Source: Candidatus Cacconaster equifaecalis (GTDB lineage: Bacteria; Bacteroidota; Bacteroidia; Bacteroidales; UBA932). From it: a stretch of DNA of 60,631 bases. The DNA lies in contig JAGHVE010000070.1 in assembly GCA_018064445.1 (NCBI GenBank), forward strand, positions 1 to 60,631. The letters are read 5' to 3'. This document shows positions 1 to 60,631 of the stretch, piece after piece. The position numbers were made by a program, and so were the translations under genes. Each line of letters starts with the position of its first letter. Position 1 is the stretch's first letter. The notes beneath the pieces were generated by a model. The model was given only the letters and a program-made list of their open reading frames with translations, was not told where the DNA came from and searched no databases.

Positions 1-243
1 TCCGGCGTAATATATTCCGCCGCACCGGCTCTCGAACCTACGTACACGAACTTGCCGTCCTTGACGACGAATGCTTTGGCGATTGACTCCGACCGGTCTG
101 CAGTAAAGATTTCGCCATACACCGCAAGATTCCTGCCTGACAAGGGGTTTTCAGGTCCATCTGATTTCTGGCAGCCGGCAAATGCAACGGTCCCGACAAT
201 GATTATCATCACAAAGGTGAGGAGCTGAAGATTTTTTTTCATC
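1..243 (-). CDS. Partial CDS (first 81 codons, runs off the left edge): lipoprotein, probably an Amidohydrolase_3-type metal-dependent hydrolase
   Basis: Not in the ORF track because it is edge-truncated. Reverse complement from the ATG at 243-241 reads MKKNLQLLTFVMIIIVGTVAFAGCQKSDGPENPLSGRNLAVYGEIFTADRSESIAKAFVVKDGKFVYVGSRAGAAEYITP, open to base 1. It has a signal peptide with a lipobox Cys (FAGC). The VYG-IFT...A-AFVVKDGKFVYVGS pattern resembles the N-terminal strand region of amidohydrolase-3 enzymes (from recall, not searched). Confidence 0.6.
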
Positions 244-267
244 TTGAGAAGCTGTTTGAATTCCATT

Positions 268-275
268 CAAAAATA
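268..275 (-). promoter_or_regulatory. Candidate Bacteroidota -7 promoter box (TATTTTTG on the minus strand) for the partial lipoprotein gene
   Basis: Plus-strand caaaaata is the reverse complement of TATTTTTG, an exact match to TAnnTTTG. It lies 24 nt upstream of the ATG at 243. Confidence 0.35.
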
Positions 276-380
276 ATGAACAATGGCAAGTTACAGAAAA
301 AATTCCGAATCTGCATCATCTTGACCGTTTCGCGATTTATTCGTTAATTTGCATTGGAATGAAAACAATACGGAATTGCT

Positions 381-2480
381 ATGAAATTATACGGACGGAC
401 AATTTTGCTGATACTTTCTCTTCTGTCAGTGTCTCCCATTCGGGCCGGAATCGTCAGGGTCGCTGACAACGGCCTTGTTGTGCGAAGTGTCGATTGCTCT
501 GACGGGCAGTTGCATTCGGCATCTTATCGTCTTGCAGGGTGCGAGGACGGTTTCACGGAGGAAACTTCACGTGAATTCTCTTTTCTGGCGGACGGGAAAC
601 TCTATTCCGGCGACAGCCGGTGGAAGGAGATTGAAGTTTCCACGGACAGCTGCACCGTCATCTCCCTGACAAGTGAGGACGGGCGGCTGAAGGTTGAACT
701 GATATATACAAGTTATCCGGATATTCCTCTCGTCCGCAAGGAGATCAGAATCACCAACGCGGGCAGTGATGACGTCCGCATCGAGGGTGTCAACGTCGAA
801 GATCTGGAACTGACTCTCGACTGCACCCACTCTCAGATATACCGCTCGTACGGACGGTTCCAGGCGCTCGGACCATACCGGGGTGACTGGGACGACCCTC
901 TTGTTGTGGTCCATCACGCGAGGAATCAACGGGGCCTGGCCATAGGCAATGAGACAATCGGCATACTCAAGCGTACGTCCGTCTTCGAGGACGGCAGGAG
1001 CCTGATGGCAGGTACTACAATGCCGGACCAGGATTATCCTTTCCGCCGCTGGCTCGTTCCCGGGCAGAGCTGGACAAGTGCCCCGGTCTTCACTGCTCCA
1101 TACGAAGGTCGTGACTATCAGAGTGTTGTCAGTACTACGGTTCAGGACTATATCCGCAAGTATATGGGAGTGCGTGTCGAACAGATTGCGCACAAGCCGC
1201 TCTTTGTATATAACACCTGGGTGCCGTTCTATCGTGACATCAACGAGACTCTGCTGTTCGAACTCGCAGATGCGGCGGCGCAGTGCGGCATAGAGGAATT
1301 CATCATCGATGACGGTTGGCAGAACGGCAGCGGATCCAGTACGGCGGGAAACAGCGGTGAGGTAAAGATGGATTGGGAGATAGACACTGAAAAATTCCCG
1401 AACGGACTCAAGCCGATATTCGACCATATCAAGAATCTCGGCATGAAACCGGGTATATGGCTGAGCGTGGGAAGGCTCGACAGGAACAGTGAGACTGTGC
1501 AGAACCATCCTGAATGGACAGTACGTGATGCATCCGGCCGCATCACCGCCCTTCATACGGGCAGCGGCGGCAATGTAACCGCCTGTATGGGCACTGAATG
1601 GTGCGACTATATCAAGGATATCATTCTCCATAATGTCAAGGCATACGGGATTCAATACGTGAAACTCGACCTTGCGATAGTGACCAGCGCATACGTCTAC
1701 GATTCTGATCATACCGGTTGCTATGCCACCGATCACAAATATCACCGTGACCACGAGGAGTCATACGACGTCATCTATGAAAAGTGTATGAAGATGTTCG
1801 ACGATCTTCACGAGGAAGCGCCGGACCTCTTCATCGACTGCACTTTCGAGACTGCCGGCAAACTCCAGCTGATGGACTACGGCATCGCAAAGCACGCGGA
1901 AGGGAACTGGCTTGCAAACGTCGAGGAAGAGTCTCCTGCAGGAGCATTGCGGGTGAGAGAACTCGGGTGGGTGCGAAGCCCGGCGCTTCCTGCAACATCT
2001 CTCGTAATAGGGAATCAGCGCCTGGATCAGCCGCTGCACCTTCTGGCCTACAAATCCCTGACAGGTACACTTCCAATTATGCTGGGAGACCCCCGCAAAC
2101 TCAGCAGGGAGGAACGCGCGGAATTCCGGGCCTGGTCATCGTGGGTCAAGTCCCTTGAAAAGAGACACGGCATAATGTCATTCCGTCAGGACCTGCCCGG
2201 ATCCGGCATGCCGCGGGTGGGTGGTTGGGACGGCTTCTGCCGCATCAATTCCGAAACCCGCAGCGGAGGCCTTGTGGGTGTCTTCCGGGAGGGGGCATCC
2301 GAAACGACGCGTACCGTCACTGTGCGGTATCTCGACCCTGAAGCGTCATATAGTGTAAAACAGGGCCCCGACGGCCGTGAAATAGCGCGGATGACAGGAG
2401 CTGAACTTGAAAATAAAGGCTTCAGCGTCACCCTCGAAGAGGAGTTTTCAGGTGAACTGTTTGAAATCGACAGACAATAA
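381..2480 (+). CDS. Secreted GH36-family alpha-galactosidase
   Basis: 699-aa ORF with an ATG start and a signal peptide (MKLYGRTILLILSLLSVSPIRAG). It carries the GH36 core pattern EEFIIDDGWQ...W.IDTEKFPNGLKPIFDHIKNLGMKPGIWLS...HPEW and a YVKLD nucleophile-type motif. Confidence 0.85.
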   Translation: MKLYGRTILLILSLLSVSPIRAGIVRVADNGLVVRSVDCSDGQLHSASYRLAGCEDGFTEETSREFSFLADGKLYSGDSRWKEIEVSTDSCTVISLTSEDGRLKVELIYTSYPDIPLVRKEIRITNAGSDDVRIEGVNVEDLELTLDCTHSQIYRSYGRFQALGPYRGDWDDPLVVVHHARNQRGLAIGNETIGILKRTSVFEDGRSLMAGTTMPDQDYPFRRWLVPGQSWTSAPVFTAPYEGRDYQSVVSTTVQDYIRKYMGVRVEQIAHKPLFVYNTWVPFYRDINETLLFELADAAAQCGIEEFIIDDGWQNGSGSSTAGNSGEVKMDWEIDTEKFPNGLKPIFDHIKNLGMKPGIWLSVGRLDRNSETVQNHPEWTVRDASGRITALHTGSGGNVTACMGTEWCDYIKDIILHNVKAYGIQYVKLDLAIVTSAYVYDSDHTGCYATDHKYHRDHEESYDVIYEKCMKMFDDLHEEAPDLFIDCTFETAGKLQLMDYGIAKHAEGNWLANVEEESPAGALRVRELGWVRSPALPATSLVIGNQRLDQPLHLLAYKSLTGTLPIMLGDPRKLSREERAEFRAWSSWVKSLEKRHGIMSFRQDLPGSGMPRVGGWDGFCRINSETRSGGLVGVFREGASETTRTVTVRYLDPEASYSVKQGPDGREIARMTGAELENKGFSVTLEEEFSGELFEIDRQ

Positions 2481-2497
2481 ACAAAAGGATTCGAGAT

Positions 2498-4048
2498 ATG
2501 AGACTTACCGGAATACTTTCTACGGCATTCGCCGCTGTTTTGCTTCTGATTCCTTCCGAGGCTTCTGCATTCGACTGGAAGCCGCAGTCCAATGAAGAAC
2601 TCAAGGGGGATATGATGGAATATGCACGCCATTTTGCAGATTCCTGCAAAGGAGAAAAAGCCGAGCGGATTGTCAGGAAACTGCTGAAGAAGCAGGCCAA
2701 GGCAAAAGAGCCCTATTCCTGGATAGCCGACACGCACAAGGCGGTCAGTGATTTGAAGAAAGAATACGGTCCTGAAATCGCTATTGCCGGTACAGATAAC
2801 AAGAGGGCCGACATCAGGAGATACACCCTGCAACTACTGGATTATCCCTTGCACGTGGACGACAGGGGAGCGGATACCCCCAAGGAGATGAAAGATGCGT
2901 ACGAGGCGGCCAAACAGACATATCTCGCAGGTGCACGCAAGTCCGCATTGCAGTGGCTGTACGGGCCGAAGCCGGAACCGGGGACCCTCGAGGTGTTCAA
3001 GATATACAATATGGGTTTCGGTTTCCGCACATCGGAACATACCGTACTGATAGACGTGCGATGGGACGGGACTCCTCAGGAAGCTGAAATTCTAGCCGGC
3101 GGGTCCGACCTGTTTCTTCTTACGCATCCTCACGTGGACCACTATTCCAAGAGCATACTTGAGGCCTTCGCAAAGAAGGACAAGCCGATGATACTTCCTT
3201 CGGACGTATTGCCGGAATATACTGGCGGCGGCAAGCATATCGTCAATGAAGCGGCGGATGCCGTGGATTTCGGAGGTGTCAAATTGAACATATTTCCCGG
3301 CAATCAGGGCAAAAATGTTCCCAACAATGTCTATATCATCGAGATTGACGGATGGAGAATACTTCATCAGGGGGACAATGCCGATTTGGAGCAGCAGGCC
3401 AGAGTTTCGGAATATCCGGCCTGCGACATAGTTGTCGGTTCCACCTGGAACGGAGTCCAGACACTTCTTGAGATGGCGATGTCCGCAGAGGGAGGGTGTA
3501 CGCCTGTGCTGATTCCTGCACACGAGAATGAACTTACACAGCACGGTGTGGACCACCGCGAATCCTACCGCGAGATGTTCAACCGCCGTGACAGGCTCGG
3601 CAATCCCGATTTTGATTATCCTCCGTATCTGCTTATGGATATCGGAGAGTGTGTAAAGTTCTCTGTCAGGAACTTCGAATTTCCAGAGGCTGACATCCAG
3701 TATGTCGGTGACGGTTATGGCCGTATCCGCAGGGATCAGTGCACCTATTCCATCAGCAGGCTTGTCCCGAAGAATACGGAAATAATGACATACAGCAATA
3801 TCTATGATTATATCAATGGCAGGGTACCGGGGGTGATTGTAAAGCCCGACGGCTCCATTCTGATAAGGGGCATCAGCTCCGTCAACAGCTCGACGGATCC
3901 TCTCATATTGGTTGACGGGGTTGAGATACGGGACCTGTCAATTATCAACCCGATGGATGTCGAGAGCATAGACGTATTGAAAGACGCCTCCGCATCCATT
4001 TATGGAGTCAGAGGCGCCAACGGGGTGATTATCATCAAGTTGAAGTAA
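2498..4048 (+). CDS. Secreted MBL-fold metallo-hydrolase with a C-terminal TonB-dependent-receptor Plug-like segment
   Basis: 516-aa ORF starting 18 nt after the GH36 stop, with a signal peptide ending SEASA. The HxHxDH motif (HPHVDH) is at nt 3125-3142, followed by ILHQGDN and IPAHENE motifs. The last ~85 aa (INGRVPGVIVKPDGSILIRGISSVNSSTDPLILVDGVEIRDLSIINPMDVESIDVLKDASASIYGVRGANGVIIIKLK) match the conserved start of SusC/TonB receptor plugs. Confidence 0.75.
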   Translation: MRLTGILSTAFAAVLLLIPSEASAFDWKPQSNEELKGDMMEYARHFADSCKGEKAERIVRKLLKKQAKAKEPYSWIADTHKAVSDLKKEYGPEIAIAGTDNKRADIRRYTLQLLDYPLHVDDRGADTPKEMKDAYEAAKQTYLAGARKSALQWLYGPKPEPGTLEVFKIYNMGFGFRTSEHTVLIDVRWDGTPQEAEILAGGSDLFLLTHPHVDHYSKSILEAFAKKDKPMILPSDVLPEYTGGGKHIVNEAADAVDFGGVKLNIFPGNQGKNVPNNVYIIEIDGWRILHQGDNADLEQQARVSEYPACDIVVGSTWNGVQTLLEMAMSAEGGCTPVLIPAHENELTQHGVDHRESYREMFNRRDRLGNPDFDYPPYLLMDIGECVKFSVRNFEFPEADIQYVGDGYGRIRRDQCTYSISRLVPKNTEIMTYSNIYDYINGRVPGVIVKPDGSILIRGISSVNSSTDPLILVDGVEIRDLSIINPMDVESIDVLKDASASIYGVRGANGVIIIKLK

Positions 4049-4057
4049 CCGGGCTTC

Positions 4058-5359
4058 TTAGTAGACGGTCACGGATTTAAGCATCGGCTTTGCGAATGCA
4101 TCCGTGACGGTCACCCTGATTTTCGATGCGTTGACCGGGGATGAGAACTGTAACATACGCTTGTGGCCTACCGTCGTACCGGATGCCACCTGTTGCCAGT
4201 TGTCACCGACAAGTGCTTCAACCGTGAATGCCTTGATTTTCTGACCGTACTTTATCTCTTCCTGGAGTACGATGCACTTTGAAGGTTCCTTTACTTTCAG
4301 GACGGCTTTCCGGGACTTGCCCGTGCAACTTGCAAGGGGCTTTGCGAAATAGGCGTCTCTGGCAGCCTTGAATTCCATCAGACGGACAGAATCGGCGTAG
4401 GGGATGAGCCCTCGCTGGTCCGGCGTCACATTGAGAATCAGATTGCTGCCCCGTCCCACCGAGCTGAACCATATTTCCATCAGTTCGTCCAGGCTCTTCA
4501 GGGTGGATTCGTTTGTTGTGGTATAGAACCAGTCGGCACGGATGGGGACGTCAACCTCTCCCGGAATCCACTCGGCTCCGTCACTCTGGCCGGTGTTCAG
4601 AATCTCCTGCGACGGGGCCTGCTTGCCGGGTGCGAAGCCTTCCACGTCAAGACGGCACCAGTTCGTCTCGCCGGCGTAGCCGCTTTCATTGCCAATCCAT
4701 CTGCAGCCGGGGCCTACGTCGCTGAAAATCACGGCGTGCGGGCTGTTGTCATACACGGCTTTATGGAAGAGGGGCCAGTCATAGTCCGGAATGTCGGCAC
4801 CTCCGTTGGCACCGTCGAACCACTGCTCGAAGAAGGGACCGTAATTCTTGTGCACTTCCTCGATTGTCCCTGCAAAAATCCGGTTGTACTCCTCCGTTCC
4901 GTATGCGGGGTGGTTTCTGTCCCAGGGGGAGATATAGACTCCCATAGGGAAATCGTATTTGTCGCAGGCATCGCGCAGCTCTTTCACCACGTCACCCTTG
5001 CCGTCACGCCAGGCACTCTGGGCGACCGTATGGGTGCTGTATTTGCTGGGCCACAGACAGAATCCGTCGTGGTGTTTCGCCGTGAGGATTATGCCCTTCA
5101 TTCCGGCTTCCTTTGCCGTCCGGACCCACTGCCCGCAGTCGAGTTCCGTGGGATTGAAGATGTCCGGGTTTTCATTGCCGAGACCCCATTGGAGTCCGGA
5201 GAAGGTGTTCGGTCCGAAATGACAGAACATATAATATTCCATATCGGCCCAGGCGAGCTGGTCGTCTGTCGGCAGCGGGCCGTAAGTCTTTTCCGTGCAG
5301 GATGTGACGGTCAAGGTGCTGAATACGGCCAACGCCGCCAATAATTTTTTATGTTTCAT
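4058..5359 (-). CDS. GH29 alpha-L-fucosidase lipoprotein with a C-terminal F5/8 type C-like domain
   Basis: 433 aa. It has a lipoprotein signal (TLTVTSC) and the GH29 core motifs FGPNTFSG, GMKGIILTAKHHDGFCLWPSKYS and YISPWDRN. The C-terminal ~100 aa look like a beta-sandwich domain. Confidence 0.9.
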   Translation of the reverse strand: MKHKKLLAALAVFSTLTVTSCTEKTYGPLPTDDQLAWADMEYYMFCHFGPNTFSGLQWGLGNENPDIFNPTELDCGQWVRTAKEAGMKGIILTAKHHDGFCLWPSKYSTHTVAQSAWRDGKGDVVKELRDACDKYDFPMGVYISPWDRNHPAYGTEEYNRIFAGTIEEVHKNYGPFFEQWFDGANGGADIPDYDWPLFHKAVYDNSPHAVIFSDVGPGCRWIGNESGYAGETNWCRLDVEGFAPGKQAPSQEILNTGQSDGAEWIPGEVDVPIRADWFYTTTNESTLKSLDELMEIWFSSVGRGSNLILNVTPDQRGLIPYADSVRLMEFKAARDAYFAKPLASCTGKSRKAVLKVKEPSKCIVLQEEIKYGQKIKAFTVEALVGDNWQQVASGTTVGHKRMLQFSSPVNASKIRVTVTDAFAKPMLKSVTVY

Positions 5360-5366
5360 ATTGTTG

Positions 5367-6095
5367 TCAGTATATAAGATTGAAGGTCAGGGCGGCGAAA
5401 GCGGCTCCCAGGAGCGGGCCCACAACCGGAATCCAGGCATATCCCCAGCCGCAGGAAACCTTTTCCCTGCGTGAGACAAGAGAGAAAAGGCATCGGGGCG
5501 GGAAGTCCCTGGCTGGGTTGATGGCATATCCGGTGGTGCTGCCCAGAGACATACCTATCGACATTATCAGCATCGTCACGGGGAATGCCCCTGACGCGCC
5601 GAGACCGGTTGCGGCTGTGTTCTCGGGCAGAGAGAAGGCCATTATGCAGAATACCAGAAGCCAGGAGGCGAGGAACTCGCAGAACAGATTCCGGCAATTG
5701 TTCGGGATTGCAGGCATCGTGCAGAATGTTCCCAGCCTGACATTGCTGTCAGGGGTGGCATCATAATGATCCTTGTAGAAGACATAGACGAGAGCGGCGC
5801 CTGTGAAACCGCCGAGCAGTTGTGCAATGACGTATGGAAGAACCGCGTTCCAGGCGAACTTGCCGGCGATGGCAAGACCGACGGTCAGGGCGGGGTTGAG
5901 ATGAGCCCCGGAGTAGGGACCTGCGATGAAGACGCCGCACATGACGGCGAATCCCCATCCGAGAGTAATCACGACCCATCCGCCACCGTGTCCCTTGGTT
6001 TTTTCAAGGGAATTTGCAGCGCATACGCCGTCACCGAGCAGTACCAGGACCAAAGTCCCGAGAAACTCGAAAAAACATTTCATCAATAGTGACAT
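5367..6095 (-). CDS. glpF: MIP-family glycerol uptake facilitator (aquaglyceroporin)
   Basis: Two NPA boxes are present (HLNPALT and INPARDF). I trimmed the ORF-track start (6215) to the ATG at 6095 (MSLLMKCFFEFLGT) because the longer form overlaps the glpK 3' end; an alternative ATG lies at 6083. Confidence 0.9.
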   Translation of the reverse strand: MSLLMKCFFEFLGTLVLVLLGDGVCAANSLEKTKGHGGGWVVITLGWGFAVMCGVFIAGPYSGAHLNPALTVGLAIAGKFAWNAVLPYVIAQLLGGFTGAALVYVFYKDHYDATPDSNVRLGTFCTMPAIPNNCRNLFCEFLASWLLVFCIMAFSLPENTAATGLGASGAFPVTMLIMSIGMSLGSTTGYAINPARDFPPRCLFSLVSRREKVSCGWGYAWIPVVGPLLGAAFAALTFNLIY

Positions 6096-6112
6096 ATCTG
6101 TAAAGGTATAGG

Positions 6113-7591
6113 TTATTTCGTTAGAGTTCTTCTGACTGCATCGTGCCAGGCTTCTTTCGCTTCTGCGATTTTCTCCGCCGGAGCTTTCGGAGTGAACACG
6201 CGGTCGGTCTGCCACTGTTTCCTCTCTTCCTCAAGCCCGCTCCAGAAGCCGACGGCGATTCCGGCCAGATATGCGGCGCCAAGAGCGGTTGTTTCCGTCA
6301 CTCTGGGGCGTATCACGTCAACTCCGAGGAGGTCGGACTGGAACTGCATCAGCAGATTGTTCCGGGATGCGCCGCCGTCCACTTTCAATTCCTTCAGGTC
6401 GATTCCGGCATCCTTTCTCATAGCCTCGACGATGTCCATCGTCTGGAACGCGATGCCTTCAAGAGCCGCCCTTGCTATGTGGGCAGCAGTCGTTCCACGG
6501 GTCAGACCGACAATGGTCCCTTTTGCGTACTGGTCCCAATAGGGGGCACCGAGACCTGTCAGGGCGGGCACGAAGCAGACTCCGGCGGAATCTTCCACGC
6601 TGGCTGCAAGTGCCTCTATTTCGGATGAGAACCGGATGATTCCCAGACCGTCACGCAGCCATTGCACAACGCTTCCTGCAACGAAAATGCTGCCTTCGAG
6701 GGCATAGTTCACGGTATCTCCAATCTTCCAGGCGACTGTTGTCAGCAGATTGTTCCTGGAGACAACCGGTTTTGTGCCTGTATTCATCAGCAGGAAGCAT
6801 CCTGTCCCGTAAGTGTTTTTCACCATTCCGCTTTCAGTGCACATCTGCCCGAACAGGGCGGACTGCTGGTCTCCGGCTATTCCGGCGATGGGAATCTCTC
6901 CGCCCAGAAGGGAGGTGGTGCCGTAGATTTCGCTTGACGAACAAACCCGGGGAAGCATCGATTCGGGAATCCCGAAGAGGTCGAGCAACTCCTTGTCCCA
7001 TTCGAGGCTCTTGATATTGAACAGCATAGTCCTGGAGGCATTGGTCACGTCGGTGACGTGGACCTTTCCGCCTGTGAGGTTCCATATCAGCCAGCTGTCA
7101 ACGGTTCCGAAACGGAGCTCGCCATTCCCGGCTTTCCGCTTCGCTCCCGGCACGTTTTCCAGAATCCATCTGATTTTCGAGGCGCTGAAATAAGCGTCGA
7201 TAATCAATCCTGTCTTTTCACGTATTCTGTCGGTGTATCCGGCGGCTTTCAGTCCGTCACAATATTCCGAGGTGCGGCGGTCCTGCCATACGATGGCGTT
7301 ATATACCGGGTTGCCGGTTGCGGCATCCCATACGACCGTGGTCTCCCTCTGATTGGTGATTCCGATTGCGGCAATCTCTGCCGAAGTGGCTCCAAGGCCG
7401 GTGACAGCCTCTTTGAGTACCGAAAGTTCCGATGACCAGATGTCCATCGGGTTGTGCTCGACCCAGCCCGGTTTCGGGAAATGCTGGGTGAATTCCTTCT
7501 GGCAAACGGAAACCGGATTGCCGTTGTGGTCGAAGACGATTGCCCTGGAACTGCTTGTTCCCTGGTCGATGGCAAGAATGTATCTTTTCAT
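6113..7591 (-). CDS. glpK: Glycerol kinase
   Basis: 492-aa FGGY-family kinase with the typical GlpK N-terminus [18 protein letters not shown], plus [10 protein letters not shown] and [10 protein letters not shown] motifs. Confidence 0.97.
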
Positions 7592-7613
7592 AATGTTTGG
7601 GTTATTCTCTATT

Positions 7614-7621
7614 CAAAATTA
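7614..7621 (-). promoter_or_regulatory. Candidate -7 promoter box (TAATTTTG on the minus strand) upstream of glpK
   Basis: Plus-strand caaaatta is the reverse complement of TAATTTTG, an exact TAnnTTTG match. It lies 22 nt upstream of the glpK ATG at 7591. Confidence 0.4.
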
Positions 7622-7677
7622 ACGAATTCCGATGAAAAAGGAAAATTTCGTATTTTTACAGAAAATATATACCTGAT

Positions 7678-10600
7678 ATGAAACGTATTGTTCTGACTCT
7701 GATTGCGGCTGTTTCGGCCCTGACATCTTTTGCATCAAATGCTTCGGGAGACATTACCCCGCTGTGGCTCCGTGACGTGATGATATCGCCTGACGGGACG
7801 AAGATAGCTTTCTGCTACAAAGGTGACATCTGGACGGTCCCGGCGGCAGGTGGCCGGGCGCAGCGCCTGACCGCTCAGGAGAGTTATGAAGCCAATCCTG
7901 TCTGGAGTCCGGACGGTTCCGGAATCGCTTTCGCAAGCGACCGTTACGGCAGATATGACATATTCGTGATGTCTTCCGAAGGGGGAAGCGCGACACGTCT
8001 GACTTTCAATTCGGCTGCGGAGATACCCTCCGCTTTCACACCTGACGGCAGCAAGGTGCTTTTCAGCGCATCGATACAGGATCCTGCCGAAAGTGCATTG
8101 TTCCCCTCTGCCGCAATGACTGAACTGTATGCGGTTCCCGTAGCAGGAGGAAAGGTGGAACAGATTCTGGGGACCCCTGCGGAAATGGTCTGCTGGAGTC
8201 CTGACGGGAAGTTCTTCCTCTATCAGGACCGCAAGGGCGGGGAAGACGAGTGGCGCAAGCACCACACATCTTCCATTACCCGCGACATCTGGCGCTATGA
8301 CGTCAAGTCACGCAAACACACAAATCTTACAAACCGTCCCGGTGAGGACCGGAATCCCGTCCTGTCCTCCGACGGCAAGTCAGCATATATCCTCAGTGAA
8401 GCCGAAGGCGGTTCCATCAACGTCTGGTCGATGCCTCTCGACGGCAACAAGGCGGGCTGGAAGCAGATAACCTCTTTCGACACGCACCCGGTCCGTTTCC
8501 TTTCCCGCGGGGGCAATACTCTCTGTTTCACCTGGGACGGTGAAATATACACAATGGTTCCCGGACAGAAGCCTTCGAAGGTCGCCATCAGCCTGACGCT
8601 CGACGAGGAAAACATACCCGAGAAAAGTCACGTCACTTCCGGGGCGACAAGTTCCTCCGTAAGTCCTGACGGCAAGCATGTTGCCTTCATTGTACGCGGA
8701 GACGTCTTCGTGACCTCCGTCGAATACAAGACCACGAAGAGAGTGACCTGCACTGCGGCTGCGGAGAGGGGAGTGGATTTCGGAAAGGACAACCGCAGCA
8801 TTGCCTATTCCAGCGAACGTGACGGTATTTCTCAACTTTATATTGCGCGGATAGGACGTGAATCGGACCCGGATTTTCCCAATGCGACGGTCATTGAAGA
8901 GGAATGGGTCCTTCCCGATCTGAACGTCGAGAGGTCATACCCTTCCTTCTCTCCCGACGGAAAGGAACTTGCATTCATCGAGAACCGCTCCCATCTGAAG
9001 GTGGTGGACCTTGCCACCAGGGCGGTGCGGGAAGTGACCGACGGCTCCTTCTGGTACAGCAGGTCCGGCGGATTCTCATACGAGTGGAGTCCTGACGGGA
9101 AATGGTTCGTCATCGAATATACCGCAAACGGACACGAGCCCTACAACGATTTCGGCATCGTCAGCGCTCAGGGCGGAGAGATAACCAATATTACAGAGAG
9201 CGGCTATATGTCCGACGGTGCACGCTGGGTGATGGACGGCAACGCCATCCTGTTCAGAAGTGAAATCTACGGTATGAGGGCGCACGCCTCCTGGGGTTCT
9301 CAGGACGATATTTTCCTCTGTTTCCTCAATCAGGACGCATACGACAGATACCGTCTCTCCGAGGAGGATTACGCACTCCGCAAGGAGATGGAAAAGGACA
9401 AAAAGAAAGATAAGACTGATACCCTGTCAATCAAAGTGGAACCGGATGGCATAAGGGACAGGATTGTCCGCCTCACTCCGCACAGCGGCAACCTCGGCGA
9501 CGCAATACTGAGCAAGGACGGCGGTACCCTGTGGTATCTTGCCTCATTTGAAGGAGGAATGGACCTCTGGAAGACGGACCTTCGCAAGAAAGAGACAAAA
9601 CTTGTATCGAAGGGCGCCGGAAGCGGTCGTTTCGCCACAGACGGGAAAGGCAAAACCATATTCCTGCTCGGCAGCGGTTTCAAGAAACTTGACGGAGAAA
9701 AGTTCAAGAACATCAGTTTCGATGCCGAACTGAAAGTGGATCACGCCGCGGAACGCGAATATATGTTCAATTATGTCTGCAGGGAGGAGCAGCAGAGATT
9801 CTATACCGCCGATATGCACGGAGTTGACTGGGATGCAATGACGCAGGCATACCGAAAGTTCCTGCCGCATATCTCCAACAATTACGATTTTGCGGAACTT
9901 CTCAGCGAGTGGCTTGGTGAGCTCAACGTATCCCATACGGGAGGCCGTTACTATCCCACCGGTGCCGTTGAAAACACGGCATCCCTCGGACTGCTCTTTG
10001 ACCTTGGATGGAAAGGTGCGGGACTCAAGGTTGAGGAAGTGGTGAAAGGCGGGCCGTTCGACCACGCGGATCTCGGCCTCAAAGCCGGTGACGTGATAAA
10101 GAGCATAAACGGCGTTGAAGTCACCCCCGAACAGGACGAAAGCATTCTTCTGGCCGGACAGGCTGGCAGGAAGACTCTCGTCACCTGTACCGACGGCAGG
10201 GAGTATGTGGTTCTGCCGGTAAGCAGTTCAAAGATGAACGACCTGCTCTATGACCGTTGGGTGAAACAGCGTGCGGCGGATGTCGAGAAGTGGTCGAAGG
10301 GCCGTCTGGGATATGTGCATATCCGCTCTATGAACGACGGCAGTTTCCGCCCTATGTATTCCGATGTTCTGGGCAAATACAACAAGTGTGAAGGCATCGT
10401 GATTGACACCCGTTTCAACGGTGGAGGAAGGATGCACGAAGACATCGAAATCCTGTTCAGCGGACAGAAATATCTCACGCAGGTCATCAGGGGTCGGGAG
10501 AGTTGCGATATGCCGAGCCGCAGATGGAACAAGCCGAGCATTATGATTCAGTGCGAGGCCAACTACAGCAATGCGCACGGAACTCCCTGGGTTTACAGCC

Positions 10601-10857
10601 ATCAGCACATCGGCAAGCTTGTCGGTGCGCCTGTCCCGGGCACTATGACAAGTGTCAACTGGGTGACAATGCAGGATCCGAGCCTCATCTTCGGAATCCC
10701 TGTCATCGGTTACAGAACTGCCGAAGGAAACTATCTTGAAGGGACCCAGCTTGAACCGGACATACTGATATTGAACGCACCGGAAACGATAGTCAAGGGA
10801 GAGGACTCCCAGCTGCGCGCCGCAGTGGAGGAACTTCTGAAAGAGGTGTCAGATTGA
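7678..10857 (+). CDS. Tricorn-like S41 protease (beta-propeller, PDZ and C-terminal peptidase domains)
   Basis: 1059 aa with a signal peptide. It has repeated TolB/WD40-like 'SPDG' blades (ISPDGTKIAF, WSPDGSGIAF, FTPDGSKVLF, VSPDGKHVAF, FSPDGKELAF, WSPDGKWF). A PDZ-like segment (GLKAGDVIKSINGVEV) and an S41-type C-terminal domain (IVIDTRFNGGG) follow. Confidence 0.85.
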   Translation: MKRIVLTLIAAVSALTSFASNASGDITPLWLRDVMISPDGTKIAFCYKGDIWTVPAAGGRAQRLTAQESYEANPVWSPDGSGIAFASDRYGRYDIFVMSSEGGSATRLTFNSAAEIPSAFTPDGSKVLFSASIQDPAESALFPSAAMTELYAVPVAGGKVEQILGTPAEMVCWSPDGKFFLYQDRKGGEDEWRKHHTSSITRDIWRYDVKSRKHTNLTNRPGEDRNPVLSSDGKSAYILSEAEGGSINVWSMPLDGNKAGWKQITSFDTHPVRFLSRGGNTLCFTWDGEIYTMVPGQKPSKVAISLTLDEENIPEKSHVTSGATSSSVSPDGKHVAFIVRGDVFVTSVEYKTTKRVTCTAAAERGVDFGKDNRSIAYSSERDGISQLYIARIGRESDPDFPNATVIEEEWVLPDLNVERSYPSFSPDGKELAFIENRSHLKVVDLATRAVREVTDGSFWYSRSGGFSYEWSPDGKWFVIEYTANGHEPYNDFGIVSAQGGEITNITESGYMSDGARWVMDGNAILFRSEIYGMRAHASWGSQDDIFLCFLNQDAYDRYRLSEEDYALRKEMEKDKKKDKTDTLSIKVEPDGIRDRIVRLTPHSGNLGDAILSKDGGTLWYLASFEGGMDLWKTDLRKKETKLVSKGAGSGRFATDGKGKTIFLLGSGFKKLDGEKFKNISFDAELKVDHAAEREYMFNYVCREEQQRFYTADMHGVDWDAMTQAYRKFLPHISNNYDFAELLSEWLGELNVSHTGGRYYPTGAVENTASLGLLFDLGWKGAGLKVEEVVKGGPFDHADLGLKAGDVIKSINGVEVTPEQDESILLAGQAGRKTLVTCTDGREYVVLPVSSSKMNDLLYDRWVKQRAADVEKWSKGRLGYVHIRSMNDGSFRPMYSDVLGKYNKCEGIVIDTRFNGGGRMHEDIEILFSGQKYLTQVIRGRESCDMPSRRWNKPSIMIQCEANYSNAHGTPWVYSHQHIGKLVGAPVPGTMTSVNWVTMQDPSLIFGIPVIGYRTAEGNYLEGTQLEPDILILNAPETIVKGEDSQLRAAVEELLKEVSD

Positions 10858-11382
10858 CCGGACAGTTGCCACAATATCTTTGATGGCTTTCGCATAGTCG
10901 GTCGATTCTATCTTCACGACGGCGTCTGCGCAGGAGGCGTAACGTTTCCTGCGGGTATCGTACAGGGCGCGAATCTCTTCTTCGCTCTTTTCCTGCACGA
11001 GGGGGCGGTTTGCATTGCCCAGTTCGGAAAGAATGATGTCGAAAGAGGTGTCAAGCCAGATTATGAATGTCCCATTACCGTGCAGAATCTCCATATTGCG
11101 GTCCGAAAGCACGGTCCCGCCGCCGAGGGCGACAATACAATTCCTGCTTTCCGACTCTTTCAGTACGGACTCCAGAATCCCGGATTCAATCTCACGGAAG
11201 AGCGATTCTCCTCCACGTGTGAATATGGCCGGTATCGGGCCGTAGGATTCTTCGATTCTTCCGTCAAGATCCACGAATTGCCATCCGAGAATCTCAGAGG
11301 CGGCCCTGCCGAAGGTGGATTTTCCGCACGCCATGAATCCGGTCAGGGCGACAGTTCTGTCAGAAGAGGGTCGGTTCTCCAT
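10849..11382 (-). CDS. aroK: Shikimate kinase
   Basis: It has a Walker A motif (LTGFMACGKST) and shikimate-kinase length and pattern. I chose the ATG at 11382 (MENRPSS...); ATGs at 11397 and 11409 are alternatives. The 5' end overlaps the parC stop and the 3' end overlaps the tricorn gene by 9 nt. Confidence 0.85.
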   Translation of the reverse strand: MENRPSSDRTVALTGFMACGKSTFGRAASEILGWQFVDLDGRIEESYGPIPAIFTRGGESLFREIESGILESVLKESESRNCIVALGGGTVLSDRNMEILHGNGTFIIWLDTSFDIILSELGNANRPLVQEKSEEEIRALYDTRRKRYASCADAVVKIESTDYAKAIKDIVATVRSI

Positions 11383-14089
11383 TGTCGTCCCAAACATAAG
11401 GTGTGACATCTCCCTCCTCCGAATTTCGGTCTTCCATTTCGGGTTCACGGCTCTCCTGAGGTTGAGCCTCCTTTTCAAGCGGTTCGATGAACTTCACCTC
11501 TGCGATTGTGAAGGATGACACTTTCTTTCCTTTGGCCCGGAAACTCTTCTGTCCGATGAACTGTTCCACGTCAATCGTTTCGGGCTCCCGTCCGGCATTC
11601 TTCCCTCCGAAAGTCACATACAATTGGGGGAAGGCGTCGCTGCTGAGTTCAAGCAGACGCGAACCGTTGTCTTCGCTGATGAAACTCTGTGGCACTCCTC
11701 CGTTTGGCTCGAAAGAGAACCTCTTTATATAGTGAGCCTTTGCGGATGAATCATAATACAATGCGGCGAACGTCTTTTCGGAATCCAACTTCTCTATCAG
11801 GATGATGTCTCCCTGGTAGTGGTTGGCAAGGTCGAACGAGGTCGTGTAGAACGTACCGTTGCTGCAGACCACCAGAATGTTGTCACCGTCGTTGAACTCT
11901 CCCAGGTAGAGGCCGTGTTCCGTGTCGGTCAGGCGGTTGATGTCGCTGTCGAACCATATCTGCTTCCCCGAAAGGGTGGAGACGCCCTTGCTCTTGAGAG
12001 ATATCCTTGATATGATGTTTCTGTTGGTGACAAGATTGCCTCTCGAAGCTCTGCCTTTGATTGCCAGATTCGCGAAGTTGTATTCTTCGGAGAGTTTCTT
12101 GAGCTTTGGACGCGGCTTGTAGTTGATGCGGAGAGTTTCCGCTTCACCGTTGCTGTTGGCGGTGAACCACAGCACCGCCGAGCCGTCGGTTCCCTGTGTG
12201 AGGTCATATTCCTTGTCGCGGGTGATGCCCGTTATCGAGAAGCGCTTCGCATAGTAGGCGCCTCCGTTCTTGCCGTCGCGGTAGATTGCGTTGTAAACGG
12301 TCCTCTCGTCACCTTTGGTGAATACCTGCGCGTGGATGATGTCTTTCCCGACAAATGCTTTGTCACGGATTTTGGTTACCATATAGCGTCCGTTCTTGCG
12401 GAAGATCACCACGTCCGCTATGTCGGAGCAGTCGCAGATGAATTGGGCCCCGTCGATTTTCTTCTGGTCAGTGCCGATGAAACCGTCAGCGAAATTGGCG
12501 TACAGCTTGGCGTTGAGGGTGACGACCTTCTCTGCCTGGATGTTTTCGAATGCCGTGATTTCCGTCTTGCGGGGGAAAGACTGCCCGTATTTTCTCTTGA
12601 GAGTCTGGAAATATCTCACAGTGAAGTCTGTAAGGTGTTCCAGATTGTTGCGGACTTCGTCGATGTCCGCCTCGATTCCCCGTATCTTCTCGTCAGCAGC
12701 CTTGATGTCGAAACGGGAGATTTTTCTGACAGGTTTCTCGACAAGTTTCTCTATGTCCCCGTGGGTTATCGGCCTGCGGAGAAGGCTCTGATATTGCAGC
12801 ATCCCTGCCTCGACGTCGCGTAACTGCTCCTCCCAGCTTGCGGCCTCGTTTTCGAGGATACGGTACACCTTCTTTTCGAAGAATATCTTTTCAAGGGAAC
12901 TGAAATGCCAGTCGCCCTCAAGTTCCTCCAGTATGATTTTCAGTTCCTGTTCGAAGAGGTCACGAGTATGTCCGGCATTGAATTTCAGGATTTCGTCAAC
13001 TCCCAAGAAATGGGGCTTGCGGTCCTTGATCACGCAGGCGTTGGGAGAGATGGACACTTCGCAGTTGGTGAAGGCGTAAAGCGCGTCGATTGTCTTGTCC
13101 GGAGAGATGTCGTTCTGAAGAGTGATGTTGATTTCCACGCTGTCGGAGGACATATCGTCAATCTTCTTGATTTTGATTTTGCCCTTGTCGTTGGCCTTGA
13201 GGATGGAATCTATCAGGCTTTCAGTCGTCTGCCCGTATGGCAATTCGGTGATGCAGAGGGTCTTCCTGTCCGTTTTGAGGATTCTGGCCCTTACTTTGAC
13301 CTTTCCGCCGCGCAGACCGTTGTTGTATTTGGAGCAGTCCATCAGACCTCCTGTGGGGAAGTCGGGATACAGGTCGAAAGGCTTGCCCCGAAGCGCGGCT
13401 ATGCAGGCATCCATAAGTTCGTTGAAATTGTGCGGAAGCACCTTGACTGCAAGGCCCACGGCAATGCCTTCAGTGCCCTGGGCAAGCAGGAGCGGGAATT
13501 TCATCGGCAGCACGACCGGTTCCTTGTTCGTTCCGTCGTAAGAGGGGACCCACTCCGTGATTTTCTTGTTGAAGGCGACCTCGAGCGCGAACTTGCTCAG
13601 CCTGGCCTCGATGTAGCGGGATGCGGCCGCACTGTCACCGGTGAAGATATTACCCCAGTTCCCCTGACAGTCAATCAGATAATCCTTCTGCCCCAATCCT
13701 ACGAGAGCATCTTTGATGGATGCGTCACCGTGAGGGTGATATTTCATAGTGTCACCGACTATTCCGGCGACCTTGTGGTAGTGGCCGTCGTCCACCTTCT
13801 GCATCGCGTGGAGAATGCGCCGCTGCACGGGCTTAAGGCCATCTTCAATCTGAGGTACGGCTCTGTCGAGGATGACGTATGAGGCATAGTCAAGGAACCA
13901 GTCCTTGTACATTCCGGAGAGTTTGTAGCGGTTTTCGCCGTCAGCCACCAACCGCTCATATCTGTCTTCGTCCTCGCTGTCAAGCTCTTCGTTTTCCAAT
14001 ACCTCGCACTGGTCATCCGAATCTTCGGAATCTGTGCTCTGCTGCTCGTCAAAAATCTCGTCGTCCAGGATTTCGTCGTCTTTGCTCAT
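11360..14089 (-). CDS. parC: DNA topoisomerase IV subunit A (type IIA topoisomerase A subunit)
   Basis: 909 aa with YASYVILDRAVPQIEDGLKPVQRRILHAM, KYHPHGD and the active-site region AAASRYIEARL. The choice of ParC over GyrA follows the Bacteroidota pattern and is inferred. Confidence 0.85.
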   Translation of the reverse strand: MSKDDEILDDEIFDEQQSTDSEDSDDQCEVLENEELDSEDEDRYERLVADGENRYKLSGMYKDWFLDYASYVILDRAVPQIEDGLKPVQRRILHAMQKVDDGHYHKVAGIVGDTMKYHPHGDASIKDALVGLGQKDYLIDCQGNWGNIFTGDSAAASRYIEARLSKFALEVAFNKKITEWVPSYDGTNKEPVVLPMKFPLLLAQGTEGIAVGLAVKVLPHNFNELMDACIAALRGKPFDLYPDFPTGGLMDCSKYNNGLRGGKVKVRARILKTDRKTLCITELPYGQTTESLIDSILKANDKGKIKIKKIDDMSSDSVEINITLQNDISPDKTIDALYAFTNCEVSISPNACVIKDRKPHFLGVDEILKFNAGHTRDLFEQELKIILEELEGDWHFSSLEKIFFEKKVYRILENEAASWEEQLRDVEAGMLQYQSLLRRPITHGDIEKLVEKPVRKISRFDIKAADEKIRGIEADIDEVRNNLEHLTDFTVRYFQTLKRKYGQSFPRKTEITAFENIQAEKVVTLNAKLYANFADGFIGTDQKKIDGAQFICDCSDIADVVIFRKNGRYMVTKIRDKAFVGKDIIHAQVFTKGDERTVYNAIYRDGKNGGAYYAKRFSITGITRDKEYDLTQGTDGSAVLWFTANSNGEAETLRINYKPRPKLKKLSEEYNFANLAIKGRASRGNLVTNRNIISRISLKSKGVSTLSGKQIWFDSDINRLTDTEHGLYLGEFNDGDNILVVCSNGTFYTTSFDLANHYQGDIILIEKLDSEKTFAALYYDSSAKAHYIKRFSFEPNGGVPQSFISEDNGSRLLELSSDAFPQLYVTFGGKNAGREPETIDVEQFIGQKSFRAKGKKVSSFTIAEVKFIEPLEKEAQPQESREPEMEDRNSEEGDVTPYVWDDNGEPTLF

Positions 14090-14104
14090 TTGTAAATCAA
14101 TCAG

Positions 14105-14983
14105 TTAATCAAGTATATATCCGTATTTTTTCAACATCTTCCTGTTCTCGCGCCATCCGGGCTCCACCTTTACGTACACTTGCAAAAATACCTTTTTTTC
14201 AAAGAATTTTTCCATATCTATCCGTGCGGCAGTGGCAACTTTTTTCAAAGAAGCGCCGTTTTTTCCAATAATTATCCCTTTCTGGGAGTCTCGCATCACA
14301 TTAATTATCGCGCTTATGTCGTAACGTTCAGAACTCTCCCTGAAACTTTCCACCACCACTTCGGCACAATATGGAATCTCCTTCGTGTAGTTTTCCAATA
14401 TTTTTTCGCGGATGATTTCCGATGCGAAGAACCTCAGGCTCTTGTCGGTGAACTGCTCCCTGTCGAACCAGGCCGGGCTCTCCGGAAGCTTTGCCACGAT
14501 TGTGTCGAATATGTTGTCGAGATTGAATTTCTCCTGAGCCGAGGCGGGGAAGATGACAGCATCAGGCACAAGCTCCTGCCACTGGCTCATCAGGTCGCAG
14601 ACAGTCTGCTGGTCGCTTATGTCAATCTTGTTTATCACTATGATGACGGGGCATTCCAGTTTGGAGAGTTTTTCGACGTACGCCGCGTTCTTGTCCTTTT
14701 TCTCAATAACGTCGGTCACATAGAGAATGATGTCTGCGTCACCGATGGCCGTGTCTACAAAGTCCAGCATACTGCGCTGGAGTTCGTATGCCGGCTTGAG
14801 AATTCCGGGAGTGTCGGAATAGACAATCTGATAATCGTCTCCGTTCACGATTCCCATTATGCGGTGCCTGGTTGTCTGGGCCTTGGCCGTGACGATGGAG
14901 AGCTTTTCCCCCACGAGGGCGTTCATCAGCGTGGATTTGCCCACGTTGGGATTGCCTATTATGTTGACGAATCCTGCTTTCAT
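14105..14983 (-). CDS. era: GTPase Era
   Basis: It has the G1 motif GNPNVGKSTLMN, the G3 motif DTPG, NKID, and a KH-type C-terminus. I trimmed the start to the ATG at 14983 (MKAGFVNIIG), which forms an ATGA overlap with the upstream stop codon. Confidence 0.95.
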   Translation of the reverse strand: MKAGFVNIIGNPNVGKSTLMNALVGEKLSIVTAKAQTTRHRIMGIVNGDDYQIVYSDTPGILKPAYELQRSMLDFVDTAIGDADIILYVTDVIEKKDKNAAYVEKLSKLECPVIIVINKIDISDQQTVCDLMSQWQELVPDAVIFPASAQEKFNLDNIFDTIVAKLPESPAWFDREQFTDKSLRFFASEIIREKILENYTKEIPYCAEVVVESFRESSERYDISAIINVMRDSQKGIIIGKNGASLKKVATAARIDMEKFFEKKVFLQVYVKVEPGWRENRKMLKKYGYILD

Positions 14984-15774
14984 CGCACTGCTCCCATTTT
15001 CAGAAGGTTGACCTCGCTTTCGGTGAGGAATCTCCATCCGCCCCTCCTGAGATTTTTCTTGGTCAGACCTGCGAAATATACTCTGTCGAGCTTCTTCACG
15101 CGGTACCCCAGATGTTCGAAAATACGGCGGACTATGCGGTTTCTGCCGCTGTGAATCTCAAGCCCGATCTGAGCCTTGTCCCCGTCGACGTAGGAGAGGC
15201 TGTCCGCCGCAATCGGCCCGTCCTCGAGGGTGATGCCGCTGAGAATTGCATCGAAGTCGGACTTCTGGAGGTTCTTGTCCAGGAATACGTGATATATCTT
15301 CTTCACCTGACGGGAAGGGTGTATGAGGCTGTCGGCCAGAGCACCGTCATTGGTGAAAAGCAGGACGCCGGTAGTGGCCTTGTCCAGCCTTCCCACAGGG
15401 TAGATTCTTTCGGGACATTTGTCCTTGCTTATCAGGTCCATCACAGTCTTCTCTGCGTGAGGATCAGACATCGAGGTGACGTAATCCTTGGGTTTGTTCA
15501 TCAGGACATAGACCTTTTTTTCTCCGCGGATTCTCTCCCCGTTGAAACGTATCTCATCCTTTGCGGGATCCACTCTGGTTCCGAGTTCAGTCACAATCTT
15601 TCCGTTCACCTTCACAAGACCTGTGGCGATGAAGGTGTCAGCATCCCTGCGTGAACAGATACCGCTGTTCGCAATGAACTTGTTGAGGCGGACGAGCCCG
15701 TCGGAATTTGTGTTTTTGTTGATTTTTTTAACCGCCGGCCGCGGGGTGGTTATATGATTCTTATTTTTCTGCAT
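14980..15774 (-). CDS. rluB: RsuA/RluB-family rRNA pseudouridine synthase (S4 domain plus catalytic domain)
   Basis: 264 aa with an S4 motif (RLNKFIANSGICSRRDADTFI) and the catalytic-Asp motif GRLDKATTGVLLFTNDG. Confidence 0.88.
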   Translation of the reverse strand: MQKNKNHITTPRPAVKKINKNTNSDGLVRLNKFIANSGICSRRDADTFIATGLVKVNGKIVTELGTRVDPAKDEIRFNGERIRGEKKVYVLMNKPKDYVTSMSDPHAEKTVMDLISKDKCPERIYPVGRLDKATTGVLLFTNDGALADSLIHPSRQVKKIYHVFLDKNLQKSDFDAILSGITLEDGPIAADSLSYVDGDKAQIGLEIHSGRNRIVRRIFEHLGYRVKKLDRVYFAGLTKKNLRRGGWRFLTESEVNLLKMGAVR

Positions 15775-15778
15775 CTTG

Positions 15779-15786
15779 CAAAGTTA
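15779..15786 (-). promoter_or_regulatory. Candidate -7 box (TAACTTTG on the minus strand) immediately upstream of rluB
   Basis: Plus-strand caaagtta is the reverse complement of TAACTTTG. Only 4 nt separate it from the ATG at 15774, which implies a leaderless mRNA. Confidence 0.4.
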
Positions 15787-15807
15787 CTGCAACAAATTCG
15801 AAATTCC

Positions 15808-15815
15808 TACTTTTG
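15808..15815 (+). promoter_or_regulatory. Candidate -7 box (TACTTTTG) for the FtsX-like permease gene
   Basis: Exact TAnnTTTG match, 18 nt upstream of the ATG at 15834. Confidence 0.4.
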
Positions 15816-15833
15816 GACACCAATAAAATCATT

Positions 15834-16994
15834 ATGGATGCCAATGTGAGAATTGCTTTTGAGTCCTTGCGGTCCAATGTGTTGCGGACGCGTCTGACAG
15901 TCGCCGTGATTGCGGTGGGAATAATGTCGCTCGTCTCGATTCAGACTGCCGTGGAGATTATGTCGGAACAGGTGGCGGGCAGTTTCGAGAAGATGGGTGC
16001 CGGAATGTTTACGATATCTTCGGGGCAGGGAGGACAGATATCTCTGCGCCAGGCCACCGTCTTTGCGGAAGAGGCCTCTTTCGCACGGACTGTCTCGATC
16101 TACAGGAACCGTGATATGATGGCAAGGGTTTCTTTTGAAGGGGAGTCCACGGACCCCGTCGTGAGTGTCATCTGCGCGGATGAAAATTATCTCTCCTGCC
16201 AGGGAGGTGTAATCGGGGAGGGAAGGGATATTCTCCCCTCTGACGTATCTGACGGGAAGAGAGTGGTTATCCTGGGTGACAATGTCAGACGGAGGATCTT
16301 CCCGAGCGGTGACGGGATAGGGAATCACGTGACACTTCCTTCCGGGAGGTACCTTGTTGTAGGCCTATTGGAGAGAAGAGGGGCTGTTTTCGGCACGGGG
16401 CTGGACAACAGTGCAATCATCCCGTTGACTGACGGGGATGGAATCAATATCGACGTGGTTCCGGATTCCGGTCTGTCATTGGAGGATGCCGCCCTTTGCA
16501 GTTCGACGCTGCTCCGGGGAATCAGGCGGACGGGCCCGGCATCCCCGCAGGATTTCGAAATTGTGAAAAGCGGATCCGTCGAGGAAGGAATGGCTTCTCT
16601 CAAAAACAAGTTGTCCATTGCCGCGCTTGCAATAGGTTTGCTGACGCTCCTTGGCGCATCGGTCGGGCTGATGAACATAATGCTGGTGTCGGTCAGGGAA
16701 CGGACCCGTGAGATAGGTCTGCGGAAATCACTGGGCGCAAGGTCCTCGACAATCGGGAATCAGTTTCTGCTGGAGGCGGTGATGATAGGGCAGGCAGGGG
16801 GTGCCGCCGGAATACTTCTCGGCGTGCTTTTCGGCAATCTGGCCGCACTGATAATGGACGGGGAGTTCGCCGTGCCCTGGAAATGGGTGTTCTATGCGGT
16901 GGCTCTCTGCCTTGCGGTCAGTCTGCTTTCCGGGTTTCTTCCCGCCCGCAAGGCTGCGGCTCTGGATCCGGTCGATGCCTTGCGGGAAGAATGA
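15834..16994 (+). CDS. ABC transporter permease, MacB/FtsX-like (periplasmic core domain plus FtsX 4-TM domain)
   Basis: The N-terminus ANVRIAFESLRSNVLRTRLTVAVIAVGIMSLV and the C-terminal FtsX pattern RTREIGLRKSLGARSSTIGNQFLLEA...ARKAAALDPVDALR are typical. The ORF-track start at 15813 is TTG, so I used the first ATG at 15834. Confidence 0.85.
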   Translation: MDANVRIAFESLRSNVLRTRLTVAVIAVGIMSLVSIQTAVEIMSEQVAGSFEKMGAGMFTISSGQGGQISLRQATVFAEEASFARTVSIYRNRDMMARVSFEGESTDPVVSVICADENYLSCQGGVIGEGRDILPSDVSDGKRVVILGDNVRRRIFPSGDGIGNHVTLPSGRYLVVGLLERRGAVFGTGLDNSAIIPLTDGDGINIDVVPDSGLSLEDAALCSSTLLRGIRRTGPASPQDFEIVKSGSVEEGMASLKNKLSIAALAIGLLTLLGASVGLMNIMLVSVRERTREIGLRKSLGARSSTIGNQFLLEAVMIGQAGGAAGILLGVLFGNLAALIMDGEFAVPWKWVFYAVALCLAVSLLSGFLPARKAAALDPVDALREE

Positions 16995-17005
16995 GAAAAA
17001 ATGCC

Positions 17006-17013
17006 TACTTTTG
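17006..17013 (+). promoter_or_regulatory. Candidate -7 box (TACTTTTG) for the downstream lipoprotein gene
   Basis: Exact TAnnTTTG match, 19 nt upstream of the ATG at 17033. Confidence 0.35.
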
Positions 17014-17032
17014 CGGAAAACCAAGGAATGAT

Positions 17033-17695
17033 ATGAGAAGACATTTTCTGCTTTTGCTCGCGCTCCTTTGCACAGTTGGGTGCAATCCTCTGAAGATTGT
17101 TATGAATTCCAGGACATCCGACGGAGAGAGGACGGTCCTCACTTCCGACCAACCGCTTTTCAGAACCGGCGGACACGATATCTCGGTCGCTCTCGGAGCT
17201 CGTATGCACGACAGGGACTCCGTTATGGCGATTCTTGTAACCTGCGAATCCCGTGAACATTACGGAATCTTCAATGTAGGCAACAGGATGATGATACGTC
17301 TGGCTGACCAATCTGTCATAACACTCGACAACATCTATGACAAGGAATATGAGAACAAGACCGAGACATATCAGACCACGGACAGAATCGTCCACACCGG
17401 TGTCGGCTATGCATATAACCCCTGGGATGACTATTTCTATCTGACTCCGTACGAAGTGTCGACTTTCGTTCCCAGAACCACGGTGGTCAGGAAAAATCTC
17501 TCCTATGCCCTCTATCTCGTTTCAAGGGAAGACTTGCAGAAGATTGTTCACGGCAAAGTCATAAAGTTCAGGATAGAAACTGAGGATTCGGAATATGATA
17601 TGCCGAATCCCCAGACTGTTTCAGAACTTTTTGCAAGTATGTATGATTTGCTGTCGAAATGTGTCGCCAGCGATGTTGTAAGGTCTGAATTCTAA
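17033..17695 (+). CDS. Hypothetical lipoprotein (220 aa), no family recognised
   Basis: I trimmed the ORF 16883..17695 to the ATG at 17033, giving MRRHFLLLLALLCTVGCNPLK (signal peptide plus lipobox). The longer form overlaps the permease gene. Confidence 0.65.
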   Translation: MRRHFLLLLALLCTVGCNPLKIVMNSRTSDGERTVLTSDQPLFRTGGHDISVALGARMHDRDSVMAILVTCESREHYGIFNVGNRMMIRLADQSVITLDNIYDKEYENKTETYQTTDRIVHTGVGYAYNPWDDYFYLTPYEVSTFVPRTTVVRKNLSYALYLVSREDLQKIVHGKVIKFRIETEDSEYDMPNPQTVSELFASMYDLLSKCVASDVVRSEF

Positions 17696-18990
17696 ACCAA
17701 ATGATAGTGGGGGCCGAAACGCTCGAAAGCGGCACGGTCCAGACTCTCGCGTGCATCGGGATGAGCCACGCTGATGATGAGTTTCGCCCTTTCCTGAAGG
17801 CTCTTGCCGTAAAGATCGACCGCACCGTATTCGGTAACCAGCCAGTGGATGTGGTTGCGGGTGGTAACCACGCCGGCACCTTCCGTCAGGACGGGAGCAA
17901 TCTTGCTTATACCCTTGTTCGTAGCAGAAGGCATAGCTATGATGGCCTTTCCGCCCTCTGAAAGAGAAGCTCCGTATGTGAAGTCAATCTGTCCGCCCAC
18001 ACCGCTGTAGAACTTGGTTCCGAGAGAGTCGGCGCAGACCTGACCTGTGATGTCGACCTGAAGCGCGGAGTTGATTGCGCATACCTTGGGGTTCTTTGCT
18101 ATCACGTATGGGTCGTTGGTGTAGCCGACATCCATCATCGCTACCATCGGGTTGTCGTCAATGAAGTCGTAAACCTCCTGGCTTCCCATAAGGAAGGTGG
18201 AGACCATCTTGCCCTTGTCGATTTTCTTGTTCATACCGTTGATGACACCCTTCTTCACGAGAGGAAGCACGCCGTCGGCAAACATTTCGGTGTGGATACC
18301 GAGGTTCTTGTGGTTTCCGAGCTGTGCCAGCACCGCATTGGGGATGGCTCCGATACCCATCTGGAGGCAGGCGCCGTCCTCGATGAGGTTCGCGCAGTTG
18401 ATACCGATTTTCGTCTCGATTTCTGAAGGAGCCGCGAAGGATGCGGGCTCGAGAGGAGTGTTGTCCTCAACCCAGAGATCAATCATATCCGCAGGAATGA
18501 TGGCATCTCCCCACGCGCGGGGAACGTTCTTGTTGACCACTGCTATGACTGTCTTGGCGCACTCGATTGCCGCGAGGGTGGCATCGACCGAAGTACCCAG
18601 AGATACATATCCGTGTTTGTCGACAGGTGAAACCTGTATCATCGCAACGTCGCAGGGAACCGCTCCGCAACGGTAGAGTTTCTGAGTCTCGCTCAGGAAA
18701 ATGGGAATATAGTCAGCCCAGCCGGCCTGCACGTTCTTGCGGACATTGCCGCCCACGAAGAAAGCCTGATGGAAGAAGACACCCTTGTACTTCTCGTCAG
18801 TGTAGGGTGCGGGACCTTCAGTGTGGAGGTGGTGGATACATACGTTTTTCAGTTCTCCGTTGTCCCCCCTGCGGCAGAGTGCCTGGATGAGGACCTGGGG
18901 AGCGCTAGCAACGCTGCTGAAGTGGATATGGTCGCCGCTCTTGACAACCTTGACCGCTTCGTCGGCTGAGGTGAATTTGATTTGTTTCAT
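17692..18990 (-). CDS. Acetyl-CoA hydrolase/transferase family enzyme (4-hydroxybutyrate/butyrate CoA-transferase-like)
   Basis: 432 aa from the ATG at 18990 (MKQIKFTSADEAVKVVKSGDHIHFS). Family-typical segments include LQMGIGAIPNAV, GIHTEMF and SGVGGQIDF. The ORF-track extension to 19347 crosses the promoter region and the mazG start. Confidence 0.88.
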   Translation of the reverse strand: MKQIKFTSADEAVKVVKSGDHIHFSSVASAPQVLIQALCRRGDNGELKNVCIHHLHTEGPAPYTDEKYKGVFFHQAFFVGGNVRKNVQAGWADYIPIFLSETQKLYRCGAVPCDVAMIQVSPVDKHGYVSLGTSVDATLAAIECAKTVIAVVNKNVPRAWGDAIIPADMIDLWVEDNTPLEPASFAAPSEIETKIGINCANLIEDGACLQMGIGAIPNAVLAQLGNHKNLGIHTEMFADGVLPLVKKGVINGMNKKIDKGKMVSTFLMGSQEVYDFIDDNPMVAMMDVGYTNDPYVIAKNPKVCAINSALQVDITGQVCADSLGTKFYSGVGGQIDFTYGASLSEGGKAIIAMPSATNKGISKIAPVLTEGAGVVTTRNHIHWLVTEYGAVDLYGKSLQERAKLIISVAHPDARESLDRAAFERFGPHYHLV

Positions 18991-19020
18991 ATCTTTTGTC
19001 AATAAATTGTTTCCAGTCTG

Positions 19021-19028
19021 CAAAATTA
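19021..19028 (-). promoter_or_regulatory. Candidate -7 box (TAATTTTG on the minus strand) for the CoA-transferase gene
   Basis: Plus-strand caaaatta, 30 nt upstream of the ATG at 18990. It is one half of the 17-nt palindrome at 19021-19037. Confidence 0.45.
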
Positions 19029-19029
19029 G

Positions 19030-19037
19030 TAATTTTG
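19030..19037 (+). promoter_or_regulatory. Candidate -7 box (TAATTTTG) for mazG
   Basis: Exact TAnnTTTG match, 7 nt upstream of the ATG at 19045. It is the other half of the palindrome. Confidence 0.45.
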
Positions 19038-19044
19038 CGACATT

Positions 19045-19803
19045 ATGAAAAGAGAAAATCAACTTAAGGCATTTGAGCGCCTGCTTGACATAATGGACGA
19101 ACTGAGGGAGAAGTGTCCCTGGGACAGAAAACAGACGATGGAATCCCTCCGTCCCAACACCATTGAAGAGGTATATGAACTTTCCGATGCGATAATGGCG
19201 GACGACCTGCACAACGTCGCCAAGGAACTCGGAGACGTGCTGCTGCACGTCGTGTTCTACTCCAAGATAGGAGACGAGAAGGGCAGCTTCGACATTGCCG
19301 ACGTATGCAATCTTCTGTGTGACAAGCTGGTGTACCGTCACCCCCACGTATTCGGCGACACGGCCGTAAAGAACGTGGAAGATGTGCTCAAGAATTGGGA
19401 ACAGCTCAAACAGACGGAAAAGGACGGCAACAAGACCGTCCTGAGCGGGGTCCCCTCCTCTCTCCCCTCCCTCATCAAGGCGTACCGTATGCAGGACAAG
19501 GCCAGGGCGGTAGGTTTCGACTGGGAGAACCGCGAGGAGGTCTGGGCCAAAGTCAAGGAAGAGATTGCCGAATTCGAGGAGAACCCTTCCGAAGACGAAC
19601 TCGGAGACATCATATTCTCTTTGGTCAATGCCGCCCGCCTCTACGACCTCAACCCGGACACGGCGCTCGAGAAGACCAATGAAAAGTTCCGCCGCCGTTT
19701 CGGATATGTGGAGGAAAAGGCGAAGGAACAGGGCCGGAAACTCAAGGAGATGACACTCGGAGAGATGGATGCACTCTGGAACGAAGCCAAAACCACTGAA
19801 TAA
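19045..19803 (+). CDS. mazG: Nucleoside triphosphate pyrophosphohydrolase MazG
   Basis: 252 aa with tandem MazG domains. Motifs include LREKCPWDRKQT, EEVYELSDAI, ELGDVLLHVVF and the second repeat EEIAEF...ELGDIIFSLVN. Confidence 0.9.
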   Translation: MKRENQLKAFERLLDIMDELREKCPWDRKQTMESLRPNTIEEVYELSDAIMADDLHNVAKELGDVLLHVVFYSKIGDEKGSFDIADVCNLLCDKLVYRHPHVFGDTAVKNVEDVLKNWEQLKQTEKDGNKTVLSGVPSSLPSLIKAYRMQDKARAVGFDWENREEVWAKVKEEIAEFEENPSEDELGDIIFSLVNAARLYDLNPDTALEKTNEKFRRRFGYVEEKAKEQGRKLKEMTLGEMDALWNEAKTTE

Positions 19804-20549
19804 TGTGGACTGACAGGACGGAGATACTTGTCGGCAGGGAGGGTCTGGACCTTCTCGGAAAGGCCTCCGTGGCTGTCGTGGGTCTCGGTGGAGTTGGAGC
19901 CGTAGCCGCTGAGATGATTGTCCGCGCCGGAGTGAGTCACGTCACCGTCCTGGACTGCGACACCGTCAGCGAGACGAATCGGAACCGCCAGATAATCGCG
20001 ATGGTCTCAACTGTGGGCAGACGGAAAAGCGAAGTGGTGGCAGAACGGCTTATGGATATAAATCCGGAACTGGACCTGGATGTCAGAGACTGCTATCTCA
20101 CGGCGGAGAATGTCGGCGGGATTTTCCCTGCCGGGAAAAGTCCTGACTTCATAATCGACGCAATAGACACGCTCGCCCCGAAGCTGGCACTGATAAAGCA
20201 CTGCGTGGACAACCGTATCGGACTCGTCAGCTCGATGGGCTCAGGAGCCAAATATGACGTGACAAAAATCCGCATTGCGGACATTTCCAAGTCGTTCAAC
20301 TGCCCGCTGGCCTACATAGTCAGGAAGAAGTTGCGCCATATGGGCATCAGCAAAGGCTTTCCCGTCGTCTTCAGCGAAGAACTGCCGGAGACTGACGCAA
20401 TCGTTGAAATGACCCCTCAGGAGCAGGCCGAGGTGAGCAACAAGAAGTCCCAGGTGGGGACAATAAGTTATCTGCCCGCCGCTTTCGGCTGCGCCTGCGC
20501 CCAGGCTGCGATTACACACATACTGAAAAACAAACCCGCAATACTATGA
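19803..20549 (+). CDS. tcdA: tRNA threonylcarbamoyladenosine dehydratase (ThiF/HesA-family E1-like)
   Basis: 248 aa with a ThiF-type Rossmann motif (VAVVGLGGVGAVAAEMIVRAGV...LDCDTVSETNRNRQ). The start overlaps the mazG stop (TAATG). Confidence 0.82.
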   Translation: MWTDRTEILVGREGLDLLGKASVAVVGLGGVGAVAAEMIVRAGVSHVTVLDCDTVSETNRNRQIIAMVSTVGRRKSEVVAERLMDINPELDLDVRDCYLTAENVGGIFPAGKSPDFIIDAIDTLAPKLALIKHCVDNRIGLVSSMGSGAKYDVTKIRIADISKSFNCPLAYIVRKKLRHMGISKGFPVVFSEELPETDAIVEMTPQEQAEVSNKKSQVGTISYLPAAFGCACAQAAITHILKNKPAIL

Positions 20550-21460
20550 AACACTTTTCAACACTCGCAATCATCTTCACTCTGGCAGCACTGCTTATGG
20601 CAGGATGCACATCAAAAACCACCGCACCGCTCAAAGCCCTTGTAGTCAGCGGTCAGAACAATCACAACTGGCCAGTGAGCCATCAGGCGCTCAAACTCAT
20701 TCTCGACAACTCGGGTCTTTTCTCAACCGATATCGCCCTGACTCCCGAAGCGGGTGGCGATATGAGTACGTTCGCTCCCGATTTCAGCCTTTACGACGTG
20801 GTCGTACTGGATTACAACGGTGACAACTGGAGCGAGGAGACCAACGCCGCTTTCCTTGAATATGTTCAGAACGGCGGTGGAATCGTCATCTACCACGCAG
20901 CGGACAATGCTTTCACGGAGTGGGAGGAATTCAACAAAATCATAGCCCTCGGAGGATGGGGCGGCCGCACGGAGAAGGACGGGCCCTACTGCTATCTGAA
21001 AGACGGACAACTCTACAAGGATTTCGAGACGCCCGGCCCCGGTGGAAACCACGGACAGCAGAGAGAGTACGCTATGCACTGCCGCAATGCGGAACATCCT
21101 GTAACAAAGGGGCTTCCTGACGGCTGGCTTCACGCCCAGGACGAACTTTACGATTGCCTGAGAGGACCCGCGAACATCAAGGACCTGCTCTACACCGGAA
21201 CTTCCGATGCGGCTACCGGAGGGTCAGGCCGTGAGGAGCCCCTCGTATTCACGGTGGATTACGGCAATGCAAGAATTTTCCATCTGGCAATCGGACACGC
21301 CGGTGAAAATCTGGAAAACAACCCTGCAATGCAGTGCGTAGGCTTCCAGACTCTTCTTCTCCGTGGCGCCGAATGGGCCGCAACCGGCAAGGTCACACAG
21401 AAAGTACCTGAAGGTTTCCCCGGAAGCGGAGCCACAAGCCTCCGTCCCGAATACAAGTAA
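20546..21460 (+). CDS. ThuA-domain (trehalose-utilisation-like) lipoprotein
   Basis: 304 aa with a lipoprotein signal (LLMAGC). It shows a ThuA-like pattern: KALVVSGQNNHNW...YDVVVLDYNGDNW...GGGIVIYHAADNAF. The ATG overlaps the tcdA stop (ATGA). Confidence 0.75.
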   Translation: MKHFSTLAIIFTLAALLMAGCTSKTTAPLKALVVSGQNNHNWPVSHQALKLILDNSGLFSTDIALTPEAGGDMSTFAPDFSLYDVVVLDYNGDNWSEETNAAFLEYVQNGGGIVIYHAADNAFTEWEEFNKIIALGGWGGRTEKDGPYCYLKDGQLYKDFETPGPGGNHGQQREYAMHCRNAEHPVTKGLPDGWLHAQDELYDCLRGPANIKDLLYTGTSDAATGGSGREEPLVFTVDYGNARIFHLAIGHAGENLENNPAMQCVGFQTLLLRGAEWAATGKVTQKVPEGFPGSGATSLRPEYK

Positions 21461-21488
21461 GGAACTTCTAAGATTCCAAGTGACATCT

Positions 21489-22982
21489 ATGCGTAAGATA
21501 TTCAATCTGATTTTCAGCATTCTGCTTCTTGCGTCCTGTACGGAGAAAGTCACCCTCAGCCGTGAGGACCTTGCGGACAAGATCAAGGGCGGCTGGGCCG
21601 GCCAGACATTCGGCTGCACTTACGGCGGGCCGACGGAGTTCCGCTACCGCGGTGAGATGATTCCCGACGACTATGTCGCTCCCTGGGATGAGGATAACCG
21701 TATCGAATGGTATTTCGACAACAACCCCGGGCTGTACGATGACGTCTATATGGACCTGTCGTTCCTTGACGTGATTGACCGGAAAGGAATGGACGCTCCG
21801 GCGGAGGATTTCGCCGAAGCGTTTGCGCGCGCGTCATATCCTCTGTGGCACGCAAATCAGGCGGCACGTTACAACATCCTCAATGGCATCAAACCTCCTA
21901 TGAGCGGTTACTGGAAAAACAACCCTCACGCGGATGACATCGATTTTCAGATCGAGGCCGATTTTGCGGGACTTGTCGCCCCGGCAATGCCGAAGGTTGC
22001 GGAATCGCTATGCGACAAGGTGGGCCACATAATGAATTGTGGCGACGGCTATTACGGAGGGCTGTTCGTGGCCCGGATGTACAGTCTGGCCTTTATGTAT
22101 GATGACGCTGAGACAGTTGTAAGGGAAGCCCTGAAAGTCATTCCCCGTGAGAGCGGTTTCTACAGATGCATCGCCGACGTCATTGACTGGCATTGTCAGT
22201 GCGAAGACTGGAAAGAAACTTGGCGGAGGGTGGAAGACAAGTGGAATGATGAGATCGGGTGTCCCGACGGGGTGAAATCCCCTTTCAACATAGATGCAAA
22301 GATCAACTCCGCTTACGTGGTTATGGGACTTCTGTATGGCGGCGGAGATATGGAACGCACGATGGAAATCTCAATGCGCTGCGGGCAGGATTCAGACTGC
22401 AATCCCGCCACGGCTGCCGGAATTCTTGGGACGATGACAGGCTACAGGGCCATACCGGAAAAGTGGACCGCGCCTTTGGAGGCCGTGGCCGGCAGGGCTT
22501 TTGCCCATACGGAAATATCTTTCAACGATGCCTGCTGTATGTCGGAACGGATTGCTCTTCAGAACATACGGGACAACGGGGGAAAAGTGACGGAGGATTT
22601 TGTCAGGATTCCCGTAAGACATTCCAAGGTTGTGCCGTTCGAGAAGAGTTTCGACCGCTTTACAAGGGTGGAGAAGGACAGTGGAGGCTGCGGCAGTTTC
22701 ACCGATTCCCTGACATTGAACTTCGAGGGCAGGGGAGTGGTCCTTACGGGTTGGCTGGACTGCACTCCGGACAAATTGCCTGAAGGCTTTGCCCGGCTCA
22801 GTGTCTCCGTTGATGGAGGAACGCCCGAGGTGTTCGTCCTTCCCTGCAGTTTCGCCACCCGCAGATACGACCTCTACTGGAACTACAATCTCCCGGAAGG
22901 AGCTCACAAAATCACGCTCTCGCTCCTCGACCGCGCCGACGGTGTCTCGGTCAAATGCACCTCGAAGGTGATTTACAATTAA
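21489..22982 (+). CDS. ADP-ribosylglycohydrolase-family lipoprotein with an extra C-terminal domain
   Basis: I trimmed the start to the ATG at 21489 (MRKIFNLIFSILLLASC, a lipoprotein signal). Family motifs are GGWAGQTFGCTYGGPTEF near the N-terminus and GQDSDCNPATAAGILG. About 150 further residues resemble a beta-sandwich domain. Confidence 0.78.
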   Translation: MRKIFNLIFSILLLASCTEKVTLSREDLADKIKGGWAGQTFGCTYGGPTEFRYRGEMIPDDYVAPWDEDNRIEWYFDNNPGLYDDVYMDLSFLDVIDRKGMDAPAEDFAEAFARASYPLWHANQAARYNILNGIKPPMSGYWKNNPHADDIDFQIEADFAGLVAPAMPKVAESLCDKVGHIMNCGDGYYGGLFVARMYSLAFMYDDAETVVREALKVIPRESGFYRCIADVIDWHCQCEDWKETWRRVEDKWNDEIGCPDGVKSPFNIDAKINSAYVVMGLLYGGGDMERTMEISMRCGQDSDCNPATAAGILGTMTGYRAIPEKWTAPLEAVAGRAFAHTEISFNDACCMSERIALQNIRDNGGKVTEDFVRIPVRHSKVVPFEKSFDRFTRVEKDSGGCGSFTDSLTLNFEGRGVVLTGWLDCTPDKLPEGFARLSVSVDGGTPEVFVLPCSFATRRYDLYWNYNLPEGAHKITLSLLDRADGVSVKCTSKVIYN

Positions 22983-24040
22983 ATCGCCTTGAGCGGAGCG
23001 CCGCAGAGGAGCATTACCTTGTAAATCAGTCCGGAAACGATGATGACGGCGGGGATGGTGATAATCCAGGCCCAAACTATGTTCTTGGCTGTCATCCATT
23101 TTACCGATTTCACACCTTGAGTCAGGCCGGTGCCGACAATGGCTCCGGTGACGGTGTGGGTCGTGGAAACGGGGATACCGAGGATAGCGGTGATTATCAG
23201 GGTTGCAGAGCCTCCGATTTCGGAGCAGAACCCTGTCAGGGGAGTGACTTTGGCAAGTCCGCTTCCAAGTGTCCTGATTACTTTCCATCCGCCGATAATC
23301 GTGCCCATCGAAATCAGCAGGTAGGATATAATCATCAGCCAGTAGGGGACGAACTGACCTTCATTCACATTATACAGAATCTGGAGCAACCCGTTGTCGG
23401 GGGCTTGGGCAAGAGCGGTGCAAAGCAGAATGGCGATTACTCCCATCGTCTTCTGCCCGTCATTGAGACCGAAACTGAATGAGAACAGGGCTGAAGAGAA
23501 CAGCTGCGCCCTCCTGAGCGCCTTGTCGGTCGGGGCGGGATGCGCACCTGTGACCTTGAAAAGCCACATAAAGAAGCATCTCATAAAGAACCCCAGGACC
23601 ATCCCGATCAGAGGAGACAGGACGATGAACAGGAGTATCTGACCTATTCCGCTGAGAATCAGATGTTCAAAACCGTAACCGAACCAAACGGGACCAATCA
23701 GGCCTCCAATCAGGGCGTGGGATGCGGAAATAGGCAGTCCCATCATAGTGCAGGTGTATATCCATAGTACGGAACCCAGCAGCGCCGCAAGAATCACGTA
23801 ATGGTCTATGCAGTTCTCCTGAACGATTCCCTTCCCCATAGTCTGAGCCACACCGGGTTCTATGAAGAAGAATGTCAGGCAGGAGATGAAGATCCAGAAA
23901 CCTGCCCACCATACAGCGCGCTTGGGAGTGAGCGCCTTCGTGGCAACAACTGTCGCGATGGCGTTTGCGGCATCGTTCATTCCGTTCATGAAGTTGAACG
24001 CCAGAGCGATGAGAGCCGCGATGATAACAACTGTCACCAT
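22979..24040 (-). CDS. Inorganic phosphate transporter, PiT family
   Basis: 353-aa polytopic membrane protein. It has the PiT signature NGMNDAANAIATVV and the second repeat PVSTTHTVTGAIVG. Confidence 0.92.
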   Translation of the reverse strand: MVTVVIIAALIALAFNFMNGMNDAANAIATVVATKALTPKRAVWWAGFWIFISCLTFFFIEPGVAQTMGKGIVQENCIDHYVILAALLGSVLWIYTCTMMGLPISASHALIGGLIGPVWFGYGFEHLILSGIGQILLFIVLSPLIGMVLGFFMRCFFMWLFKVTGAHPAPTDKALRRAQLFSSALFSFSFGLNDGQKTMGVIAILLCTALAQAPDNGLLQILYNVNEGQFVPYWLMIISYLLISMGTIIGGWKVIRTLGSGLAKVTPLTGFCSEIGGSATLIITAILGIPVSTTHTVTGAIVGTGLTQGVKSVKWMTAKNIVWAWIITIPAVIIVSGLIYKVMLLCGAPLKAI

Positions 24041-24045
24041 ACTGA

Positions 24046-24696
24046 CTAACTGAGTTTGACTGCTATGCTGCGGATAGTGTTTGAAACCCTTTTTCCCTCG
24101 TCCGAGACATCTTCAAGAGCCTGGGCAATATTCTTTTTCTTGACCAGTTCCACGGCGTTGGGCTCCTTTGCGAACAGGGTGCTCATATAAGACTCGTAAA
24201 TGTCATCGACGATATGCTCGTTCTCCTTTATGCGGTCGCACAGGTCGTCTATCTCCTTGATGTCATCACGCATTCCCTCAAACCTCTGAGTGAGGGCCAG
24301 CAGAAGTTCGGCATCCTTGAGGATATATTCGGAGATTTCAATCAATTTATGGCTGGATTTCTTGGGCTGGTAGATTGCGATTTTCTTGGCCGCGTCGCGG
24401 ATTGTGTCGAGGAAAGTGTCCAGATCTTCCGCCAGAGCGTGTATGTCATCCCTGTCGAAAGGGGTCACGTAGGCATTCATAAGCTCATCCACGATTTTGT
24501 CAGTAATCCGGTCACCGGCCGTTTCGCATTCCTTGATTCTGTGTGAAAGCAGATGCCGTTCGTCCGGGTCATCTTCCTTGGCCAGATCCACAAGCAGGGA
24601 GGACGCTTTCACAATGTTTTCCGCAGAACTTATGAACAGCGGAAAAAACCTTTTCTCCTTTACAACGAATATCTGGAGAATTTTGTCTAAACTCAT
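24046..24696 (-). CDS. DUF47/PhoU-like phosphate transport regulator, partner of PiT
   Basis: 216-aa helical protein located 5 nt upstream of the PiT gene. The pairing and motifs (HRIKECETAGDRITDKIVDEL...FDRDDIHALAEDLD) are typical of the DUF47 family. Confidence 0.85.
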   Translation of the reverse strand: MSLDKILQIFVVKEKRFFPLFISSAENIVKASSLLVDLAKEDDPDERHLLSHRIKECETAGDRITDKIVDELMNAYVTPFDRDDIHALAEDLDTFLDTIRDAAKKIAIYQPKKSSHKLIEISEYILKDAELLLALTQRFEGMRDDIKEIDDLCDRIKENEHIVDDIYESYMSTLFAKEPNAVELVKKKNIAQALEDVSDEGKRVSNTIRSIAVKLS

Positions 24697-24778
24697 AATC
24701 TTTTGATTTCGGTCGCGAAGATAAATCTTATTTTTGAGATAATGAAGGGGCCGGAGGCTGAAGTACGCATATTTTGCC

Positions 24779-24786
24779 TATATTTG
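24779..24786 (+). promoter_or_regulatory. Candidate -7 box (TATATTTG) for prfA
   Basis: Exact TAnnTTTG match, 19 nt upstream of the ATG at 24806. Confidence 0.45.
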
Positions 24787-24805
24787 CAAGACAAATGACT
24801 ACAAG

Positions 24806-25891
24806 ATGGCTGAGAACAAATTACTGGAGAAACTTGGGGAATTGAAGGAGAAATACAATTCCATCGGAGATCAGCTCGCGGACCCCGAGGTGATTGCGGA
24901 TATGAAGAAATACGTGCAGCTCAACAAGGATTACAAGGAACTTGAGCCCATTGTTGCTGCGGGTGACAGATATGCCAAAATGCTTGGCGACCTTGCAGGA
25001 GCCAAGGAAATACTTCTGACCGAAAAGGATGAGGACCTCCGCGAAATGGCAAAGGAGGAGGCCGCCTCGATTGAAGAGACCATCCCCTCTATGGAGGAGG
25101 AGATAAGACTGCTTCTGATTCCCGCAGATCCCCAGGACGGCAAGAATGCGATTCTCGAGATCCGCGGCGGTACCGGAGGTGATGAGGCCGCCATCTTTGC
25201 AGGAGACCTGTTCCGTATGTATACCAAATATTTCGAGCGCCGCGGGTGGAAGTGTGAAGTGACCAATACATCAGAGGGTGCTGCCGGTGGCTATAAGGAG
25301 ATTGTCTGCAAGGTGAGCGGAGAGAAGGTTTACGGCACTCTCAAATACGAGAGCGGAGTGCACCGTGTGCAGCGTGTTCCCCAGACCGAGACTCAGGGAC
25401 GTGTCCATACTTCAGCCGCATCGGTGGTGGTCCTTCCGGAAGCCGATGAATTTGACGTGGAGATAGATATGAAGGATGTCCGCAAGGATACCTTCTGTTC
25501 CTCAGGTCCGGGCGGGCAGGGGGTCAACACGACCTATTCCGCCATCCGTCTCACCCATATCCCTTCAGGCATAGTCGTGCAGTGTCAGGATGAGCGCTCG
25601 CAACTCAAGAATCTCGACAAGGCGATGCAGGAACTCAGAACCCGTCTCTACAATCTTGAATACGAGAAATATCTCAACGACATCACCTCCAAGAGAAAGA
25701 CCATGGTTTCCACCGGAGACCGTAGCGCAAAGATCCGTACATACAACTACCCGCAGTCAAGGGTTACGGACCACCGCATCGGCTACACGATGTACAATCT
25801 TCCCGTCTTTATGGACGGCGACATCCAGGAAGTGATTGACCAGCTCCAGATTGCCGAGAACGCCGAGCGTCTCAAGGCCGCCGGGGAATAG
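24806..25891 (+). CDS. prfA: Peptide chain release factor 1
   Basis: 361 aa with the GGQ motif ([10 protein letters not shown]), an RF1-type tripeptide region ([17 protein letters not shown]) and no internal frameshift site. Confidence 0.97.
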
Positions 25892-25919
25892 TGCCGACGG
25901 GAATCGATTAATCTTTCTT

Positions 25920-28262
25920 ATGAAAAAGACACTTATAACTCTTTTCGCCCTTTTGCTGCTGTCAATGACCGGCTGGGGGCAGAACGTCCTCTGGTACGGC
26001 CAGAGCGCTAAGAACTGGAATGAAGCTCTGCCCGTCGGGAACGGGCGTATCGGAGCGATGGATTACGGCGGCAGCTGGTGCGAAGATATCCAGCTCAACG
26101 AAGAAAGCCTGTGGGCCGGATGCAGGACAGAAGGGGATGCCGATGCCGCGAAGTGGATTCCGGAGATACAGAAACTTCTGTTTGCCGACAAGATAACGGA
26201 GGCAAGGGACCTTGCCCGCGCAAAACTGATGGGCGATGTCGTCGGAGTACGCTCCTATCAGTCGTTCGGGAACCTGAAGATTGAATTCATCGAGGATGAC
26301 GAACGCGACGTTCAGTCCTTCCGCAGGGAACTGGACCTCTCCACAGGCATATCGCGGACCGTGTTCTCCGATAACGGCGTGACTTACACCCGTGAACTTT
26401 TCGCTTCCGCTCCGGATGACATACTCGTGCTCAGGATATCGGCGGACAAACCGGGAGCTCTGACTTTCAAGCTCTCATACAGCCGAGAACAGGATGCGTA
26501 CGCCAGCCCTGTCTCAAACGATGCTCTCGCAATCACCGGGCAGATAATTGACCTTCCCGAAGGAGGAAGATGCCCTGCCGGGCCCCATATGAAATTTGCC
26601 GGCCTGATAAAGGGAACCGCCAAAGGCGGAAAAATGATTACGGCAAACCAGTCATTCTTTGTTGAAGGGGCGGACGAGGCCGTCTTCCACATTGCAATGA
26701 ACACCGATTATGATGTCAGTCAGCTCAATTTCGACCACAACATAGACCCTGCGGCCATTTGCAAGGCTCAGATTGCCGCAGTCTCGGGTGATTATGCGGC
26801 GCTGAAAGAGAGGCATCTGAAGGAGTTCGATGAGATGTTCGGCCGTGTTTCACTGACCCTGGGCGACGAGGACAAGAGCGATATTCCGACCGACGTACGC
26901 CTCAAGGCTGTGCAGGAAGGAGCCACTGACCTCTCTCTCATCGCGACCTATTTCCAATACGGGAGATATCTGCTGATGTGCAGTTCAAGGGCTCCGGGAC
27001 GGCTCCCCGCAAATCTCCAGGGCATCTGGTGCAAGGATATGATAGCCCCATGGAACTCCGATTACCATACCAACATCAACATACAGATGAACTACTGGCC
27101 GGCCGAGGTGTGCAACCTGTCCGAGACCGTAGTTCCTTACTCAAATTGGATAGATGCCATCAGGGTGCCGGGCCGGGTCACCGCAAGCAAGACCTTCGGC
27201 GCAAAGGGGTGGACCGTCAATCACGTGTCCGACCTCTTCGGCCGTACTTCCATCAGTGACGGAGTGGACTGGGGTACTTTCCCGATAGCCGGTTCCTGGC
27301 TCACCCTCGCGCAGTGGGAGCACTATCTCTTCACTGAGGATGTCGAATATCTTGAGACAGTGGCATATCCCTGTATGAAGGAATCGGCCGAGTTCCTGCT
27401 TTCTTTTATGGTGGAGGACAGCAAGGGACGTCTCGTGACGGCGCCTTCCAACTCTCCCGAGAATTCCTATATCCTTCCGGACGGCAGCGAACACAGACTG
27501 ACCTACAGCGCCACGATGGACGTGGAAATCACTATGGAACTTCTGAATGCCTGCATCAAGGCTGCCGGCATTCTCGGCACGGACAAGGAATTCTGCAATG
27601 AGCTGAAGACCGCAATGGCCAAACTGCCTCCTCTGAAGGTCGGAGCGAACGGTACTCTTCAGGAGTGGATAGAGGATTACGATGAGGCGGAACCGGGCCA
27701 CAGGCATATGTCCCATCTGTTCGGTCTTCACCCCGGAACTACCATCACCCCTGCAGATCAGGACCTTTTCACCGCGGCAAAGAAAACCATCGAGCGTCGT
27801 CGCAAATACAACGAGGATCCCGAGACCCGTCGCGGGTCATATACCGGCTGGAGCCGCGCCTGGCTGATTAATTTCTATGCCCGTCTGATGGACGGCGAGG
27901 AGGCCGGAGCCAACGTGCAGGCCCTTCTTGCCAAGTCCACTCTGAACAATCTGTTCGACAATCACCCGCCATTCCAGATAGACGGAAACTTCGGCGGATG
28001 TGCGGGCATCGCGGAGATGCTGCTCCAGTCGCACACGGGTGAGATTGTCCTTCTGCCTGCCCTTCCTTCTTCCTGGAAGTGCGGGGAGGTGAAGGGGCTG
28101 CGTGCGCGCGGCGGATACACCGTGGACATTGCCTGGAAAGAGGGCAAAGTCACCGGGGCGACTGTGACGGCCGACAAAGCCTCGAAGGTGCGTGTCCGTA
28201 TCGGAGGCAAGGTCCAGACCCTCAAGGCGAAACCCGGCATTCCCGTGGCTGTGAAACTCTGA
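25920..28262 (+). CDS. Secreted GH95-family glycoside hydrolase (alpha-L-fucosidase type)
   Basis: I trimmed the start to the ATG at 25920 ([20 protein letters not shown]). The GH95 N-terminal pattern is [24 protein letters not shown] and the core motifs are NLQGIWC...[20 protein letters not shown] and [13 protein letters not shown]. Confidence 0.9.
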
Positions 28263-28268
28263 CCGGAT

Positions 28269-28546
28269 ATGAAAAAAAGTCTTGTTGCAGCAGTTGCGGC
28301 AACTGGTATTCCAGGGCGATGTCAAGCTATTCCCTGCTTCAGGCGATGACCGGGGTCCGGTACGATGCCGTAACCTCCACTCTTTACATCAATCCCCGCA
28401 TAAAGGGCGATTTCCGTTCTTTCCTTGCCACCGAAGGCGGCTTCGGCACTGTCGGCGTGAAGAACGGCAAACCATTCCTGGAGGTGCGTCAGGGTGAAAT
28501 TCCCGTCGGGAAAGTGGTGCTTTCCGGTCACGCCCGCCCGTTCTGA
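28269..28546 (+). pseudogene. Collapsed remnant of a secreted (alpha/alpha)6-type glycoside hydrolase gene (GH116/GBA2-like C-terminus)
   Basis: The ATG at 28269 opens a signal-peptide-like stub (MKKSLVAAVAATGIPGRCQAIPCFRR, then a stop). A different frame (ATG at 28319, ORF 28079..28546) reads (WYSRA)MSSYSLLQAMTGVRYDAVTSTLYINPRIKGDFRSFLATEGGFGTVGVKNGKPFLEV... This looks like the last helix plus terminal strands of a GH116-like enzyme. The family assignment is from recall only. Confidence 0.45.
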
Positions 28547-30612
28547 CTTGTACGCAGCTGAAGGTTGCCGTCGACATAGGTCGCGGTGACGGTGGAGTTT
28601 TTCGGGATGGTCCCGTCCAGGAGGCCTCTGGCAAGTGCGTCCACCAATTCCCGCTGAAGGACACGTTTGACGGGCCTGGCTCCGTAGGCGGGGTCGTAGC
28701 CCTTGTCGCTCAGATAGTCGGTGAACTCTTCGCTGAACTCGAGGTCTATGCCCATAGAGGACATTTTTTCCTTCAGCAGCCCTGTCTGCAGGAGCAGAAT
28801 CTTGCGGATATCCTCCGGCTTCAGTTCGTGGAAAGTGATGATTTCATCGATTCTGTTGAGAAACTCCGGGCGGAAATGGTCCCTGATCAGGTCGGGCCTT
28901 AGGTTGGAGGTCATTATCAGAATCGTGTTCTTGAAATCGACGGTACGTCCCTTGTTGTCCGTCAGACGGCCGTCGTCCAGTACCTGGAGAAGGGTGTTGA
29001 AGACATCCGGATGCGCTTTTTCGATTTCGTCCAGAAGAATGACGGAATAGGGCTTGCGGCGGACGGCCTCGGTCAGCTGACCTCCTTCGTCATATCCGAC
29101 ATATCCCGGAGGCGCCCCCACCAGCCGGCTGACGGTGTGCCTTTCCTGATACTCGCTCATATCTATGCGGGTAATCATATTCTCGTCATTGAAGAGATAC
29201 TCTGCAAGTGTCTTGGCCAGTTCCGTCTTGCCCACACCGGTCGTCCCGAGGAACATAAAGCTTCCGATCGGACGCTTCTCATTCTGCAGTCCGGCGCGGG
29301 AACGGCGGACTGCATTTGAGACAGCCTCAATGGCTTCGTCCTGACCGATGACCCGACGGTGCAGAACATCTTCAATGTGCAGAAGCTTTTCCCTTTCGCT
29401 CTCCAGCATCCTGTTTACGGGGATTCCGGTCCAGCGGGCTACAACCTCCGCTATGTCCTCGTCCGTGACAGCTTCGTTCATAATAGGATTCGGGTTCCCG
29501 GCTTTTTCTGCCTCAAGTTTTTCTATTTCAGCCTTCGCTTGGGCGATACGCCCGTACCGCAACTCGGCGACACGTCCGTAATCACCGCGCCTTTCAGCCT
29601 CGTCGGCTTCGTTACGGTACTCTTCTATTGCCTGACGGTTCTCCTGAATCGCCTTGAGCAATCCCTTCTCGTAATCCCACTGCTTCCCCAATTCGGCCCT
29701 GCGTTTCGAAGTCTGTGCTATTTCCGCCTCGATGTTGGAGAGTTTCGGACTCTCTCCATCTCTCTTGACGGCCTCTTTTTCAATTTCCAGCTGTTTGATT
29801 TTCCTGTCCAGCTCATCAATGCACTCCGGGACGGAATTCATCTCCAGACGCAGTTTCGAGGCCGCCTCGTCAATCAGGTCTATGGCCTTGTCAGGCAGGA
29901 AACGGTTGGTTATGTAGCGATGGGAGAGCTCCACGGCGGCGATGATTGCATCATCCTCAATCCTGACCTTGTGATGGTTCTCGTATTTCTCCTTGAGGCC
30001 ACGCAGAATCGAGATGGACTGTGCGGTTGTCGGCTGTTCCACCGTCACCATCTGGAAACGGCGTTCCAGCGCCTTGTCGGTTTCAAAATATTTCTGATAT
30101 TCGTCGAGTGTGGTGGAACCAATGGCCCTGAGTTCTCCGCGGGCCAGAGCCGGCTTGAGGATATTGGCGGCATCCATCGCCCCGGAGGATCTTCCGGCAC
30201 CGACAAGGGTGTGGATTTCATCTATGAAAAGGATGATTTCACCCTCGCTTTCGGTCACGGCCTTCACAACTCCCTTGAGTCTTTCCTCAAACTCCCCCTG
30301 ATATTTGGCTCCGGCTATAAGGGCGCCCATATCAAGAGAATAGACTTCCTTTCTTTTCAGGTTCTCAGGTACGTCCCCGTTGATTATCCTTTGGGCGATG
30401 CCTTCCGAAATGGCCGTCTTGCCCACACCGGGTTCTCCGACCAGTATGGGATTGTTTTTGGTACGTCGGCTCAGAATCTGGAGTACACGCCTGATTTCCT
30501 CATCCCGTCCGATGACCGGATCCAGCTTACCGCTTCGCGCTCTTTCATTCAGATTCACTGCATATCTGCCGAGCAGTTCAATATTTTCCTTGTTCATAAT
30601 CATTCCCTCCAT
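28528..30612 (-). CDS. clpB: ClpB-type AAA+ disaggregase lacking the N-terminal Clp_N domain
   Basis: It has two AAA+ modules (GEPGVGKTA and GTTGVGKTE) separated by a long coiled-coil middle domain, which is a ClpB hallmark. The protein begins [42 protein letters not shown], directly at the NBD1 linker. The ORF-track start at 30645 is TTG, so I used the first ATG at 30612; ATGs at 30603 and 30597 are alternatives. Confidence 0.9.
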
Positions 30613-30723
30613 ATTACAATACGCTGACTTATGGACAATATTCAAACCAACCGCAAAACGGCTGACAATTTGTCACATTGTTGTCATAGCGAAAATTAAT
30701 TTGTCGAAAAGGGAAATAAGTGT

Positions 30724-30731
30724 TAAATTTG
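30724..30731 (+). promoter_or_regulatory. Candidate -7 box (TAAATTTG) for the cytochrome-FGE / oxidoreductase / TIM-barrel operon
   Basis: Exact TAnnTTTG match, 7 nt upstream of the ATG at 30739. This implies a leaderless or near-leaderless mRNA. Confidence 0.45.
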
Positions 30732-30738
30732 TGAGGAT

Positions 30739-32271
30739 ATGACAAGCGAGACGAAGCATAAACTTATCATAGCCTTATCCTGTGGCTTCGCCGGCGTGGC
30801 ATTGATGCTTGGCATCGACTATGCGGCCGGCAGAACATCTACCAACGACTATTGTGCATCCTGTCACGTTCACCCGGACGCCGACAAAAGCTGGAAACAG
30901 AGTTCCCACTTCCTGAACTCTTCAGGCACGATGGCCGACTGTGCGGAGTGTCACCTCCCTCCCAAGGACAATTACTTCCATCATATGGCCGCAAAGGCAG
31001 GCACGGGTATGAAAGACCTGATGTCCTATATGTTCAAGGATACCGAAAAGATTGACTGGGACTCCAGGAAGGAGCTTGAATATGCCACCGGAATCGTTTA
31101 CAACGAGTCCTGCCTGAAGTGTCATCACGACCTGTATCCGGAAGGAATCAGCGATGACGGCATCTCCGCCCACCTCTATTATGACGAACACGCCGAGGAA
31201 CTGGATCTGCAGTGCATAAACTGCCATCTGGACGTGGGGCACTACAATCCCGGCTATACCCATCAGCGTCTGAGCGGAATTGTCCGCGACATCGTGGGCG
31301 AGTCGAGGACAAAATATTCCGAGGCTACGGAAGTGACATCCTTCAGCTCTTTCGAGGAACATATTCCCGGTACTGCCGTAAGTCTGAAGATGGTAGCCGT
31401 CCCCGGCGGCAGCTTCACAATGGGCAGTCCGAAGAACGAACCTTTGCGCAATGAAAATGAGGGTCCGCAGCGTCAGGTGACTGTGTCGGACTTTTTTATG
31501 GGCGAGGTTGAGGTGACCTGGGACCAGTACTGGGCGTTCTACAACGAAACGATGTCCGAGGGACGTACTCCTCCCGAGAAGATATATCAGCACAACTCCA
31601 CTCCCGGAATCGATGCCGTCAGCGGTCCGACCCCTCCTTTCGGAAACCCGGATCAGGGCTGGGGGATGAACAGCCGTCCAGCGCTCACTATGACACATTA
31701 TGCCGCTGAGACGTTCTGCCAGTGGCTCAGCCTCAAGACAGGCAAGCATTACAGGCTTCCGACAGAAGCCGAATGGGAATATGCCGCAAGAGGCGGTTCC
31801 AGTACCCCATACTTCTTTGACGGAAATCCGAAGAAATTCTCGTCAAGAGGATTTCTCCGCAATGTCTTCAAGCCCGATACGGCTATGATAAACAGATATG
31901 TCATCTATGCTCTGAACAGCCGGAACCGTACTCAGATTCCTGATATGGTAGCCCCCAACCCGCTGGGATTGAAGAATATGCTCGGCAATGTGATGGAGTA
32001 TTGCTCCGACTGGTACGCCGAGGATGCATACAGTTCGCTGAAGGATGGTGCGGTTGACCCCAAGGGTCCTGCCGAAGGAACGGAACACGTTGTCCGCGGA
32101 GGTCTCTATAACAGCGATGCTGCGGAGGTGCGCAGCGCTTCCCGTGCCGCAACGAATCACGATGCGTGGCTGAAGACCGACCCGCAGAAACCCAAGAGCA
32201 TCTGGTGGTACTCGGACATCAAGGGAATAGGATTCCGCGTAGTGTGTGACTTGCCTGAAACGATTAAATAA
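30739..32271 (+). CDS. Membrane-anchored tetraheme NapC/NirT/NrfH-type cytochrome c fused to an FGE/SUMF1-fold (sulfatase-modifying-factor-like) domain
   Basis: 510 aa with an N-terminal TM helix ([20 protein letters not shown]). Four CxxCH motifs are present: CASCH at 30853-30867, CAECH at 30940-30954, CLKCH at 31111-31125 and CINCH at 31213-31227. The C-terminal ~300 aa carry FGE-sulfatase-domain motifs ([11 protein letters not shown]...[51 protein letters not shown]...GFRVV). Confidence 0.85.
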
Positions 32272-32281
32272 CCATAATATT

Positions 32282-33622
32282 ATGAGCAGCAAAAATTTAA
32301 ACCGCAGAGAGTTTCTCTCAATGTCAGCAGTCATCGGAGCCGGCGCAGTAGTGGCTCCTTCAATCCTTTCATCCTGTGCCAAGGGAAGCGGCAACACGCC
32401 TCTCCGCCCTGCAGGCTCCTATTACGTTCCCGAACTTCCCGACAAGGCTGATGCCGGACGCGAACTGAAAGTGGGCGTCATCGGATGCGGTGGCCGTGCC
32501 ACGGGTGCAACCATCAACCTCCTCGATGCAGCTGACGGCATCACCGTCTATGCTGCAGGTGACGTTTTTGCAGACAGAATCGCCAGTTTCCAGGAAACTA
32601 TCGGTGAAAGGGGACAGCACGTCGATCCCGAGCGCGTGTTCGTAGGCTTCGATGCATACAAGAAAGTCATCGACAGCGGAGTTGATATGGTCATCATCGC
32701 AACGCCTCCCGTATTCCGTCCCGAGCATTTCAAATATGCTACTGAAAAGGGCGTTCACTCTTTCCTTGAGAAACCTATCGCAGTGGATGCAAAGGGATAC
32801 CGTACCATTATGGCCACAGCGAAGCAGGCTGAAGCAAAGGGACTCAGCGTGGTTACCGGAACTCAGCGTCATCACCAGCGTCCTTACGTAGAAGCTTTCA
32901 AGCTCATTCAGGAAGGCGCAATCGGTGAGATTACCGGCGGTAACGTATATTGGAACCAGGGTATGCTCTGGTATCGTGAACGCGAAAAGGGCTGGAGCGA
33001 TATGGAATGGATGATCCGTGACTGGGTCAACTGGAAATGGCTCTCCGGAGACCATATCGTCGAGCAGCACGTCCACAATATCGACGTGTTCCTCTGGATG
33101 GCCGGAATGCACCCCGTGAAGGCTACTGCATTCGGTGCAAGACACCGCCGCAAGACAGGTGACCAGTACGACCAGTTCAGCGTCGATTTCGAATTCGAGA
33201 ACGGCATTCATCTTCACAGCATGTGCCGCCAGATAGACGGAACAAGCACCAACGTTTCAGAGTTCATTCAGGGTACGAAGGGAAGCTGGAACAGCGACGA
33301 GCACGTCATCAAGGACCTCAAGGGCAATGTGCTCTGGAAATATGAAGATGATCCCAAGTTCTCACAGTTCGACCCTTATGTTCTTGAGCACGTCGACTGG
33401 GTCAACCATATCAGAAGAGGTGAAGCCCACGTTGAGGCCGGTGATACCGGAATCTCAAGCCTTGCAGGCGTGATGGGCCGTGAAGCCGCATATACCGGAC
33501 AGACCGTCGAGTGGGACATCATCAGCAACTCAGACCTCGACTATATGCCGGCCAAACTCGAACTCGGTGCAATGCCTATGTCTGAGTACAAGGTGGCTGT
33601 TCCCGGTTCCGCAGAAGAATAG
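32282..33622 (+). CDS. Tat-signal Gfo/Idh/MocA-family NAD(P)-dependent oxidoreductase lipoprotein (GH109-like / glycoside 3-dehydrogenase-like)
   Basis: I trimmed the start to the ATG at 32282 (MSSKNLNRREFLSMSAVIGAGAVVAPSILSSC), which gives a twin-arginine motif plus a lipobox Cys. It has a Rossmann motif (KVGVIGCGGRATGA) and the family pattern EKPIAVD...GEI. It starts 10 nt after the upstream stop. Confidence 0.88.
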   Translation: MSSKNLNRREFLSMSAVIGAGAVVAPSILSSCAKGSGNTPLRPAGSYYVPELPDKADAGRELKVGVIGCGGRATGATINLLDAADGITVYAAGDVFADRIASFQETIGERGQHVDPERVFVGFDAYKKVIDSGVDMVIIATPPVFRPEHFKYATEKGVHSFLEKPIAVDAKGYRTIMATAKQAEAKGLSVVTGTQRHHQRPYVEAFKLIQEGAIGEITGGNVYWNQGMLWYREREKGWSDMEWMIRDWVNWKWLSGDHIVEQHVHNIDVFLWMAGMHPVKATAFGARHRRKTGDQYDQFSVDFEFENGIHLHSMCRQIDGTSTNVSEFIQGTKGSWNSDEHVIKDLKGNVLWKYEDDPKFSQFDPYVLEHVDWVNHIRRGEAHVEAGDTGISSLAGVMGREAAYTGQTVEWDIISNSDLDYMPAKLELGAMPMSEYKVAVPGSAEE

Positions 33623-33645
33623 AAACGTTGAAAACTCTACTTGCA

Positions 33646-34560
33646 ATGGACAGAAGAAATTTCATAAAGACATCTTCCTTCGGACTGACGGCGGCGGCCG
33701 TTGCCGGTAGCGGTGTGGTTTCGCTTTCATCCTGCTGCGGCAAGAGCGCTCCCGTGAAGAAGGACGTATCACTCAATATATCATTCCAGGAAGGGATTGC
33801 CCCGGGCGAGAGCCTCAATGAGAAGTTCGATTATATGGAGGAACTCGGTGTCGTAGGATTCGAACCCGGCGGAAGGGACCTTGCAAAACGTGTTCAGGAA
33901 ATACAGGATGCTCTCAAGGGACGCAATATCAAAGTTTCTGCAATCTGTGCCGGTTTCGACGGTTTCATCCTTGCGGAGGATCCGGCTGAGAAGACCGCAT
34001 TCGACACTACGATGCGTGAGATAATCGCGGCGGCCGGACAGCTCGGTTCCACCGGTGTCATAATGGTTCCCGCATTCAACGGCCAGCTCCCCTGCAAGCC
34101 CCATACCCGCGAGACCCGCGAGTTCCTTGTGGATGAACTTGCAAAGTTGGGTGAGTATGCTCTTAAATGCGGTACTACAGTGATTCTGGAGCCTCTCAAC
34201 CGTGAGGAGTGCCATTATCTGCGTCTTGTATCCGACGCTGCGGCAATCTGCCGTGACGTAAATTGCGAGGGCGTGAAATGTATGGGTGACTTCTGGCATA
34301 TGAAGGAGGAGACATCCGACTATGCAGCCTTCATAGCGGCGGGTACGAAGTATCTGCAGCACGTCCATATGGCAAGCCGTGGCAACCGCTGTATGCCGGG
34401 TGAGGACGGTGACAAGGACAATTACGTTGACGGATTCCGCGCACTCAAGGAGATAGGCTATGACAAATATGTCAGCTTCGAGTGCGGCTGCAAGGGTGAG
34501 CGTGAAATAAGTGTCCCTGCGGCAGTCGAGCTTATCCGTTCACAGTGGGAACAGGCGTAA
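33646..34560 (+). CDS. Tat-signal xylose-isomerase-like TIM-barrel protein (sugar phosphate isomerase/epimerase family) lipoprotein
   Basis: The ATG at 33646 gives MDRRNFIKTSSFGLTAAAVAGSGVVSLSSCC, a twin-arginine motif plus a lipobox. The ORF-track start at 33628 is TTG. AP_endonuc_2-type motifs are present (VILEPLNREE, GDFWHMKEE). Confidence 0.85.
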   Translation: MDRRNFIKTSSFGLTAAAVAGSGVVSLSSCCGKSAPVKKDVSLNISFQEGIAPGESLNEKFDYMEELGVVGFEPGGRDLAKRVQEIQDALKGRNIKVSAICAGFDGFILAEDPAEKTAFDTTMREIIAAAGQLGSTGVIMVPAFNGQLPCKPHTRETREFLVDELAKLGEYALKCGTTVILEPLNREECHYLRLVSDAAAICRDVNCEGVKCMGDFWHMKEETSDYAAFIAAGTKYLQHVHMASRGNRCMPGEDGDKDNYVDGFRALKEIGYDKYVSFECGCKGEREISVPAAVELIRSQWEQA

Positions 34561-34600
34561 AGTTTTTGTAGTTATTTGCCGTGGTAAGGAATATTTTTTG

Positions 34601-34608
34601 TACTTTTG
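34601..34608 (+). promoter_or_regulatory. Candidate -7 box (TACTTTTG) for gapA, with a TTTG -33-like element at 34575-34578
   Basis: Exact TAnnTTTG match, 47 nt upstream of the ATG at 34656. An upstream TTTG lies 22 nt before it. Confidence 0.45.
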
Positions 34609-34637
34609 CGGCGCTTTAGGAAACAGATCAAACTTAA

Positions 34638-35660
<1,023 letters not shown>

Positions 35661-35679
35661 TTCGTAAAACACATAATTT

Positions 35680-35715
35680 TCAGCCAGCCAGAGCCATCTG
35701 ACTGGCTGATTTGTT
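35680..35715 (+). terminator. Possible intrinsic terminator after gapA
   Basis: An 8-bp stem forms between tcagccag (35680-35687) and ctggctga (35702-35709) with a 14-nt loop, followed by tttgtt. The stem is AT/GC-mixed and the U-tract is short, so this is only a moderate candidate. Confidence 0.35.
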
Positions 35716-35718
35716 CAT

Positions 35719-36441
35719 ATGGAAACAAAGAAGAAACTTGTCGTCCTTTCCGGCTCCGGCATCAGCGCCGAGTCCGGAATCTCCACGTTCCGTGGGGGAA
35801 ACGGCCTTTGGGACAATGTGCCGGTAGAGGAGATATGTACCCCCGAAGGGTGGTATCGCAACCCCGCCAAGGTTCTGGAGTTCTACAATAAGCGCAGGGC
35901 TCAACTGGGTGAGGTTGAGCCGAACGATGCCCACAGAATAATAGTGGAGCTCGAAGCTGATTACAACGTCGAGGTAATCACACAGAACGTTGACAATCTT
36001 CACGAGAGGGCAGGCAGCCGCAATGTCCTGCACTTGCACGGAGAATTGACAAAAGTGCGTCCGGAAGACTGTTATACGGACCGGGACGGCTATTCGATGA
36101 AATATGTGTCCGATATCGGATATCGGTCGGTGAATATGGGTGAGACCGGAGGCCCGCGGAACAGGCAGCTCCGTCCCCATATAGTCTGGTTCGGAGAGGC
36201 GGTCCCCAATCTTGAGAGGGCGGCTGCTATCGTGCAGGAGGCGGATATCCTTCTGGTGATAGGGACATCGATGCAGGTCTATCCGGCCGCGATGCTCCAC
36301 AGGTATGCGCCGTCAGGCTGCAGAATCTATATGATTGACCCTGCGGATGAACCTGCGGGAGCCATCAGGGGTGTGACGCATATCAAGGATGTGGCCACTT
36401 CTGGAATGAGGCAGTTCCGGAAGTTACTGAATAAAGACTGA
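35719..36441 (+). CDS. cobB: Sir2-family NAD-dependent protein deacylase lacking the canonical Zn-binding cysteines
   Basis: 240 aa with GSGISAESGISTFRG, TQNVDNLHERAG, the catalytic His in LHLHGE, LRPHIVWFGE and a GTS motif. The whole protein has only 3 Cys and no CxxC. Confidence 0.88.
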   Translation: METKKKLVVLSGSGISAESGISTFRGGNGLWDNVPVEEICTPEGWYRNPAKVLEFYNKRRAQLGEVEPNDAHRIIVELEADYNVEVITQNVDNLHERAGSRNVLHLHGELTKVRPEDCYTDRDGYSMKYVSDIGYRSVNMGETGGPRNRQLRPHIVWFGEAVPNLERAAAIVQEADILLVIGTSMQVYPAAMLHRYAPSGCRIYMIDPADEPAGAIRGVTHIKDVATSGMRQFRKLLNKD

Positions 36442-37935
36442 CTGCTTGAGAATATCTTTCAGAGTCTCCGCATCAATGTCCTTGGCTATGATGGTTTTGT
36501 CGTAGTCGAGCAGATAGAGGTGCGGGACATACTCAAGGTCATAGAGACGGTGCATTTCGCTATCTCCGTTCTTGTCCCAAAGGTAGCGCCAGTTTTTCGG
36601 CCCTTTCTTCACATACTCTTTCCACAGCTCTTCATCTTTGCCGGTATAAACGGCCACTACCCGGATGCTGTAGGATTTCAGAAGGGATTTGATTTTTACC
36701 AGTTCCCTGGTCATAGCCTCGCATTCCTCACAGGATACAAGGTGAAAGAATACCAGAGTGAGTTCGGGACCACATTCGTCATAGAGGGTTGACAACTTTC
36801 CCTTGGAGTTGTGAAGCAGCAGATTCTTTGCCTGCGAAAAGACTGGATTCAACTTCTCCTTCTCCAGTGCGTAGGATATTTTGTCAATGAATTCCTCCGA
36901 CCAGTACCAGGGTTCGCCTATGATATAGTCCCGGGCCACATTGACGGCCCCCTGCTGCAGCGCATATTGCCGGCTTGACCTGAGGTAGTTGAACAGATTG
37001 TAAAACACTTCCCTGTACAGGGTGGTGTCTCCGTCAACCTTCTTGTAGAAGTCTTTCGCCAGATAGTCCACGTCTTCCGGCATCACGGGCTCCAAATTGC
37101 TGAAAATCTTGTCGTACAGCTCGAAATAATCCTTGACGTCCTTATTTTTGATTCCCAGCAACTGGGACAGATTCTTTGCGTTGATTTTTCTCCCTATTAT
37201 GATGTTCTGATTGTCCATCAGATACATCATCGGAGTGGTGAAGATGCCGTATTTCTTGTGCATCAGGCTTTCGGCATCCGGGTCCCACAGGTTCACCACC
37301 CGTACCTTGGGATTTGCCATGCTGTCGAAATTAGCCTTGATATAACTGTCCCACGCGCCTAAGTCATCGGCCGTGTTCACCGCCACAAGGCAAAGGGGCT
37401 CGCCGTCGTAGACGCTCAGGAACTGTTTCAAGCCGGCTGTATATCTGGCGCAGGAGGAACATCCCGGCTCGTAGAAATAGAGAACCTTGAAGGGGGAGTC
37501 TATATTTCTGAAACTGACGGTTTCCCCGTCGGTATCTTTCAGCTCCAATTCGGGAGCCGGACGGCCCAGCAGCGAACTTTTCGTGAATTCGACGAAGGTG
37601 GAGAGCCAGGGGAAGGTGGCTTCATCGGGCCATTTGAGCCTGCCGTTGAGAAAGTAATTCTCAGCCACATAAACGGATACGGCTTCCGTCCCCATTATGG
37701 GACAGGAGTTGTAATAGTCATATGCAAGCCCTGCGGCAGCCGCACGGTTGCCGGAAGCGGAGTCAATCTGTGCTATGAGCCTGTCAACCCTGTCGCATAT
37801 CGTATCTGCGGGAAGCATCGCAATCGAGGCATAATACTCTTTCACGGAATCGTGTATCGAAAGCGTGTCCTGAGCCTGTGACAGCATCGTTGACGCTGTC
37901 AGAAACAGAATGATATGCAGCAGTTTCCTTCTCAC
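36424..37935 (-). CDS. Secreted TlpA/thioredoxin-like protein with two thioredoxin-fold modules
   Basis: 503 aa with a GTG start (GTGA overlap with the coaD stop) and a signal peptide ending SQAQD. CxxC motifs are CSSC (nt 37450-37461) and CEEC (nt 36721-36732), each in a TlpA-like context (FKVLYFYEPGCSSC; TLVFFHLVSCEEC). Confidence 0.72.
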   Translation of the reverse strand: MRRKLLHIILFLTASTMLSQAQDTLSIHDSVKEYYASIAMLPADTICDRVDRLIAQIDSASGNRAAAAGLAYDYYNSCPIMGTEAVSVYVAENYFLNGRLKWPDEATFPWLSTFVEFTKSSLLGRPAPELELKDTDGETVSFRNIDSPFKVLYFYEPGCSSCARYTAGLKQFLSVYDGEPLCLVAVNTADDLGAWDSYIKANFDSMANPKVRVVNLWDPDAESLMHKKYGIFTTPMMYLMDNQNIIIGRKINAKNLSQLLGIKNKDVKDYFELYDKIFSNLEPVMPEDVDYLAKDFYKKVDGDTTLYREVFYNLFNYLRSSRQYALQQGAVNVARDYIIGEPWYWSEEFIDKISYALEKEKLNPVFSQAKNLLLHNSKGKLSTLYDECGPELTLVFFHLVSCEECEAMTRELVKIKSLLKSYSIRVVAVYTGKDEELWKEYVKKGPKNWRYLWDKNGDSEMHRLYDLEYVPHLYLLDYDKTIIAKDIDAETLKDILKQSVFIQ

Positions 37936-38420
37936 TTGCCCTGTCTGTTTTGTTCGATGAATTTTGATATGTCAACTCCCTTCGGAAGAAATCCCGATGC
38001 ATCTCCTCCGTTGACGATGACGTCTCTCACCACAGTGGAGGAGATGAAGGAATATTCGTGTCCCGCCGGGATGAACACGGTCAGCAGTTCCGGCTCCATC
38101 GTCCTGTTTGCCTGGGAAATTACGCTCTCAAGGTCAAAGTCCGTGGTTGTCCTCAGACCTCTGACGATGAAATCGGCATTCTTTTCCTTGCAAAGGTCAA
38201 CGGTCAGACCTGTGTAGGAACATATCTCGACTCTCTGGTTCTCTCCGATAGCCTGCCTGATAATATCCACTCTGGTCTTGGGAGGGAAAAAGCCCTTCTT
38301 GCCACTGTTGTAGCCCACTGCGACAATCACTTTGTCAAACAATCTGAGGGCCGAATTAAGAACATCCAGGTGGCCCAGAGTGAATGGATCGAAAGAGCCC
38401 GGAAATACTGCCGTACGCAT
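37932..38420 (-). CDS. coaD: Phosphopantetheine adenylyltransferase
   Basis: 162 aa with the nucleotidyltransferase motif FPGSFDPFTLGHLD and a typical CoaD length. Confidence 0.95.
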   Translation of the reverse strand: MRTAVFPGSFDPFTLGHLDVLNSALRLFDKVIVAVGYNSGKKGFFPPKTRVDIIRQAIGENQRVEICSYTGLTVDLCKEKNADFIVRGLRTTTDFDLESVISQANRTMEPELLTVFIPAGHEYSFISSTVVRDVIVNGGDASGFLPKGVDISKFIEQNRQGK

Positions 38421-38431
38421 ATCGGGGATAA

Positions 38432-39745
38432 TTAGATATACATATTTATGATTGTCTCATAGAGTTCCTGCTTGCCGCTGACTGCCTTGGGCTCGCCCTT
38501 GCTCTTCGCGTAGTCGACAACTTCCTCAAGAGTCATCTCGCCCTTCTCGAAACGTTTTCCGACACCGCTGTCGAAAGAGGCATAGCGCTGGGCACGCATC
38601 TTCTCGACGGGGGATTTCTCGATGATTTCGGCAGCTACCTCAAGGGCGCGTGCCATTGCATCCATTCCGGCGATGTGAGCGATGAAGATGTCTTCTGGAT
38701 CGGTTGAGTTGCGGCGCAGTTTTGCATCGAAGTTGCTGCCTCCGACGAGACCTCCGTTGCGGATGACGACCAACATTGCCTGGACCAGCTCGTAAATGTC
38801 GATGGGGAACTGGGCGGTATCCCAACCGTTCTGGTAATCACCTCTGTTTGCGTCTATTGAGCCGAGAAGTCCGGCATCGGCGGCGCACTGAAGCTCGTGC
38901 TCGAAGGTGTGGCCCGCAAGCGTGGCGTGGTTCACCTCGATGTTGACCTTGAAATCCTTGTCAAGACCGTGGGCCTTGAGGAATCCGATGACGGTCTCCG
39001 TATCGACGTCATATTGATGTTTGGTAGGCTCCATAGGCTTGGGCTCGATGAGGAAGGTACCCTTGAATCCCTTCTTGCGGGCATAATCGCGGGCCATTCC
39101 AAGCATTGTTGCCAGATGCTCCTTCTCACGTTTCATATCGGTGTTGAGCAGGGTGCAGTAGCCTTCGCGGCCTCCCCAGAACACATAGCACTCCCCGCCA
39201 AGTTCGATGGTGGCGTCGATGGCATTCTTTATCTGTACCATTGCGCGTGCCGCCGTGTCGAAATCAGGGTTTGTCGCGGCACCGTTCATATATCTCTTGT
39301 GACCGAAGACGTTGGCGGTGCCCCAGAGGTTCTTGATGTCCGTTCCGGCCATCTTTGACTTGACGTATGCCACGACTTCCTTCAGATTGGATTCATATTT
39401 TTCGATGGTGTCGGCCTCGTCGACAAGGTCCACGTCGTGGAAGCAGAAGTATTCGATGCCGAGTTTTGTCATAATCTCGAATCCTGCGTCAACTTTGTGT
39501 TTGGCGCGCTCGACAGGGTTGTCGCTGTCATTCCAGGGGAAAGTTTTGGTGCCGCCGCCGAACTGGTCGGAACCTTCCGCACAGAGAGTGTGCCACCAGG
39601 CCATCGCGAATTTCAGCCAGTCCTTCATTTTCTTGCCGGCCACCACCTTTTCGGGGTCATAGTAGTGGAATGCAAGGGGGTTTTTTGATTCTTTTCCTTC
39701 GAATTTGATTTTTCCTATTTCAGGAAAGTACTCTTTTGTTGCCAT
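38432..39745 (-). CDS. xylA: Xylose isomerase
   Basis: 437 aa with [28 protein letters not shown] and [10 protein letters not shown]. Confidence 0.97.
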
Positions 39746-39753
39746 AACTTATG

Positions 39754-41232
39754 TTAATTTAATGATTTGTCAAGTATTCTCTTCCAGTTCCCGTAGGTAT
39801 CTTCAAGCGTCTGCTTCCAGGAGGAATCGGGGTCCACATCACCGACTTTTGTCAGTGTTGAGAATGCTTCCTGCTCCGATTTGTAAAGACCGGCTCCAAG
39901 CGCGCCGCCACGGGCTGCTCCAAGGGCTCCGTCGGTGTCGAACAATTCGATTCTTGCGTCCGTCAGTGTCGCAAGGGTGGTTCTGAAGAGCGGACTTAGG
40001 AAGAGGTTGGCTTTTCCCGCCCTGATGACGGATGGGACAAGCCCGAGTTCTTTCATGGTGTCGATGCCATATCTGAAGGAAAATGCGATTCCTTCCTGCA
40101 CTGCACGGAAGATATGGGAGCGGTTGTGCCTGACAAGGTCCAGGCCGTTGAATGATGCTCCGGCGGTGGCATTGCAAAGCACCCTTTCGGCTCCGTTGCC
40201 GAACGGAATTACGGTCAACCCGTCGCATCCGGCCGGAGCGGTCCGGGCAATCTCATTCATCTCAGCATAGCCGTTTTCGGGAGATATGTTGTGGTGGACC
40301 CAGGAGTTCATTATCCCTGTGCCGTTTATGCAGAGCAGGACACCGAGTCTGGGGGATGAAGCCGTGTTGTTGACGTGCAGGAAGGTGTTCACCCTGCTCG
40401 CACTGTCAGCCTTCGGTACGTCGGTTACTCCATAGACCACTCCGCTGGTGCCACCTGTTGCCGCGATTTCTCCTGGGTTGAGTACGTTCAGGGAGAATGC
40501 GTTGTTGGGCTGGTCACCCGCTCTGTATGATACCGGTGTGCCTGCGGGTATTCCCGTCAGGTTTTGGAAGTCTTCCGTGGTTTTTGCGGCCACTCCGATG
40601 GAAGGGGCGATGTCCGGAATCAGTCCTGTGCCAATCCCGAAATGGTCGGCGACGAAGTCTGCGCGGCATGAATTCCTGAAATCCCAGAGAATCTGTTCCG
40701 ACAGGCCGGTTTCGGTTGTGGAGACCTCGCCGGTGAGTTTGTACACGATGTAGTCTCCGGGCAACATGAATTTCCAGACACGACTGTAGATTTCCGGCTG
40801 GTTCTCTTTTACCCAGGCCAGTTTCGAGGCTGTGAAGTTGCCCGGCGAGTTGAGAAGGTGGCTCAGACATCTTTCGGGGCCGAGTTCCTCAAAGGCCCGG
40901 GCGCCTGTGGACACTGCTCTGGAGTCGCACCAGATGATGGCGTCCCGAAGCGGGCAAACCTGCCGGTCCACTGCCACAAGGCCGTGCATCTGGTAGGTGA
41001 CACCGATTGATTTCACTTTTGCAAGATTGCACTTGGAGGCAATGTCGCGAATGCCTTCACAAACATATTTCCACCACATTTCCGGGTCCTGTTCCGCAAA
41101 TCCTTTCTGTGGGGCGCTGATGGGCATTTCCCTGGAGGGATTTGTGGAGGAGGCGGCAAGCTTTCCGGATTCAATGTCCAGCAGAGCCACCTTTATGGAC
41201 GAAGAGCCTATGTCAATACCTAGAGAATACAT
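39754..41232 (-). CDS. xylB: FGGY-family carbohydrate kinase, probable xylulokinase
   Basis: 492 aa with the FGGY N-terminus (YSLGIDIGSSSIKVALLD). It ends 8 nt upstream of xylA. The substrate is inferred from this adjacency. Confidence 0.82.
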   Translation of the reverse strand: MYSLGIDIGSSSIKVALLDIESGKLAASSTNPSREMPISAPQKGFAEQDPEMWWKYVCEGIRDIASKCNLAKVKSIGVTYQMHGLVAVDRQVCPLRDAIIWCDSRAVSTGARAFEELGPERCLSHLLNSPGNFTASKLAWVKENQPEIYSRVWKFMLPGDYIVYKLTGEVSTTETGLSEQILWDFRNSCRADFVADHFGIGTGLIPDIAPSIGVAAKTTEDFQNLTGIPAGTPVSYRAGDQPNNAFSLNVLNPGEIAATGGTSGVVYGVTDVPKADSASRVNTFLHVNNTASSPRLGVLLCINGTGIMNSWVHHNISPENGYAEMNEIARTAPAGCDGLTVIPFGNGAERVLCNATAGASFNGLDLVRHNRSHIFRAVQEGIAFSFRYGIDTMKELGLVPSVIRAGKANLFLSPLFRTTLATLTDARIELFDTDGALGAARGGALGAGLYKSEQEAFSTLTKVGDVDPDSSWKQTLEDTYGNWKRILDKSLN

Positions 41233-41237
41233 ATTTA

Positions 41238-41245
41238 CAAATATA
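41238..41245 (-). promoter_or_regulatory. Candidate -7 box (TATATTTG on the minus strand) immediately upstream of xylB
   Basis: Plus-strand caaatata, 5 nt from the xylB ATG at 41232. It lies inside the 18-nt gap after the radical SAM gene. Confidence 0.4.
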
Positions 41246-41250
41246 ATAAA

Positions 41251-42006
41251 TTACCCTTTAATTTGGATATTGAATCCTTCTGCAAGCAGGGGAGCGACCA
41301 TATTTTTCATCTCCGCTTCCGTGAATTTGATCAGGCTCTCGTCGGGGGTGGGCCGGTCGATGGTGTAGACCATTATCTGCCGTGGACGCAGGAACCTGAC
41401 GATATCGCTCCAGCCGCCAAGTACCTCCGGCGCCGACGAATCGAACACGGGACTGCGGAGGAACATCGTCTGAAGGATGAAATTTCCATTGAATTTCTTC
41501 AGAGCCTCCACTACCTTCTGCACCTCGTAACCGGGGACCGGGTGGTTTATCAATGCCGCAAGTTCATCGGTCGGCGCGTCGATTTTCATTATGGGGTTGT
41601 CCACCTTGCACAGGGCGGCGAAAATCTCCGGAATATGAACGCGGGTGGCGTTTGAAAGGACGGAGACAGTCGCCTCAGGATAATAAGTGTCCCGCAGCGA
41701 GAGCACATCATCTATTATCTCCGGGAATCCCGGGTTAAGGGTGGGCTCCCCGTCACCGCTGAAAGTGATGGAGTCGACGGGCGAATCCTCCCTGCGGAGA
41801 GCCTTGAGTTTTTCCTCAAGCGCCGTATGGACCTTTTCGGGAGAGGGAAGGAGAGTGTCATCCCTTCCGTCCCGGTTCCATCCGCATTCACAATAGACGC
41901 AGTCGAAGTTGCAGACTTTGCCGTTGACAGGCAAAAGGTTTATCCCCAGGGAATTTCCCAATCTCCTGGATCTAATAGGCCCGAATACAGTCTCTTCCCT
42001 CAACAT
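41251..42006 (-). CDS. Radical SAM protein of unknown function
   Basis: 251 aa with a CxxxCxxC cluster in NGKVCNFDCVYCECGWN near the N-terminus. No auxiliary domain was recognised. Confidence 0.8.
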   Translation of the reverse strand: MLREETVFGPIRSRRLGNSLGINLLPVNGKVCNFDCVYCECGWNRDGRDDTLLPSPEKVHTALEEKLKALRREDSPVDSITFSGDGEPTLNPGFPEIIDDVLSLRDTYYPEATVSVLSNATRVHIPEIFAALCKVDNPIMKIDAPTDELAALINHPVPGYEVQKVVEALKKFNGNFILQTMFLRSPVFDSSAPEVLGGWSDIVRFLRPRQIMVYTIDRPTPDESLIKFTEAEMKNMVAPLLAEGFNIQIKG

Positions 42007-42010
42007 CCCG

Positions 42011-44824
42011 TCACTGTGCTACGGTTATCAGATTTCTGTCACCCCATCCGTTGTCGACGCGGCTGCAGGCGGGCCAGAATTTGTTCTCCTTCAACCACTC
42101 AAGAGGGTATGCGGCCTGCGTCCTGCTGTAAGGATGGCTCCAGTTGTCGGAGCATACCTCCTCCGCTGTGTGCGGTGACATCTTCAGGGGGTTGTCGATG
42201 GCGTCCAGCTCACCGGACTTGATTTTCTCGCATTCGCCGACTATCGTTTTGACCGCCTCCACGAAACGGTCGAGTTCGGCTTTCGGCTCGCTCTCGGTAG
42301 GCTCGATCATAAGTGTCTCGTGGACGGGGAATGAAAGGGTGGGGGCGTGGAATCCGAAGTCCATCAGCCTCTTTGCAACATCTGTGGCATCCACTCCGTA
42401 CTGTGCACGGAAGTGTTGCAGGTCAATGATGCATTCGTGGGCGACACGTCCCGTAGCTCCCGTGTAGAGAGTGCTCAGTTCCGGCATCAGCCGTGCTGAA
42501 ATGTAGTTCGCATTCAGAATGGCTATCTCGGAAGCTTTCTTCAAGCCATCCGGTCCGAGCAGCCGGATATAGGCGTGTGTGATGGGGAGGAGAAGCGGGC
42601 TTCCGAAAGGTGCCGCGCTTACAGCCGTGATGCCTTTCCCTCCGCAGACAGGAACTTTCGGATGTCCGGGGAGATAGGGGACCAGAGCTGCGGTAGCGCA
42701 GATTGGGCCTACACCGGGACCTCCGCCGCCGTGAGGCATCGCGAATGTCTTGTGCAGGTTGAGGTGGCAGACGTCGGCTCCAATGGTGCCGGGGTTCGTC
42801 AGACCGACCTGGGCATTCATATTGGCGCCGTCCATATACAGGAGGCCTCCGTTGCGGTGGATGATGTCGACGATTTCGCGTATCCTCACCTCGAACACTC
42901 CGTGAGTCGAGGGGTAGGTTATCATCATTCCCGCAAGTCTGCTGCCCGCCGCTTCAGCCTTTCGGGCCAGTTCATCCACGTTGATGTTGCCGTGTTCATC
43001 GCAGCTCACGAGTTCAATCTCGAAACCCGCCATTGCCGCGGAAGCAGGGTTGGTGCCGTGGGCTGAAGTGGGGATAATCATTATGTTACGCTCCCTGCCT
43101 CCGTTGGCGAGCAGATAGTTGCGGATTGTGGTAAGTCCGGCATATTCGCCTGCCGCACCGCTGTTGGGTTGGAGAGAGCATCCTGCAAAGCCTGTTATCA
43201 CGGAGAGATATTCCTCCACTTCGCGGATTATCTGCATAGTTCCCTCGCACTGGTCGGTAGGGGCGTAGGGATGCAGGTTGCCGAACTCTCCCCAGGAGAG
43301 GGGCAGCATCTCCACGGCCGCATTGAGTTTCATCGTGCAGCTTCCGAGAGGAATCATAGAATGGGCGAGGGATATGTCGCGACGTTCCAGAGCTTTGATG
43401 TATCTCATCATCTCCGTCTCGGAGTGATGGCTGTTGAATATGGATTCGACGAGGATAGGGGTTGTCCTGGCCATATTGCCGCTGACGGCAGTTCCGCGGT
43501 TCTCCTTTGCGGTGCAGCCGAATATTCCGCAGACGGCTTTCACTTCCTCATAAGTGGAGAGTTCGTCGAAACTTATTCTGACGGTTCCCTCGCAGGGATA
43601 GCAGAAATTGAAGCCTGCCTTCAGCGCCTTCTCCCTGATTGAGGCGGCATCGATGCCGGTGATGGTAATGGTATCGAAAAAGTCCTCGCCGGCAAGCTTG
43701 TATCCGGCTTCCTTGAGACTTCCGGCCGCAATATGGGCGCAGTCGAAGGCGTTCTGCGCGATTGATCGGATTCCGTCAGGTCCGTGCCATATAGCGAACA
43801 TTCCCGTCATTGTTGCCATCAATGCCGTGGCGGTGCAGATATTGGACGTGGCTTTTTCTCTCTTGATGTGCTGCTCACGTGTCTGGAGAGCCAGCCTGTA
43901 TGCTCTCTTTCCCAGTCTGTCCACGGAGACTCCGATAATTCGTCCGGGGATTGTCCGCCTGTATTGGTCACTGCAGGCCAGAAAACCGGCTGTGGGGCCG
44001 CCGAATCCCATAGGCAGCCCGAATCTCTGGGCGGTTCCGAATGCAATGTCAGCACCCCATGCTGAAGGCTCCTTGAGCAGTGCCAGCGAAAGAAGGTCAC
44101 AATATGCGGCAACCATCGCCCCTTTTTCGTGCGCGAGGCTACAGAATCCGCTGTAGTCACGGACGGTTCCGTCTGCGGCCGGATATTGGACGATTGCGCC
44201 GAAACACCCTCCGTCGAAATCGTATGATGAGAAATCTCCGGTAACGATTTCGATTCCGAGACCTCTTGAACGCGTCTTGAGGACGGAAAGGACTGCGGAG
44301 AAAATGTTTTCATCGACAAACAGGCGGTTGCGGTTCTCCTTCACGGCATCCTTTGACCTTAGATTGAACATCATCCTCATCGCTTCCGCAGCCGCGGTGG
44401 CGTCATCCAGCATCGAGCAGTTTGAAAGGGTGAAACCGGTCAGTGAACTTATCATTGTCTGGAAATTCAGGAGTGCTTCCAGTCTGCCTTGAGAGATTTC
44501 AGCCTGATAGGGAGTGTATGACGTATACCAGGCGGGGTTCTCGAAAATATTCCGTGTGATGACGGCAGGGGAGCAGGTACCATAGAAACCGGTCCCGATC
44601 AGTGACCTGAAGTTTTTGTTGCGGGAAGCCGTTTTTTTCAATTCCGCAAGATATTCGCTTTCACTGACGGCTGCCGGGAGACGGAGTGGCTCCGTCAACT
44701 GTATATCTTTGGGAACGGTTTGATTTACAAGTTCATCCAGTGTTTTGCATCCCAGAATTCCAAGCATTGCTTTTTCGTCTTTCTCTCTGGGACCGTTGTG
44801 TCTGTCTACAAAGTTCAGTGGCAT
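42011..44824 (-). CDS. gcvP: Glycine dehydrogenase (decarboxylating), single-chain P protein
   Basis: 937 aa with SYTPYQAEISQGRLEALLNFQT and the PLP-lysine region NLHKTFAMPHGGGGPG. Confidence 0.97.
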   Translation of the reverse strand: MPLNFVDRHNGPREKDEKAMLGILGCKTLDELVNQTVPKDIQLTEPLRLPAAVSESEYLAELKKTASRNKNFRSLIGTGFYGTCSPAVITRNIFENPAWYTSYTPYQAEISQGRLEALLNFQTMISSLTGFTLSNCSMLDDATAAAEAMRMMFNLRSKDAVKENRNRLFVDENIFSAVLSVLKTRSRGLGIEIVTGDFSSYDFDGGCFGAIVQYPAADGTVRDYSGFCSLAHEKGAMVAAYCDLLSLALLKEPSAWGADIAFGTAQRFGLPMGFGGPTAGFLACSDQYRRTIPGRIIGVSVDRLGKRAYRLALQTREQHIKREKATSNICTATALMATMTGMFAIWHGPDGIRSIAQNAFDCAHIAAGSLKEAGYKLAGEDFFDTITITGIDAASIREKALKAGFNFCYPCEGTVRISFDELSTYEEVKAVCGIFGCTAKENRGTAVSGNMARTTPILVESIFNSHHSETEMMRYIKALERRDISLAHSMIPLGSCTMKLNAAVEMLPLSWGEFGNLHPYAPTDQCEGTMQIIREVEEYLSVITGFAGCSLQPNSGAAGEYAGLTTIRNYLLANGGRERNIMIIPTSAHGTNPASAAMAGFEIELVSCDEHGNINVDELARKAEAAGSRLAGMMITYPSTHGVFEVRIREIVDIIHRNGGLLYMDGANMNAQVGLTNPGTIGADVCHLNLHKTFAMPHGGGGPGVGPICATAALVPYLPGHPKVPVCGGKGITAVSAAPFGSPLLLPITHAYIRLLGPDGLKKASEIAILNANYISARLMPELSTLYTGATGRVAHECIIDLQHFRAQYGVDATDVAKRLMDFGFHAPTLSFPVHETLMIEPTESEPKAELDRFVEAVKTIVGECEKIKSGELDAIDNPLKMSPHTAEEVCSDNWSHPYSRTQAAYPLEWLKENKFWPACSRVDNGWGDRNLITVAQ

Positions 44825-44836
44825 TTTCGTATGTTT

Positions 44837-46213
44837 TTATCGATTTGTTTTGTGGTCGTAGTCAAGTTTTATATATATGAACAGCAGCAGGGTGAAGGCC
44901 CAGAGCGAAGATCCTCCATAACTGAGGAAGGGCAGTGGAATGCCTATCACCGGCATCAGTCCGATTGTCATATTGACGTTAATCATTACGTGCATCAGAA
45001 GGCAGGATGCCGTGCAGTAGCCGTATATTCTGGTGAATCTGTCATTATGCTTTTCCGCCGAATTCATCAGATGCAGAATCAAGGCAAGATAACAGGCGAG
45101 TACGGCTACGGAACCGACGAACCCCCATTCCTCTCCGACAGTGCAGAAGATGAAATCCGTCGACTGCTCGGGGACGAAATCATAATGCGTCTGGGTCCCG
45201 TTCATATAACCCTTGCCCACCAGACCTCCGGAACCGATTGCAATCAGGGACTGGTGAACATTATATCCGACACCCCGCGGGTCGTCGCGGATGCCGAGCA
45301 GGACTTCTATCCTGGCTCTCTGATGGTCCTGGAGCACCTTGCTGTAGATAAACTGTACGGACATTATGAGACACACCCCGCAGACATATCCCCATAACAG
45401 GTTACGTCCCATTTTCTTCTTTTTGAACGCAAGAATGAGAGATGCGGCAAGTGCAGCCGGAATGGTCAGGGTGATGGCGGTGTCGGGAATGAAGGCAAGT
45501 GCCGTGACTGTGGCGGTGCCGATGGCAGCCCATAACCATCTTTTCCTGTAATAGAGGATGGTAATAATGAATATTATTCCCGCCAGAACAGTCACCGCAA
45601 CGGTGGGGGATGCAACCAGCGTCACTATGAACAGCAGAATCGACAGCAGGCCTAATATCAGAATCCAACCGTTCATACCTTCTCTGAAAAAGACAAGCAG
45701 GAAACCCAGATATACCAGAGCGGAGCCTGTCTCTTTCTCCATAAGGATGAACAGAATCGGAAGAAGAATGACGGCAACTGCACTGGCGATACATTTCGGC
45801 TTGGTGAAACTGAAGTCATAATGTCCCAGCAGACTGGCTATCAGCAGTGACGTGGATAATTTTGAGAACTCGGCAGGTTGAAGTCTGAATGGACCCAGAG
45901 CGAACCACGACTTGGAACCGTTTATCTCCACTCCTACGAATGCGACCGCTATCAACAGCAGGGCGAAAAGAATGTACAGCGGAAGCGCAATGGAAGTATA
46001 TATATTCGACGGAATGGAGAACAGGATAATGGCGGCCAGGAAGAAGGCTGTCGCTATCCAGATCAGGTGCATCATGTATTTTGTGGAGAGGCTGAAGAAA
46101 GAAACGTCATCCTGATGGGAAGACGAATATATGTTCATCCACCCGAAGATGACAAGTACGAGATACAGGGAGATCAATATCCAGTCCAGTTTCTTATATG
46201 AGAATCCGCTCAT
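44837..46213 (-). CDS. rodA: Rod shape-determining SEDS protein RodA
   Basis: 458-aa polytopic protein with the FtsW/RodA/SpoVE C-terminal motif GLMPVIGIPLPFLSYGGSS. Its ATG overlaps the mrdA stop (ATGA). Confidence 0.9.
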   Translation of the reverse strand: MSGFSYKKLDWILISLYLVLVIFGWMNIYSSSHQDDVSFFSLSTKYMMHLIWIATAFFLAAIILFSIPSNIYTSIALPLYILFALLLIAVAFVGVEINGSKSWFALGPFRLQPAEFSKLSTSLLIASLLGHYDFSFTKPKCIASAVAVILLPILFILMEKETGSALVYLGFLLVFFREGMNGWILILGLLSILLFIVTLVASPTVAVTVLAGIIFIITILYYRKRWLWAAIGTATVTALAFIPDTAITLTIPAALAASLILAFKKKKMGRNLLWGYVCGVCLIMSVQFIYSKVLQDHQRARIEVLLGIRDDPRGVGYNVHQSLIAIGSGGLVGKGYMNGTQTHYDFVPEQSTDFIFCTVGEEWGFVGSVAVLACYLALILHLMNSAEKHNDRFTRIYGYCTASCLLMHVMINVNMTIGLMPVIGIPLPFLSYGGSSLWAFTLLLFIYIKLDYDHKTNR

Positions 46214-48042
46214 TTCCTTGTCCTGACCTTGTTCATGAGATTGGCTCCAAACATCCTCTCCTCAAGATATTTGCGATCCGGGGAGATTTCCCTCCGCAGA
46301 TATTTTTCCACCACAAGGGAGGCAATGGGGGCGGCGTATGACGCTCCGAACCCTCCGTTTTCCACATATGCCACCACCGCTATCCTGGGATTCTCTCTCG
46401 GGGCGAAACAGATGAATACGGAATGGTCATCTCCGTGGGGATTCTGCGCAGTCCCGGTCTTGCCGCAAACTTCAATCCCCGGGATTTGGGCTATCCGGCC
46501 CGTACCGCCGGTGACGGCCATTGCCATTCCTTTGATGATTTCCTGAAAATATGAGGTGTCAACCATTGTGTAATGACGCTCCCTGAATCGGGCATCTATC
46601 GGAGCATCTTCGGTATCTTTCTGCAGATGAGGGATGTAGTAATAGCCGTGGTTGGCGATTGTCGCTGCGAAATTGGCAATATGGAGAGGGGTGCAACCTA
46701 TTTCACCCTGACCGATTGAGAGGGAGATGATGGACAGGGATTTCCATCGGCCCTTGCCGTGGAGTTTGTCATAACGTGCGACAGTAGGCATAGTGCCCGG
46801 CTGCTCGGAAGGAATGTCAGAGCCGAGCTTGAGACCGAATCCGAAACTTTCCGTGTACTGCTTCCATTTCTCAAAGCCCTCCTGAACGCTCCTGTATTTC
46901 GGATTGTCTATGATTGAACGGAAAACATAGCAGTAATATGCATTGCACGAAGTCATTATCGATTCATACATATTCAATGGACTCGAGTGGGAGTGACACC
47001 CCACGTGAAGGTTTCCTATCGAATATCCCTGATGACAGGGATATAAGGTCTGGGGGGTGAGAACCCCTTCCTGAAGGCCGATAAGTCCGTTGACAAGTTT
47101 GAAAACCGAACCGGGAGGCTGCGGGGACATTACGGCCCTGTTGAACATCGGCTTATAGGGGTCGGATACAATCTCCTTGTAATGATTGCTGATGTCGGCC
47201 AGCATATCCACGCTTATGCCGGGGCTGGAAACCATCGCCAGAATGTCACCGGTGGAGGGTTCGATGGCCACTATGGAACCCACCTTGCCTGCCATCAGCC
47301 GCTCTCCGTATGCCTGGACATCGGCATCGATGGTCGTTGTCAGGTTTGTTCCCTGAACGGCCACCTTGTCGTACTCTCCGTCGTGAAATCTCTCCTTGAT
47401 ACGGTTATGTGCGTCACGAAGGTATATGTTGTATCCCTTCTCTCCCTTGAGAAGAGGCTCGTACGCTTTTTCGATGCCTGTTTTGCCCACGTAATCTCCG
47501 CTTTTATATTCCGGGTTATTCTTGAGGAAATCGGCATCCACTTCGGAAATGTACCCCAGAAGATTTCCTCCGGCATTTATGGGATATATGCGCTTCGATC
47601 TCGGAATTACCGAGAAACCCGGGAAGAGGTATTCCTGCTCGCTGAATATGTTGTACTGTTCGTTGGATACCTGCTTCTTGAAGGAGAGGGACTGGAAGCC
47701 GATTTTTTTGCGCAATCTGCGATATTCGGCGAACCTCTCCTTGACGGAGGTTGTGTCCATTCCGAAAATCCGGCAGAGTGCAATGGTGTCAAAAGGTCCC
47801 ACGTTGGCGGGAGTCACCATAATGTCATAGGTGGTGGAGTTGCTCACGATAAGTTTTCCGTTGCGGTCGAGGATGACGCCTCTTGCAGGATACCTCGTCT
47901 CATACTTGAGGGCGTTGTTCTCAGCGGTGATACGATACTCCTTGTTGATAATCTGTACCGAAAACAATTTGGCGGTTATCACGAGGAAGACCAGAACTAT
48001 CGCAATCGTCAGAACGGTATGTCTTTCTTTGAACGTGGCCAT
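46210..48042 (-). CDS. mrdA: Penicillin-binding protein 2 (elongasome transpeptidase)
   Basis: 610 aa with an N-terminal TM anchor, SxxK (GSVFK), SxN (SCN) and KTG (GKTGTAQ). Confidence 0.92.
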   Translation of the reverse strand: MATFKERHTVLTIAIVLVFLVITAKLFSVQIINKEYRITAENNALKYETRYPARGVILDRNGKLIVSNSTTYDIMVTPANVGPFDTIALCRIFGMDTTSVKERFAEYRRLRKKIGFQSLSFKKQVSNEQYNIFSEQEYLFPGFSVIPRSKRIYPINAGGNLLGYISEVDADFLKNNPEYKSGDYVGKTGIEKAYEPLLKGEKGYNIYLRDAHNRIKERFHDGEYDKVAVQGTNLTTTIDADVQAYGERLMAGKVGSIVAIEPSTGDILAMVSSPGISVDMLADISNHYKEIVSDPYKPMFNRAVMSPQPPGSVFKLVNGLIGLQEGVLTPQTLYPCHQGYSIGNLHVGCHSHSSPLNMYESIMTSCNAYYCYVFRSIIDNPKYRSVQEGFEKWKQYTESFGFGLKLGSDIPSEQPGTMPTVARYDKLHGKGRWKSLSIISLSIGQGEIGCTPLHIANFAATIANHGYYYIPHLQKDTEDAPIDARFRERHYTMVDTSYFQEIIKGMAMAVTGGTGRIAQIPGIEVCGKTGTAQNPHGDDHSVFICFAPRENPRIAVVAYVENGGFGASYAAPIASLVVEKYLRREISPDRKYLEERMFGANLMNKVRTRK

Positions 48043-48058
48043 AATACAAGATGATCAA

Positions 48059-48568
48059 TCACTGTTGGGAACTGACCGTCAGACTGAAACAACAGGATAG
48101 GATGACACTTGCCGCAGAACTGATCAGGAACTGGGGGATGAAAAACAGGACGCTTCTGACACCCATACTTTCCAATGAACAGTAAATGAACATATACGAC
48201 AGGCAGGCAATCGAGATGTAGGCCAGGTATTTTGCGAACCCGCATTGCCGTATTTCGGGATTGGGAGTGATATCCTGCCTGTCCCGGCTGATGGTGAGTC
48301 TGTATATGGGGGCTCTGAGAACGGACAGGGCGGTTGCGGCCGCAGCGTTCACACCAATGACTCCGCGGGAGAAAATGTCAACAGTCAGTCCGATTGCAAA
48401 GCAAAGCAATATCGTGAGATTGATTGGTGTGCTTCGGGGCATCAGAGAGATGGCAAAGGGCACCAGACTGATGAAAATGTAAGGCCCCGGATTGATGAAG
48501 TTGTTGACCATCAACTGAAATATGATAACCAGAGTTATCATCACAACTGTATGGAACTTGCTATTCAT
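48059..48568 (-). CDS. mreD: Rod shape-determining protein MreD
   Basis: 169-aa hydrophobic multi-TM protein located between mreC and mrdA. The call rests on position and size. Confidence 0.75.
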   Translation of the reverse strand: MNSKFHTVVMITLVIIFQLMVNNFINPGPYIFISLVPFAISLMPRSTPINLTILLCFAIGLTVDIFSRGVIGVNAAAATALSVLRAPIYRLTISRDRQDITPNPEIRQCGFAKYLAYISIACLSYMFIYCSLESMGVRSVLFFIPQFLISSAASVILSCCFSLTVSSQQ

Positions 48569-49376
48569 TCTTCAGAAGCTGATTCAATTCTTCGCTGTTT
48601 CCATTCCCCACGACATACACGTCGTGAAGTGACCTGAAATCTTCAAACAGGTCGATTTCAATGTTCTGCACAAGGCCGTCGGCCACGGTGGTATTCCTGA
48701 CAGTTCCGACAGGTATCTCCGGAGGGTATATGACTGAATATCCGCTGGTGACAAGGCTGTCGCCGGCGGCTACTTCGACGTATGCGGGGATTCCCCTCAG
48801 GATACTTCCGGATGTCGAGATGCCGTCCCAGGACATCGGGCCGAACATTCCGCTCCCGGTCAGTTTCACGCTCACATTCTGGCTGGAGTTGAGAAAAGAG
48901 ATGACCGTGCAGTAATTTTTCGTGGTGTTCTCCACAATTCCGACGACTCCGATGGGGGTGACGACGCCCATACCCTTTTGGACCCCGTCCGCCTCACCTT
49001 TGTTGAGGACAAGATAATTGTGCTGGCTGTTGATCACATTCCTGACCACTCTGGCGCCTATGTAGAAATAGCCTCCGTTCTCAGGAGCGAACAATATGCT
49101 GTCCATCTTTTCCGCCCTGTATCTGTATTTTGAGATTATGTTCTTGAGCCTCACGTTCTCCTCCGACAATGCCTGATTGTCGGATTTATAGCTCAGGAAA
49201 CGTGTCAGGTCGGCCTCCTTTTCCCAAAAGAAGGACTGGACATCGTGAATGTAACCTACAGCCTTCAGTCTCTGGATAATGCCATTATTTACAATCAGCA
49301 GTGCCGAACATACCTCAAGGAGGATGAACAGCACTGCTGTAATGGTTGTCGTTATGAGACTTCGGTTGCCGTACAT
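48561..49376 (-). CDS. mreC: Rod shape-determining protein MreC
   Basis: 271 aa from the ATG at 49376 (the ORF-track start at 49379 is TTG). It has an N-terminal TM segment, a coiled-coil (LSEENVRLKN) and the MreC beta-domain pattern (DGVQKGMGVVTPIGVVGIV, SGYSVIYPPEIPVG). Confidence 0.9.
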   Translation of the reverse strand: MYGNRSLITTTITAVLFILLEVCSALLIVNNGIIQRLKAVGYIHDVQSFFWEKEADLTRFLSYKSDNQALSEENVRLKNIISKYRYRAEKMDSILFAPENGGYFYIGARVVRNVINSQHNYLVLNKGEADGVQKGMGVVTPIGVVGIVENTTKNYCTVISFLNSSQNVSVKLTGSGMFGPMSWDGISTSGSILRGIPAYVEVAAGDSLVTSGYSVIYPPEIPVGTVRNTTVADGLVQNIEIDLFEDFRSLHDVYVVGNGNSEELNQLLKNE

Positions 49377-49386
49377 CAATAATGAC

Positions 49387-50403
49387 TTATCTCATAAGGA
49401 AGGGATATGAAGGATTCTTGAGAGCCACGCCCGTGCCCCTTGCAACTGCACGCAAGGGATCTTCCGCCACGTGGAATTCGATGTTCACCTTACGGGTCAG
49501 ACGTTGGGCAAGTCCGCGAAGCATCGCTCCACCTCCAGTCAGGAAAATACCCTTCTTGACGATATCCCCATATAATTCCGGGGGAGTCTGCTCCAGAACG
49601 GAAAGTATGCTGTTCTCTATCTTGGATATTGATTTGTCAAGACAGTGGGCTATCTCCTGATATGAGATGTTGGCCTCGACCGGGTGGACAGTCATTACAT
49701 TGGGGGCAATGATGGCGTATGGATCGGGGGCGTCCTCAAGGTTTGACATTGCCGAGCCGACCTCAAGCTTTACGAGCTCTGCGGAAATTTCACCCACACG
49801 GATGTTGTACTGCTGACGCAGATATTGCTGTATTTCGGCAGTGAACGTGTCACCTGCAGTCTTTATGCTCTCATCGGCTACGATACCGCCAAGGGAAATC
49901 ACCGCAATTTCAGTCGTTCCGCCTCCGATGTCGACAATCATGTTTCCGGAAGGGGCGGTCACGTTCAAGCCGATTCCGAGAGCGGCGGCCATAGGCTCGT
50001 AAATCATCTGGAATTCACGGGCTCCGGAATGCTCCGCCGCATCACGAACCGCACGCTTTTCAACCTCCGTTGAGCCGGACGGAATGCAGACTACCATACG
50101 GTAACTGGGGGAGAAGATGCTTCTTTTCGGATTTGCCATTTTGATGAATTCGCGTATCATATTCTCGGCAGCGTCGAAGTCGGCGATCACGCCATCCTTG
50201 AGAGGACGTATCGTGCGGATGTTGGGACTTTCCTTTTCGTGCATTTCCTTCGCTTTCTTTCCTATCGCCACAACTTTGCCAGAAAGTCTGTCCGTTGCTA
50301 TTATGGAAGGCTCATCAAGGACCTTCTTGTCATCCATGAAAATGACAGTATTAGCCGTCCCCAGGTCAATGGCCACAGCCTGATTGAAAAAAGAAAAATT
50401 CAT
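49387..50403 (-). CDS. mreB: Actin-like rod shape-determining protein MreB
   Basis: 338 aa with AIDLGTANT, VVCIPSGSTEVEKRAV, DIGGGTTEIAVISLGG and LTGGGAMLRGL. Confidence 0.97.
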   Translation of the reverse strand: MNFSFFNQAVAIDLGTANTVIFMDDKKVLDEPSIIATDRLSGKVVAIGKKAKEMHEKESPNIRTIRPLKDGVIADFDAAENMIREFIKMANPKRSIFSPSYRMVVCIPSGSTEVEKRAVRDAAEHSGAREFQMIYEPMAAALGIGLNVTAPSGNMIVDIGGGTTEIAVISLGGIVADESIKTAGDTFTAEIQQYLRQQYNIRVGEISAELVKLEVGSAMSNLEDAPDPYAIIAPNVMTVHPVEANISYQEIAHCLDKSISKIENSILSVLEQTPPELYGDIVKKGIFLTGGGAMLRGLAQRLTRKVNIEFHVAEDPLRAVARGTGVALKNPSYPFLMR

Positions 50404-50442
50404 ATGTGTCGCTATTATTTTTGCTGTATATCCACCAAACTA

Positions 50443-50450
50443 CAAATTTA
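50443..50450 (-). promoter_or_regulatory. Candidate -7 box (TAAATTTG on the minus strand) for mreB
   Basis: Plus-strand caaattta, 39 nt upstream of the ATG at 50403. Confidence 0.45.
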
Positions 50451-50462
50451 ATATTTTCTTGC

Positions 50463-50470
50463 TAACTTTG
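50463..50470 (+). promoter_or_regulatory. Candidate -7 box (TAACTTTG) for ispD
   Basis: Exact TAnnTTTG match, 31 nt upstream of the ATG at 50502 and 12 nt from the divergent mreB box. Confidence 0.45.
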
Positions 50471-50501
50471 AGATATAATTGAATATATATTTCTCTACAA
50501 A

Positions 50502-51176
50502 ATGTCCTCAAAAAAATATGTTGTCATTCCTGCCGGAGGCAGGGGAGTGCGGATGGGGTCCGAATTGCCCAAACAGTTCCTTGAAATAAACGGCAAGCCT
50601 GTATTAAGGCACACAATCGAGAAGTTTCTCTCCGCTTTCGGAGATGACATATCCATCATTCTGGTCCTTCCTTCGGATATGAGGGCCTATTGGCGGAAAT
50701 ACTGCACGGACAATCATTTTTTAGAAAGATACATTCTGGTTCAGGGCGGCATCACAAGATTTCATTCCGTCCAGAATGCGCTCGGATATGTGGATGAAGG
50801 TTCCATTGTTGCCGTCCACGACGGAGTAAGGCCGATTGTCAGCGCCGGGATGATACAAAGGCTCTTTGCAGAGGCGGAGACTTGCCCTGCCGTGGTTCCG
50901 GCACTTCCGATGGTGGAGTCGTTGAGGGAGATTTTCGAAGACGGATCTTCGGTTTCCGTCGACAGGTCCCGTTTCGTGGCAGTGCAGACTCCTCAGGTTT
51001 TCCGGGCGGACGTGATCAGGAAGGCATACGGCCAGGCCTATTCCCAGTCATTCACGGATGATGCGACAGTGGTGCAAGCCTGCGGATATCCGGTGCGGCT
51101 TGTGCCCGGTGAAAGGACGAACATCAAGATTACAACACGTGAGGATCTGGAATCGGCGGCTCTACTTCTTGGCTGA
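50502..51176 (+). CDS. ispD: 2-C-methyl-D-erythritol 4-phosphate cytidylyltransferase
   Basis: 224 aa with IPAGGRGVRMGSELPKQFL and VHDGVRP motifs. Confidence 0.92.
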   Translation: MSSKKYVVIPAGGRGVRMGSELPKQFLEINGKPVLRHTIEKFLSAFGDDISIILVLPSDMRAYWRKYCTDNHFLERYILVQGGITRFHSVQNALGYVDEGSIVAVHDGVRPIVSAGMIQRLFAEAETCPAVVPALPMVESLREIFEDGSSVSVDRSRFVAVQTPQVFRADVIRKAYGQAYSQSFTDDATVVQACGYPVRLVPGERTNIKITTREDLESAALLLG

Positions 51177-51668
51177 CAGTGGGCCTTCGTATGAATAATC
51201 CTTGACCCATATCTGCCTTTCGATGGGCTGGTCAAGTGAGAGGAAGGTTTCCGTCCTCTCTATGCCCGGGAGGTTCTGGATGGTGTTGATTACCACGTGC
51301 ATAAGGTGTTCGTGGTTGAGGCAGTACAGTTTCAGGAGCAGGGAATGGCTCCCGGTGATGAAATGACATTCAACCACTTCGGGTATCTTCTTCAAGGCTT
51401 CTATCACCTGAGGATAGGTGTTCGCCTGTGAAAGGTCAACGGAAATGAAGGCGCATACTTTCAATCCGATTGCACTCGGTTTGACCATCAGACGGGAACC
51501 TGTGATTATTCCACAGTTTTCCATCTTTTTTACTCTCTGGTGTATGGCCGCCCCCGAAATTCCACATTCGCGGGCAATCTCAAGAAAGGACATTCTGGCA
51601 TTCTTTACCAGAAATGAAAGTATCTTCTTGTCGGTGTCATCAATCTGATAGGAGTTGTTTACTGACAT
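51162..51668 (-). CDS. Lrp/AsnC-family transcriptional regulator
   Basis: 168 aa with an N-terminal HTH (DDTDKKILSFLVKNARMSFLEIARECGISGAAIHQRVKKME) and a C-terminal RAM/AsnC_trans_reg-like domain. Confidence 0.9.
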   Translation of the reverse strand: MSVNNSYQIDDTDKKILSFLVKNARMSFLEIARECGISGAAIHQRVKKMENCGIITGSRLMVKPSAIGLKVCAFISVDLSQANTYPQVIEALKKIPEVVECHFITGSHSLLLKLYCLNHEHLMHVVINTIQNLPGIERTETFLSLDQPIERQIWVKDYSYEGPLSAKK

Positions 51669-51750
51669 ACGCTTATGATTTTTCAGTCGTTCTGACTGTC
51701 TTCAGGGCAAAAATAGCCAAAATATATCAAAAACGACTTACAAATCGTAA

Positions 51751-54030
51751 CTATTTTTTGGAACCGGCTATCAGTTTGAGACAATCTTTCTCCCCAAGTG
51801 TCTTTGCATCAACGCCTTTTGGGATTCTGAAATTATTCTTTCCCTGTTTTATGTAAGGGCCGTACCGACCGTTGAGAACCTGAATGTCGGAATCCGGATA
51901 TGAAGCGATGACTTTGTTCGCTTCCTTGTCGTTGTGCTGCCGGATAAGTCCGATTGCTTCCTCTTCGGTCAGCGTATAAGGACTGTGCTCCTTGCCCAGG
52001 GATATGAATTTGCCGCAATACTTTATATACGGGCCATATTTCCCTATGGCGGTTGAAATCTCGGCTCCTTCCAGGCTGCCGACTCTGCGCGGCAGAACGA
52101 ACAGCTGCAATGCCTCTTCCAGGGTTATCGTCTCTATCAGTTGTCCCTTGGTCATACTGGCATATTGTTTCTGTGGGTCGTCCTTGCCTCCTTTCTGAAC
52201 CATAGGACCGTATGGACCCACTCTTGCAATTATCACCTTGCCTGACTGGGGGTCATTGCCTATCACCCTTTCGGAGTTGGAATATCCGGTGACTTCAAGA
52301 GCCGATGATACAGTCTTTTCAAATGGGGTGTAGAAATCTGCGATAAGTTTGTTCCAGACCAGCTTGCCTGCCGCCACCTTGTCGAAGCCGTCCTCCACTT
52401 TTGCGGTGAATCCGTAATCAACTATCTCTTCGAAGTGTTCGGTAAGATAGTCGCTTACGATCATTCCAATGTTTTCAGGGAACAGTTTCTTCTTTTCAGC
52501 TCCCGTCTTCTCGGTGCTTTCGCTTCTTGTGATTGCATCTTTCTTCAGCGAAATCCTGACAATGGGCCGCTCCGAACCTGCACAGTCTCCCTTGGTGATG
52601 TAACCCCTGGAACTGATGGTGTCTATCGTGGGCGCATACGTAGAGGGCCTGCCTATCTCCAACTCTTCCAGTTTCTTCACGAGGGTGGCCTCGCTGTATC
52701 TCGGCGGGCGTTGGGTGTATTTTTCGGCAGCGGTTATTTCGTGTCTTGCAAGACTCTGACCTTCAGAAAGGGCGGGGAAGGCATTGAGTTCCTCCTTCTC
52801 CTGGTCGTCCACACTTTCAATGTACACCTTGAGGAATCCGTCAAAGAGAATCTGCTCGCCCTCAGCCTCAAATCGTTCGTCAATTCCGGTTCCGGCGATG
52901 GCGACCGTCGTACGTTCCACCTTTGCATCGGCCATCTGGCTGGCGATGGTCCTCTTCCATATCAGGTTGTAGAGACGCTTCTCATTGGCGTTCCCCTCAA
53001 TCTCGAGATTGCTCAGATATGTGGGCCTGATTGCTTCGTGGGCTTCCTGGGCTCCTTTGACACGTGTCTTGTAATTCCTGACCTTCGAATACTTCTCTCC
53101 GTACAGTTTCTTTATCGTCTCCTTTGCGGTATTGATTGCCAGAGAGGAGAGGTTGGTGGAGTCAGTACGCATATATGTGATGAGACCTCTTTCGTAAAGT
53201 TGTTGGGCGACGCTCATCGTCTGCTTTACGGAAAAGCCGAGTTTGCGTGCCGCTTCCTGCTGGAGCACTGAAGTCGTGAAAGGGGCGGCGGGAGTTCGGG
53301 TGCCTTCCTTTGTTTCCATTCTGCAAATGGAGAACGAACTGTTCCTGCACTTCTCGAGGAATGCCTGAGCATCGTTTTCCGAATCGAATTTCGAATTCAG
53401 GACCGCCTTTATTCTGGAGGTGCTTCCATTTGGAGTGAAAACACCTTCCACGCGGAAGAACTTCCGGGCGACGAAAGAATTGATTTCCCTCTCCCTGTCG
53501 ACGATCAGGCGCAGGGCTACGGATTGGACACGGCCTGCCGACAGACCCCTCTGAACCTTTTTCCAGAGGACAGGCGAAAGTTCATATCCCACAAGGCGGT
53601 CAATCACCCTTCTGGCCTGCTGTGCCATCACCAGGTCCATATCGATTTCCCTCGGATGGGCGATGGCCTCCTTGAGTGCCGATTCGGTGATTTCGTGAAA
53701 TGCGATGCGTCTCGATTTTTCCGGGGTCAGCCCCAGCACTTCAAACAGATGCCAGGAAATTGCCTCTCCCTCGCGGTCCTCATCGGATGCAAGCCATACG
53801 GTGGATGCGCTTTCGGCCGCGGCCTTCAATTCGGCGACAAGTTTCTTTTTCCCGGGGACTACCTCATATTGGGGTGCGAACCCTTTCTTTTTGTCTATGC
53901 TGAGTTTTTTCTGGTTCAGGTCACGGATGTGACCATAACTGGATTTTACTGTGAAATGTTCCTTCCCCAAGAATTTTTCAATGGTCTTGGCCTTGGCCGG
54001 TGACTCGACAATCACTAAATTCTCTGTCAT
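51751..54030 (-). CDS. topA: DNA topoisomerase I
   Basis: 759 aa from the ATG at 54030 (the ORF-track start at 54075 is TTG). It has a TOPRIM N-terminus (LVIVESPAKAKTIEKFLG), the active-site Tyr region GLITYMRTDS, and C-terminal repeats (GPYGPMVQ, GKYGPYIKY, GRYGPYIKQ). Confidence 0.95.
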   Translation of the reverse strand: MTENLVIVESPAKAKTIEKFLGKEHFTVKSSYGHIRDLNQKKLSIDKKKGFAPQYEVVPGKKKLVAELKAAAESASTVWLASDEDREGEAISWHLFEVLGLTPEKSRRIAFHEITESALKEAIAHPREIDMDLVMAQQARRVIDRLVGYELSPVLWKKVQRGLSAGRVQSVALRLIVDREREINSFVARKFFRVEGVFTPNGSTSRIKAVLNSKFDSENDAQAFLEKCRNSSFSICRMETKEGTRTPAAPFTTSVLQQEAARKLGFSVKQTMSVAQQLYERGLITYMRTDSTNLSSLAINTAKETIKKLYGEKYSKVRNYKTRVKGAQEAHEAIRPTYLSNLEIEGNANEKRLYNLIWKRTIASQMADAKVERTTVAIAGTGIDERFEAEGEQILFDGFLKVYIESVDDQEKEELNAFPALSEGQSLARHEITAAEKYTQRPPRYSEATLVKKLEELEIGRPSTYAPTIDTISSRGYITKGDCAGSERPIVRISLKKDAITRSESTEKTGAEKKKLFPENIGMIVSDYLTEHFEEIVDYGFTAKVEDGFDKVAAGKLVWNKLIADFYTPFEKTVSSALEVTGYSNSERVIGNDPQSGKVIIARVGPYGPMVQKGGKDDPQKQYASMTKGQLIETITLEEALQLFVLPRRVGSLEGAEISTAIGKYGPYIKYCGKFISLGKEHSPYTLTEEEAIGLIRQHNDKEANKVIASYPDSDIQVLNGRYGPYIKQGKNNFRIPKGVDAKTLGEKDCLKLIAGSKK

Positions 54031-54094
54031 ATCTTCAAATCTTTCTCGGTGCAAAGTAACGGATAAAGGGGGCAATTATCCAAATTTTATTTCT

Positions 54095-54102
54095 TAAATT
54101 TG
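54095..54102 (+). promoter_or_regulatory. Candidate -7 box (TAAATTTG) for the class A PBP gene
   Basis: Exact TAnnTTTG match, 31 nt upstream of the ATG at 54134. Confidence 0.45.
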
Positions 54103-54133
54103 TACTTTCAACTGAAAACGTCATATTGCAGAA

Positions 54134-56482
54134 ATGGTACAAAACAGACATGGCAAAGCCGTGAAATTGTTCTGGTTCATAGTGATGCTGCCATTGGCCG
54201 CCCTTGCCGCCGGCATTCTTCTGGCAACTCTTTTCGCCCATATACCTTCTTTCGACCAGCTTGAGAATCCTGACAGCAACCAGGCGACGCTTCTCATCAG
54301 TGAGGATGGGAAGGTAATCAACACTTACCACATCGAGAACCGTTCCTACGTTACTTTCGAGGATATTCCGCCACACCTTGTCAATGCCGCCGTGGCGACG
54401 GAAGATGCCAGGTTCTACAAGCATAGCGGGATAGATTTCCGCGGTCTGCTCCGTGTCGGATTCAAGACGCTTCTTATGGGGGATGCTTCACAGGGTGGAG
54501 GAAGCACGATAACCCAGCAGCTGGCCAAGACCCTCTATCCGAGGGAATCAATGGAAAGCGACATTCCCGGGGTAAAGTATGTCAAATTGTTGATGATCAA
54601 GATGAAGGAATGGATTACCGCGGTCCGTCTGGAACGTAATTACACCAAGGACGAGATTATCGCAATGTATCTCAATCAGGTATTTTTCGGTAGCAATGCA
54701 TATGGGATACGTGCGGCGGCAAGAACCTTTTTTGCCAAGGATACAAGGGAACTGAGCGTGGAGGAGGGGGCTTGTCTGGTGGGGATGGTCAACAAACCGA
54801 CCAGATACAATCCCGTCATCAACTATGACCTGTCTCTGGAGCGGAGGAATCACGTCCTGCGTCAGATGGAGAAGTACGGCTACCTGAAGCGGCAGGAACT
54901 TGACTCTCTTGAGCAGCTTCCCATAGTTGTGACCTTTCAGCAGCAGGACCACAACGCCGGTCTTGCGCCATATTTCAGAGATATGCTCCGCAGGGTTATG
55001 AACGCAAAGGAACCCAAGCGTTCCTCCTATGCCCAGGTGGAAGATTACATTGTGGATTCCATTGCCTGGAAAGATGACCCTTTCTATGGATGGCTCAACA
55101 AGAATCCCAAGCCCGACGGGACAAGATACGATATCGACAGGGATGGCCTGAAGATATATACGACCATCGACTCCAGGATGCAGAAATATGCTGAGGAAGC
55201 AGTTGTGGAGCATCTTGGCTCGGATCTCCAGAAATCCTTCAATTCTGACCTTCGGCACAAGCGCAAGAAGCCTTTTTCGGATGACGTTCCCGATGATGTG
55301 ATAGAGCTGCTTATGAAACAGGCAATCAGGTGGTCTGACAGATATATGACGATGAAGAGAGAGGGCGTTTCCGAGAGCAGGATTCTTGCCTCTTTCGAAC
55401 AGCCCGCAAAAATGCGCGTCTTCGCCTGGAACAAGCGGCATTATATCGATACGGTTATGACTCCTATGGATTCAATCCGTTATTACAAGTCTTTCCTGCG
55501 CAGTGCGTTCATTGCGGTAGAACCGCACACCGGGCACGTGAAGGCTTATGTAGGAGGCCCGGATTACAGATATTTCAAATATGACAATGCACGTCTGGGC
55601 AAACGTCAGGTGGGTTCCACAATCAAGCCGTATCTGTACACGCTCGCAATGCAGGAGGGGTTCACTCCCTGTGACAAGGTGAAGAACATCCCTTATTCAT
55701 TCCCCGTCGGCGACACGGTATGGACTCCCAAGAGTACGGACAAGGATGAATACATAGGAAAGACAGTGACTCTGAAATGGGGTTTGACGCACAGTTCCAA
55801 CAACATATCAGCATATCTCATGAAACAGTTCGGGCCGAAGGCCATGGTGGATATGTGCAGGAAGATGGGCATCGGAAGCTATCTGGATCCGGTCTATCCG
55901 TTGTGCGTCGGCTCCTGTGACCTGAACGTCTATGAGATGGTTTCCGCATACAACACCTTCCCGAGTCGCGGAGTTTACTGCTATCCCCAGCTGGTCACGA
56001 AAATCGAGGACAGCGCAGGTAATGTGCTGGCCAATTTCACCACGCGGAAGAGGGAAGCCATAAGCGACCCTACCGCATATCTTATGGTGAATCTGATGCA
56101 GGGGGTTGTGAACGAAGGTACTGCGGGCCGTCTGAGATGGAAATACGGACTGGAGGGGGAACTTGCCGGCAAGACAGGCACCACCAACGAACAGTCCGAC
56201 GGCTGGTTCATCGGTTACACCCCGAAACTGACTGCTGGTGTATGGGTGGGTGCCGAGGACAGACAGGTCCATTTCGAGAGTCTCGCCTTGGGCGGAGGTT
56301 CCAATATGGCCCTGCCTATATGGGGCCTGTTTATGCAGAAAGTTTACAGGGATCCTTCAATTCCCATCGGAAAGGACGACCACTTTGTTCCGCCGTTGGG
56401 ATGGAATATGAGTTTCAGCTGTACCGGCTCCCTCGATGATATGACATCGGGCAACGAAGGCAGAGACAATTTCTTCGAATAG
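54134..56482 (+). CDS. mrcA: Class A penicillin-binding protein (bifunctional glycosyltransferase/transpeptidase, PBP1A-type)
   Basis: 782 aa with GT51 motifs (EDARFYKHSGID, GGSTITQQLAK, RKxxE-like KMKEW) and transpeptidase motifs SxxK (STIKP), SxN (SSN) and KTG (GKTGTTN). Confidence 0.92.
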   Translation: MVQNRHGKAVKLFWFIVMLPLAALAAGILLATLFAHIPSFDQLENPDSNQATLLISEDGKVINTYHIENRSYVTFEDIPPHLVNAAVATEDARFYKHSGIDFRGLLRVGFKTLLMGDASQGGGSTITQQLAKTLYPRESMESDIPGVKYVKLLMIKMKEWITAVRLERNYTKDEIIAMYLNQVFFGSNAYGIRAAARTFFAKDTRELSVEEGACLVGMVNKPTRYNPVINYDLSLERRNHVLRQMEKYGYLKRQELDSLEQLPIVVTFQQQDHNAGLAPYFRDMLRRVMNAKEPKRSSYAQVEDYIVDSIAWKDDPFYGWLNKNPKPDGTRYDIDRDGLKIYTTIDSRMQKYAEEAVVEHLGSDLQKSFNSDLRHKRKKPFSDDVPDDVIELLMKQAIRWSDRYMTMKREGVSESRILASFEQPAKMRVFAWNKRHYIDTVMTPMDSIRYYKSFLRSAFIAVEPHTGHVKAYVGGPDYRYFKYDNARLGKRQVGSTIKPYLYTLAMQEGFTPCDKVKNIPYSFPVGDTVWTPKSTDKDEYIGKTVTLKWGLTHSSNNISAYLMKQFGPKAMVDMCRKMGIGSYLDPVYPLCVGSCDLNVYEMVSAYNTFPSRGVYCYPQLVTKIEDSAGNVLANFTTRKREAISDPTAYLMVNLMQGVVNEGTAGRLRWKYGLEGELAGKTGTTNEQSDGWFIGYTPKLTAGVWVGAEDRQVHFESLALGGGSNMALPIWGLFMQKVYRDPSIPIGKDDHFVPPLGWNMSFSCTGSLDDMTSGNEGRDNFFE

Positions 56483-56492
56483 CTGTTTTGGA

Positions 56493-57335
56493 ATGACCGT
56501 CGCCGATTTGGTTTCGCAGGCGGGGGAAAGATTGACCCCAATGTATTCTCCGCGTGAGGCGAAGCTGCTTGCACTGCGTCTCGCGGAACATTATGAGGAT
56601 ATGAGTCCGGCCGTATTCTACTCCTGCGGTGAAACGGAACTGCGTTCTTCAGACCGTTTGGTTGAGGCTCTCGGCGAATTGTCGGAAGGCCGTCCGATTC
56701 AATATGTCCTCGGCTATGCGGAATTCTGCGGACACCGGTTCAAGGTCCGCGAGGGGTGCCTGATTCCCCGCCCGGAAACTGAAGAACTGGTCGGTCGGAT
56801 TGTCAGTGACTGTCAGGGGTTTGTCCCCGGGGACGGGCAGTTCAATGTCCTGGATATGTGTACCGGTTCGGGATGCATCGCCTATTCTCTGGCGGCGGCT
56901 CTCCCGGAGGCTATGGTGTATGGCTGTGACATATCCGAGGATGCACTTTCAATAGCCTGCCGTCAGAGAATAAAACTTTCAGGAGCACGTCCGGTCCTGT
57001 TCAGGGCTGATGTTACCTGCCCTCCGCCGGCAGGATTGCCGGAATTCGACATAATCGTTTCCAATCCTCCTTATATAAAGGAGAGCCAACGGGCGGAAAT
57101 GCACAGAAACGTTCTCGGATATGAGCCGGCTGAAGCCCTGTTTGTACCGGATGATGACCCTCTTGTATTCTACCGTGCAGTCAAGTCCTGGGCCGACCTG
57201 CTGCTCAAGAGGGGAGGAACTGTTTATCTGGAAGTGAATGAGTCTCTTGCGGATGAGACTGCTGGGATTTTTCCGGGAAGTTGTGTTGAGAAGGATTTCA
57301 ATTCGAAACCCCGTTTTGTCATAAGTCGAAGTTGA
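56493..57335 (+). CDS. prmC: Release factor glutamine N5-methyltransferase
   Basis: 280 aa with PIQYVLGYAEFCGHRF, the SAM-binding motif DMCTGSGCIA and the catalytic NPPY (IIVSNPPYI). Confidence 0.9.
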   Translation: MTVADLVSQAGERLTPMYSPREAKLLALRLAEHYEDMSPAVFYSCGETELRSSDRLVEALGELSEGRPIQYVLGYAEFCGHRFKVREGCLIPRPETEELVGRIVSDCQGFVPGDGQFNVLDMCTGSGCIAYSLAAALPEAMVYGCDISEDALSIACRQRIKLSGARPVLFRADVTCPPPAGLPEFDIIVSNPPYIKESQRAEMHRNVLGYEPAEALFVPDDDPLVFYRAVKSWADLLLKRGGTVYLEVNESLADETAGIFPGSCVEKDFNSKPRFVISRS

Positions 57336-57960
57336 GGCCGATGCCTATCACGTGCTCGGCCGGGGCCTCCTTGAAGGCATAGTACATATAGTACCATTCG
57401 AGTTGCATCCACGGAGTGAGCTTGTAGTCGCAGGCCGCATAGTGACGTGTCTGCATCCATTTGACTCCCCAGGTGAACACCTCCATCGCAAGATACGGAC
57501 TGAACCTGCTGTCCGGAATATAGTACTGCACCTTGAGTCTCGACCGCAATTCGTCTTTCTGGCTGTCGGGCCTCCAGGTGTGCATATATCTTTCCCTTAT
57601 GCTGACCTTGAAATTGCCGTTTTTCATGGCACCGGACAATTCGGCTATAGCCCTGTGTGTCAGATGTCCCGGCTCAACCATAAAGTCGTAGCAAAGTCCG
57701 GCGGAGAGCCAGGGGAGAATCCTGTAACCTATCGTAAAACGGTTGTAGGCACAGTCGAATTTGCGGTATTCGATATTGTCGTGCTCGATATAGTCGGTGA
57801 TGAACCACTTGGAATTCTTGAAGTCGTGGTGGATTTCAAGAAATTCCCAGCCTCCGAGGTAACTGGCCGGAGTTGCATCCCCGTCTCCGGTTTCCGCGGA
57901 GAATGCCAGAGTGGAGAGCAGCAGGGCGCAGGGGAGAAGGAGGGCTTTGAGTCTGTTCAT
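57319..57960 (-). CDS. Putative outer-membrane beta-barrel protein (DUF2490-like)
   Basis: I trimmed the 360-aa ORF to the ATG at 57960 (MNRLKALLLPCALLLSTLAFSAE, a signal peptide). The 213-aa product is rich in alternating aromatic residues (W/Y/F). The family call is from recall only. The longer form overlaps the rluA-family gene and is Arg/Pro-rich junk. Confidence 0.55.
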   Translation of the reverse strand: MNRLKALLLPCALLLSTLAFSAETGDGDATPASYLGGWEFLEIHHDFKNSKWFITDYIEHDNIEYRKFDCAYNRFTIGYRILPWLSAGLCYDFMVEPGHLTHRAIAELSGAMKNGNFKVSIRERYMHTWRPDSQKDELRSRLKVQYYIPDSRFSPYLAMEVFTWGVKWMQTRHYAACDYKLTPWMQLEWYYMYYAFKEAPAEHVIGIGLNFDL

Positions 57961-57962
57961 AA

Positions 57963-58661
57963 TTATCTGAGCTGTACCCAGTCTACAGGAGCGGTGACGC
58001 TGATTTCCTCGTGACGGACGGGATGGTTGAATGTTATCTGTCTTGCGTGCAGGCTGATACCTCCGTCCGGGTTGGACCGGGGCGCTCCATATTTCAAGTC
58101 TCCCTTGATGGGGCAGCCGATGGCTGCAAGCTGGCATCTTATCTGGTGGTGTCTTCCGGTGAGCAGTTCCACCTCGACAAGGTGGTATCTGTCCGTGTCC
58201 TTGAGGACTTTGTATCTGAGTCTGGCCTCCTTGGCATCGGGCACTTTGTGGTCGAATGCGTAGCTTTTGTTCTGCTTCTCGTTCCTGCGGAGGAAGTGTG
58301 TGAGTTCGCCCTGTTCGGGGTCCGGTCTGCCGCAGGTCAGGGCCCAATATGTCTTGTGGACCTCTCCGCAGCGGAACATTTCGTTGAGACGTTCCAGACA
58401 TTTGGAAGTCTTGGCAAAGACGGCGAGTCCGCTGACGGGGCGGTCAAGCCGGTGCGGCACACCCATAAAGACGTGTCCCGGCTTCGAGTCCCTCTGCGCG
58501 ATGAACGCCTTGAGCGTCTCGGATAACGGTTCGTCTCCGGTCTTGTCCCCCTGAACAATTTCACCTGCTGACTTGTTGAAAATCAGCAGGTGATTGTCTT
58601 CATAGAGAATCCTGCCGGAGACGTTTCCGTATTCTTCCTTGGATAATTCCCTGTAAATCAC
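57963..58661 (-). CDS. RluA-family pseudouridine synthase (no S4 domain)
   Basis: 232 aa with a GTG start 1 nt after the fbaA stop. It has ILYEDNHLLIFNKSAG and the catalytic motif HRLDRPVSGL. Confidence 0.85.
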   Translation of the reverse strand: MIYRELSKEEYGNVSGRILYEDNHLLIFNKSAGEIVQGDKTGDEPLSETLKAFIAQRDSKPGHVFMGVPHRLDRPVSGLAVFAKTSKCLERLNEMFRCGEVHKTYWALTCGRPDPEQGELTHFLRRNEKQNKSYAFDHKVPDAKEARLRYKVLKDTDRYHLVEVELLTGRHHQIRCQLAAIGCPIKGDLKYGAPRSNPDGGISLHARQITFNHPVRHEEISVTAPVDWVQLR

Positions 58662-58662
58662 G

Positions 58663-59664
58663 TTAGCAGGCTTTTCCGTCGCTGCCGAGGACGTTCACGA
58701 TCTTGTGCGTGTAGAGTTTCTTCATCTCGTCACGTGCAGGTCCGCAGTATTTGCGGGGGTCGAATTCACCGGGCTTCTCTACGAATACCTTGCGGATTGC
58801 GGCGGTCATTGCAAGACGGCTGTCGGAGTCGATGTTGATCTTGCAGACGGCGCTCTTGGAAGCCTGACGGAGTTGTTCTTCGGGGATGCCGACTGCATCG
58901 GGAAGCTTGCCGCCGTGGGTGTTGATGATGTCAACGTACTCCTGGGGAACTGAAGATGAGCCGTGGAGAACGATAGGGAAGCCGGGAAGCTGCTCTTCCA
59001 CACCCTTCAGGACATCGAATGCCAATGGAGGAGGTACGAGCTTGCCTGTCTTGGGGTCGCGGGTGCACTGTTCGGGTTTGAACTTGTATGCACCGTGGCT
59101 TGTTCCGATGGAGATGGCGAGGGAGTCGCAGCCTGTACGGGTTGCGAAATCAACAACCTCTTCGGGTTTTGTGTAGTGTGATTCCTCCGCGCATACCTCA
59201 TCTTCAACGCCTGCCAGGACACCGAGTTCAGCCTCTACGGTTACGTCATATTTGTGAGCGTATTCAACGACTTTCTTGGTGAGGGCGATGTTGTCTTCGT
59301 AGGGGAGTGAACTTCCGTCAATCATTACTGAAGAGAAACCCATATCTACGCAGCTCTTGCAGAGTTCGAAGCTGTCACCGTGGTCGAGGTGAAGGACAAT
59401 CTGGGGTTTCTCCCAACCGAGTTCCTTTGCGTACTCGACTGCTCCCTGAGCCATATAGCGGAGGAGGGTCTGGTTCGCGTAGTTGCGGGCTCCCTTGGAA
59501 ACCTGGAGGATGACGGGGGATTTGGTTTCGGCTGAGGCCTGGATGATGGCCTGAAGCTGTTCCATATTGTTGAAATTGAATGCAGGGATGGCATATCCGC
59601 CTTTCACTGCCTTGGCGAACATATCACGGGTGTTCACCAGTCCTAAATCTTTGTAAGAAACCAT
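58663..59664 (-). CDS. fbaA: Class II fructose-1,6-bisphosphate aldolase
   Basis: 333 aa with AIPAFNFNN, VILQVS, LHLDHGDS and HGSSSVPQE motifs. Confidence 0.95.
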   Translation of the reverse strand: MVSYKDLGLVNTRDMFAKAVKGGYAIPAFNFNNMEQLQAIIQASAETKSPVILQVSKGARNYANQTLLRYMAQGAVEYAKELGWEKPQIVLHLDHGDSFELCKSCVDMGFSSVMIDGSSLPYEDNIALTKKVVEYAHKYDVTVEAELGVLAGVEDEVCAEESHYTKPEEVVDFATRTGCDSLAISIGTSHGAYKFKPEQCTRDPKTGKLVPPPLAFDVLKGVEEQLPGFPIVLHGSSSVPQEYVDIINTHGGKLPDAVGIPEEQLRQASKSAVCKINIDSDSRLAMTAAIRKVFVEKPGEFDPRKYCGPARDEMKKLYTHKIVNVLGSDGKAC

Positions 59665-59701
59665 ATTTTTGTGTTTAACTTGAAATTCAAACTCAATCTC
59701 G

Positions 59702-59709
59702 CAAATATA
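59702..59709 (-). promoter_or_regulatory. Candidate -7 box (TATATTTG on the minus strand) for fbaA
   Basis: Plus-strand caaatata, 37 nt upstream of the ATG at 59664. Confidence 0.45.
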
Positions 59710-59731
59710 ATGATAATTCTTGGAATTTGAC

Positions 59732-59739
59732 TAATTTTG
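59732..59739 (+). promoter_or_regulatory. Candidate -7 box (TAATTTTG) for nadD
   Basis: Exact TAnnTTTG match, only 4 nt upstream of the ATG at 59744. A second ATG lies at 59750. Confidence 0.4.
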
Positions 59740-59743
59740 GCTT

Positions 59744-60301
59744 ATGAAAATGAAGACTGGCACTGAAAAACTTAAAACTGCGTTGCTGTTCGGGTCGTTC
59801 AATCCGCTGCACGAGGGGCATCTTGCAATTCTGAAATATGTCCTCGAAAATTGCCGGGACTGCCGGGCCGGAATTGTTGTCTCCCCTGAAAATCCATTCA
59901 AGAAGGGCATTGGAGTCAACGCCGCAAGCAGGCTTGAGGCCGTCCGCAGGACCGTGAAGGAGACAGGCCTGGACATTGACGTGCTGGACGTGGAATTTTC
60001 TCTTCCCTGGCCTCTGTACACCATAAACACGCTGCGTTATCTGAGAGACAACAATCCGGACAGGGAGTATGTCCTTGTCGTGGGGGCTGACTGTCTGGCG
60101 CAGATACCCCAATGGCACGAAGGGCTTCAGCTGCTGCGTGAATTCGAAGTGTGGGCCTATCCGCGTCAAGGCAGTGACGTCGAGGCGACGGCCGCCGAAC
60201 TCGATGCCCTCGACGGAATCCGCGGCGTGACTGTCCTCAGGGGTGAGTTGCACAATATATCTTCAACTGAAATCAGGAACCGGCAGAACCCGATGTCCTG
60301 A
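59744..60301 (+). CDS. nadD: Nicotinate-nucleotide adenylyltransferase
   Basis: 185 aa with GSFNPLHEGHL (an (H/T)xGH motif) and a C-terminal ISSTEIR motif. Confidence 0.9.
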   Translation: MKMKTGTEKLKTALLFGSFNPLHEGHLAILKYVLENCRDCRAGIVVSPENPFKKGIGVNAASRLEAVRRTVKETGLDIDVLDVEFSLPWPLYTINTLRYLRDNNPDREYVLVVGADCLAQIPQWHEGLQLLREFEVWAYPRQGSDVEATAAELDALDGIRGVTVLRGELHNISSTEIRNRQNPMS

Positions 60302-60507
60302 CCGGCGGGGGCGGGTTGGCTTCGGATTCCCCAGAAACGGCATTCGTGATGCCAAATCGGGTGATAAATCGAGAAAATAATCCCGGCATGCATCGGTTGC
60401 ACGCGAAAGAGGACCAACTCCCTGTTGTGTTGCAAATCATCTGCGCAACTGCCATTCGCGGAATCGGCCTCTGATGGGCTTTCGGACTGGATTTCTTTCA
60501 ATGTCCG

Positions 60508-60542
60508 TGCGCAGATCCCTCCCGCCGGGCCTCATCTGCGCA
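60508..60542. repeat. Perfect 9-bp inverted repeat (TGCGCAGAT / ATCTGCGCA) with a 17-nt spacer, part of a cluster of TGCGCAG-type motifs
   Basis: TGCGCAGAT at 60508-60516 pairs with ATCTGCGCA at 60534-60542. The 11-mer TCATCTGCGCA occurs twice (60437-60447 and 60532-60542) and TGCGCAGA occurs again at 60581-60588. Confidence 0.6.
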
Positions 60543-60631
60543 GCGATGCCCGTCCTCACGCGTGTAAAACGCATACTCTTTGCGCAGACGATTTGCAGAA
60601 CGTTACCGATGTTGCGGGTGGCAGGGGCGGG

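Follow-up and report, generated by a model that had tools for sequence, protein, structure and literature searches.

A three-gene cassette in the genome of Candidatus Cacconaster equifaecalis appears, on balance, to encode a single periplasmic sugar-oxidising dehydrogenase system that is tied to the respiratory chain through an FGE-like adaptor domain and haems. The cassette occupies positions 30739-34560 (+) of the window, the 60,631-nucleotide stretch of DNA that was analysed, and its genes are here called g1, g2 and g3. No description of such a system was found in the literature searched, and the FGE-like domain is most likely an adaptor that had not been recognised before. The cassette has the following features:

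30700-30731 (+): candidate Bacteroides-type promoter, read from sequence; TTTG at 30700-30703, a 20 nt spacer and TAAATTTG at 30724-30731
30739-32271 (+): g1, 510 amino acids, NapC/NirT tetrahaem cytochrome c fused to an FGE-fold domain (Pfam)
30853-31227 (+): haem c attachment motifs of g1; CASCH 30853-30867, CAECH 30940-30954, CLKCH 31111-31125 and CINCH 31213-31227
31612-31632 (+): family-specific loop of g1, D292-A-V-S-G-P-T298, followed by P-P-F-G
32095-32115 (+): R-G-G-L-Y-N-S of g1, the site of the first FGE catalytic cysteine, here serine
32179-32208 (+): second family signature, 10 residues, towards the C-terminal end of the g1 FGE-like domain
32282-33622 (+): g2, 446 amino acids, Tat-exported Gfo/Idh/MocA oxidoreductase, or GFO (Pfam, NCBIfam)
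32474-32509 and 32768-32776 (+): Rossmann motif GVIGCGGRATGA and EKP motif of g2
33646-34560 (+): g3, 304 amino acids, xylose-isomerase-like TIM barrel with a Tat signal (Pfam)
34189-34203, 34285-34302, 34360-34377 and 34474-34485 (+): conserved E/D/H/E metal tetrad of g3, in EPLNR, GDFWHM, HVHMAS and SFEC

Linkage of the three genes had been set beforehand as the decisive test of the initial annotation. All 80 Bacteroidales genome loci surveyed show it, six of these being truncated by a contig end, and every locus has g1-g2-g3 in identical order amid varying flanking genes. Of the neighbours in the window, ClpB and GAPDH recur only in the three closest genomes. The cultured Phocaeicola abscessus carries the cassette as well. 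ResB/CcsA cytochrome c maturation genes lie immediately downstream in 52 of the 80 loci, and other neighbours recur in at most 19, the DUF6016 gene of Alistipes excepted. The glycosidase and ThuA context noted initially is present in the window (GH36, GH29 and GH95 genes, and a ThuA-like gene at 20546-21460), but these genes are not conserved neighbours of the cassette, and the cassette does not belong to a glycan utilisation locus.

Recomputed coordinates agree with the three open reading frames first proposed, separated by gaps of 10 and 23 nt, with the ATG start of g2 lying within a longer GTG ORF. The Bacteroides -7 consensus is TAnnTTTG. The TAAATTTG box at 30724 fits this consensus and ends 7 nt before the ATG of g1; the cassette mRNA would be leaderless or near-leaderless, judging from this layout. 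A TAAnTTTG box with its upstream TTTG is kept in the three closest genomes (L001-L003), and the window has 32 TAnnTTTG sites where 18.1 ± 3.9 are expected. As had been claimed, one box stands ahead of the three genes: the + strand holds no further box within 30732-34560, the next being at 34601 before the GAPDH gene, and no terminator-like sites between g1, g2 and g3. The TAAATTTG box is a putative promoter by its sequence, and g1, g2 and g3 are presumably co-transcribed.

In g1, the Pfam model PF03264 (Cytochrom_NNT) scores 84.1 bits over residues 6-171 (curated cut-off 24.1) and PF03781 (FGE-sulfatase) 140 bits over residues 217-473 (curated cut-off 23.3), with a membrane-anchored cytochrome extending from residue 1 to about 185 and a periplasmic FGE-fold domain from about 205 to 510. 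The cytochrome has a hydrophobic anchor at its N-terminus and four CxxCH motifs at residues 39, 68, 125 and 159. Among 80 homologues, the eight cysteines and the first two histidines of these motifs are at least 99% identical, and the last two histidines at least 90%. There are more than 7500 homologues of g1, and both domains are present in all of the best 120 listed. The NCBIfam equivalog models score far under their cut-offs (NrfH, 65.6 bits against 134; NapC/NirT, 46 against 311). The AlphaFold model of g1 is of poor quality, with a mean pLDDT of 60, and is least reliable in the two family-specific segments. Given the adjoining ResB/CcsA maturation genes, the cytochrome is very probably functional. 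The NapC/NirT/NrfH/CymA tetrahaem quinol dehydrogenases, which connect the menaquinone pool to periplasmic redox enzymes, resemble g1 in their N-terminal membrane anchor, four CxxCH motifs and full-length PF03264 match. No characterised member of this family is known to have an FGE-fold fusion or a nicotinamide-dependent dehydrogenase as partner.

The FGE-fold domain was at first treated as a passenger, a view that is overturned by its being the invariant partner of the GFO, haems or no haems. The fold is shared with FGE/SUMF1 and PvdO, and g1 scores 80 bits against the Thermomonospora FGE structure, 66 bits against the PvdO structure and 96 bits against the PvdO model, with every NCBIfam match far below its cut-off. 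Unlike these proteins, the g1 domain lacks the catalytic cysteine pair (the second cysteine is also missing in the alignment to human and Thermomonospora FGE structures), carries two extra signature segments and has as its genomic partner a GFO, not a sulfatase or pyoverdine gene. The first segment resembles the ApbE flavinylation motif, and its D, T and next P are invariant in an alignment of 10 sequences, comprising distant fusions and homologues without haems. Of 136 close homologues, 135 read SGPT here, and several distant ones have SGAT or TGAT; canonical FGE and FGE domains without a GFO neighbour lack the loop. T298 is a candidate FMN acceptor on this resemblance. Only a minority of family members match the published consensus completely, with Pro for Ala in the window loop and most members, and Arg in place of the motif Gly in most apbE-adjacent homologues. 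In the ApbE motif, D-x-x-[S/T]-G-A-[S/T], Ala-to-Val and Gly-to-Ala substitutions keep about 50% flavinylation (PMC12052999). In the second segment, D, P, P and WW are invariant and Q and S nearly so among the distant members of the 10-sequence alignment, and this signature is absent from FGE domains outside the family.

What stays invariant in the system is the pairing of the FGE-like domain with one GFO subfamily; the cytochrome does not belong to this core. In Planctomycetota and other lineages, FGE-like homologues without haems adjoin orthologues of the g2-type GFO; each has a signal peptide and a GFO gene downstream. Among those of 80 metagenome FGE-domain loci that have enough downstream sequence, a GFO is adjacent in 20 of 26 with both signatures and in none of 22 without (Fisher p = 1.6e-8). 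ApbE adjoins in four of the five haem-free contexts inspected singly, and a distant fusion 47% identical to g1 has the orthologous GFO after it and an ApbE gene fragment before it. Across the metagenome loci, ApbE adjoins 9 of the 44 whose signature is full or partial and one of the 36 with none (p = 0.02); this single locus is a truncated family member, and p = 0.004 if it is reassigned. When 13 ApbE-linked loci were scanned (12 with apbE in the DNA retrieved), the FGE-like loop was the sole flavinylation-like motif in any ORF. In the window, and in 11 other NapC-fused metagenome loci, no apbE adjoins the cassette. The synteny expected beyond Bacteroidales holds for the FGE-like/GFO pair, which reaches Planctomycetota, but the conserved core there does not include the TIM barrel; among the metagenome loci, a TIM barrel comes after the GFO in L100 and L104, with L116 a weak case (26% identity).

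The g2 protein matches GFO_IDH_MocA (42.9 bits) and GFO_IDH_MocA_C3 (46.5 bits), and its Tat signal scores 18.1 bits, above the TIGR01409 cut-off of 16.7. A lipobox, LSSC, is present in both g2 and g3, 23 homologues all keep Cys32 of g2, and g2 is probably lipid-anchored, to judge from these residues. Binding of NAD(P) is predicted. The AlphaFold model has a pLDDT of 81.8, and the folds closest to it, at 16-22% identity, are those of inositol, aldose and glucose-fructose oxidoreductases. Similarity is far greater to the Gemmataceae GFO whose gene adjoins one for a haem-free FGE-like protein (42% identity, 299 bits) than to any solved GFO (at most 40 bits), and the best NCBIfam match, inositol 2-dehydrogenase, reaches 56 bits against a 355-bit cut-off. 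By score, g2 does not belong with the GFO precedents initially cited: with the model of the BT_2158 glycoside 3-dehydrogenase family (NF058561), whose cut-off is 750 bits, it reaches 21 bits, and with DgpA about 27 bits, and its structure matches at E <= 0.001 include no GH109 structure.

The g3 protein scores 106.6 bits with AP_endonuc_2, and its Tat export is predicted from an N-terminal sequence reading DRRNFIK, with no Tat profile reported. It matches a Parabacteroides distasonis 'putative sugar isomerase' (PDB 3kws) at 414 bits, and its closest characterised relative is YcjR (PDB 6wn6), a 3-keto-D-glucoside 4-epimerase, at 97 bits. The YcjR match extends from end to end and its metal ligands align, at a score well under that of the true orthologue 3kws. 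The PDB matches of g3 include no DgpB/C or named lyase chain, contrary to the TIM-barrel precedents once proposed; the idea of keto-glycoside chemistry is strengthened by YcjR, which works on 3-keto-glucosides. In other Bacteroidota, a ThuB-like GFO and ThuA substitute for or add to the TIM barrel, which also points to keto-sugar chemistry, and the substrate may belong to the glycosides. YcjS/YcjR of Escherichia coli likewise combines a GFO dehydrogenase (glucoside 3-dehydrogenase) with a TIM-barrel enzyme. Both of these E. coli proteins work in the cytoplasm with free NAD+ as cofactor; unlike the cassette, they have no Tat signal, cytochrome or FGE-like partner.

The best reading of the cassette is a chain from sugar through bound NAD(P)H, a putative covalent FMN and four haems to menaquinone. 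The GFO would be exported folded through Tat, presumably with tightly bound NAD(P), and would turn a secondary alcohol of a sugar, glycoside or cyclitol into a keto compound. Its NAD(P)H would be re-oxidised not by a second sugar but by the FGE-like domain, the dedicated partner with which this GFO subfamily co-evolves. Because hydride carriers such as NAD(P)H normally do not reduce haem directly, a flavin is the likely missing link, as the adjacent apbE genes and the flavinylation-like loop suggest; the initial annotation had no such link. FMN, probably attached by ApbE to Thr298 in the D-A-V-S-G-P-T loop, would split the two-electron hydride into one-electron steps, and the haems of the NapC/NirT module would pass electrons to menaquinone, which would hand them to fumarate reductase or cytochrome bd. 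The metal-dependent, YcjR-related g3 would isomerise, epimerise or eliminate the keto product. In this scheme, the g1-g2 contact, the flavin, the substrate and the direction taken by the electrons are all proposals. The electron-wiring idea of the initial annotation survives, and its interpretation as a whole is partly supported.

One of the closest known systems, the oxidative glycoside cleavage pathway BT2156-BT2160/AL1-AL5 of Bacteroides thetaiotaomicron and Alistipes, likewise has a Tat-exported periplasmic GFO adjoining a xylose-isomerase-like TIM barrel; both systems occur in gut Bacteroidales, with an apparently non-exchangeable nicotinamide cofactor and expected keto-sugar chemistry. 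The cassette differs in having a cytochrome and adaptor fused into its operon, and in lacking a DUF1080 gene, a SusR-type or DUF6377 regulator and, in the window, a second GFO. In the BT/AL system, which lacks a cytochrome, 3-keto-glucose serves to recycle the cofactor; the published work describes the re-oxidation partner of the bound cofactor of periplasmic BT2158/AL3 as unknown and names cytochromes as a possibility (PMC8121099; bioRxiv 10.1101/2024.03.25.586180). ApbE-flavinylated extracytosolic proteins (NqrC, RnfG, NosR, PceC, DUF2271, DUF3570; PMC8238504, PMC11334425) are periplasmic like the g1 domain, and the likeness extends to the loop with invariant D and T, to the apbE genes adjoining many homologous loci and to the two-electron/one-electron bridging role proposed for g1. 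The main texts of these two flavinylation surveys mention neither FGE/sulfatase domains nor Gfo/Idh/MocA, and the available text parts of their supplements contain no FGE-sulfatase entry. The g1 fold is FGE/C-type-lectin-like, in contrast to the FMN-bind domain.

Flavoprotein-cytochrome c sugar dehydrogenases are found in aerobes; their catalytic subunit is an FAD-dependent GMC-type protein, and their cytochrome subunit is of another kind. The cassette, by contrast, belongs to fumarate-respiring anaerobes and would rely for catalysis on a GFO that depends on nicotinamide. These membrane-bound enzymes (glucoside 3-dehydrogenase, gluconate 2-dehydrogenase, fructose dehydrogenase; LacABC/ThuAB cited in PMC8121099) share with the proposal the route from periplasmic sugar oxidation through flavin and multihaem cytochrome c to the quinone pool. 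Cytochrome c-dependent dehydrogenases were judged unlikely in such anaerobes by Liu et al. (PMC8121099).

The same complex might instead run in reverse, from menaquinol through haems and adaptor to the GFO, reducing a periplasmic keto or otherwise oxidised compound that the TIM barrel would supply or remove; this is unlikely, and if true would constitute a new respiratory or detoxifying electron sink. Because characterised NapC/NirT proteins (NapC, NirT, NrfH, CymA, TorC) are mostly quinol oxidisers, the opposite direction is a real possibility for a protein that Pfam and NCBIfam place in this family, and the quinone reduction proposed for g1 is the unusual direction. The family does not fix direction, since cytochrome cM552 of nitrifiers, a NapC/NirT relative, acts as a quinone reductase. 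With menaquinol at about -74 mV and NAD(P)+ at about -320 mV, reversed flow would be uphill unless the bound cofactor is strongly shifted, and haem-free homologues in other phyla have no obvious quinol link. Nevertheless, GFO enzymes are reversible, with 3-keto-glucose reduced by the same GFO enzyme in the AL/BT pathway (bioRxiv 10.1101/2024.03.25.586180), and cytochrome c maturation genes adjoin the cassette as they do nrfHA in Bacteroides thetaiotaomicron (PMC10434189).

Somewhat more doubtful is that the FGE-like domain is itself a catalyst or binding module (a PvdO-like oxidase, or a carbohydrate or peptide binder) served by the haems, with the GFO and TIM barrel acting before or after it and passing it no electrons. 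The fold includes enzymes of varied chemistry (FGE, EgtB, OvoA, SenA, PvdO), the PvdO scores of 96 and 66 bits fit such a role, and the two family-specific segments could make a ligand pocket. However, the copper-binding cysteine pair is missing, no conserved His/Cys/Met cluster is evident among the invariant columns of the 10-sequence alignment, NCBIfam scores lie far under cut-offs, and the apbE company and constant single-GFO-subfamily partner would be left unexplained. It is very improbable that g2 is self-contained and redox-neutral (GH109/GH4/NanOx type), recycling its own NAD, indifferent to the cytochrome and adjacent to it through shared regulation or chance: many Tat-exported GFOs behave so (GFOR, aldose-aldose oxidoreductase, NanOx, BT2158/AL3) and such enzymes are among its nearest folds, but the GH109 structure match is wanting at E <= 0.001, gaps to the FGE-like gene are 10-20 nt or the genes overlap, and this pairing spans Bacteroidota to Planctomycetota with specificity for the signature subfamily (p = 1.6e-8).

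The cassette forms a compact run on the plus strand, in which a candidate promoter of the Bacteroides type precedes three genes:

30724-30731, plus strand: TAAATTTG, candidate promoter box of the Bacteroides type, with TTTG and a 20-nt spacer ahead of it, ending 7 nt before the ATG of g1
30739-32271, plus strand: g1, 510 aa, NapC/NirT module joined to an FGE-sulfatase fold
32282-33622, plus strand: g2, 446 aa, Gfo/Idh/MocA oxidoreductase (GFO)
33646-34560, plus strand: g3, 304 aa, xylose-isomerase-like TIM barrel

The initial annotation had read these genes as one operon for haem-wired, periplasmic, oxidative processing of glycosides, and the three-gene run is borne out by the reading frames and by intergenic gaps of 10 nt (g1-g2) and 23 nt (g2-g3). 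Both the TAAnTTTG box and the upstream TTTG of the promoter candidate are kept in the three closest genomes. Inside the cassette there is no second plus-strand box of promoter type and no terminator-like site, and the next such box on this strand lies ahead of the GAPDH gene that follows the cassette.

Relatives of g1 fall into more than 7500 protein clusters. A scan that took a single genome for each species yielded at least 578 loci with a g1 relative, of which the best 80 were examined, each scan being sampled by its best 80 matches and not taken as a census. These loci come from Alistipes, Cryptobacteroides, Rikenellaceae, Muribaculaceae, Bacteroidaceae and other Bacteroidales, and identity across them ranges from 54 to 98%. 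In all 80, g2 lies directly 3' of g1, and g3 then follows wherever the contig continues (six loci end at a contig edge). The linkage of the cytochrome fusion with the other two genes, on which the operon proposal depended, is thus kept in further genomes. The flanks found in the window, ClpB on the opposite strand and GAPDH, recur only in the three closest genomes of the 80. A horse-gut MAG, 'Candidatus Cacconaster scatequi', is close to the window organism, with 95-98% protein identity, and the cultured Phocaeicola abscessus carries the cytochrome-FGE fusion, GFO, TIM barrel, ResB and CcsA together. In this last organism (locus L173), an additional GFO gene of 390 aa, apparently without a signal peptide, immediately precedes the cassette in the same orientation (5110-6282).

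When the neighbouring ORFs of the 80 loci were clustered, only two further gene families proved widely recurrent. In 52 of the 80, g3 is immediately followed by ResB/CcsB and CcsA, the genes for cytochrome c maturation by system II (for example, 10545-12556 in the Bacteroidales locus L004 and 10354-12320 in L173). In 26 loci, mostly from Alistipes, g2 and g3 are separated by a DUF6016 gene encoding a WbuC-like cupin (L004 9126-9620, without a signal peptide). As the window has no ResB/CcsA genes, the maturation genes must be elsewhere in the same genome. In Bacteroides thetaiotaomicron, a second ResB/CcsA pair, BT1604-BT1605, is located away from the nrfHA operon (PMC10434189); its neighbours BT1601-BT1603 are, as a guess, conceivable counterparts of the cassette. 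No SusC/D, glycoside hydrolase or regulator is among the recurrent neighbours in the 80 loci, so the cassette does not belong to a polysaccharide utilisation locus.

Residues 6-171 of g1 match PF03264 (NapC/NirT) with 84.1 bits against a gathering score of 24.1, spanning profile positions 6-172 of 174. This module has a hydrophobic N-terminal anchor (residues 8-30) and four haem c sites, CASCH, CAECH, CLKCH and CINCH, that are conserved across 80 homologues. Identification of g1 as NrfH (65.6 bits, cut-off 134.2), as a member of the napC_nirT subfamily (46.4 bits, cut-off 310.6) or as TorC (57.1 bits, cut-off 478.2) was ruled out. The remainder of the fusion matches PF03781 (FGE-sulfatase) over residues 217-473 with 140 bits (gathering score 23.3). 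True FGE activity is ruled out for this domain, since the catalytic copper-binding cysteine pair is missing: after the RGGS motif, serine takes the first cysteine position and the second cysteine is absent. The human FGE counterpart is GGSYMCHRSYC. Judged by these residues, the FGE-like domain of g1 is not a formylglycine-generating enzyme.

The oxidoreductase g2 matches PF01408 (42.9 bits, gathering score 24), PF22725 (46.5 bits, gathering score 27) and PF02894 (26 bits, gathering score 22.9), and the top fold matches of its model (pLDDT 81.8) are all GFO enzymes. Its glycine-rich dinucleotide motif, GVIGCGGRATGA, and its EKP motif are each invariant among 23 homologues. Scores against any solved GFO are 40 bits or less, and a fold search for a clue to the substrate returned generic sugar and cyclitol dehydrogenases only. 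The families that the initial annotation had offered as precedents for g2 could not be sustained. The protein was ruled out as DgpA (27.4 bits), as a member of the BT_2158 glycoside 3-dehydrogenase family (21 bits against 750 for NF058561) and as a GH109/GH4-type glycosidase, a role with neither sequence nor fold support; GH109 chains are absent from its 30 PDB matches at E <= 0.001 and from its top 50 fold matches.

The TIM-barrel protein g3 matches PF01261 with 106.6 bits (gathering score 31.1). Its E/D/H/E metal ligands lie in EPLNR, GDFWHM, HVHMAS and SFEC, which 73 homologues conserve. They align with those of the 3-keto-D-glucoside 4-epimerase YcjR (6wn6), to which g3 is matched over its full length with 97 bits and which, among characterised proteins, is its nearest relative. 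A far higher score, 414 bits at about 72% identity, is obtained with 3kws from Parabacteroides distasonis, an uncharacterised protein of solved structure; in that species, a close orthologue is shown for the TIM-barrel gene alone. The best NCBIfam match is IolO, with 83 bits against a cut-off of 300. By these alignments, g3 is a relative of YcjR and not an equivalog. The earlier comparison with DgpB/C found no counterpart, as no chain of either name occurs among the PDB matches of g3 up to E = 10.

Export of both proteins is indicated by their N-termini. The Tat signal of g2 scores 18.1 bits against TIGR01409 (cut-off 16.7), g3 shows a twin-arginine motif on inspection (DRRNFIK), and an LSSC lipobox follows the twin-arginine signal in each (32366-32377 in g2 and 33724-33735 in g3). 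Together with Cys32 of g2, which is invariant among 23 homologues, the lipobox suggests that g2 and g3 may be Tat-exported lipoproteins.

Across a wider range of genomes, what stays constant is the FGE-like domain with its GFO, and not the cytochrome. An exhaustive profile search recovered full-length fusions down to 40-47% identity as well as haem-free FGE-like homologues. One 47%-identical fusion has a 465-aa GFO gene 13 nt downstream and the C-terminal part of a gene for the flavin transferase ApbE upstream. Three Gemmataceae-type loci are arranged as ApbE (divergent), FGE-like and GFO, one further locus as FGE-like, ApbE and GFO, and one lineage as ThuA (divergent), FGE-like and a ThuB-like GFO, with no ApbE. 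In five of the six non-Bacteroidales contexts examined individually, apbE is adjacent. The motifs of g2 are common to the GFOs of the 47% fusion, the Gemmataceae-type loci and the FGE-like-ApbE-GFO locus, and the Gemmataceae partner GFO aligns with g2 over its whole length at 42% identity (299 bits). In other Bacteroidota (L095, L096 and L098), the fusion and a g2-type GFO are accompanied by a second Tat GFO (C2/ThuB-like) and ThuA (for example, L096 5977-11454). A further variant, L104 (5929-9860), combines the fusion and a g2-type GFO with a Tat TIM barrel that is no more than a distant relative of g3 and gives no tblastn match to it; the GFO of L104 matches PF10518 weakly, with 22.1 bits against a cut-off of 22.7. 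The accessory genes vary, yet all come from families linked with keto-sugar chemistry.

Two segments set this FGE-like family apart from other FGE domains. The first is a loop with the consensus D-A-[IVLM]-[ST]-[GR]-[AP]-[TS]-x-P-[YFW], most constant at D and T (or S), and its sequence in the window is D292-A-V-S-G-P-T298-P-P-F; the second, at the C-terminus, is D-P-Q-x-P-K-S-x-W-W. A natural control was provided by 80 FGE-domain loci from a metagenome scan, with GFO scored where at least 1.5 kb of sequence lay downstream. Both signatures occur in 37 loci, 26 of them with enough downstream sequence, and a GFO is adjacent in 20 of these 26, whereas it is adjacent in none of the 22 scorable loci among the 36 that lack the signatures (Fisher p = 1.6e-8). 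Of the 44 loci with full or partial signatures, 9 have ApbE next to them, versus 1 of the 36 without (p = 0.02); the lone ApbE-adjacent control is a truncated family member, and reassigning it gives p = 0.004.

ApbE recognises D-x-x-[S/T]-G-A-[S/T], the final residue of which receives the FMN, and variants with Gly-to-Ala or Ala-to-Val changes keep about 50% flavinylation (PMC12052999). The window loop, D-A-V-S-G-P-T, agrees with this motif at six of seven positions, proline replacing alanine as in 135 of 136 close homologues. Some distant family members carry the exact motif (DAISGAT, DAITGAT), and most apbE-adjacent members read [ST]-R-P-T. Among all ORFs of 13 ApbE-linked loci scanned, the FGE-like loop is the only flavinylation-like motif. 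The FGE-like domain is predicted to be extracytosolic, as it follows the NapC/NirT anchor with its periplasmic haems; signal peptides are present on the haem-free FGE-like homologues. The AlphaFold model of g1 is poor, with a pLDDT of 60 that falls below 50 in both signature segments, a pattern that one might see if a cofactor or partner orders these segments, which is not to say that it proves this. Two large surveys of genes associated with flavinylation (PMC8238504 and PMC11334425) make no mention in their main texts of FGE/sulfatase domains or of Gfo/Idh/MocA, and those parts of their supplements examined as text hold no FGE-sulfatase entry. No apbE gene is present in the window or next to the cassette in the 80 Bacteroidales loci sampled. 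In Bacteroidales, a housekeeping ApbE serving Nqr and Rnf would presumably have to act.

A hydride carrier of the NAD(P)H type is normally no direct reductant of haem, and the usual converter between them is a flavin. From the conjunction of a Tat GFO, a partner domain with a flavinylation-like loop, apbE, a NapC/NirT module and ccsBA, an electron transfer chain can be proposed. An alcohol of a sugar or cyclitol would be oxidised by g2, leaving the electrons on bound NAD(P)H; this would reduce FMN on Thr298 of g1, docked to g2, and the FMN would pass electrons through the four haems of g1 to menaquinone. The keto product would then be isomerised, epimerised or eliminated by g3. In this scheme, the architecture, the pairing and the gene associations are observed, and what is inferred is binding of the cofactor, protein-protein contact, the flavin, the substrate and which way the electrons flow. 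The part of the chain that we modestly favour is that g1 couples g2 oxidatively to the quinone pool, and the covalent FMN step is proposed only tentatively. It is conceivable, and put forward with similar reserve, that the FGE fold here represents a new type of electron-transfer module flavinylated by ApbE, which docks on Tat-exported, nicotinamide-loaded GFOs to re-oxidise their trapped cofactor and which, fused to NapC/NirT in Bacteroidales, makes up a new respiratory donor complex.

Most characterised NapC/NirT proteins oxidise quinol, and the same complex could work the other way round, as a periplasmic reductase that depends on quinol; however, electron transfer from menaquinol to NAD(P)+ would be uphill, making this direction rather unlikely. 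If the FGE-like domain were itself a catalyst or a binding module, both apbE and the fixed GFO partner would be left unexplained, and we regard such a role as unlikely. That g2 is self-contained, redox-neutral and indifferent to the cytochrome is very improbable, given a pairing that spans phyla and is subfamily-specific.

The nearest published system to the proposed chain is BT2156-2160/AL1-5, in which, as in the cassette, a TIM barrel accompanies a periplasmic Tat GFO whose cofactor is trapped, but g2 falls outside the GFO family of that system (21 versus 750 bits). The papers on this system did not settle what re-oxidises the cofactor and named cytochromes as a possibility (PMC8121099; bioRxiv 10.1101/2024.03.25.586180), and Liu et al. 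argued that B. thetaiotaomicron, because of its limited electron transport chain, is probably unable to run cytochrome c-dependent dehydrogenases (PMC8121099). The flavoprotein-cytochrome c sugar dehydrogenases of aerobes are similar to the cassette in function, although the parts of the cassette are entirely different. Literature searches for earlier accounts of the NapC/NirT-FGE fusion, the FGE-like/GFO pair or PDB 3KWS yielded none.

The nicotinamide cofactor of a periplasmic GFO cannot exchange with a pool, and the two key papers on the oxidative breakdown of glycosides in gut Bacteroidales leave its re-oxidation as an open point. The cassette would give a concrete, testable answer for a sister family. 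If the chain is correct, it adds a new electron donor branch to the menaquinone/fumarate respiration of major gut anaerobes, in which periplasmic oxidation and cytoplasmic fumarate reduction could make a charge-separating redox loop, and strict or nanaerobic gut anaerobes would conserve energy from extracytoplasmic sugar oxidation. It would also give a new function to the FGE fold and a new entry to the ApbE substrate repertoire, and the labels 'formylglycine-generating enzyme' and 'SUMF1/EgtB/PvdO family nonheme iron enzyme' would have to be revised for thousands of the genes that bear them today. A flavinylated FGE-fold adaptor, if confirmed, would be a component new in kind.

Several minor observations concern the loci around these genes. 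In Gemmataceae, a conserved protein of 393-397 aa adjoins ApbE (L090 4611-5804 and L091 4613-5794, both on the minus strand) and has no Pfam match, signal peptide, haem motif or flavinylation motif; slightly beyond it in L091 is an NDH-2-like gene. The partner GFO of L090 (8162-9455) is broken into ORFs of 290 and 160 aa by a frameshift or an assembly error. In the window, the genes other than the cassette and its flanks are housekeeping genes with scattered GH36, GH29, GH95, ThuA-like and XylAB genes. The ThuA-like gene (20546-21460, plus strand, 86 bits) lies about 9 kb upstream of the cassette, with a ThiF-family gene on one side and an ADP-ribosylglycohydrolase gene on the other; it is unlinked to the cassette here, though ThuA is linked in other phyla. 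The whole window contains 32 copies of the Bacteroides -7 box, TAnnTTTG, against 18.1 +/- 3.9 expected, mostly just 5' of gene starts (for example, at 24779, 34601, 50463 and 54095). Lastly, the ORF at 2498-4048 (plus strand) joins a Lactamase_B_3 domain (residues 174-312) to a C-terminal TonB-dependent receptor Plug domain (residues 419-510), which is either an odd architecture or a mis-joined ORF.

What the first reader, a model, noticed from the sequence alone, without database searches (positions are those of the whole stretch)
30739..32271. Tetraheme NapC/NirT-type cytochrome fused to an FGE/SUMF1-fold domain that lacks the FGE catalytic cysteines
One polypeptide combines a single N-terminal TM helix with four CxxCH haem-binding motifs spaced as in NapC/NirT/NrfH quinol dehydrogenases (nt 30853-30867, 30940-30954, 31111-31125, 31213-31227). 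A ~300-aa FGE-sulfatase-type domain follows. Genuine formylglycine-generating enzymes have the copper-binding Cys pair in GGS(Y/F)xCHxSYCxRYR. This protein instead reads [21 protein letters not shown] (nt ~32095-32148), with neither cysteine. The domain is therefore unlikely to make formylglycine. It more closely resembles the non-FGE members of the fold (GldK/PorK, NirV, PvdO-like). A quinol-linked haem wire welded to such a domain is not an architecture I can assign to any characterised enzyme. It suggests a periplasmic redox partner or scaffold that connects the menaquinone pool to a bound substrate or partner protein.
Basis: partly seen in the sequence, partly recalled or inferred. Interest (0 to 1): 0.65.

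Follow-up and report, generated by a model that had tools for sequence, protein, structure and literature searches.

The report
Haem-wire partner of periplasmic sugar dehydrogenase
This membrane-anchored four-haem cytochrome fused to a non-catalytic FGE-like domain is real, common in gut Bacteroidales and unstudied, and it most likely carries electrons from a neighbouring periplasmic sugar dehydrogenase to the menaquinone pool, probably through a covalently attached flavin.

Summary
ORF 30739-32271 (510 aa) has one N-terminal membrane helix, four CxxCH motifs at the stated coordinates, and an FGE-fold domain in which the two FGE copper cysteines are Ser459 and Val464. It is not an assembly artefact: thousands of full-length homologues exist, and at least 578 species genomes carry a relative.

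In about 80 Bacteroidales loci it heads a conserved cassette: cyt-FGE, then a TAT-exported Gfo/Idh/MocA dehydrogenase, then a TAT-exported xylose-isomerase-like TIM barrel. ResB/CcsA haem-attachment genes often follow.

The FGE-like domain belongs to a distinct subfamily with two invariant inserts. One insert, D292-AVSGP-T298, resembles the ApbE flavinylation motif D-x-x-[S/T]-G-A-[S/T], and distant homologues have exactly DAISGAT or DAITGAT. Stand-alone members always sit beside the orthologous dehydrogenase and often beside apbE. Some are fused to unrelated cytochrome c domains, or share operons with a 3-keto-disaccharide hydrolase or a lactonase.

Best explanation: an electron-accepting subunit passing electrons from sugar to Gfo-bound NAD(P)H, then FMN on Thr298, four haems and menaquinone. 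Flavinylation and the direction of flow are inferred. I found no paper describing this.

The parts
30739..32271 (+). Gene for the 510-aa membrane-anchored tetrahaem cytochrome c fused to an FGE-like domain ('cyt-FGE')
   Evidence: ORF. Pfam PF03264 plus PF03781. More than 7000 homologues, with the best 120 all 498-549 aa (nearly all 503-527) and carrying both domains.
30763..30825 (+). N-terminal transmembrane anchor, residues about 9-29. K6/H7/K8 lie on the cytoplasmic side and the rest of the protein is periplasmic.
   Evidence: Hydrophobic stretch in the sequence. AlphaFold2 helix over residues 3-32. It aligns with the NrfH membrane helix.
30853..30867 (+). Haem 1 motif C39-A-S-C42-H43. It is followed by invariant H45 at the position of NrfH Met49.
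30940..30954 (+). Haem 2 motif C68-A-E-C71-H72
   Evidence: Invariant in all aligned homologues.
30994..31017 (+). K86...D93, invariant residues that align with the NrfH quinol-site residues Lys82 and Asp89
   Evidence: Alignment to 2j7a_C (weak overall, E 0.2, but anchored by the haem motifs). Invariance. The role of NrfH K82/D89 is from my own knowledge of the NrfH structure papers.
31111..31125 (+). Haem 3 motif C125-L-K-C128-H129
31213..31227 (+). Haem 4 motif C159-I-N-C162-H163. Invariant H168 follows. H45, H57, H145 and H168 are candidate distal ligands.
31354..32253 (+). FGE-fold (FGE-sulfatase, PF03781) domain, residues about 206-505, of a distinct subfamily that is not a formylglycine-generating enzyme
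   Evidence: Pfam. PDB sequence hits to FGE and PvdO. AlphaFold2 model of the domain with pLDDT 75.7 and pTM 0.80. Foldseek FGE 2e-14 and PvdO 1e-13.
31612..31632 (+). D292-A-V-S-G-P-T298, an invariant subfamily-specific loop that resembles the ApbE flavinylation motif D-x-x-[S/T]-G-A-[S/T]. Thr298 is the proposed FMN attachment site.
   Evidence: Sequence. All 120 fused homologues have DAVSGPT or DAISGPT. Distant homologues have exact DAISGAT or DAITGAT. Thr or Ser is always present at this position. Motif definition from PMC12052999 and PMC8238504. Loop peptides from homologues hit only a handful of Pfam families, among them FMN_bind and DUF2271, both weakly.
32095..32157 (+). R453-N473, the region equivalent to the FGE active-site segment GGSYxCHxSYCxRYR. 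Ser459 (nt 32113-32115) and Val464 (nt 32128-32130) replace the two copper cysteines.
   Evidence: Alignments to 6s07, 5nxl, 31dc and 2aft.
32167..32217 (+). W477[16 protein letters not shown]493, the second invariant subfamily-specific insert (signature DPxxPxSxWW), located next to the former FGE active site
   Evidence: Present in all 120 fused and all 120 stand-alone homologues. Absent from generic FGE loci. Low pLDDT over residues 480-487.
32282..33622 (+). TAT-exported Gfo/Idh/MocA oxidoreductase (signal N-R-R-E-F-L; Rossmann motif GCGGRATG; EKP motif). Proposed sugar dehydrogenase partner.
   Evidence: Pfam and NCBIfam, including TAT_signal. Syntenic in about 80 loci. Orthologue at 42% identity, E 4e-102, beside stand-alone FGE-like genes.
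33646..34560 (+). TAT-signal xylose-isomerase-like TIM-barrel protein. An alternative TTG start lies at 33628. Proposed keto-sugar epimerase, isomerase or lyase acting on the dehydrogenase product.
   Evidence: Pfam PF01261. PDB 3kws at 3e-123 and YcjR 3-keto-D-glucoside 4-epimerase (6wn6) at 1e-26. Syntenic.

Best explanation
The gene encodes the membrane-bound, electron-accepting subunit of a periplasmic sugar dehydrogenase system.

Proposed pathway: the TAT-exported Gfo/Idh/MocA enzyme encoded next door (32282-33622) oxidises a sugar or glycoside hydroxyl using tightly bound NAD(P)+. The FGE-like domain of cyt-FGE is its dedicated partner. It has lost FGE chemistry and instead carries, on a flexible subfamily-specific loop, an FMN attached by ApbE to Thr298 within D292AVSGPT298. 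The flavin takes the hydride from the enzyme-bound NAD(P)H and hands electrons one at a time to the four c-type haems of the NapC/NirT-type domain. Those haems reduce menaquinone at a site near haem 1 (K86/D93). The menaquinol is then used by fumarate reductase or cytochrome bd. The TIM-barrel protein (33646-34560) processes the keto-sugar product.

Shown here: the domain architecture, the loss of the FGE cysteines, the invariance of the haem motifs and of Thr298, the strict co-occurrence with the orthologous Gfo enzyme, the apbE linkage in homologues, and independent fusions to other cytochrome c domains.

Inferred: that FMN is actually attached, that NAD(P)H is re-oxidised by it, the direction of electron flow, and the substrate.
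For: 1. Real and widespread. More than 7000 homologues were found. Relatives occur in at least 578 species genomes of Alistipes, Cryptobacteroides, Rikenellaceae, Muribaculaceae and Bacteroidaceae.

2. Conserved cassette. The order cyt-FGE, Gfo(TAT), TIM(TAT), then often ResB and CcsA, holds in nearly all of 83 loci, within different flanking genes.

3. Haem and quinol-site residues. The haem motifs, four further histidines, and K86/D93 are invariant down to 38% identity. K86/D93 align with the NrfH quinol-site residues K82/D89.

4. Strict pairing with the dehydrogenase. Every locus whose FGE-like ORF has the subfamily signature (DPxxPxSxW[WYF], a slightly looser form than the DPxxPxSxWW scripted) and enough adjoining sequence, except L113, has the orthologous TAT Gfo gene beside it, whether the FGE-like protein is fused or stand-alone. 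About 50 generic FGE loci have none.

5. apbE linkage. apbE is adjacent to stand-alone or otherwise fused members in at least four different gene orders: divergent in Gemmataceae; ApbE-FGElike-Gfo in L103; Gfo-cytFGE-ApbE in L112; and Gfo, 3-keto-disaccharide hydrolase, FGElike, ApbE in L117.

6. Only candidate target. The FGE-like protein is the only periplasmic protein in these clusters with a flavinylation-like motif. Ten of the twelve Gfo orthologues extracted (the window and L008 came out in the wrong frame) have none.

7. Motif fit. The motif matches D-x-x-[S/T]-G-A-[S/T] exactly in several lineages, and the terminal residue is always Thr or Ser. Loop peptides from homologues hit FMN_bind and DUF2271, two known ApbE-substrate families, among five weak hits from 24,736 Pfam models.

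8. Independent cytochrome fusions. The same FGE-like subfamily is fused to two PSCyt1 domains in L123 and to a monohaem CxxCH domain in L112.

9. Net oxidation. Neighbouring genes include a 3-keto-disaccharide hydrolase (L117), a lactonase plus sugar transporter (L112), ThuA plus a second Gfo (L096) and TIM barrels (window, L090, L103).

10. Export logic, from established knowledge. Haem c proteins are exported unfolded by Sec. ApbE flavinylation is therefore the known way to equip such a protein with a flavin, and a flavin is the usual converter between two-electron and one-electron carriers such as NAD(P)H and haem.

11. Thermodynamics, from established knowledge. A sugar alcohol/ketone couple or NAD(P)H is more reducing than menaquinone (-74 mV), which favours flow into the quinone pool.
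Against: - In this window and in all Bacteroidales the residue before Thr298 is Pro, not Ala (GPT rather than GAT). In Gemmataceae the Gly is often Arg (RPT). I know of no proven ApbE substrate with these residues.
- No apbE lies in the window, or within 6 kb of the gene in 83 Bacteroidales loci. A housekeeping ApbE elsewhere in the genome has to be assumed.
- The Pfam hits of the loop peptides are statistically weak (E about 0.1), and the window's own loop gave no hit.
- I know of no precedent for a Gfo/Idh/MocA enzyme being re-oxidised by a protein-bound flavin. Known periplasmic members (GFOR, aldose-aldose oxidoreductase) recycle their cofactor with a second sugar.
- AlphaFold2 models the motif loop with low confidence, and I could not inspect coordinates, so the geometry is untested.
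- The substrate is unknown.
- NapC/NirT proteins usually work as quinol oxidases, so the proposed direction is the less common one.
Confidence: 0.6

Rival explanations
1. Cofactor-less docking domain. The FGE-like domain carries no flavin. It only binds the Gfo dehydrogenase, or a sugar, since the FGE fold is related to C-type lectins, and so holds it near the haem wire. The conserved DAVSGPT loop is structural or part of the interface.
For: The Gfo partnership is strict. The window motif departs from the canonical GAT. No apbE lies near the gene in Bacteroidales. TorC-type proteins show that NapC-like cytochromes can carry a C-terminal partner-docking domain (own knowledge).
Against: This leaves no chemically plausible route from a nicotinamide hydride to one-electron haems. 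It does not explain the repeated apbE adjacency in four gene orders. It does not explain the invariant Thr/Ser, or the exact DAISGAT/DAITGAT motifs in other lineages.
Confidence: 0.2
2. Reverse direction: a quinol-fed periplasmic reductase. Menaquinol reduces the haems, as in classical NapC/NirT/NrfH systems. Electrons then pass through the FGE-like domain to the Gfo enzyme, which reduces a keto-sugar or another acceptor as a terminal respiratory step.
For: The NapC/NirT family normally oxidises quinols. The K86/D93 quinol-site residues are conserved. Gfo enzymes are reversible.
Against: Menaquinol (-74 mV) is a poor reductant for flavin/NAD(P)+ or for ketone reduction (established redox potentials). 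Neighbouring genes in homologous clusters process oxidation products: a 3-keto-disaccharide hydrolase, a lactonase and ThuA.
Confidence: 0.1
3. The FGE-like domain is itself a catalyst. Like PvdO, annotated as a dihydropyoverdine dehydrogenase, it would oxidise a small molecule and pass the electrons to the haems. A candidate substrate is an enediol or keto-sugar made by the Gfo and TIM enzymes.
For: PvdO is among the closest relatives by sequence and by fold. The two subfamily inserts flank the former FGE active site. C422 is invariant across fused and stand-alone forms.
Against: The PvdO NCBIfam score is 96 against a cutoff of 500. To my knowledge no cofactor or catalytic residues are defined for PvdO. 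This idea does not explain the apbE linkage unless a flavin is involved, in which case it merges with the main explanation. It also leaves the Gfo cofactor unrecycled.
Confidence: 0.08
4. A genuine or alternative formylglycine-generating enzyme that matures sulfatases, with the haems supplying electrons, or an assembly artefact that joins two genes.
For: The Pfam FGE-sulfatase hit. Source annotations read 'formylglycine-generating enzyme required for sulfatase activity' and 'SUMF1/EgtB/PvdO family nonheme iron enzyme'.
Against: Both catalytic cysteines are absent, and no cysteine replaces them in the family. The hosts are strict anaerobes, while FGE needs O2 (established knowledge). There is no conserved sulfatase neighbour. 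The fusion is present in thousands of independent assemblies.
Confidence: 0.02

Closest known systems
NapC/NirT/NrfH/CymA/TorC family of membrane-anchored multihaem quinol dehydrogenases (PF03264)
   Same: Single N-terminal membrane helix. Four CxxCH motifs with family spacing. Pfam score far above threshold. Lys/Asp pair aligned with the NrfH quinol site. Like TorC, a tetrahaem NapC-like module carries an extra C-terminal domain that faces the partner enzyme.
   Different: Scores are far below every NCBIfam equivalog cutoff for NrfH, NapC and TorC. Haem 1 has CxxCHxH instead of the NrfH CxxCHxM. The C-terminal domain is an FGE fold, not a haem domain. The partner is an NAD(P)-type sugar dehydrogenase, not a nitrate, nitrite or TMAO reductase. 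The probable direction of flow is into the quinone pool.
FGE-sulfatase fold proteins: formylglycine-generating enzyme (SUMF1), PvdO, GldK/PorK, EgtB C-terminal domain
   Same: Same fold: Foldseek FGE 2e-14 and PvdO 1e-13. The core motifs [11 protein letters not shown] and GNVxE (the FGE Ca2+-site region) and the terminal GFR are conserved.
   Different: The copper-binding cysteine pair is replaced by Ser and Val. Two subfamily-specific invariant inserts are present, [18 protein letters not shown] and [17 protein letters not shown]. Scores are below the PvdO, GldK and EgtB cutoffs. The protein is always paired with a Gfo/Idh/MocA gene.
ApbE-flavinylated extracytosolic electron-transfer proteins (FMN_bind domains of NqrC, RnfG and PplA; DUF2271; DUF3570; flavinylated fumarate and urocanate reductases)
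   Same: Extracytoplasmic location. A conserved D-x-x-[S/T]-G-[A/P]-[T/S] loop. apbE beside homologues. Association with cytochromes and respiratory chains.
   Different: The carrier fold would be new for flavinylation: the flavinylation surveys I read do not mention FGE or Gfo. The window motif has Pro at position -1. Flavin attachment is unproven.
Membrane-bound flavocytochrome sugar dehydrogenases (glucoside 3-dehydrogenase LacABC; FAD-type fructose and gluconate dehydrogenases with a cytochrome c subunit)
   Same: Periplasmic sugar oxidation is fed through a flavin and c-type haems into the respiratory quinone pool. In some homologous loci the system is linked to 3-keto-glycoside processing enzymes (DUF1080 hydrolase).
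   Different: The catalytic subunit here is a TAT-exported NAD(P)-binding Gfo/Idh/MocA protein, not a GMC/FAD enzyme. The flavin would sit on a separate FGE-fold domain. The cytochrome is a NapC-type tetrahaem membrane anchor.
Periplasmic or keto-sugar Gfo/Idh/MocA systems: Zymomonas GFOR, B. thetaiotaomicron BT2158 glycoside 3-dehydrogenase with the BT2157 hydrolase, E. coli YcjS/YcjR
   Same: The partner dehydrogenase has a TAT signal and an intact NAD(P) site, like GFOR and BT2158. The TIM-barrel neighbour resembles YcjR 3-keto-D-glucoside 4-epimerase (1e-26).
   Different: The window Gfo is not in the BT2158 family (21 bits against a cutoff of 750). The known systems recycle the cofactor with a second sugar or with free NAD+. 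For BT2158 the acceptor is explicitly unknown (PMC8121099). Here a dedicated haem protein is genetically coupled.

Membership tests
NapC/NirT cytochrome c family (PF03264) | Profile match above the curated threshold | tested here: met
   84.1 bits against a cutoff of 24.1, residues 6-171 covering profile positions 6-172 of 174.
NapC/NirT cytochrome c family (PF03264) | Single N-terminal transmembrane anchor followed by a periplasmic haem domain | tested here: met
   Hydrophobic residues 9-29. AlphaFold2 helix over residues 3-32. Aligns with the NrfH helix.
NapC/NirT cytochrome c family (PF03264) | Four CxxCH haem c attachment motifs, conserved in orthologues | tested here: met
   C39, C68, C125 and C159 motifs. 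Invariant in 13 sequences down to 38% identity and in 55 closer ones.
NapC/NirT cytochrome c family (PF03264) | Conserved Lys/Asp near haem 1 forming the quinol site (NrfH K82/D89) | tested here: met
   K86 and D93 align with NrfH K82 and D89 and are invariant. The alignment is weak overall (E 0.2) but is anchored by the haem motifs.
NrfH, NapC or TorC (specific equivalogs) | NCBIfam equivalog score above cutoff | tested here: not met
   NrfH 65.6 against 134; napC_nirT 46.4 against 311; TorC 57 against 478.
NapC/NirT cytochrome c family (PF03264) | Covalent haem content and quinol/quinone oxidoreductase activity | not testable with these tools
   Needs haem staining, spectroscopy and quinone assays.
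Formylglycine-generating enzyme (FGE/SUMF1) | FGE-sulfatase fold | tested here: met
   PF03781 at 1.4e-40. PDB FGE hits at 1e-21. Foldseek 2e-14.
Formylglycine-generating enzyme (FGE/SUMF1) | Two copper-binding catalytic cysteines (human C336 and C341) | tested here: not met
   Ser459 and Val464 occupy these positions. No cysteine is present there in any homologue.
PvdO / GldK-PorK / EgtB | NCBIfam equivalog score above cutoff | tested here: not met
   GldK 101 against 350; PvdO 96 against 500; EgtB 50 against 360.
ApbE flavinylation substrates | Sequence motif D-x-x-[S/T]-G-A-[S/T] with the terminal Ser/Thr flavinylated | tested here: inconclusive
   The window has D-A-V-S-G-P-T, 6 of 7 positions, with Pro for Ala. 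Distant fused and stand-alone homologues have exact DAISGAT, DAITGAT or DAVSGAT. Thr/Ser is invariant. Motif definition from PMC12052999.
ApbE flavinylation substrates | Extracytoplasmic location of the motif | tested here: met
   The motif lies C-terminal to a membrane anchor and a haem c domain, which must be periplasmic. Stand-alone homologues have signal peptides.
ApbE flavinylation substrates | Genomic association with apbE | tested here: inconclusive
   Not met in the window or in 83 Bacteroidales loci. Met for homologues in four different gene orders, with ApbE confirmed by Pfam at 7.5e-70 and 5.7e-68.
ApbE flavinylation substrates | Covalently bound FMN demonstrated | not testable with these tools
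   Needs co-expression with ApbE, in-gel fluorescence and mass spectrometry.
Periplasmic Gfo/Idh/MocA dehydrogenases with tightly bound NAD(P) (the partner gene, 32282-33622) | TAT signal, Rossmann GxGxxG motif and EKP motif | tested here: met
   NRREFL signal with an NCBIfam TAT_signal hit. GCGGRATG and FLEKP in the sequence. TAT signals in nine of the ten in-frame orthologues; L112 is cut at its 5' end.

The most novel reading that the evidence does not exclude
The FGE fold has been recruited as a new class of ApbE-flavinylated redox domain. The cyt-FGE protein would then be the missing respiratory electron acceptor for periplasmic, TAT-exported Gfo/Idh/MocA dehydrogenases that carry bound NAD(P). 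This would define a new type of sugar:menaquinone oxidoreductase. It would let gut Bacteroidales couple periplasmic oxidation of sugars or glycosides directly to fumarate respiration. It might also serve other Gfo enzymes in trans, such as BT2158-type glycoside 3-dehydrogenases, whose acceptor is unknown.
Probability: 0.4. Interest if true: 0.85.

Novelty: new variant of a known kind. Interest (0 to 1): 0.78.

Why it matters
Periplasmic Gfo/Idh/MocA dehydrogenases carry out the first step of 3-keto-glycoside pathways in Bacteroides, which handle disaccharides and glucosinolates. How their bound cofactor is re-oxidised is an acknowledged gap: Liu et al. 2021 (PMC8121099) could only suggest 'another as yet unidentified sugar'. 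The cassette found here is dedicated, widely conserved and genetically coupled to haem attachment genes. It offers a concrete and testable answer for at least one Gfo subfamily, namely electrons entering the menaquinone pool.

If the Thr298 flavin is confirmed, three things follow. A new fold joins the list of ApbE substrates. A function is given to a large 'FGE-like' subfamily that is currently annotated as sulfatase-maturing or non-haem iron enzymes. A previously unrecognised respiratory input is added for abundant gut anaerobes such as Alistipes, Parabacteroides, Bacteroidaceae and Muribaculaceae.

Tried and rejected
- **Literature.** Eight full-text searches found no description of this fusion or of a Gfo-ApbE link. 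They covered glycoside 3-dehydrogenase with cytochrome c, BT2157-2159, NapC with sulfatase-modifying factor, MocA with NapC and FGE, flavinylation with formylglycine, and MocA with ApbE and periplasm. One search was too broad to be useful. A ninth attempt failed on term syntax.
- **Supplementary fitness tables.** Those of PMC8121099 are not held, so I could neither identify a B. thetaiotaomicron orthologue nor read its phenotypes.
- **Full-length AlphaFold2 model.** It was poor (pLDDT 63). The domain-only model was better (75.7), but the motif loops stayed below 50. Coordinates are not exposed, so I could not measure the distances from Thr298 to the WW motif or to the haem domain.
- **PDB sequence search of the haem domain.** A plain search found nothing at E<=1e-3. 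NrfH appeared only at E 0.2.
- **Ideas considered and rejected.** A true FGE, because the cysteines are absent. A fusion artefact. The Gfo protein as the ApbE target, because ten of the twelve orthologues extracted (two came out in the wrong frame) lack the motif. An adjacent separate cytochrome in stand-alone loci, which is mostly absent.
- **Promoter and terminator scan.** The sigma-70-type scan is not informative for Bacteroidales.
Full report
**1.

ORF 30739..32271 on the + strand encodes 510 residues. Residues 9-29 form a hydrophobic anchor. Pfam reports Cytochrom_NNT (NapC/NirT) on residues 6-171 (E 1.2e-23) and FGE-sulfatase on residues 217-473 (E 1.4e-40). Alignments to solved FGE structures place Ser459 and Val464 where human FGE has its copper-binding cysteines C336 and C341. 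The domain therefore cannot be a formylglycine-generating enzyme. NCBIfam's best hits are GldK, PvdO, NrfH and TorC, and all fall far below their family cutoffs. The NCBI name for near-identical proteins is the generic 'SUMF1/EgtB/PvdO family nonheme iron enzyme'.

**2. It is neither an artefact nor rare**

A search of 5.8 billion proteins returned more than 7000 hits at E<=1e-10. The best 120 were all 498-549 residues (nearly all 503-527) and carried both domains. The closest, at 95% identity, is from 'Candidatus Cacconaster scatequi'. The rest come from Alistipes, Cryptobacteroides, Rikenellaceae, Muribaculaceae and Bacteroidaceae MAGs. At the 50% identity clustering level only a few more full-length clusters exist (P0123, P0124, P0128, P0191). 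In an alignment reaching 38% identity the following are all invariant:
- all eight haem cysteines and the four proximal histidines;
- four further histidines (H45, H57, H145, H168), enough for four bis-His haems;
- K86 and D93.

K86 and D93 align with Lys82 and Asp89 of Desulfovibrio NrfH. From my own knowledge of that structure, these residues line the menaquinol site at haem 1. NrfH Met49 is replaced here by invariant His45.

**3. Genomic context**

In the window the gene is followed by two genes.
- The first is a Gfo/Idh/MocA oxidoreductase with a twin-arginine signal. Its true start is the ATG at 32282, and it ends at 33622.
- The second is a xylose-isomerase-like TIM-barrel protein, also with a twin-arginine-type signal, running to 34560.

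The flanking genes are housekeeping: ClpB upstream, then GAPDH and Sir2 downstream.

A scripted tblastn census of 83 loci found cyt-FGE, Gfo and TIM in that order wherever enough sequence was present, except in two loci (L068, L080) where the Gfo hit fell below the 1e-8 cutoff, and within differing surroundings. In most Alistipes and Cryptobacteroides loci the system II cytochrome c biogenesis genes ResB and CcsA follow directly. Alistipes has an extra cupin-like ORF between Gfo and TIM. The TIM protein matches PDB 3kws, an uncharacterised 'putative sugar isomerase', at 3e-123. Its next match is E. coli YcjR, a 3-keto-D-glucoside 4-epimerase, at 1e-26. The Gfo protein's PDB matches are all weak; among the best are YjhC, a glucuronide 3-dehydrogenase and inositol dehydrogenases. 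It is not in the BT2158 family.

**4. The FGE-like domain belongs to a distinct subfamily**

Two inserts that are absent from true FGE are invariant: D292[17 protein letters not shown]309 and W477[16 protein letters not shown]493. The same two signatures occur in stand-alone, signal-peptide FGE-like proteins of 320-370 residues. These are abundant in Gemmataceae and other environmental bacteria.

Gene-neighbourhood look-ups for five such proteins, eight contigs in all, gave the same picture each time. The orthologous TAT Gfo gene lies immediately downstream wherever the contig extends past the FGE-like gene (L086 ends there), at 42% identity to the window's (E 4e-102). An ApbE flavin-transferase gene lies immediately upstream on the other strand.

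A metagenome scan with a subfamily alignment returned 80 further loci. Every locus whose FGE-like ORF has the signature (DPxxPxSxW[WYF], a slightly looser form than the DPxxPxSxWW scripted) and enough adjoining sequence, except L113, has the orthologous Gfo beside it. About 50 generic FGE loci without the signature have none.

**5. The flavinylation lead**

ApbE attaches FMN to the last residue of D-x-x-[S/T]-G-A-[S/T] in extracytoplasmic proteins (PMC12052999; PMC8238504). The first subfamily insert reads as follows in different groups:

| Group | Motif |
|---|---|
| All 120 Bacteroidales homologues | DAVSGPT or DAISGPT |
| More distant fused and stand-alone members (P0124, P0128, P0149, L090, L092, L093, L096, L106) | DAISGAT, DAITGAT or DAVSGAT, an exact match |
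| Gemmataceae | DA[VI][ST][GR]PT |
| L103, L104, L113 | ends in Ser |

The hydroxyl residue at the final position is never lost.

ApbE, confirmed by Pfam at 7.5e-70 and 5.7e-68, is adjacent in at least four different gene orders:
- divergent from the FGE-like gene;
- ApbE, FGE-like, Gfo (L103);
- Gfo, cyt-FGE-like, ApbE (L112);
- Gfo, 3-keto-disaccharide hydrolase, FGE-like, ApbE (L117).

The Gfo orthologues contain no such motif, so the FGE-like protein is the only plausible ApbE target in these clusters. Forty-residue loop peptides from two homologues, scanned against all 24,736 Pfam models, hit five families in all, among them FMN_bind and DUF2271, both proven ApbE-substrate families. The matches were weak (E 0.07-0.13) and the window's own loop gave no hit. 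AlphaFold2 models both inserts as low-confidence, probably mobile, loops. A trend is visible: lineages with the most divergent motif (RPT or RPS) usually keep a dedicated apbE next door, while GAT and GPT lineages usually do not. That would fit a specialised transferase, but it is only a trend.

**6. Independent cytochrome fusions and product-processing neighbours**

The same FGE-like subfamily is fused to two PSCyt1 monohaem domains in L123 and to a different CxxCH domain in L112. Such repeated fusion to unrelated cytochrome c modules is hard to explain unless the FGE-like domain takes part in electron transfer.

Neighbouring genes in homologous clusters include:
- a DUF1080 3-keto-disaccharide hydrolase (L117);
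- a lactonase plus an MFS sugar transporter (L112);
- ThuA plus a second Gfo (L096);
- TIM barrels (L090, L103).

These enzymes consume oxidised sugars. The Gfo step is therefore a net oxidation that needs an external electron acceptor.

**7. Mechanism**

*Shown:* the architecture, topology, conservation, strict Gfo partnership, apbE linkage in relatives, and alternative cytochrome fusions.

*Inferred from established principles:*
- Haem c proteins are exported unfolded through Sec, so they cannot bring a non-covalent flavin with them. ApbE flavinylation is the known way to supply one.
- A flavin is the usual adaptor between a two-electron hydride donor such as NAD(P)H and one-electron haems.
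- Sugar alcohol/ketone and NAD(P)H couples are more reducing than menaquinone, so flow from sugar to quinone is favoured.

My model is therefore: sugar, then Gfo-bound NAD(P)H, then FMN on Thr298 (perhaps acting as a swinging arm that enters the Gfo active site like a second substrate), then four haems, then menaquinone at the K86/D93 site, then fumarate reductase or cytochrome bd. The TIM barrel would convert the keto-sugar product.

My estimates for the separate claims are:

| Claim | Probability |
|---|---|
| Dedicated partnership with the Gfo enzyme | about 0.9 |
| A redox-relay role for the FGE-like domain | about 0.75 |
| Covalent FMN on Thr298 | about 0.55 |
| Oxidative direction of flow | about 0.7 |

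The substrate is unknown.

**8. Weak points**

- Pro297 replaces the canonical Ala.
- No apbE lies within 6 kb in any Bacteroidales locus or anywhere in the window. These organisms are known to have NQR and therefore should have an ApbE elsewhere, but I did not verify that for this genome.
- The Pfam loop hits are statistically weak.
- I know of no precedent for flavin-mediated re-oxidation of a Gfo enzyme.
- I could not examine model coordinates.
- The rivals are a flavin-free docking domain, reverse (reductive) flow, and a PvdO-like catalytic role. They are listed with the results that would separate them from the main explanation.

**9. Comparison with known systems, and novelty**

The haem half is a bona fide NapC/NirT-family member, but not NrfH, NapC or TorC. 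The C-terminal half has the FGE fold (Foldseek scores FGE and PvdO about equally). It fails the defining catalytic feature of FGE and the curated cutoffs of PvdO, GldK and EgtB.

In function the closest analogues are the membrane-bound flavocytochrome sugar dehydrogenases, such as the LacABC glucoside 3-dehydrogenase, and TorC-type NapC fusions. No paper in the searchable library describes the fusion, an FGE-fold flavinylation substrate, or any Gfo-ApbE link. Liu et al. 2021 explicitly leave open the electron acceptor of the periplasmic Bacteroides Gfo dehydrogenase BT2158.

I classify the finding as a new variant of a known kind, namely a periplasmic dehydrogenase wired through flavin and haem c to the quinone pool. 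It is built from an unprecedented combination of parts, and the first decisive experiment is simple: test for flavin on Thr298.

Noticed in passing
window 36424-37935 (- strand): A 503-aa secreted protein with two thioredoxin-like domains (AhpC/TSA and Thioredoxin_8) and two CxxC motifs (CSSC and CEEC), about 4 kb downstream of the cassette. It could be a ResA/TlpA-type reductant for apocytochrome CxxCH motifs. This window lacks the ResB/CcsA genes that follow the cassette in Alistipes.
   Followed up: partly
L008 9046-9639 (Alistipes; similar gap in other Alistipes loci): An extra ORF of about 197 aa lies between Gfo and TIM in Alistipes. It looks like a WbuC-type cupin (recognised from the sequence, not tested) and appears to lack a signal peptide.
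   Followed up: no
L085 3613-4794 (-), L087 3688-4869 (-), L084 4611-5804 (-): A conserved protein of about 393 aa with no Pfam match and no obvious signal peptide sits directly downstream of apbE in most Gemmataceae loci. An 86-aa ORF often follows, and in L085 an NDH-2-type flavoprotein. It may be another component of the stand-alone system.
   Followed up: partly
L117 4389-5705; L112 3574-4821 and 5119-6438; L096 8326-10863: Homologous Gfo/FGE-like clusters carry a double-domain 3-keto-disaccharide hydrolase (PF06439), a lactonase plus an MFS sugar transporter, or a second Gfo plus ThuA. Different members of the module therefore probably oxidise different sugar positions (C3 versus C1).
   Followed up: partly
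window 30724-30731: TAAATTTG matches the Bacteroides -7 promoter consensus TAnnTTTG (recalled from memory) but lies only 8 nt upstream of the ATG. That would imply a nearly leaderless transcript. A 7-of-8 match, TTAATTTG, lies at 30696-30703.
   Followed up: no
window 25836-28262 (+) and 38432-41232 (-): A GH95 family glycoside hydrolase (alpha-L-fucosidase type) lies upstream beyond ClpB. Downstream there is a second xylose-isomerase-like protein of 437 aa next to an FGGY sugar kinase, probably xylose isomerase and xylulokinase. Neither is syntenic with the cassette in other genomes.
   Followed up: partly
window 32003-32005 (Cys422 of cyt-FGE): Cys422, in the EYCSDW motif, is invariant across both fused and stand-alone subfamily members. 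True FGE has Thr/Ala at this position, in the WEW(T/C)SDW region. Its role is unknown, but it could lie near the proposed flavin.
   Followed up: no
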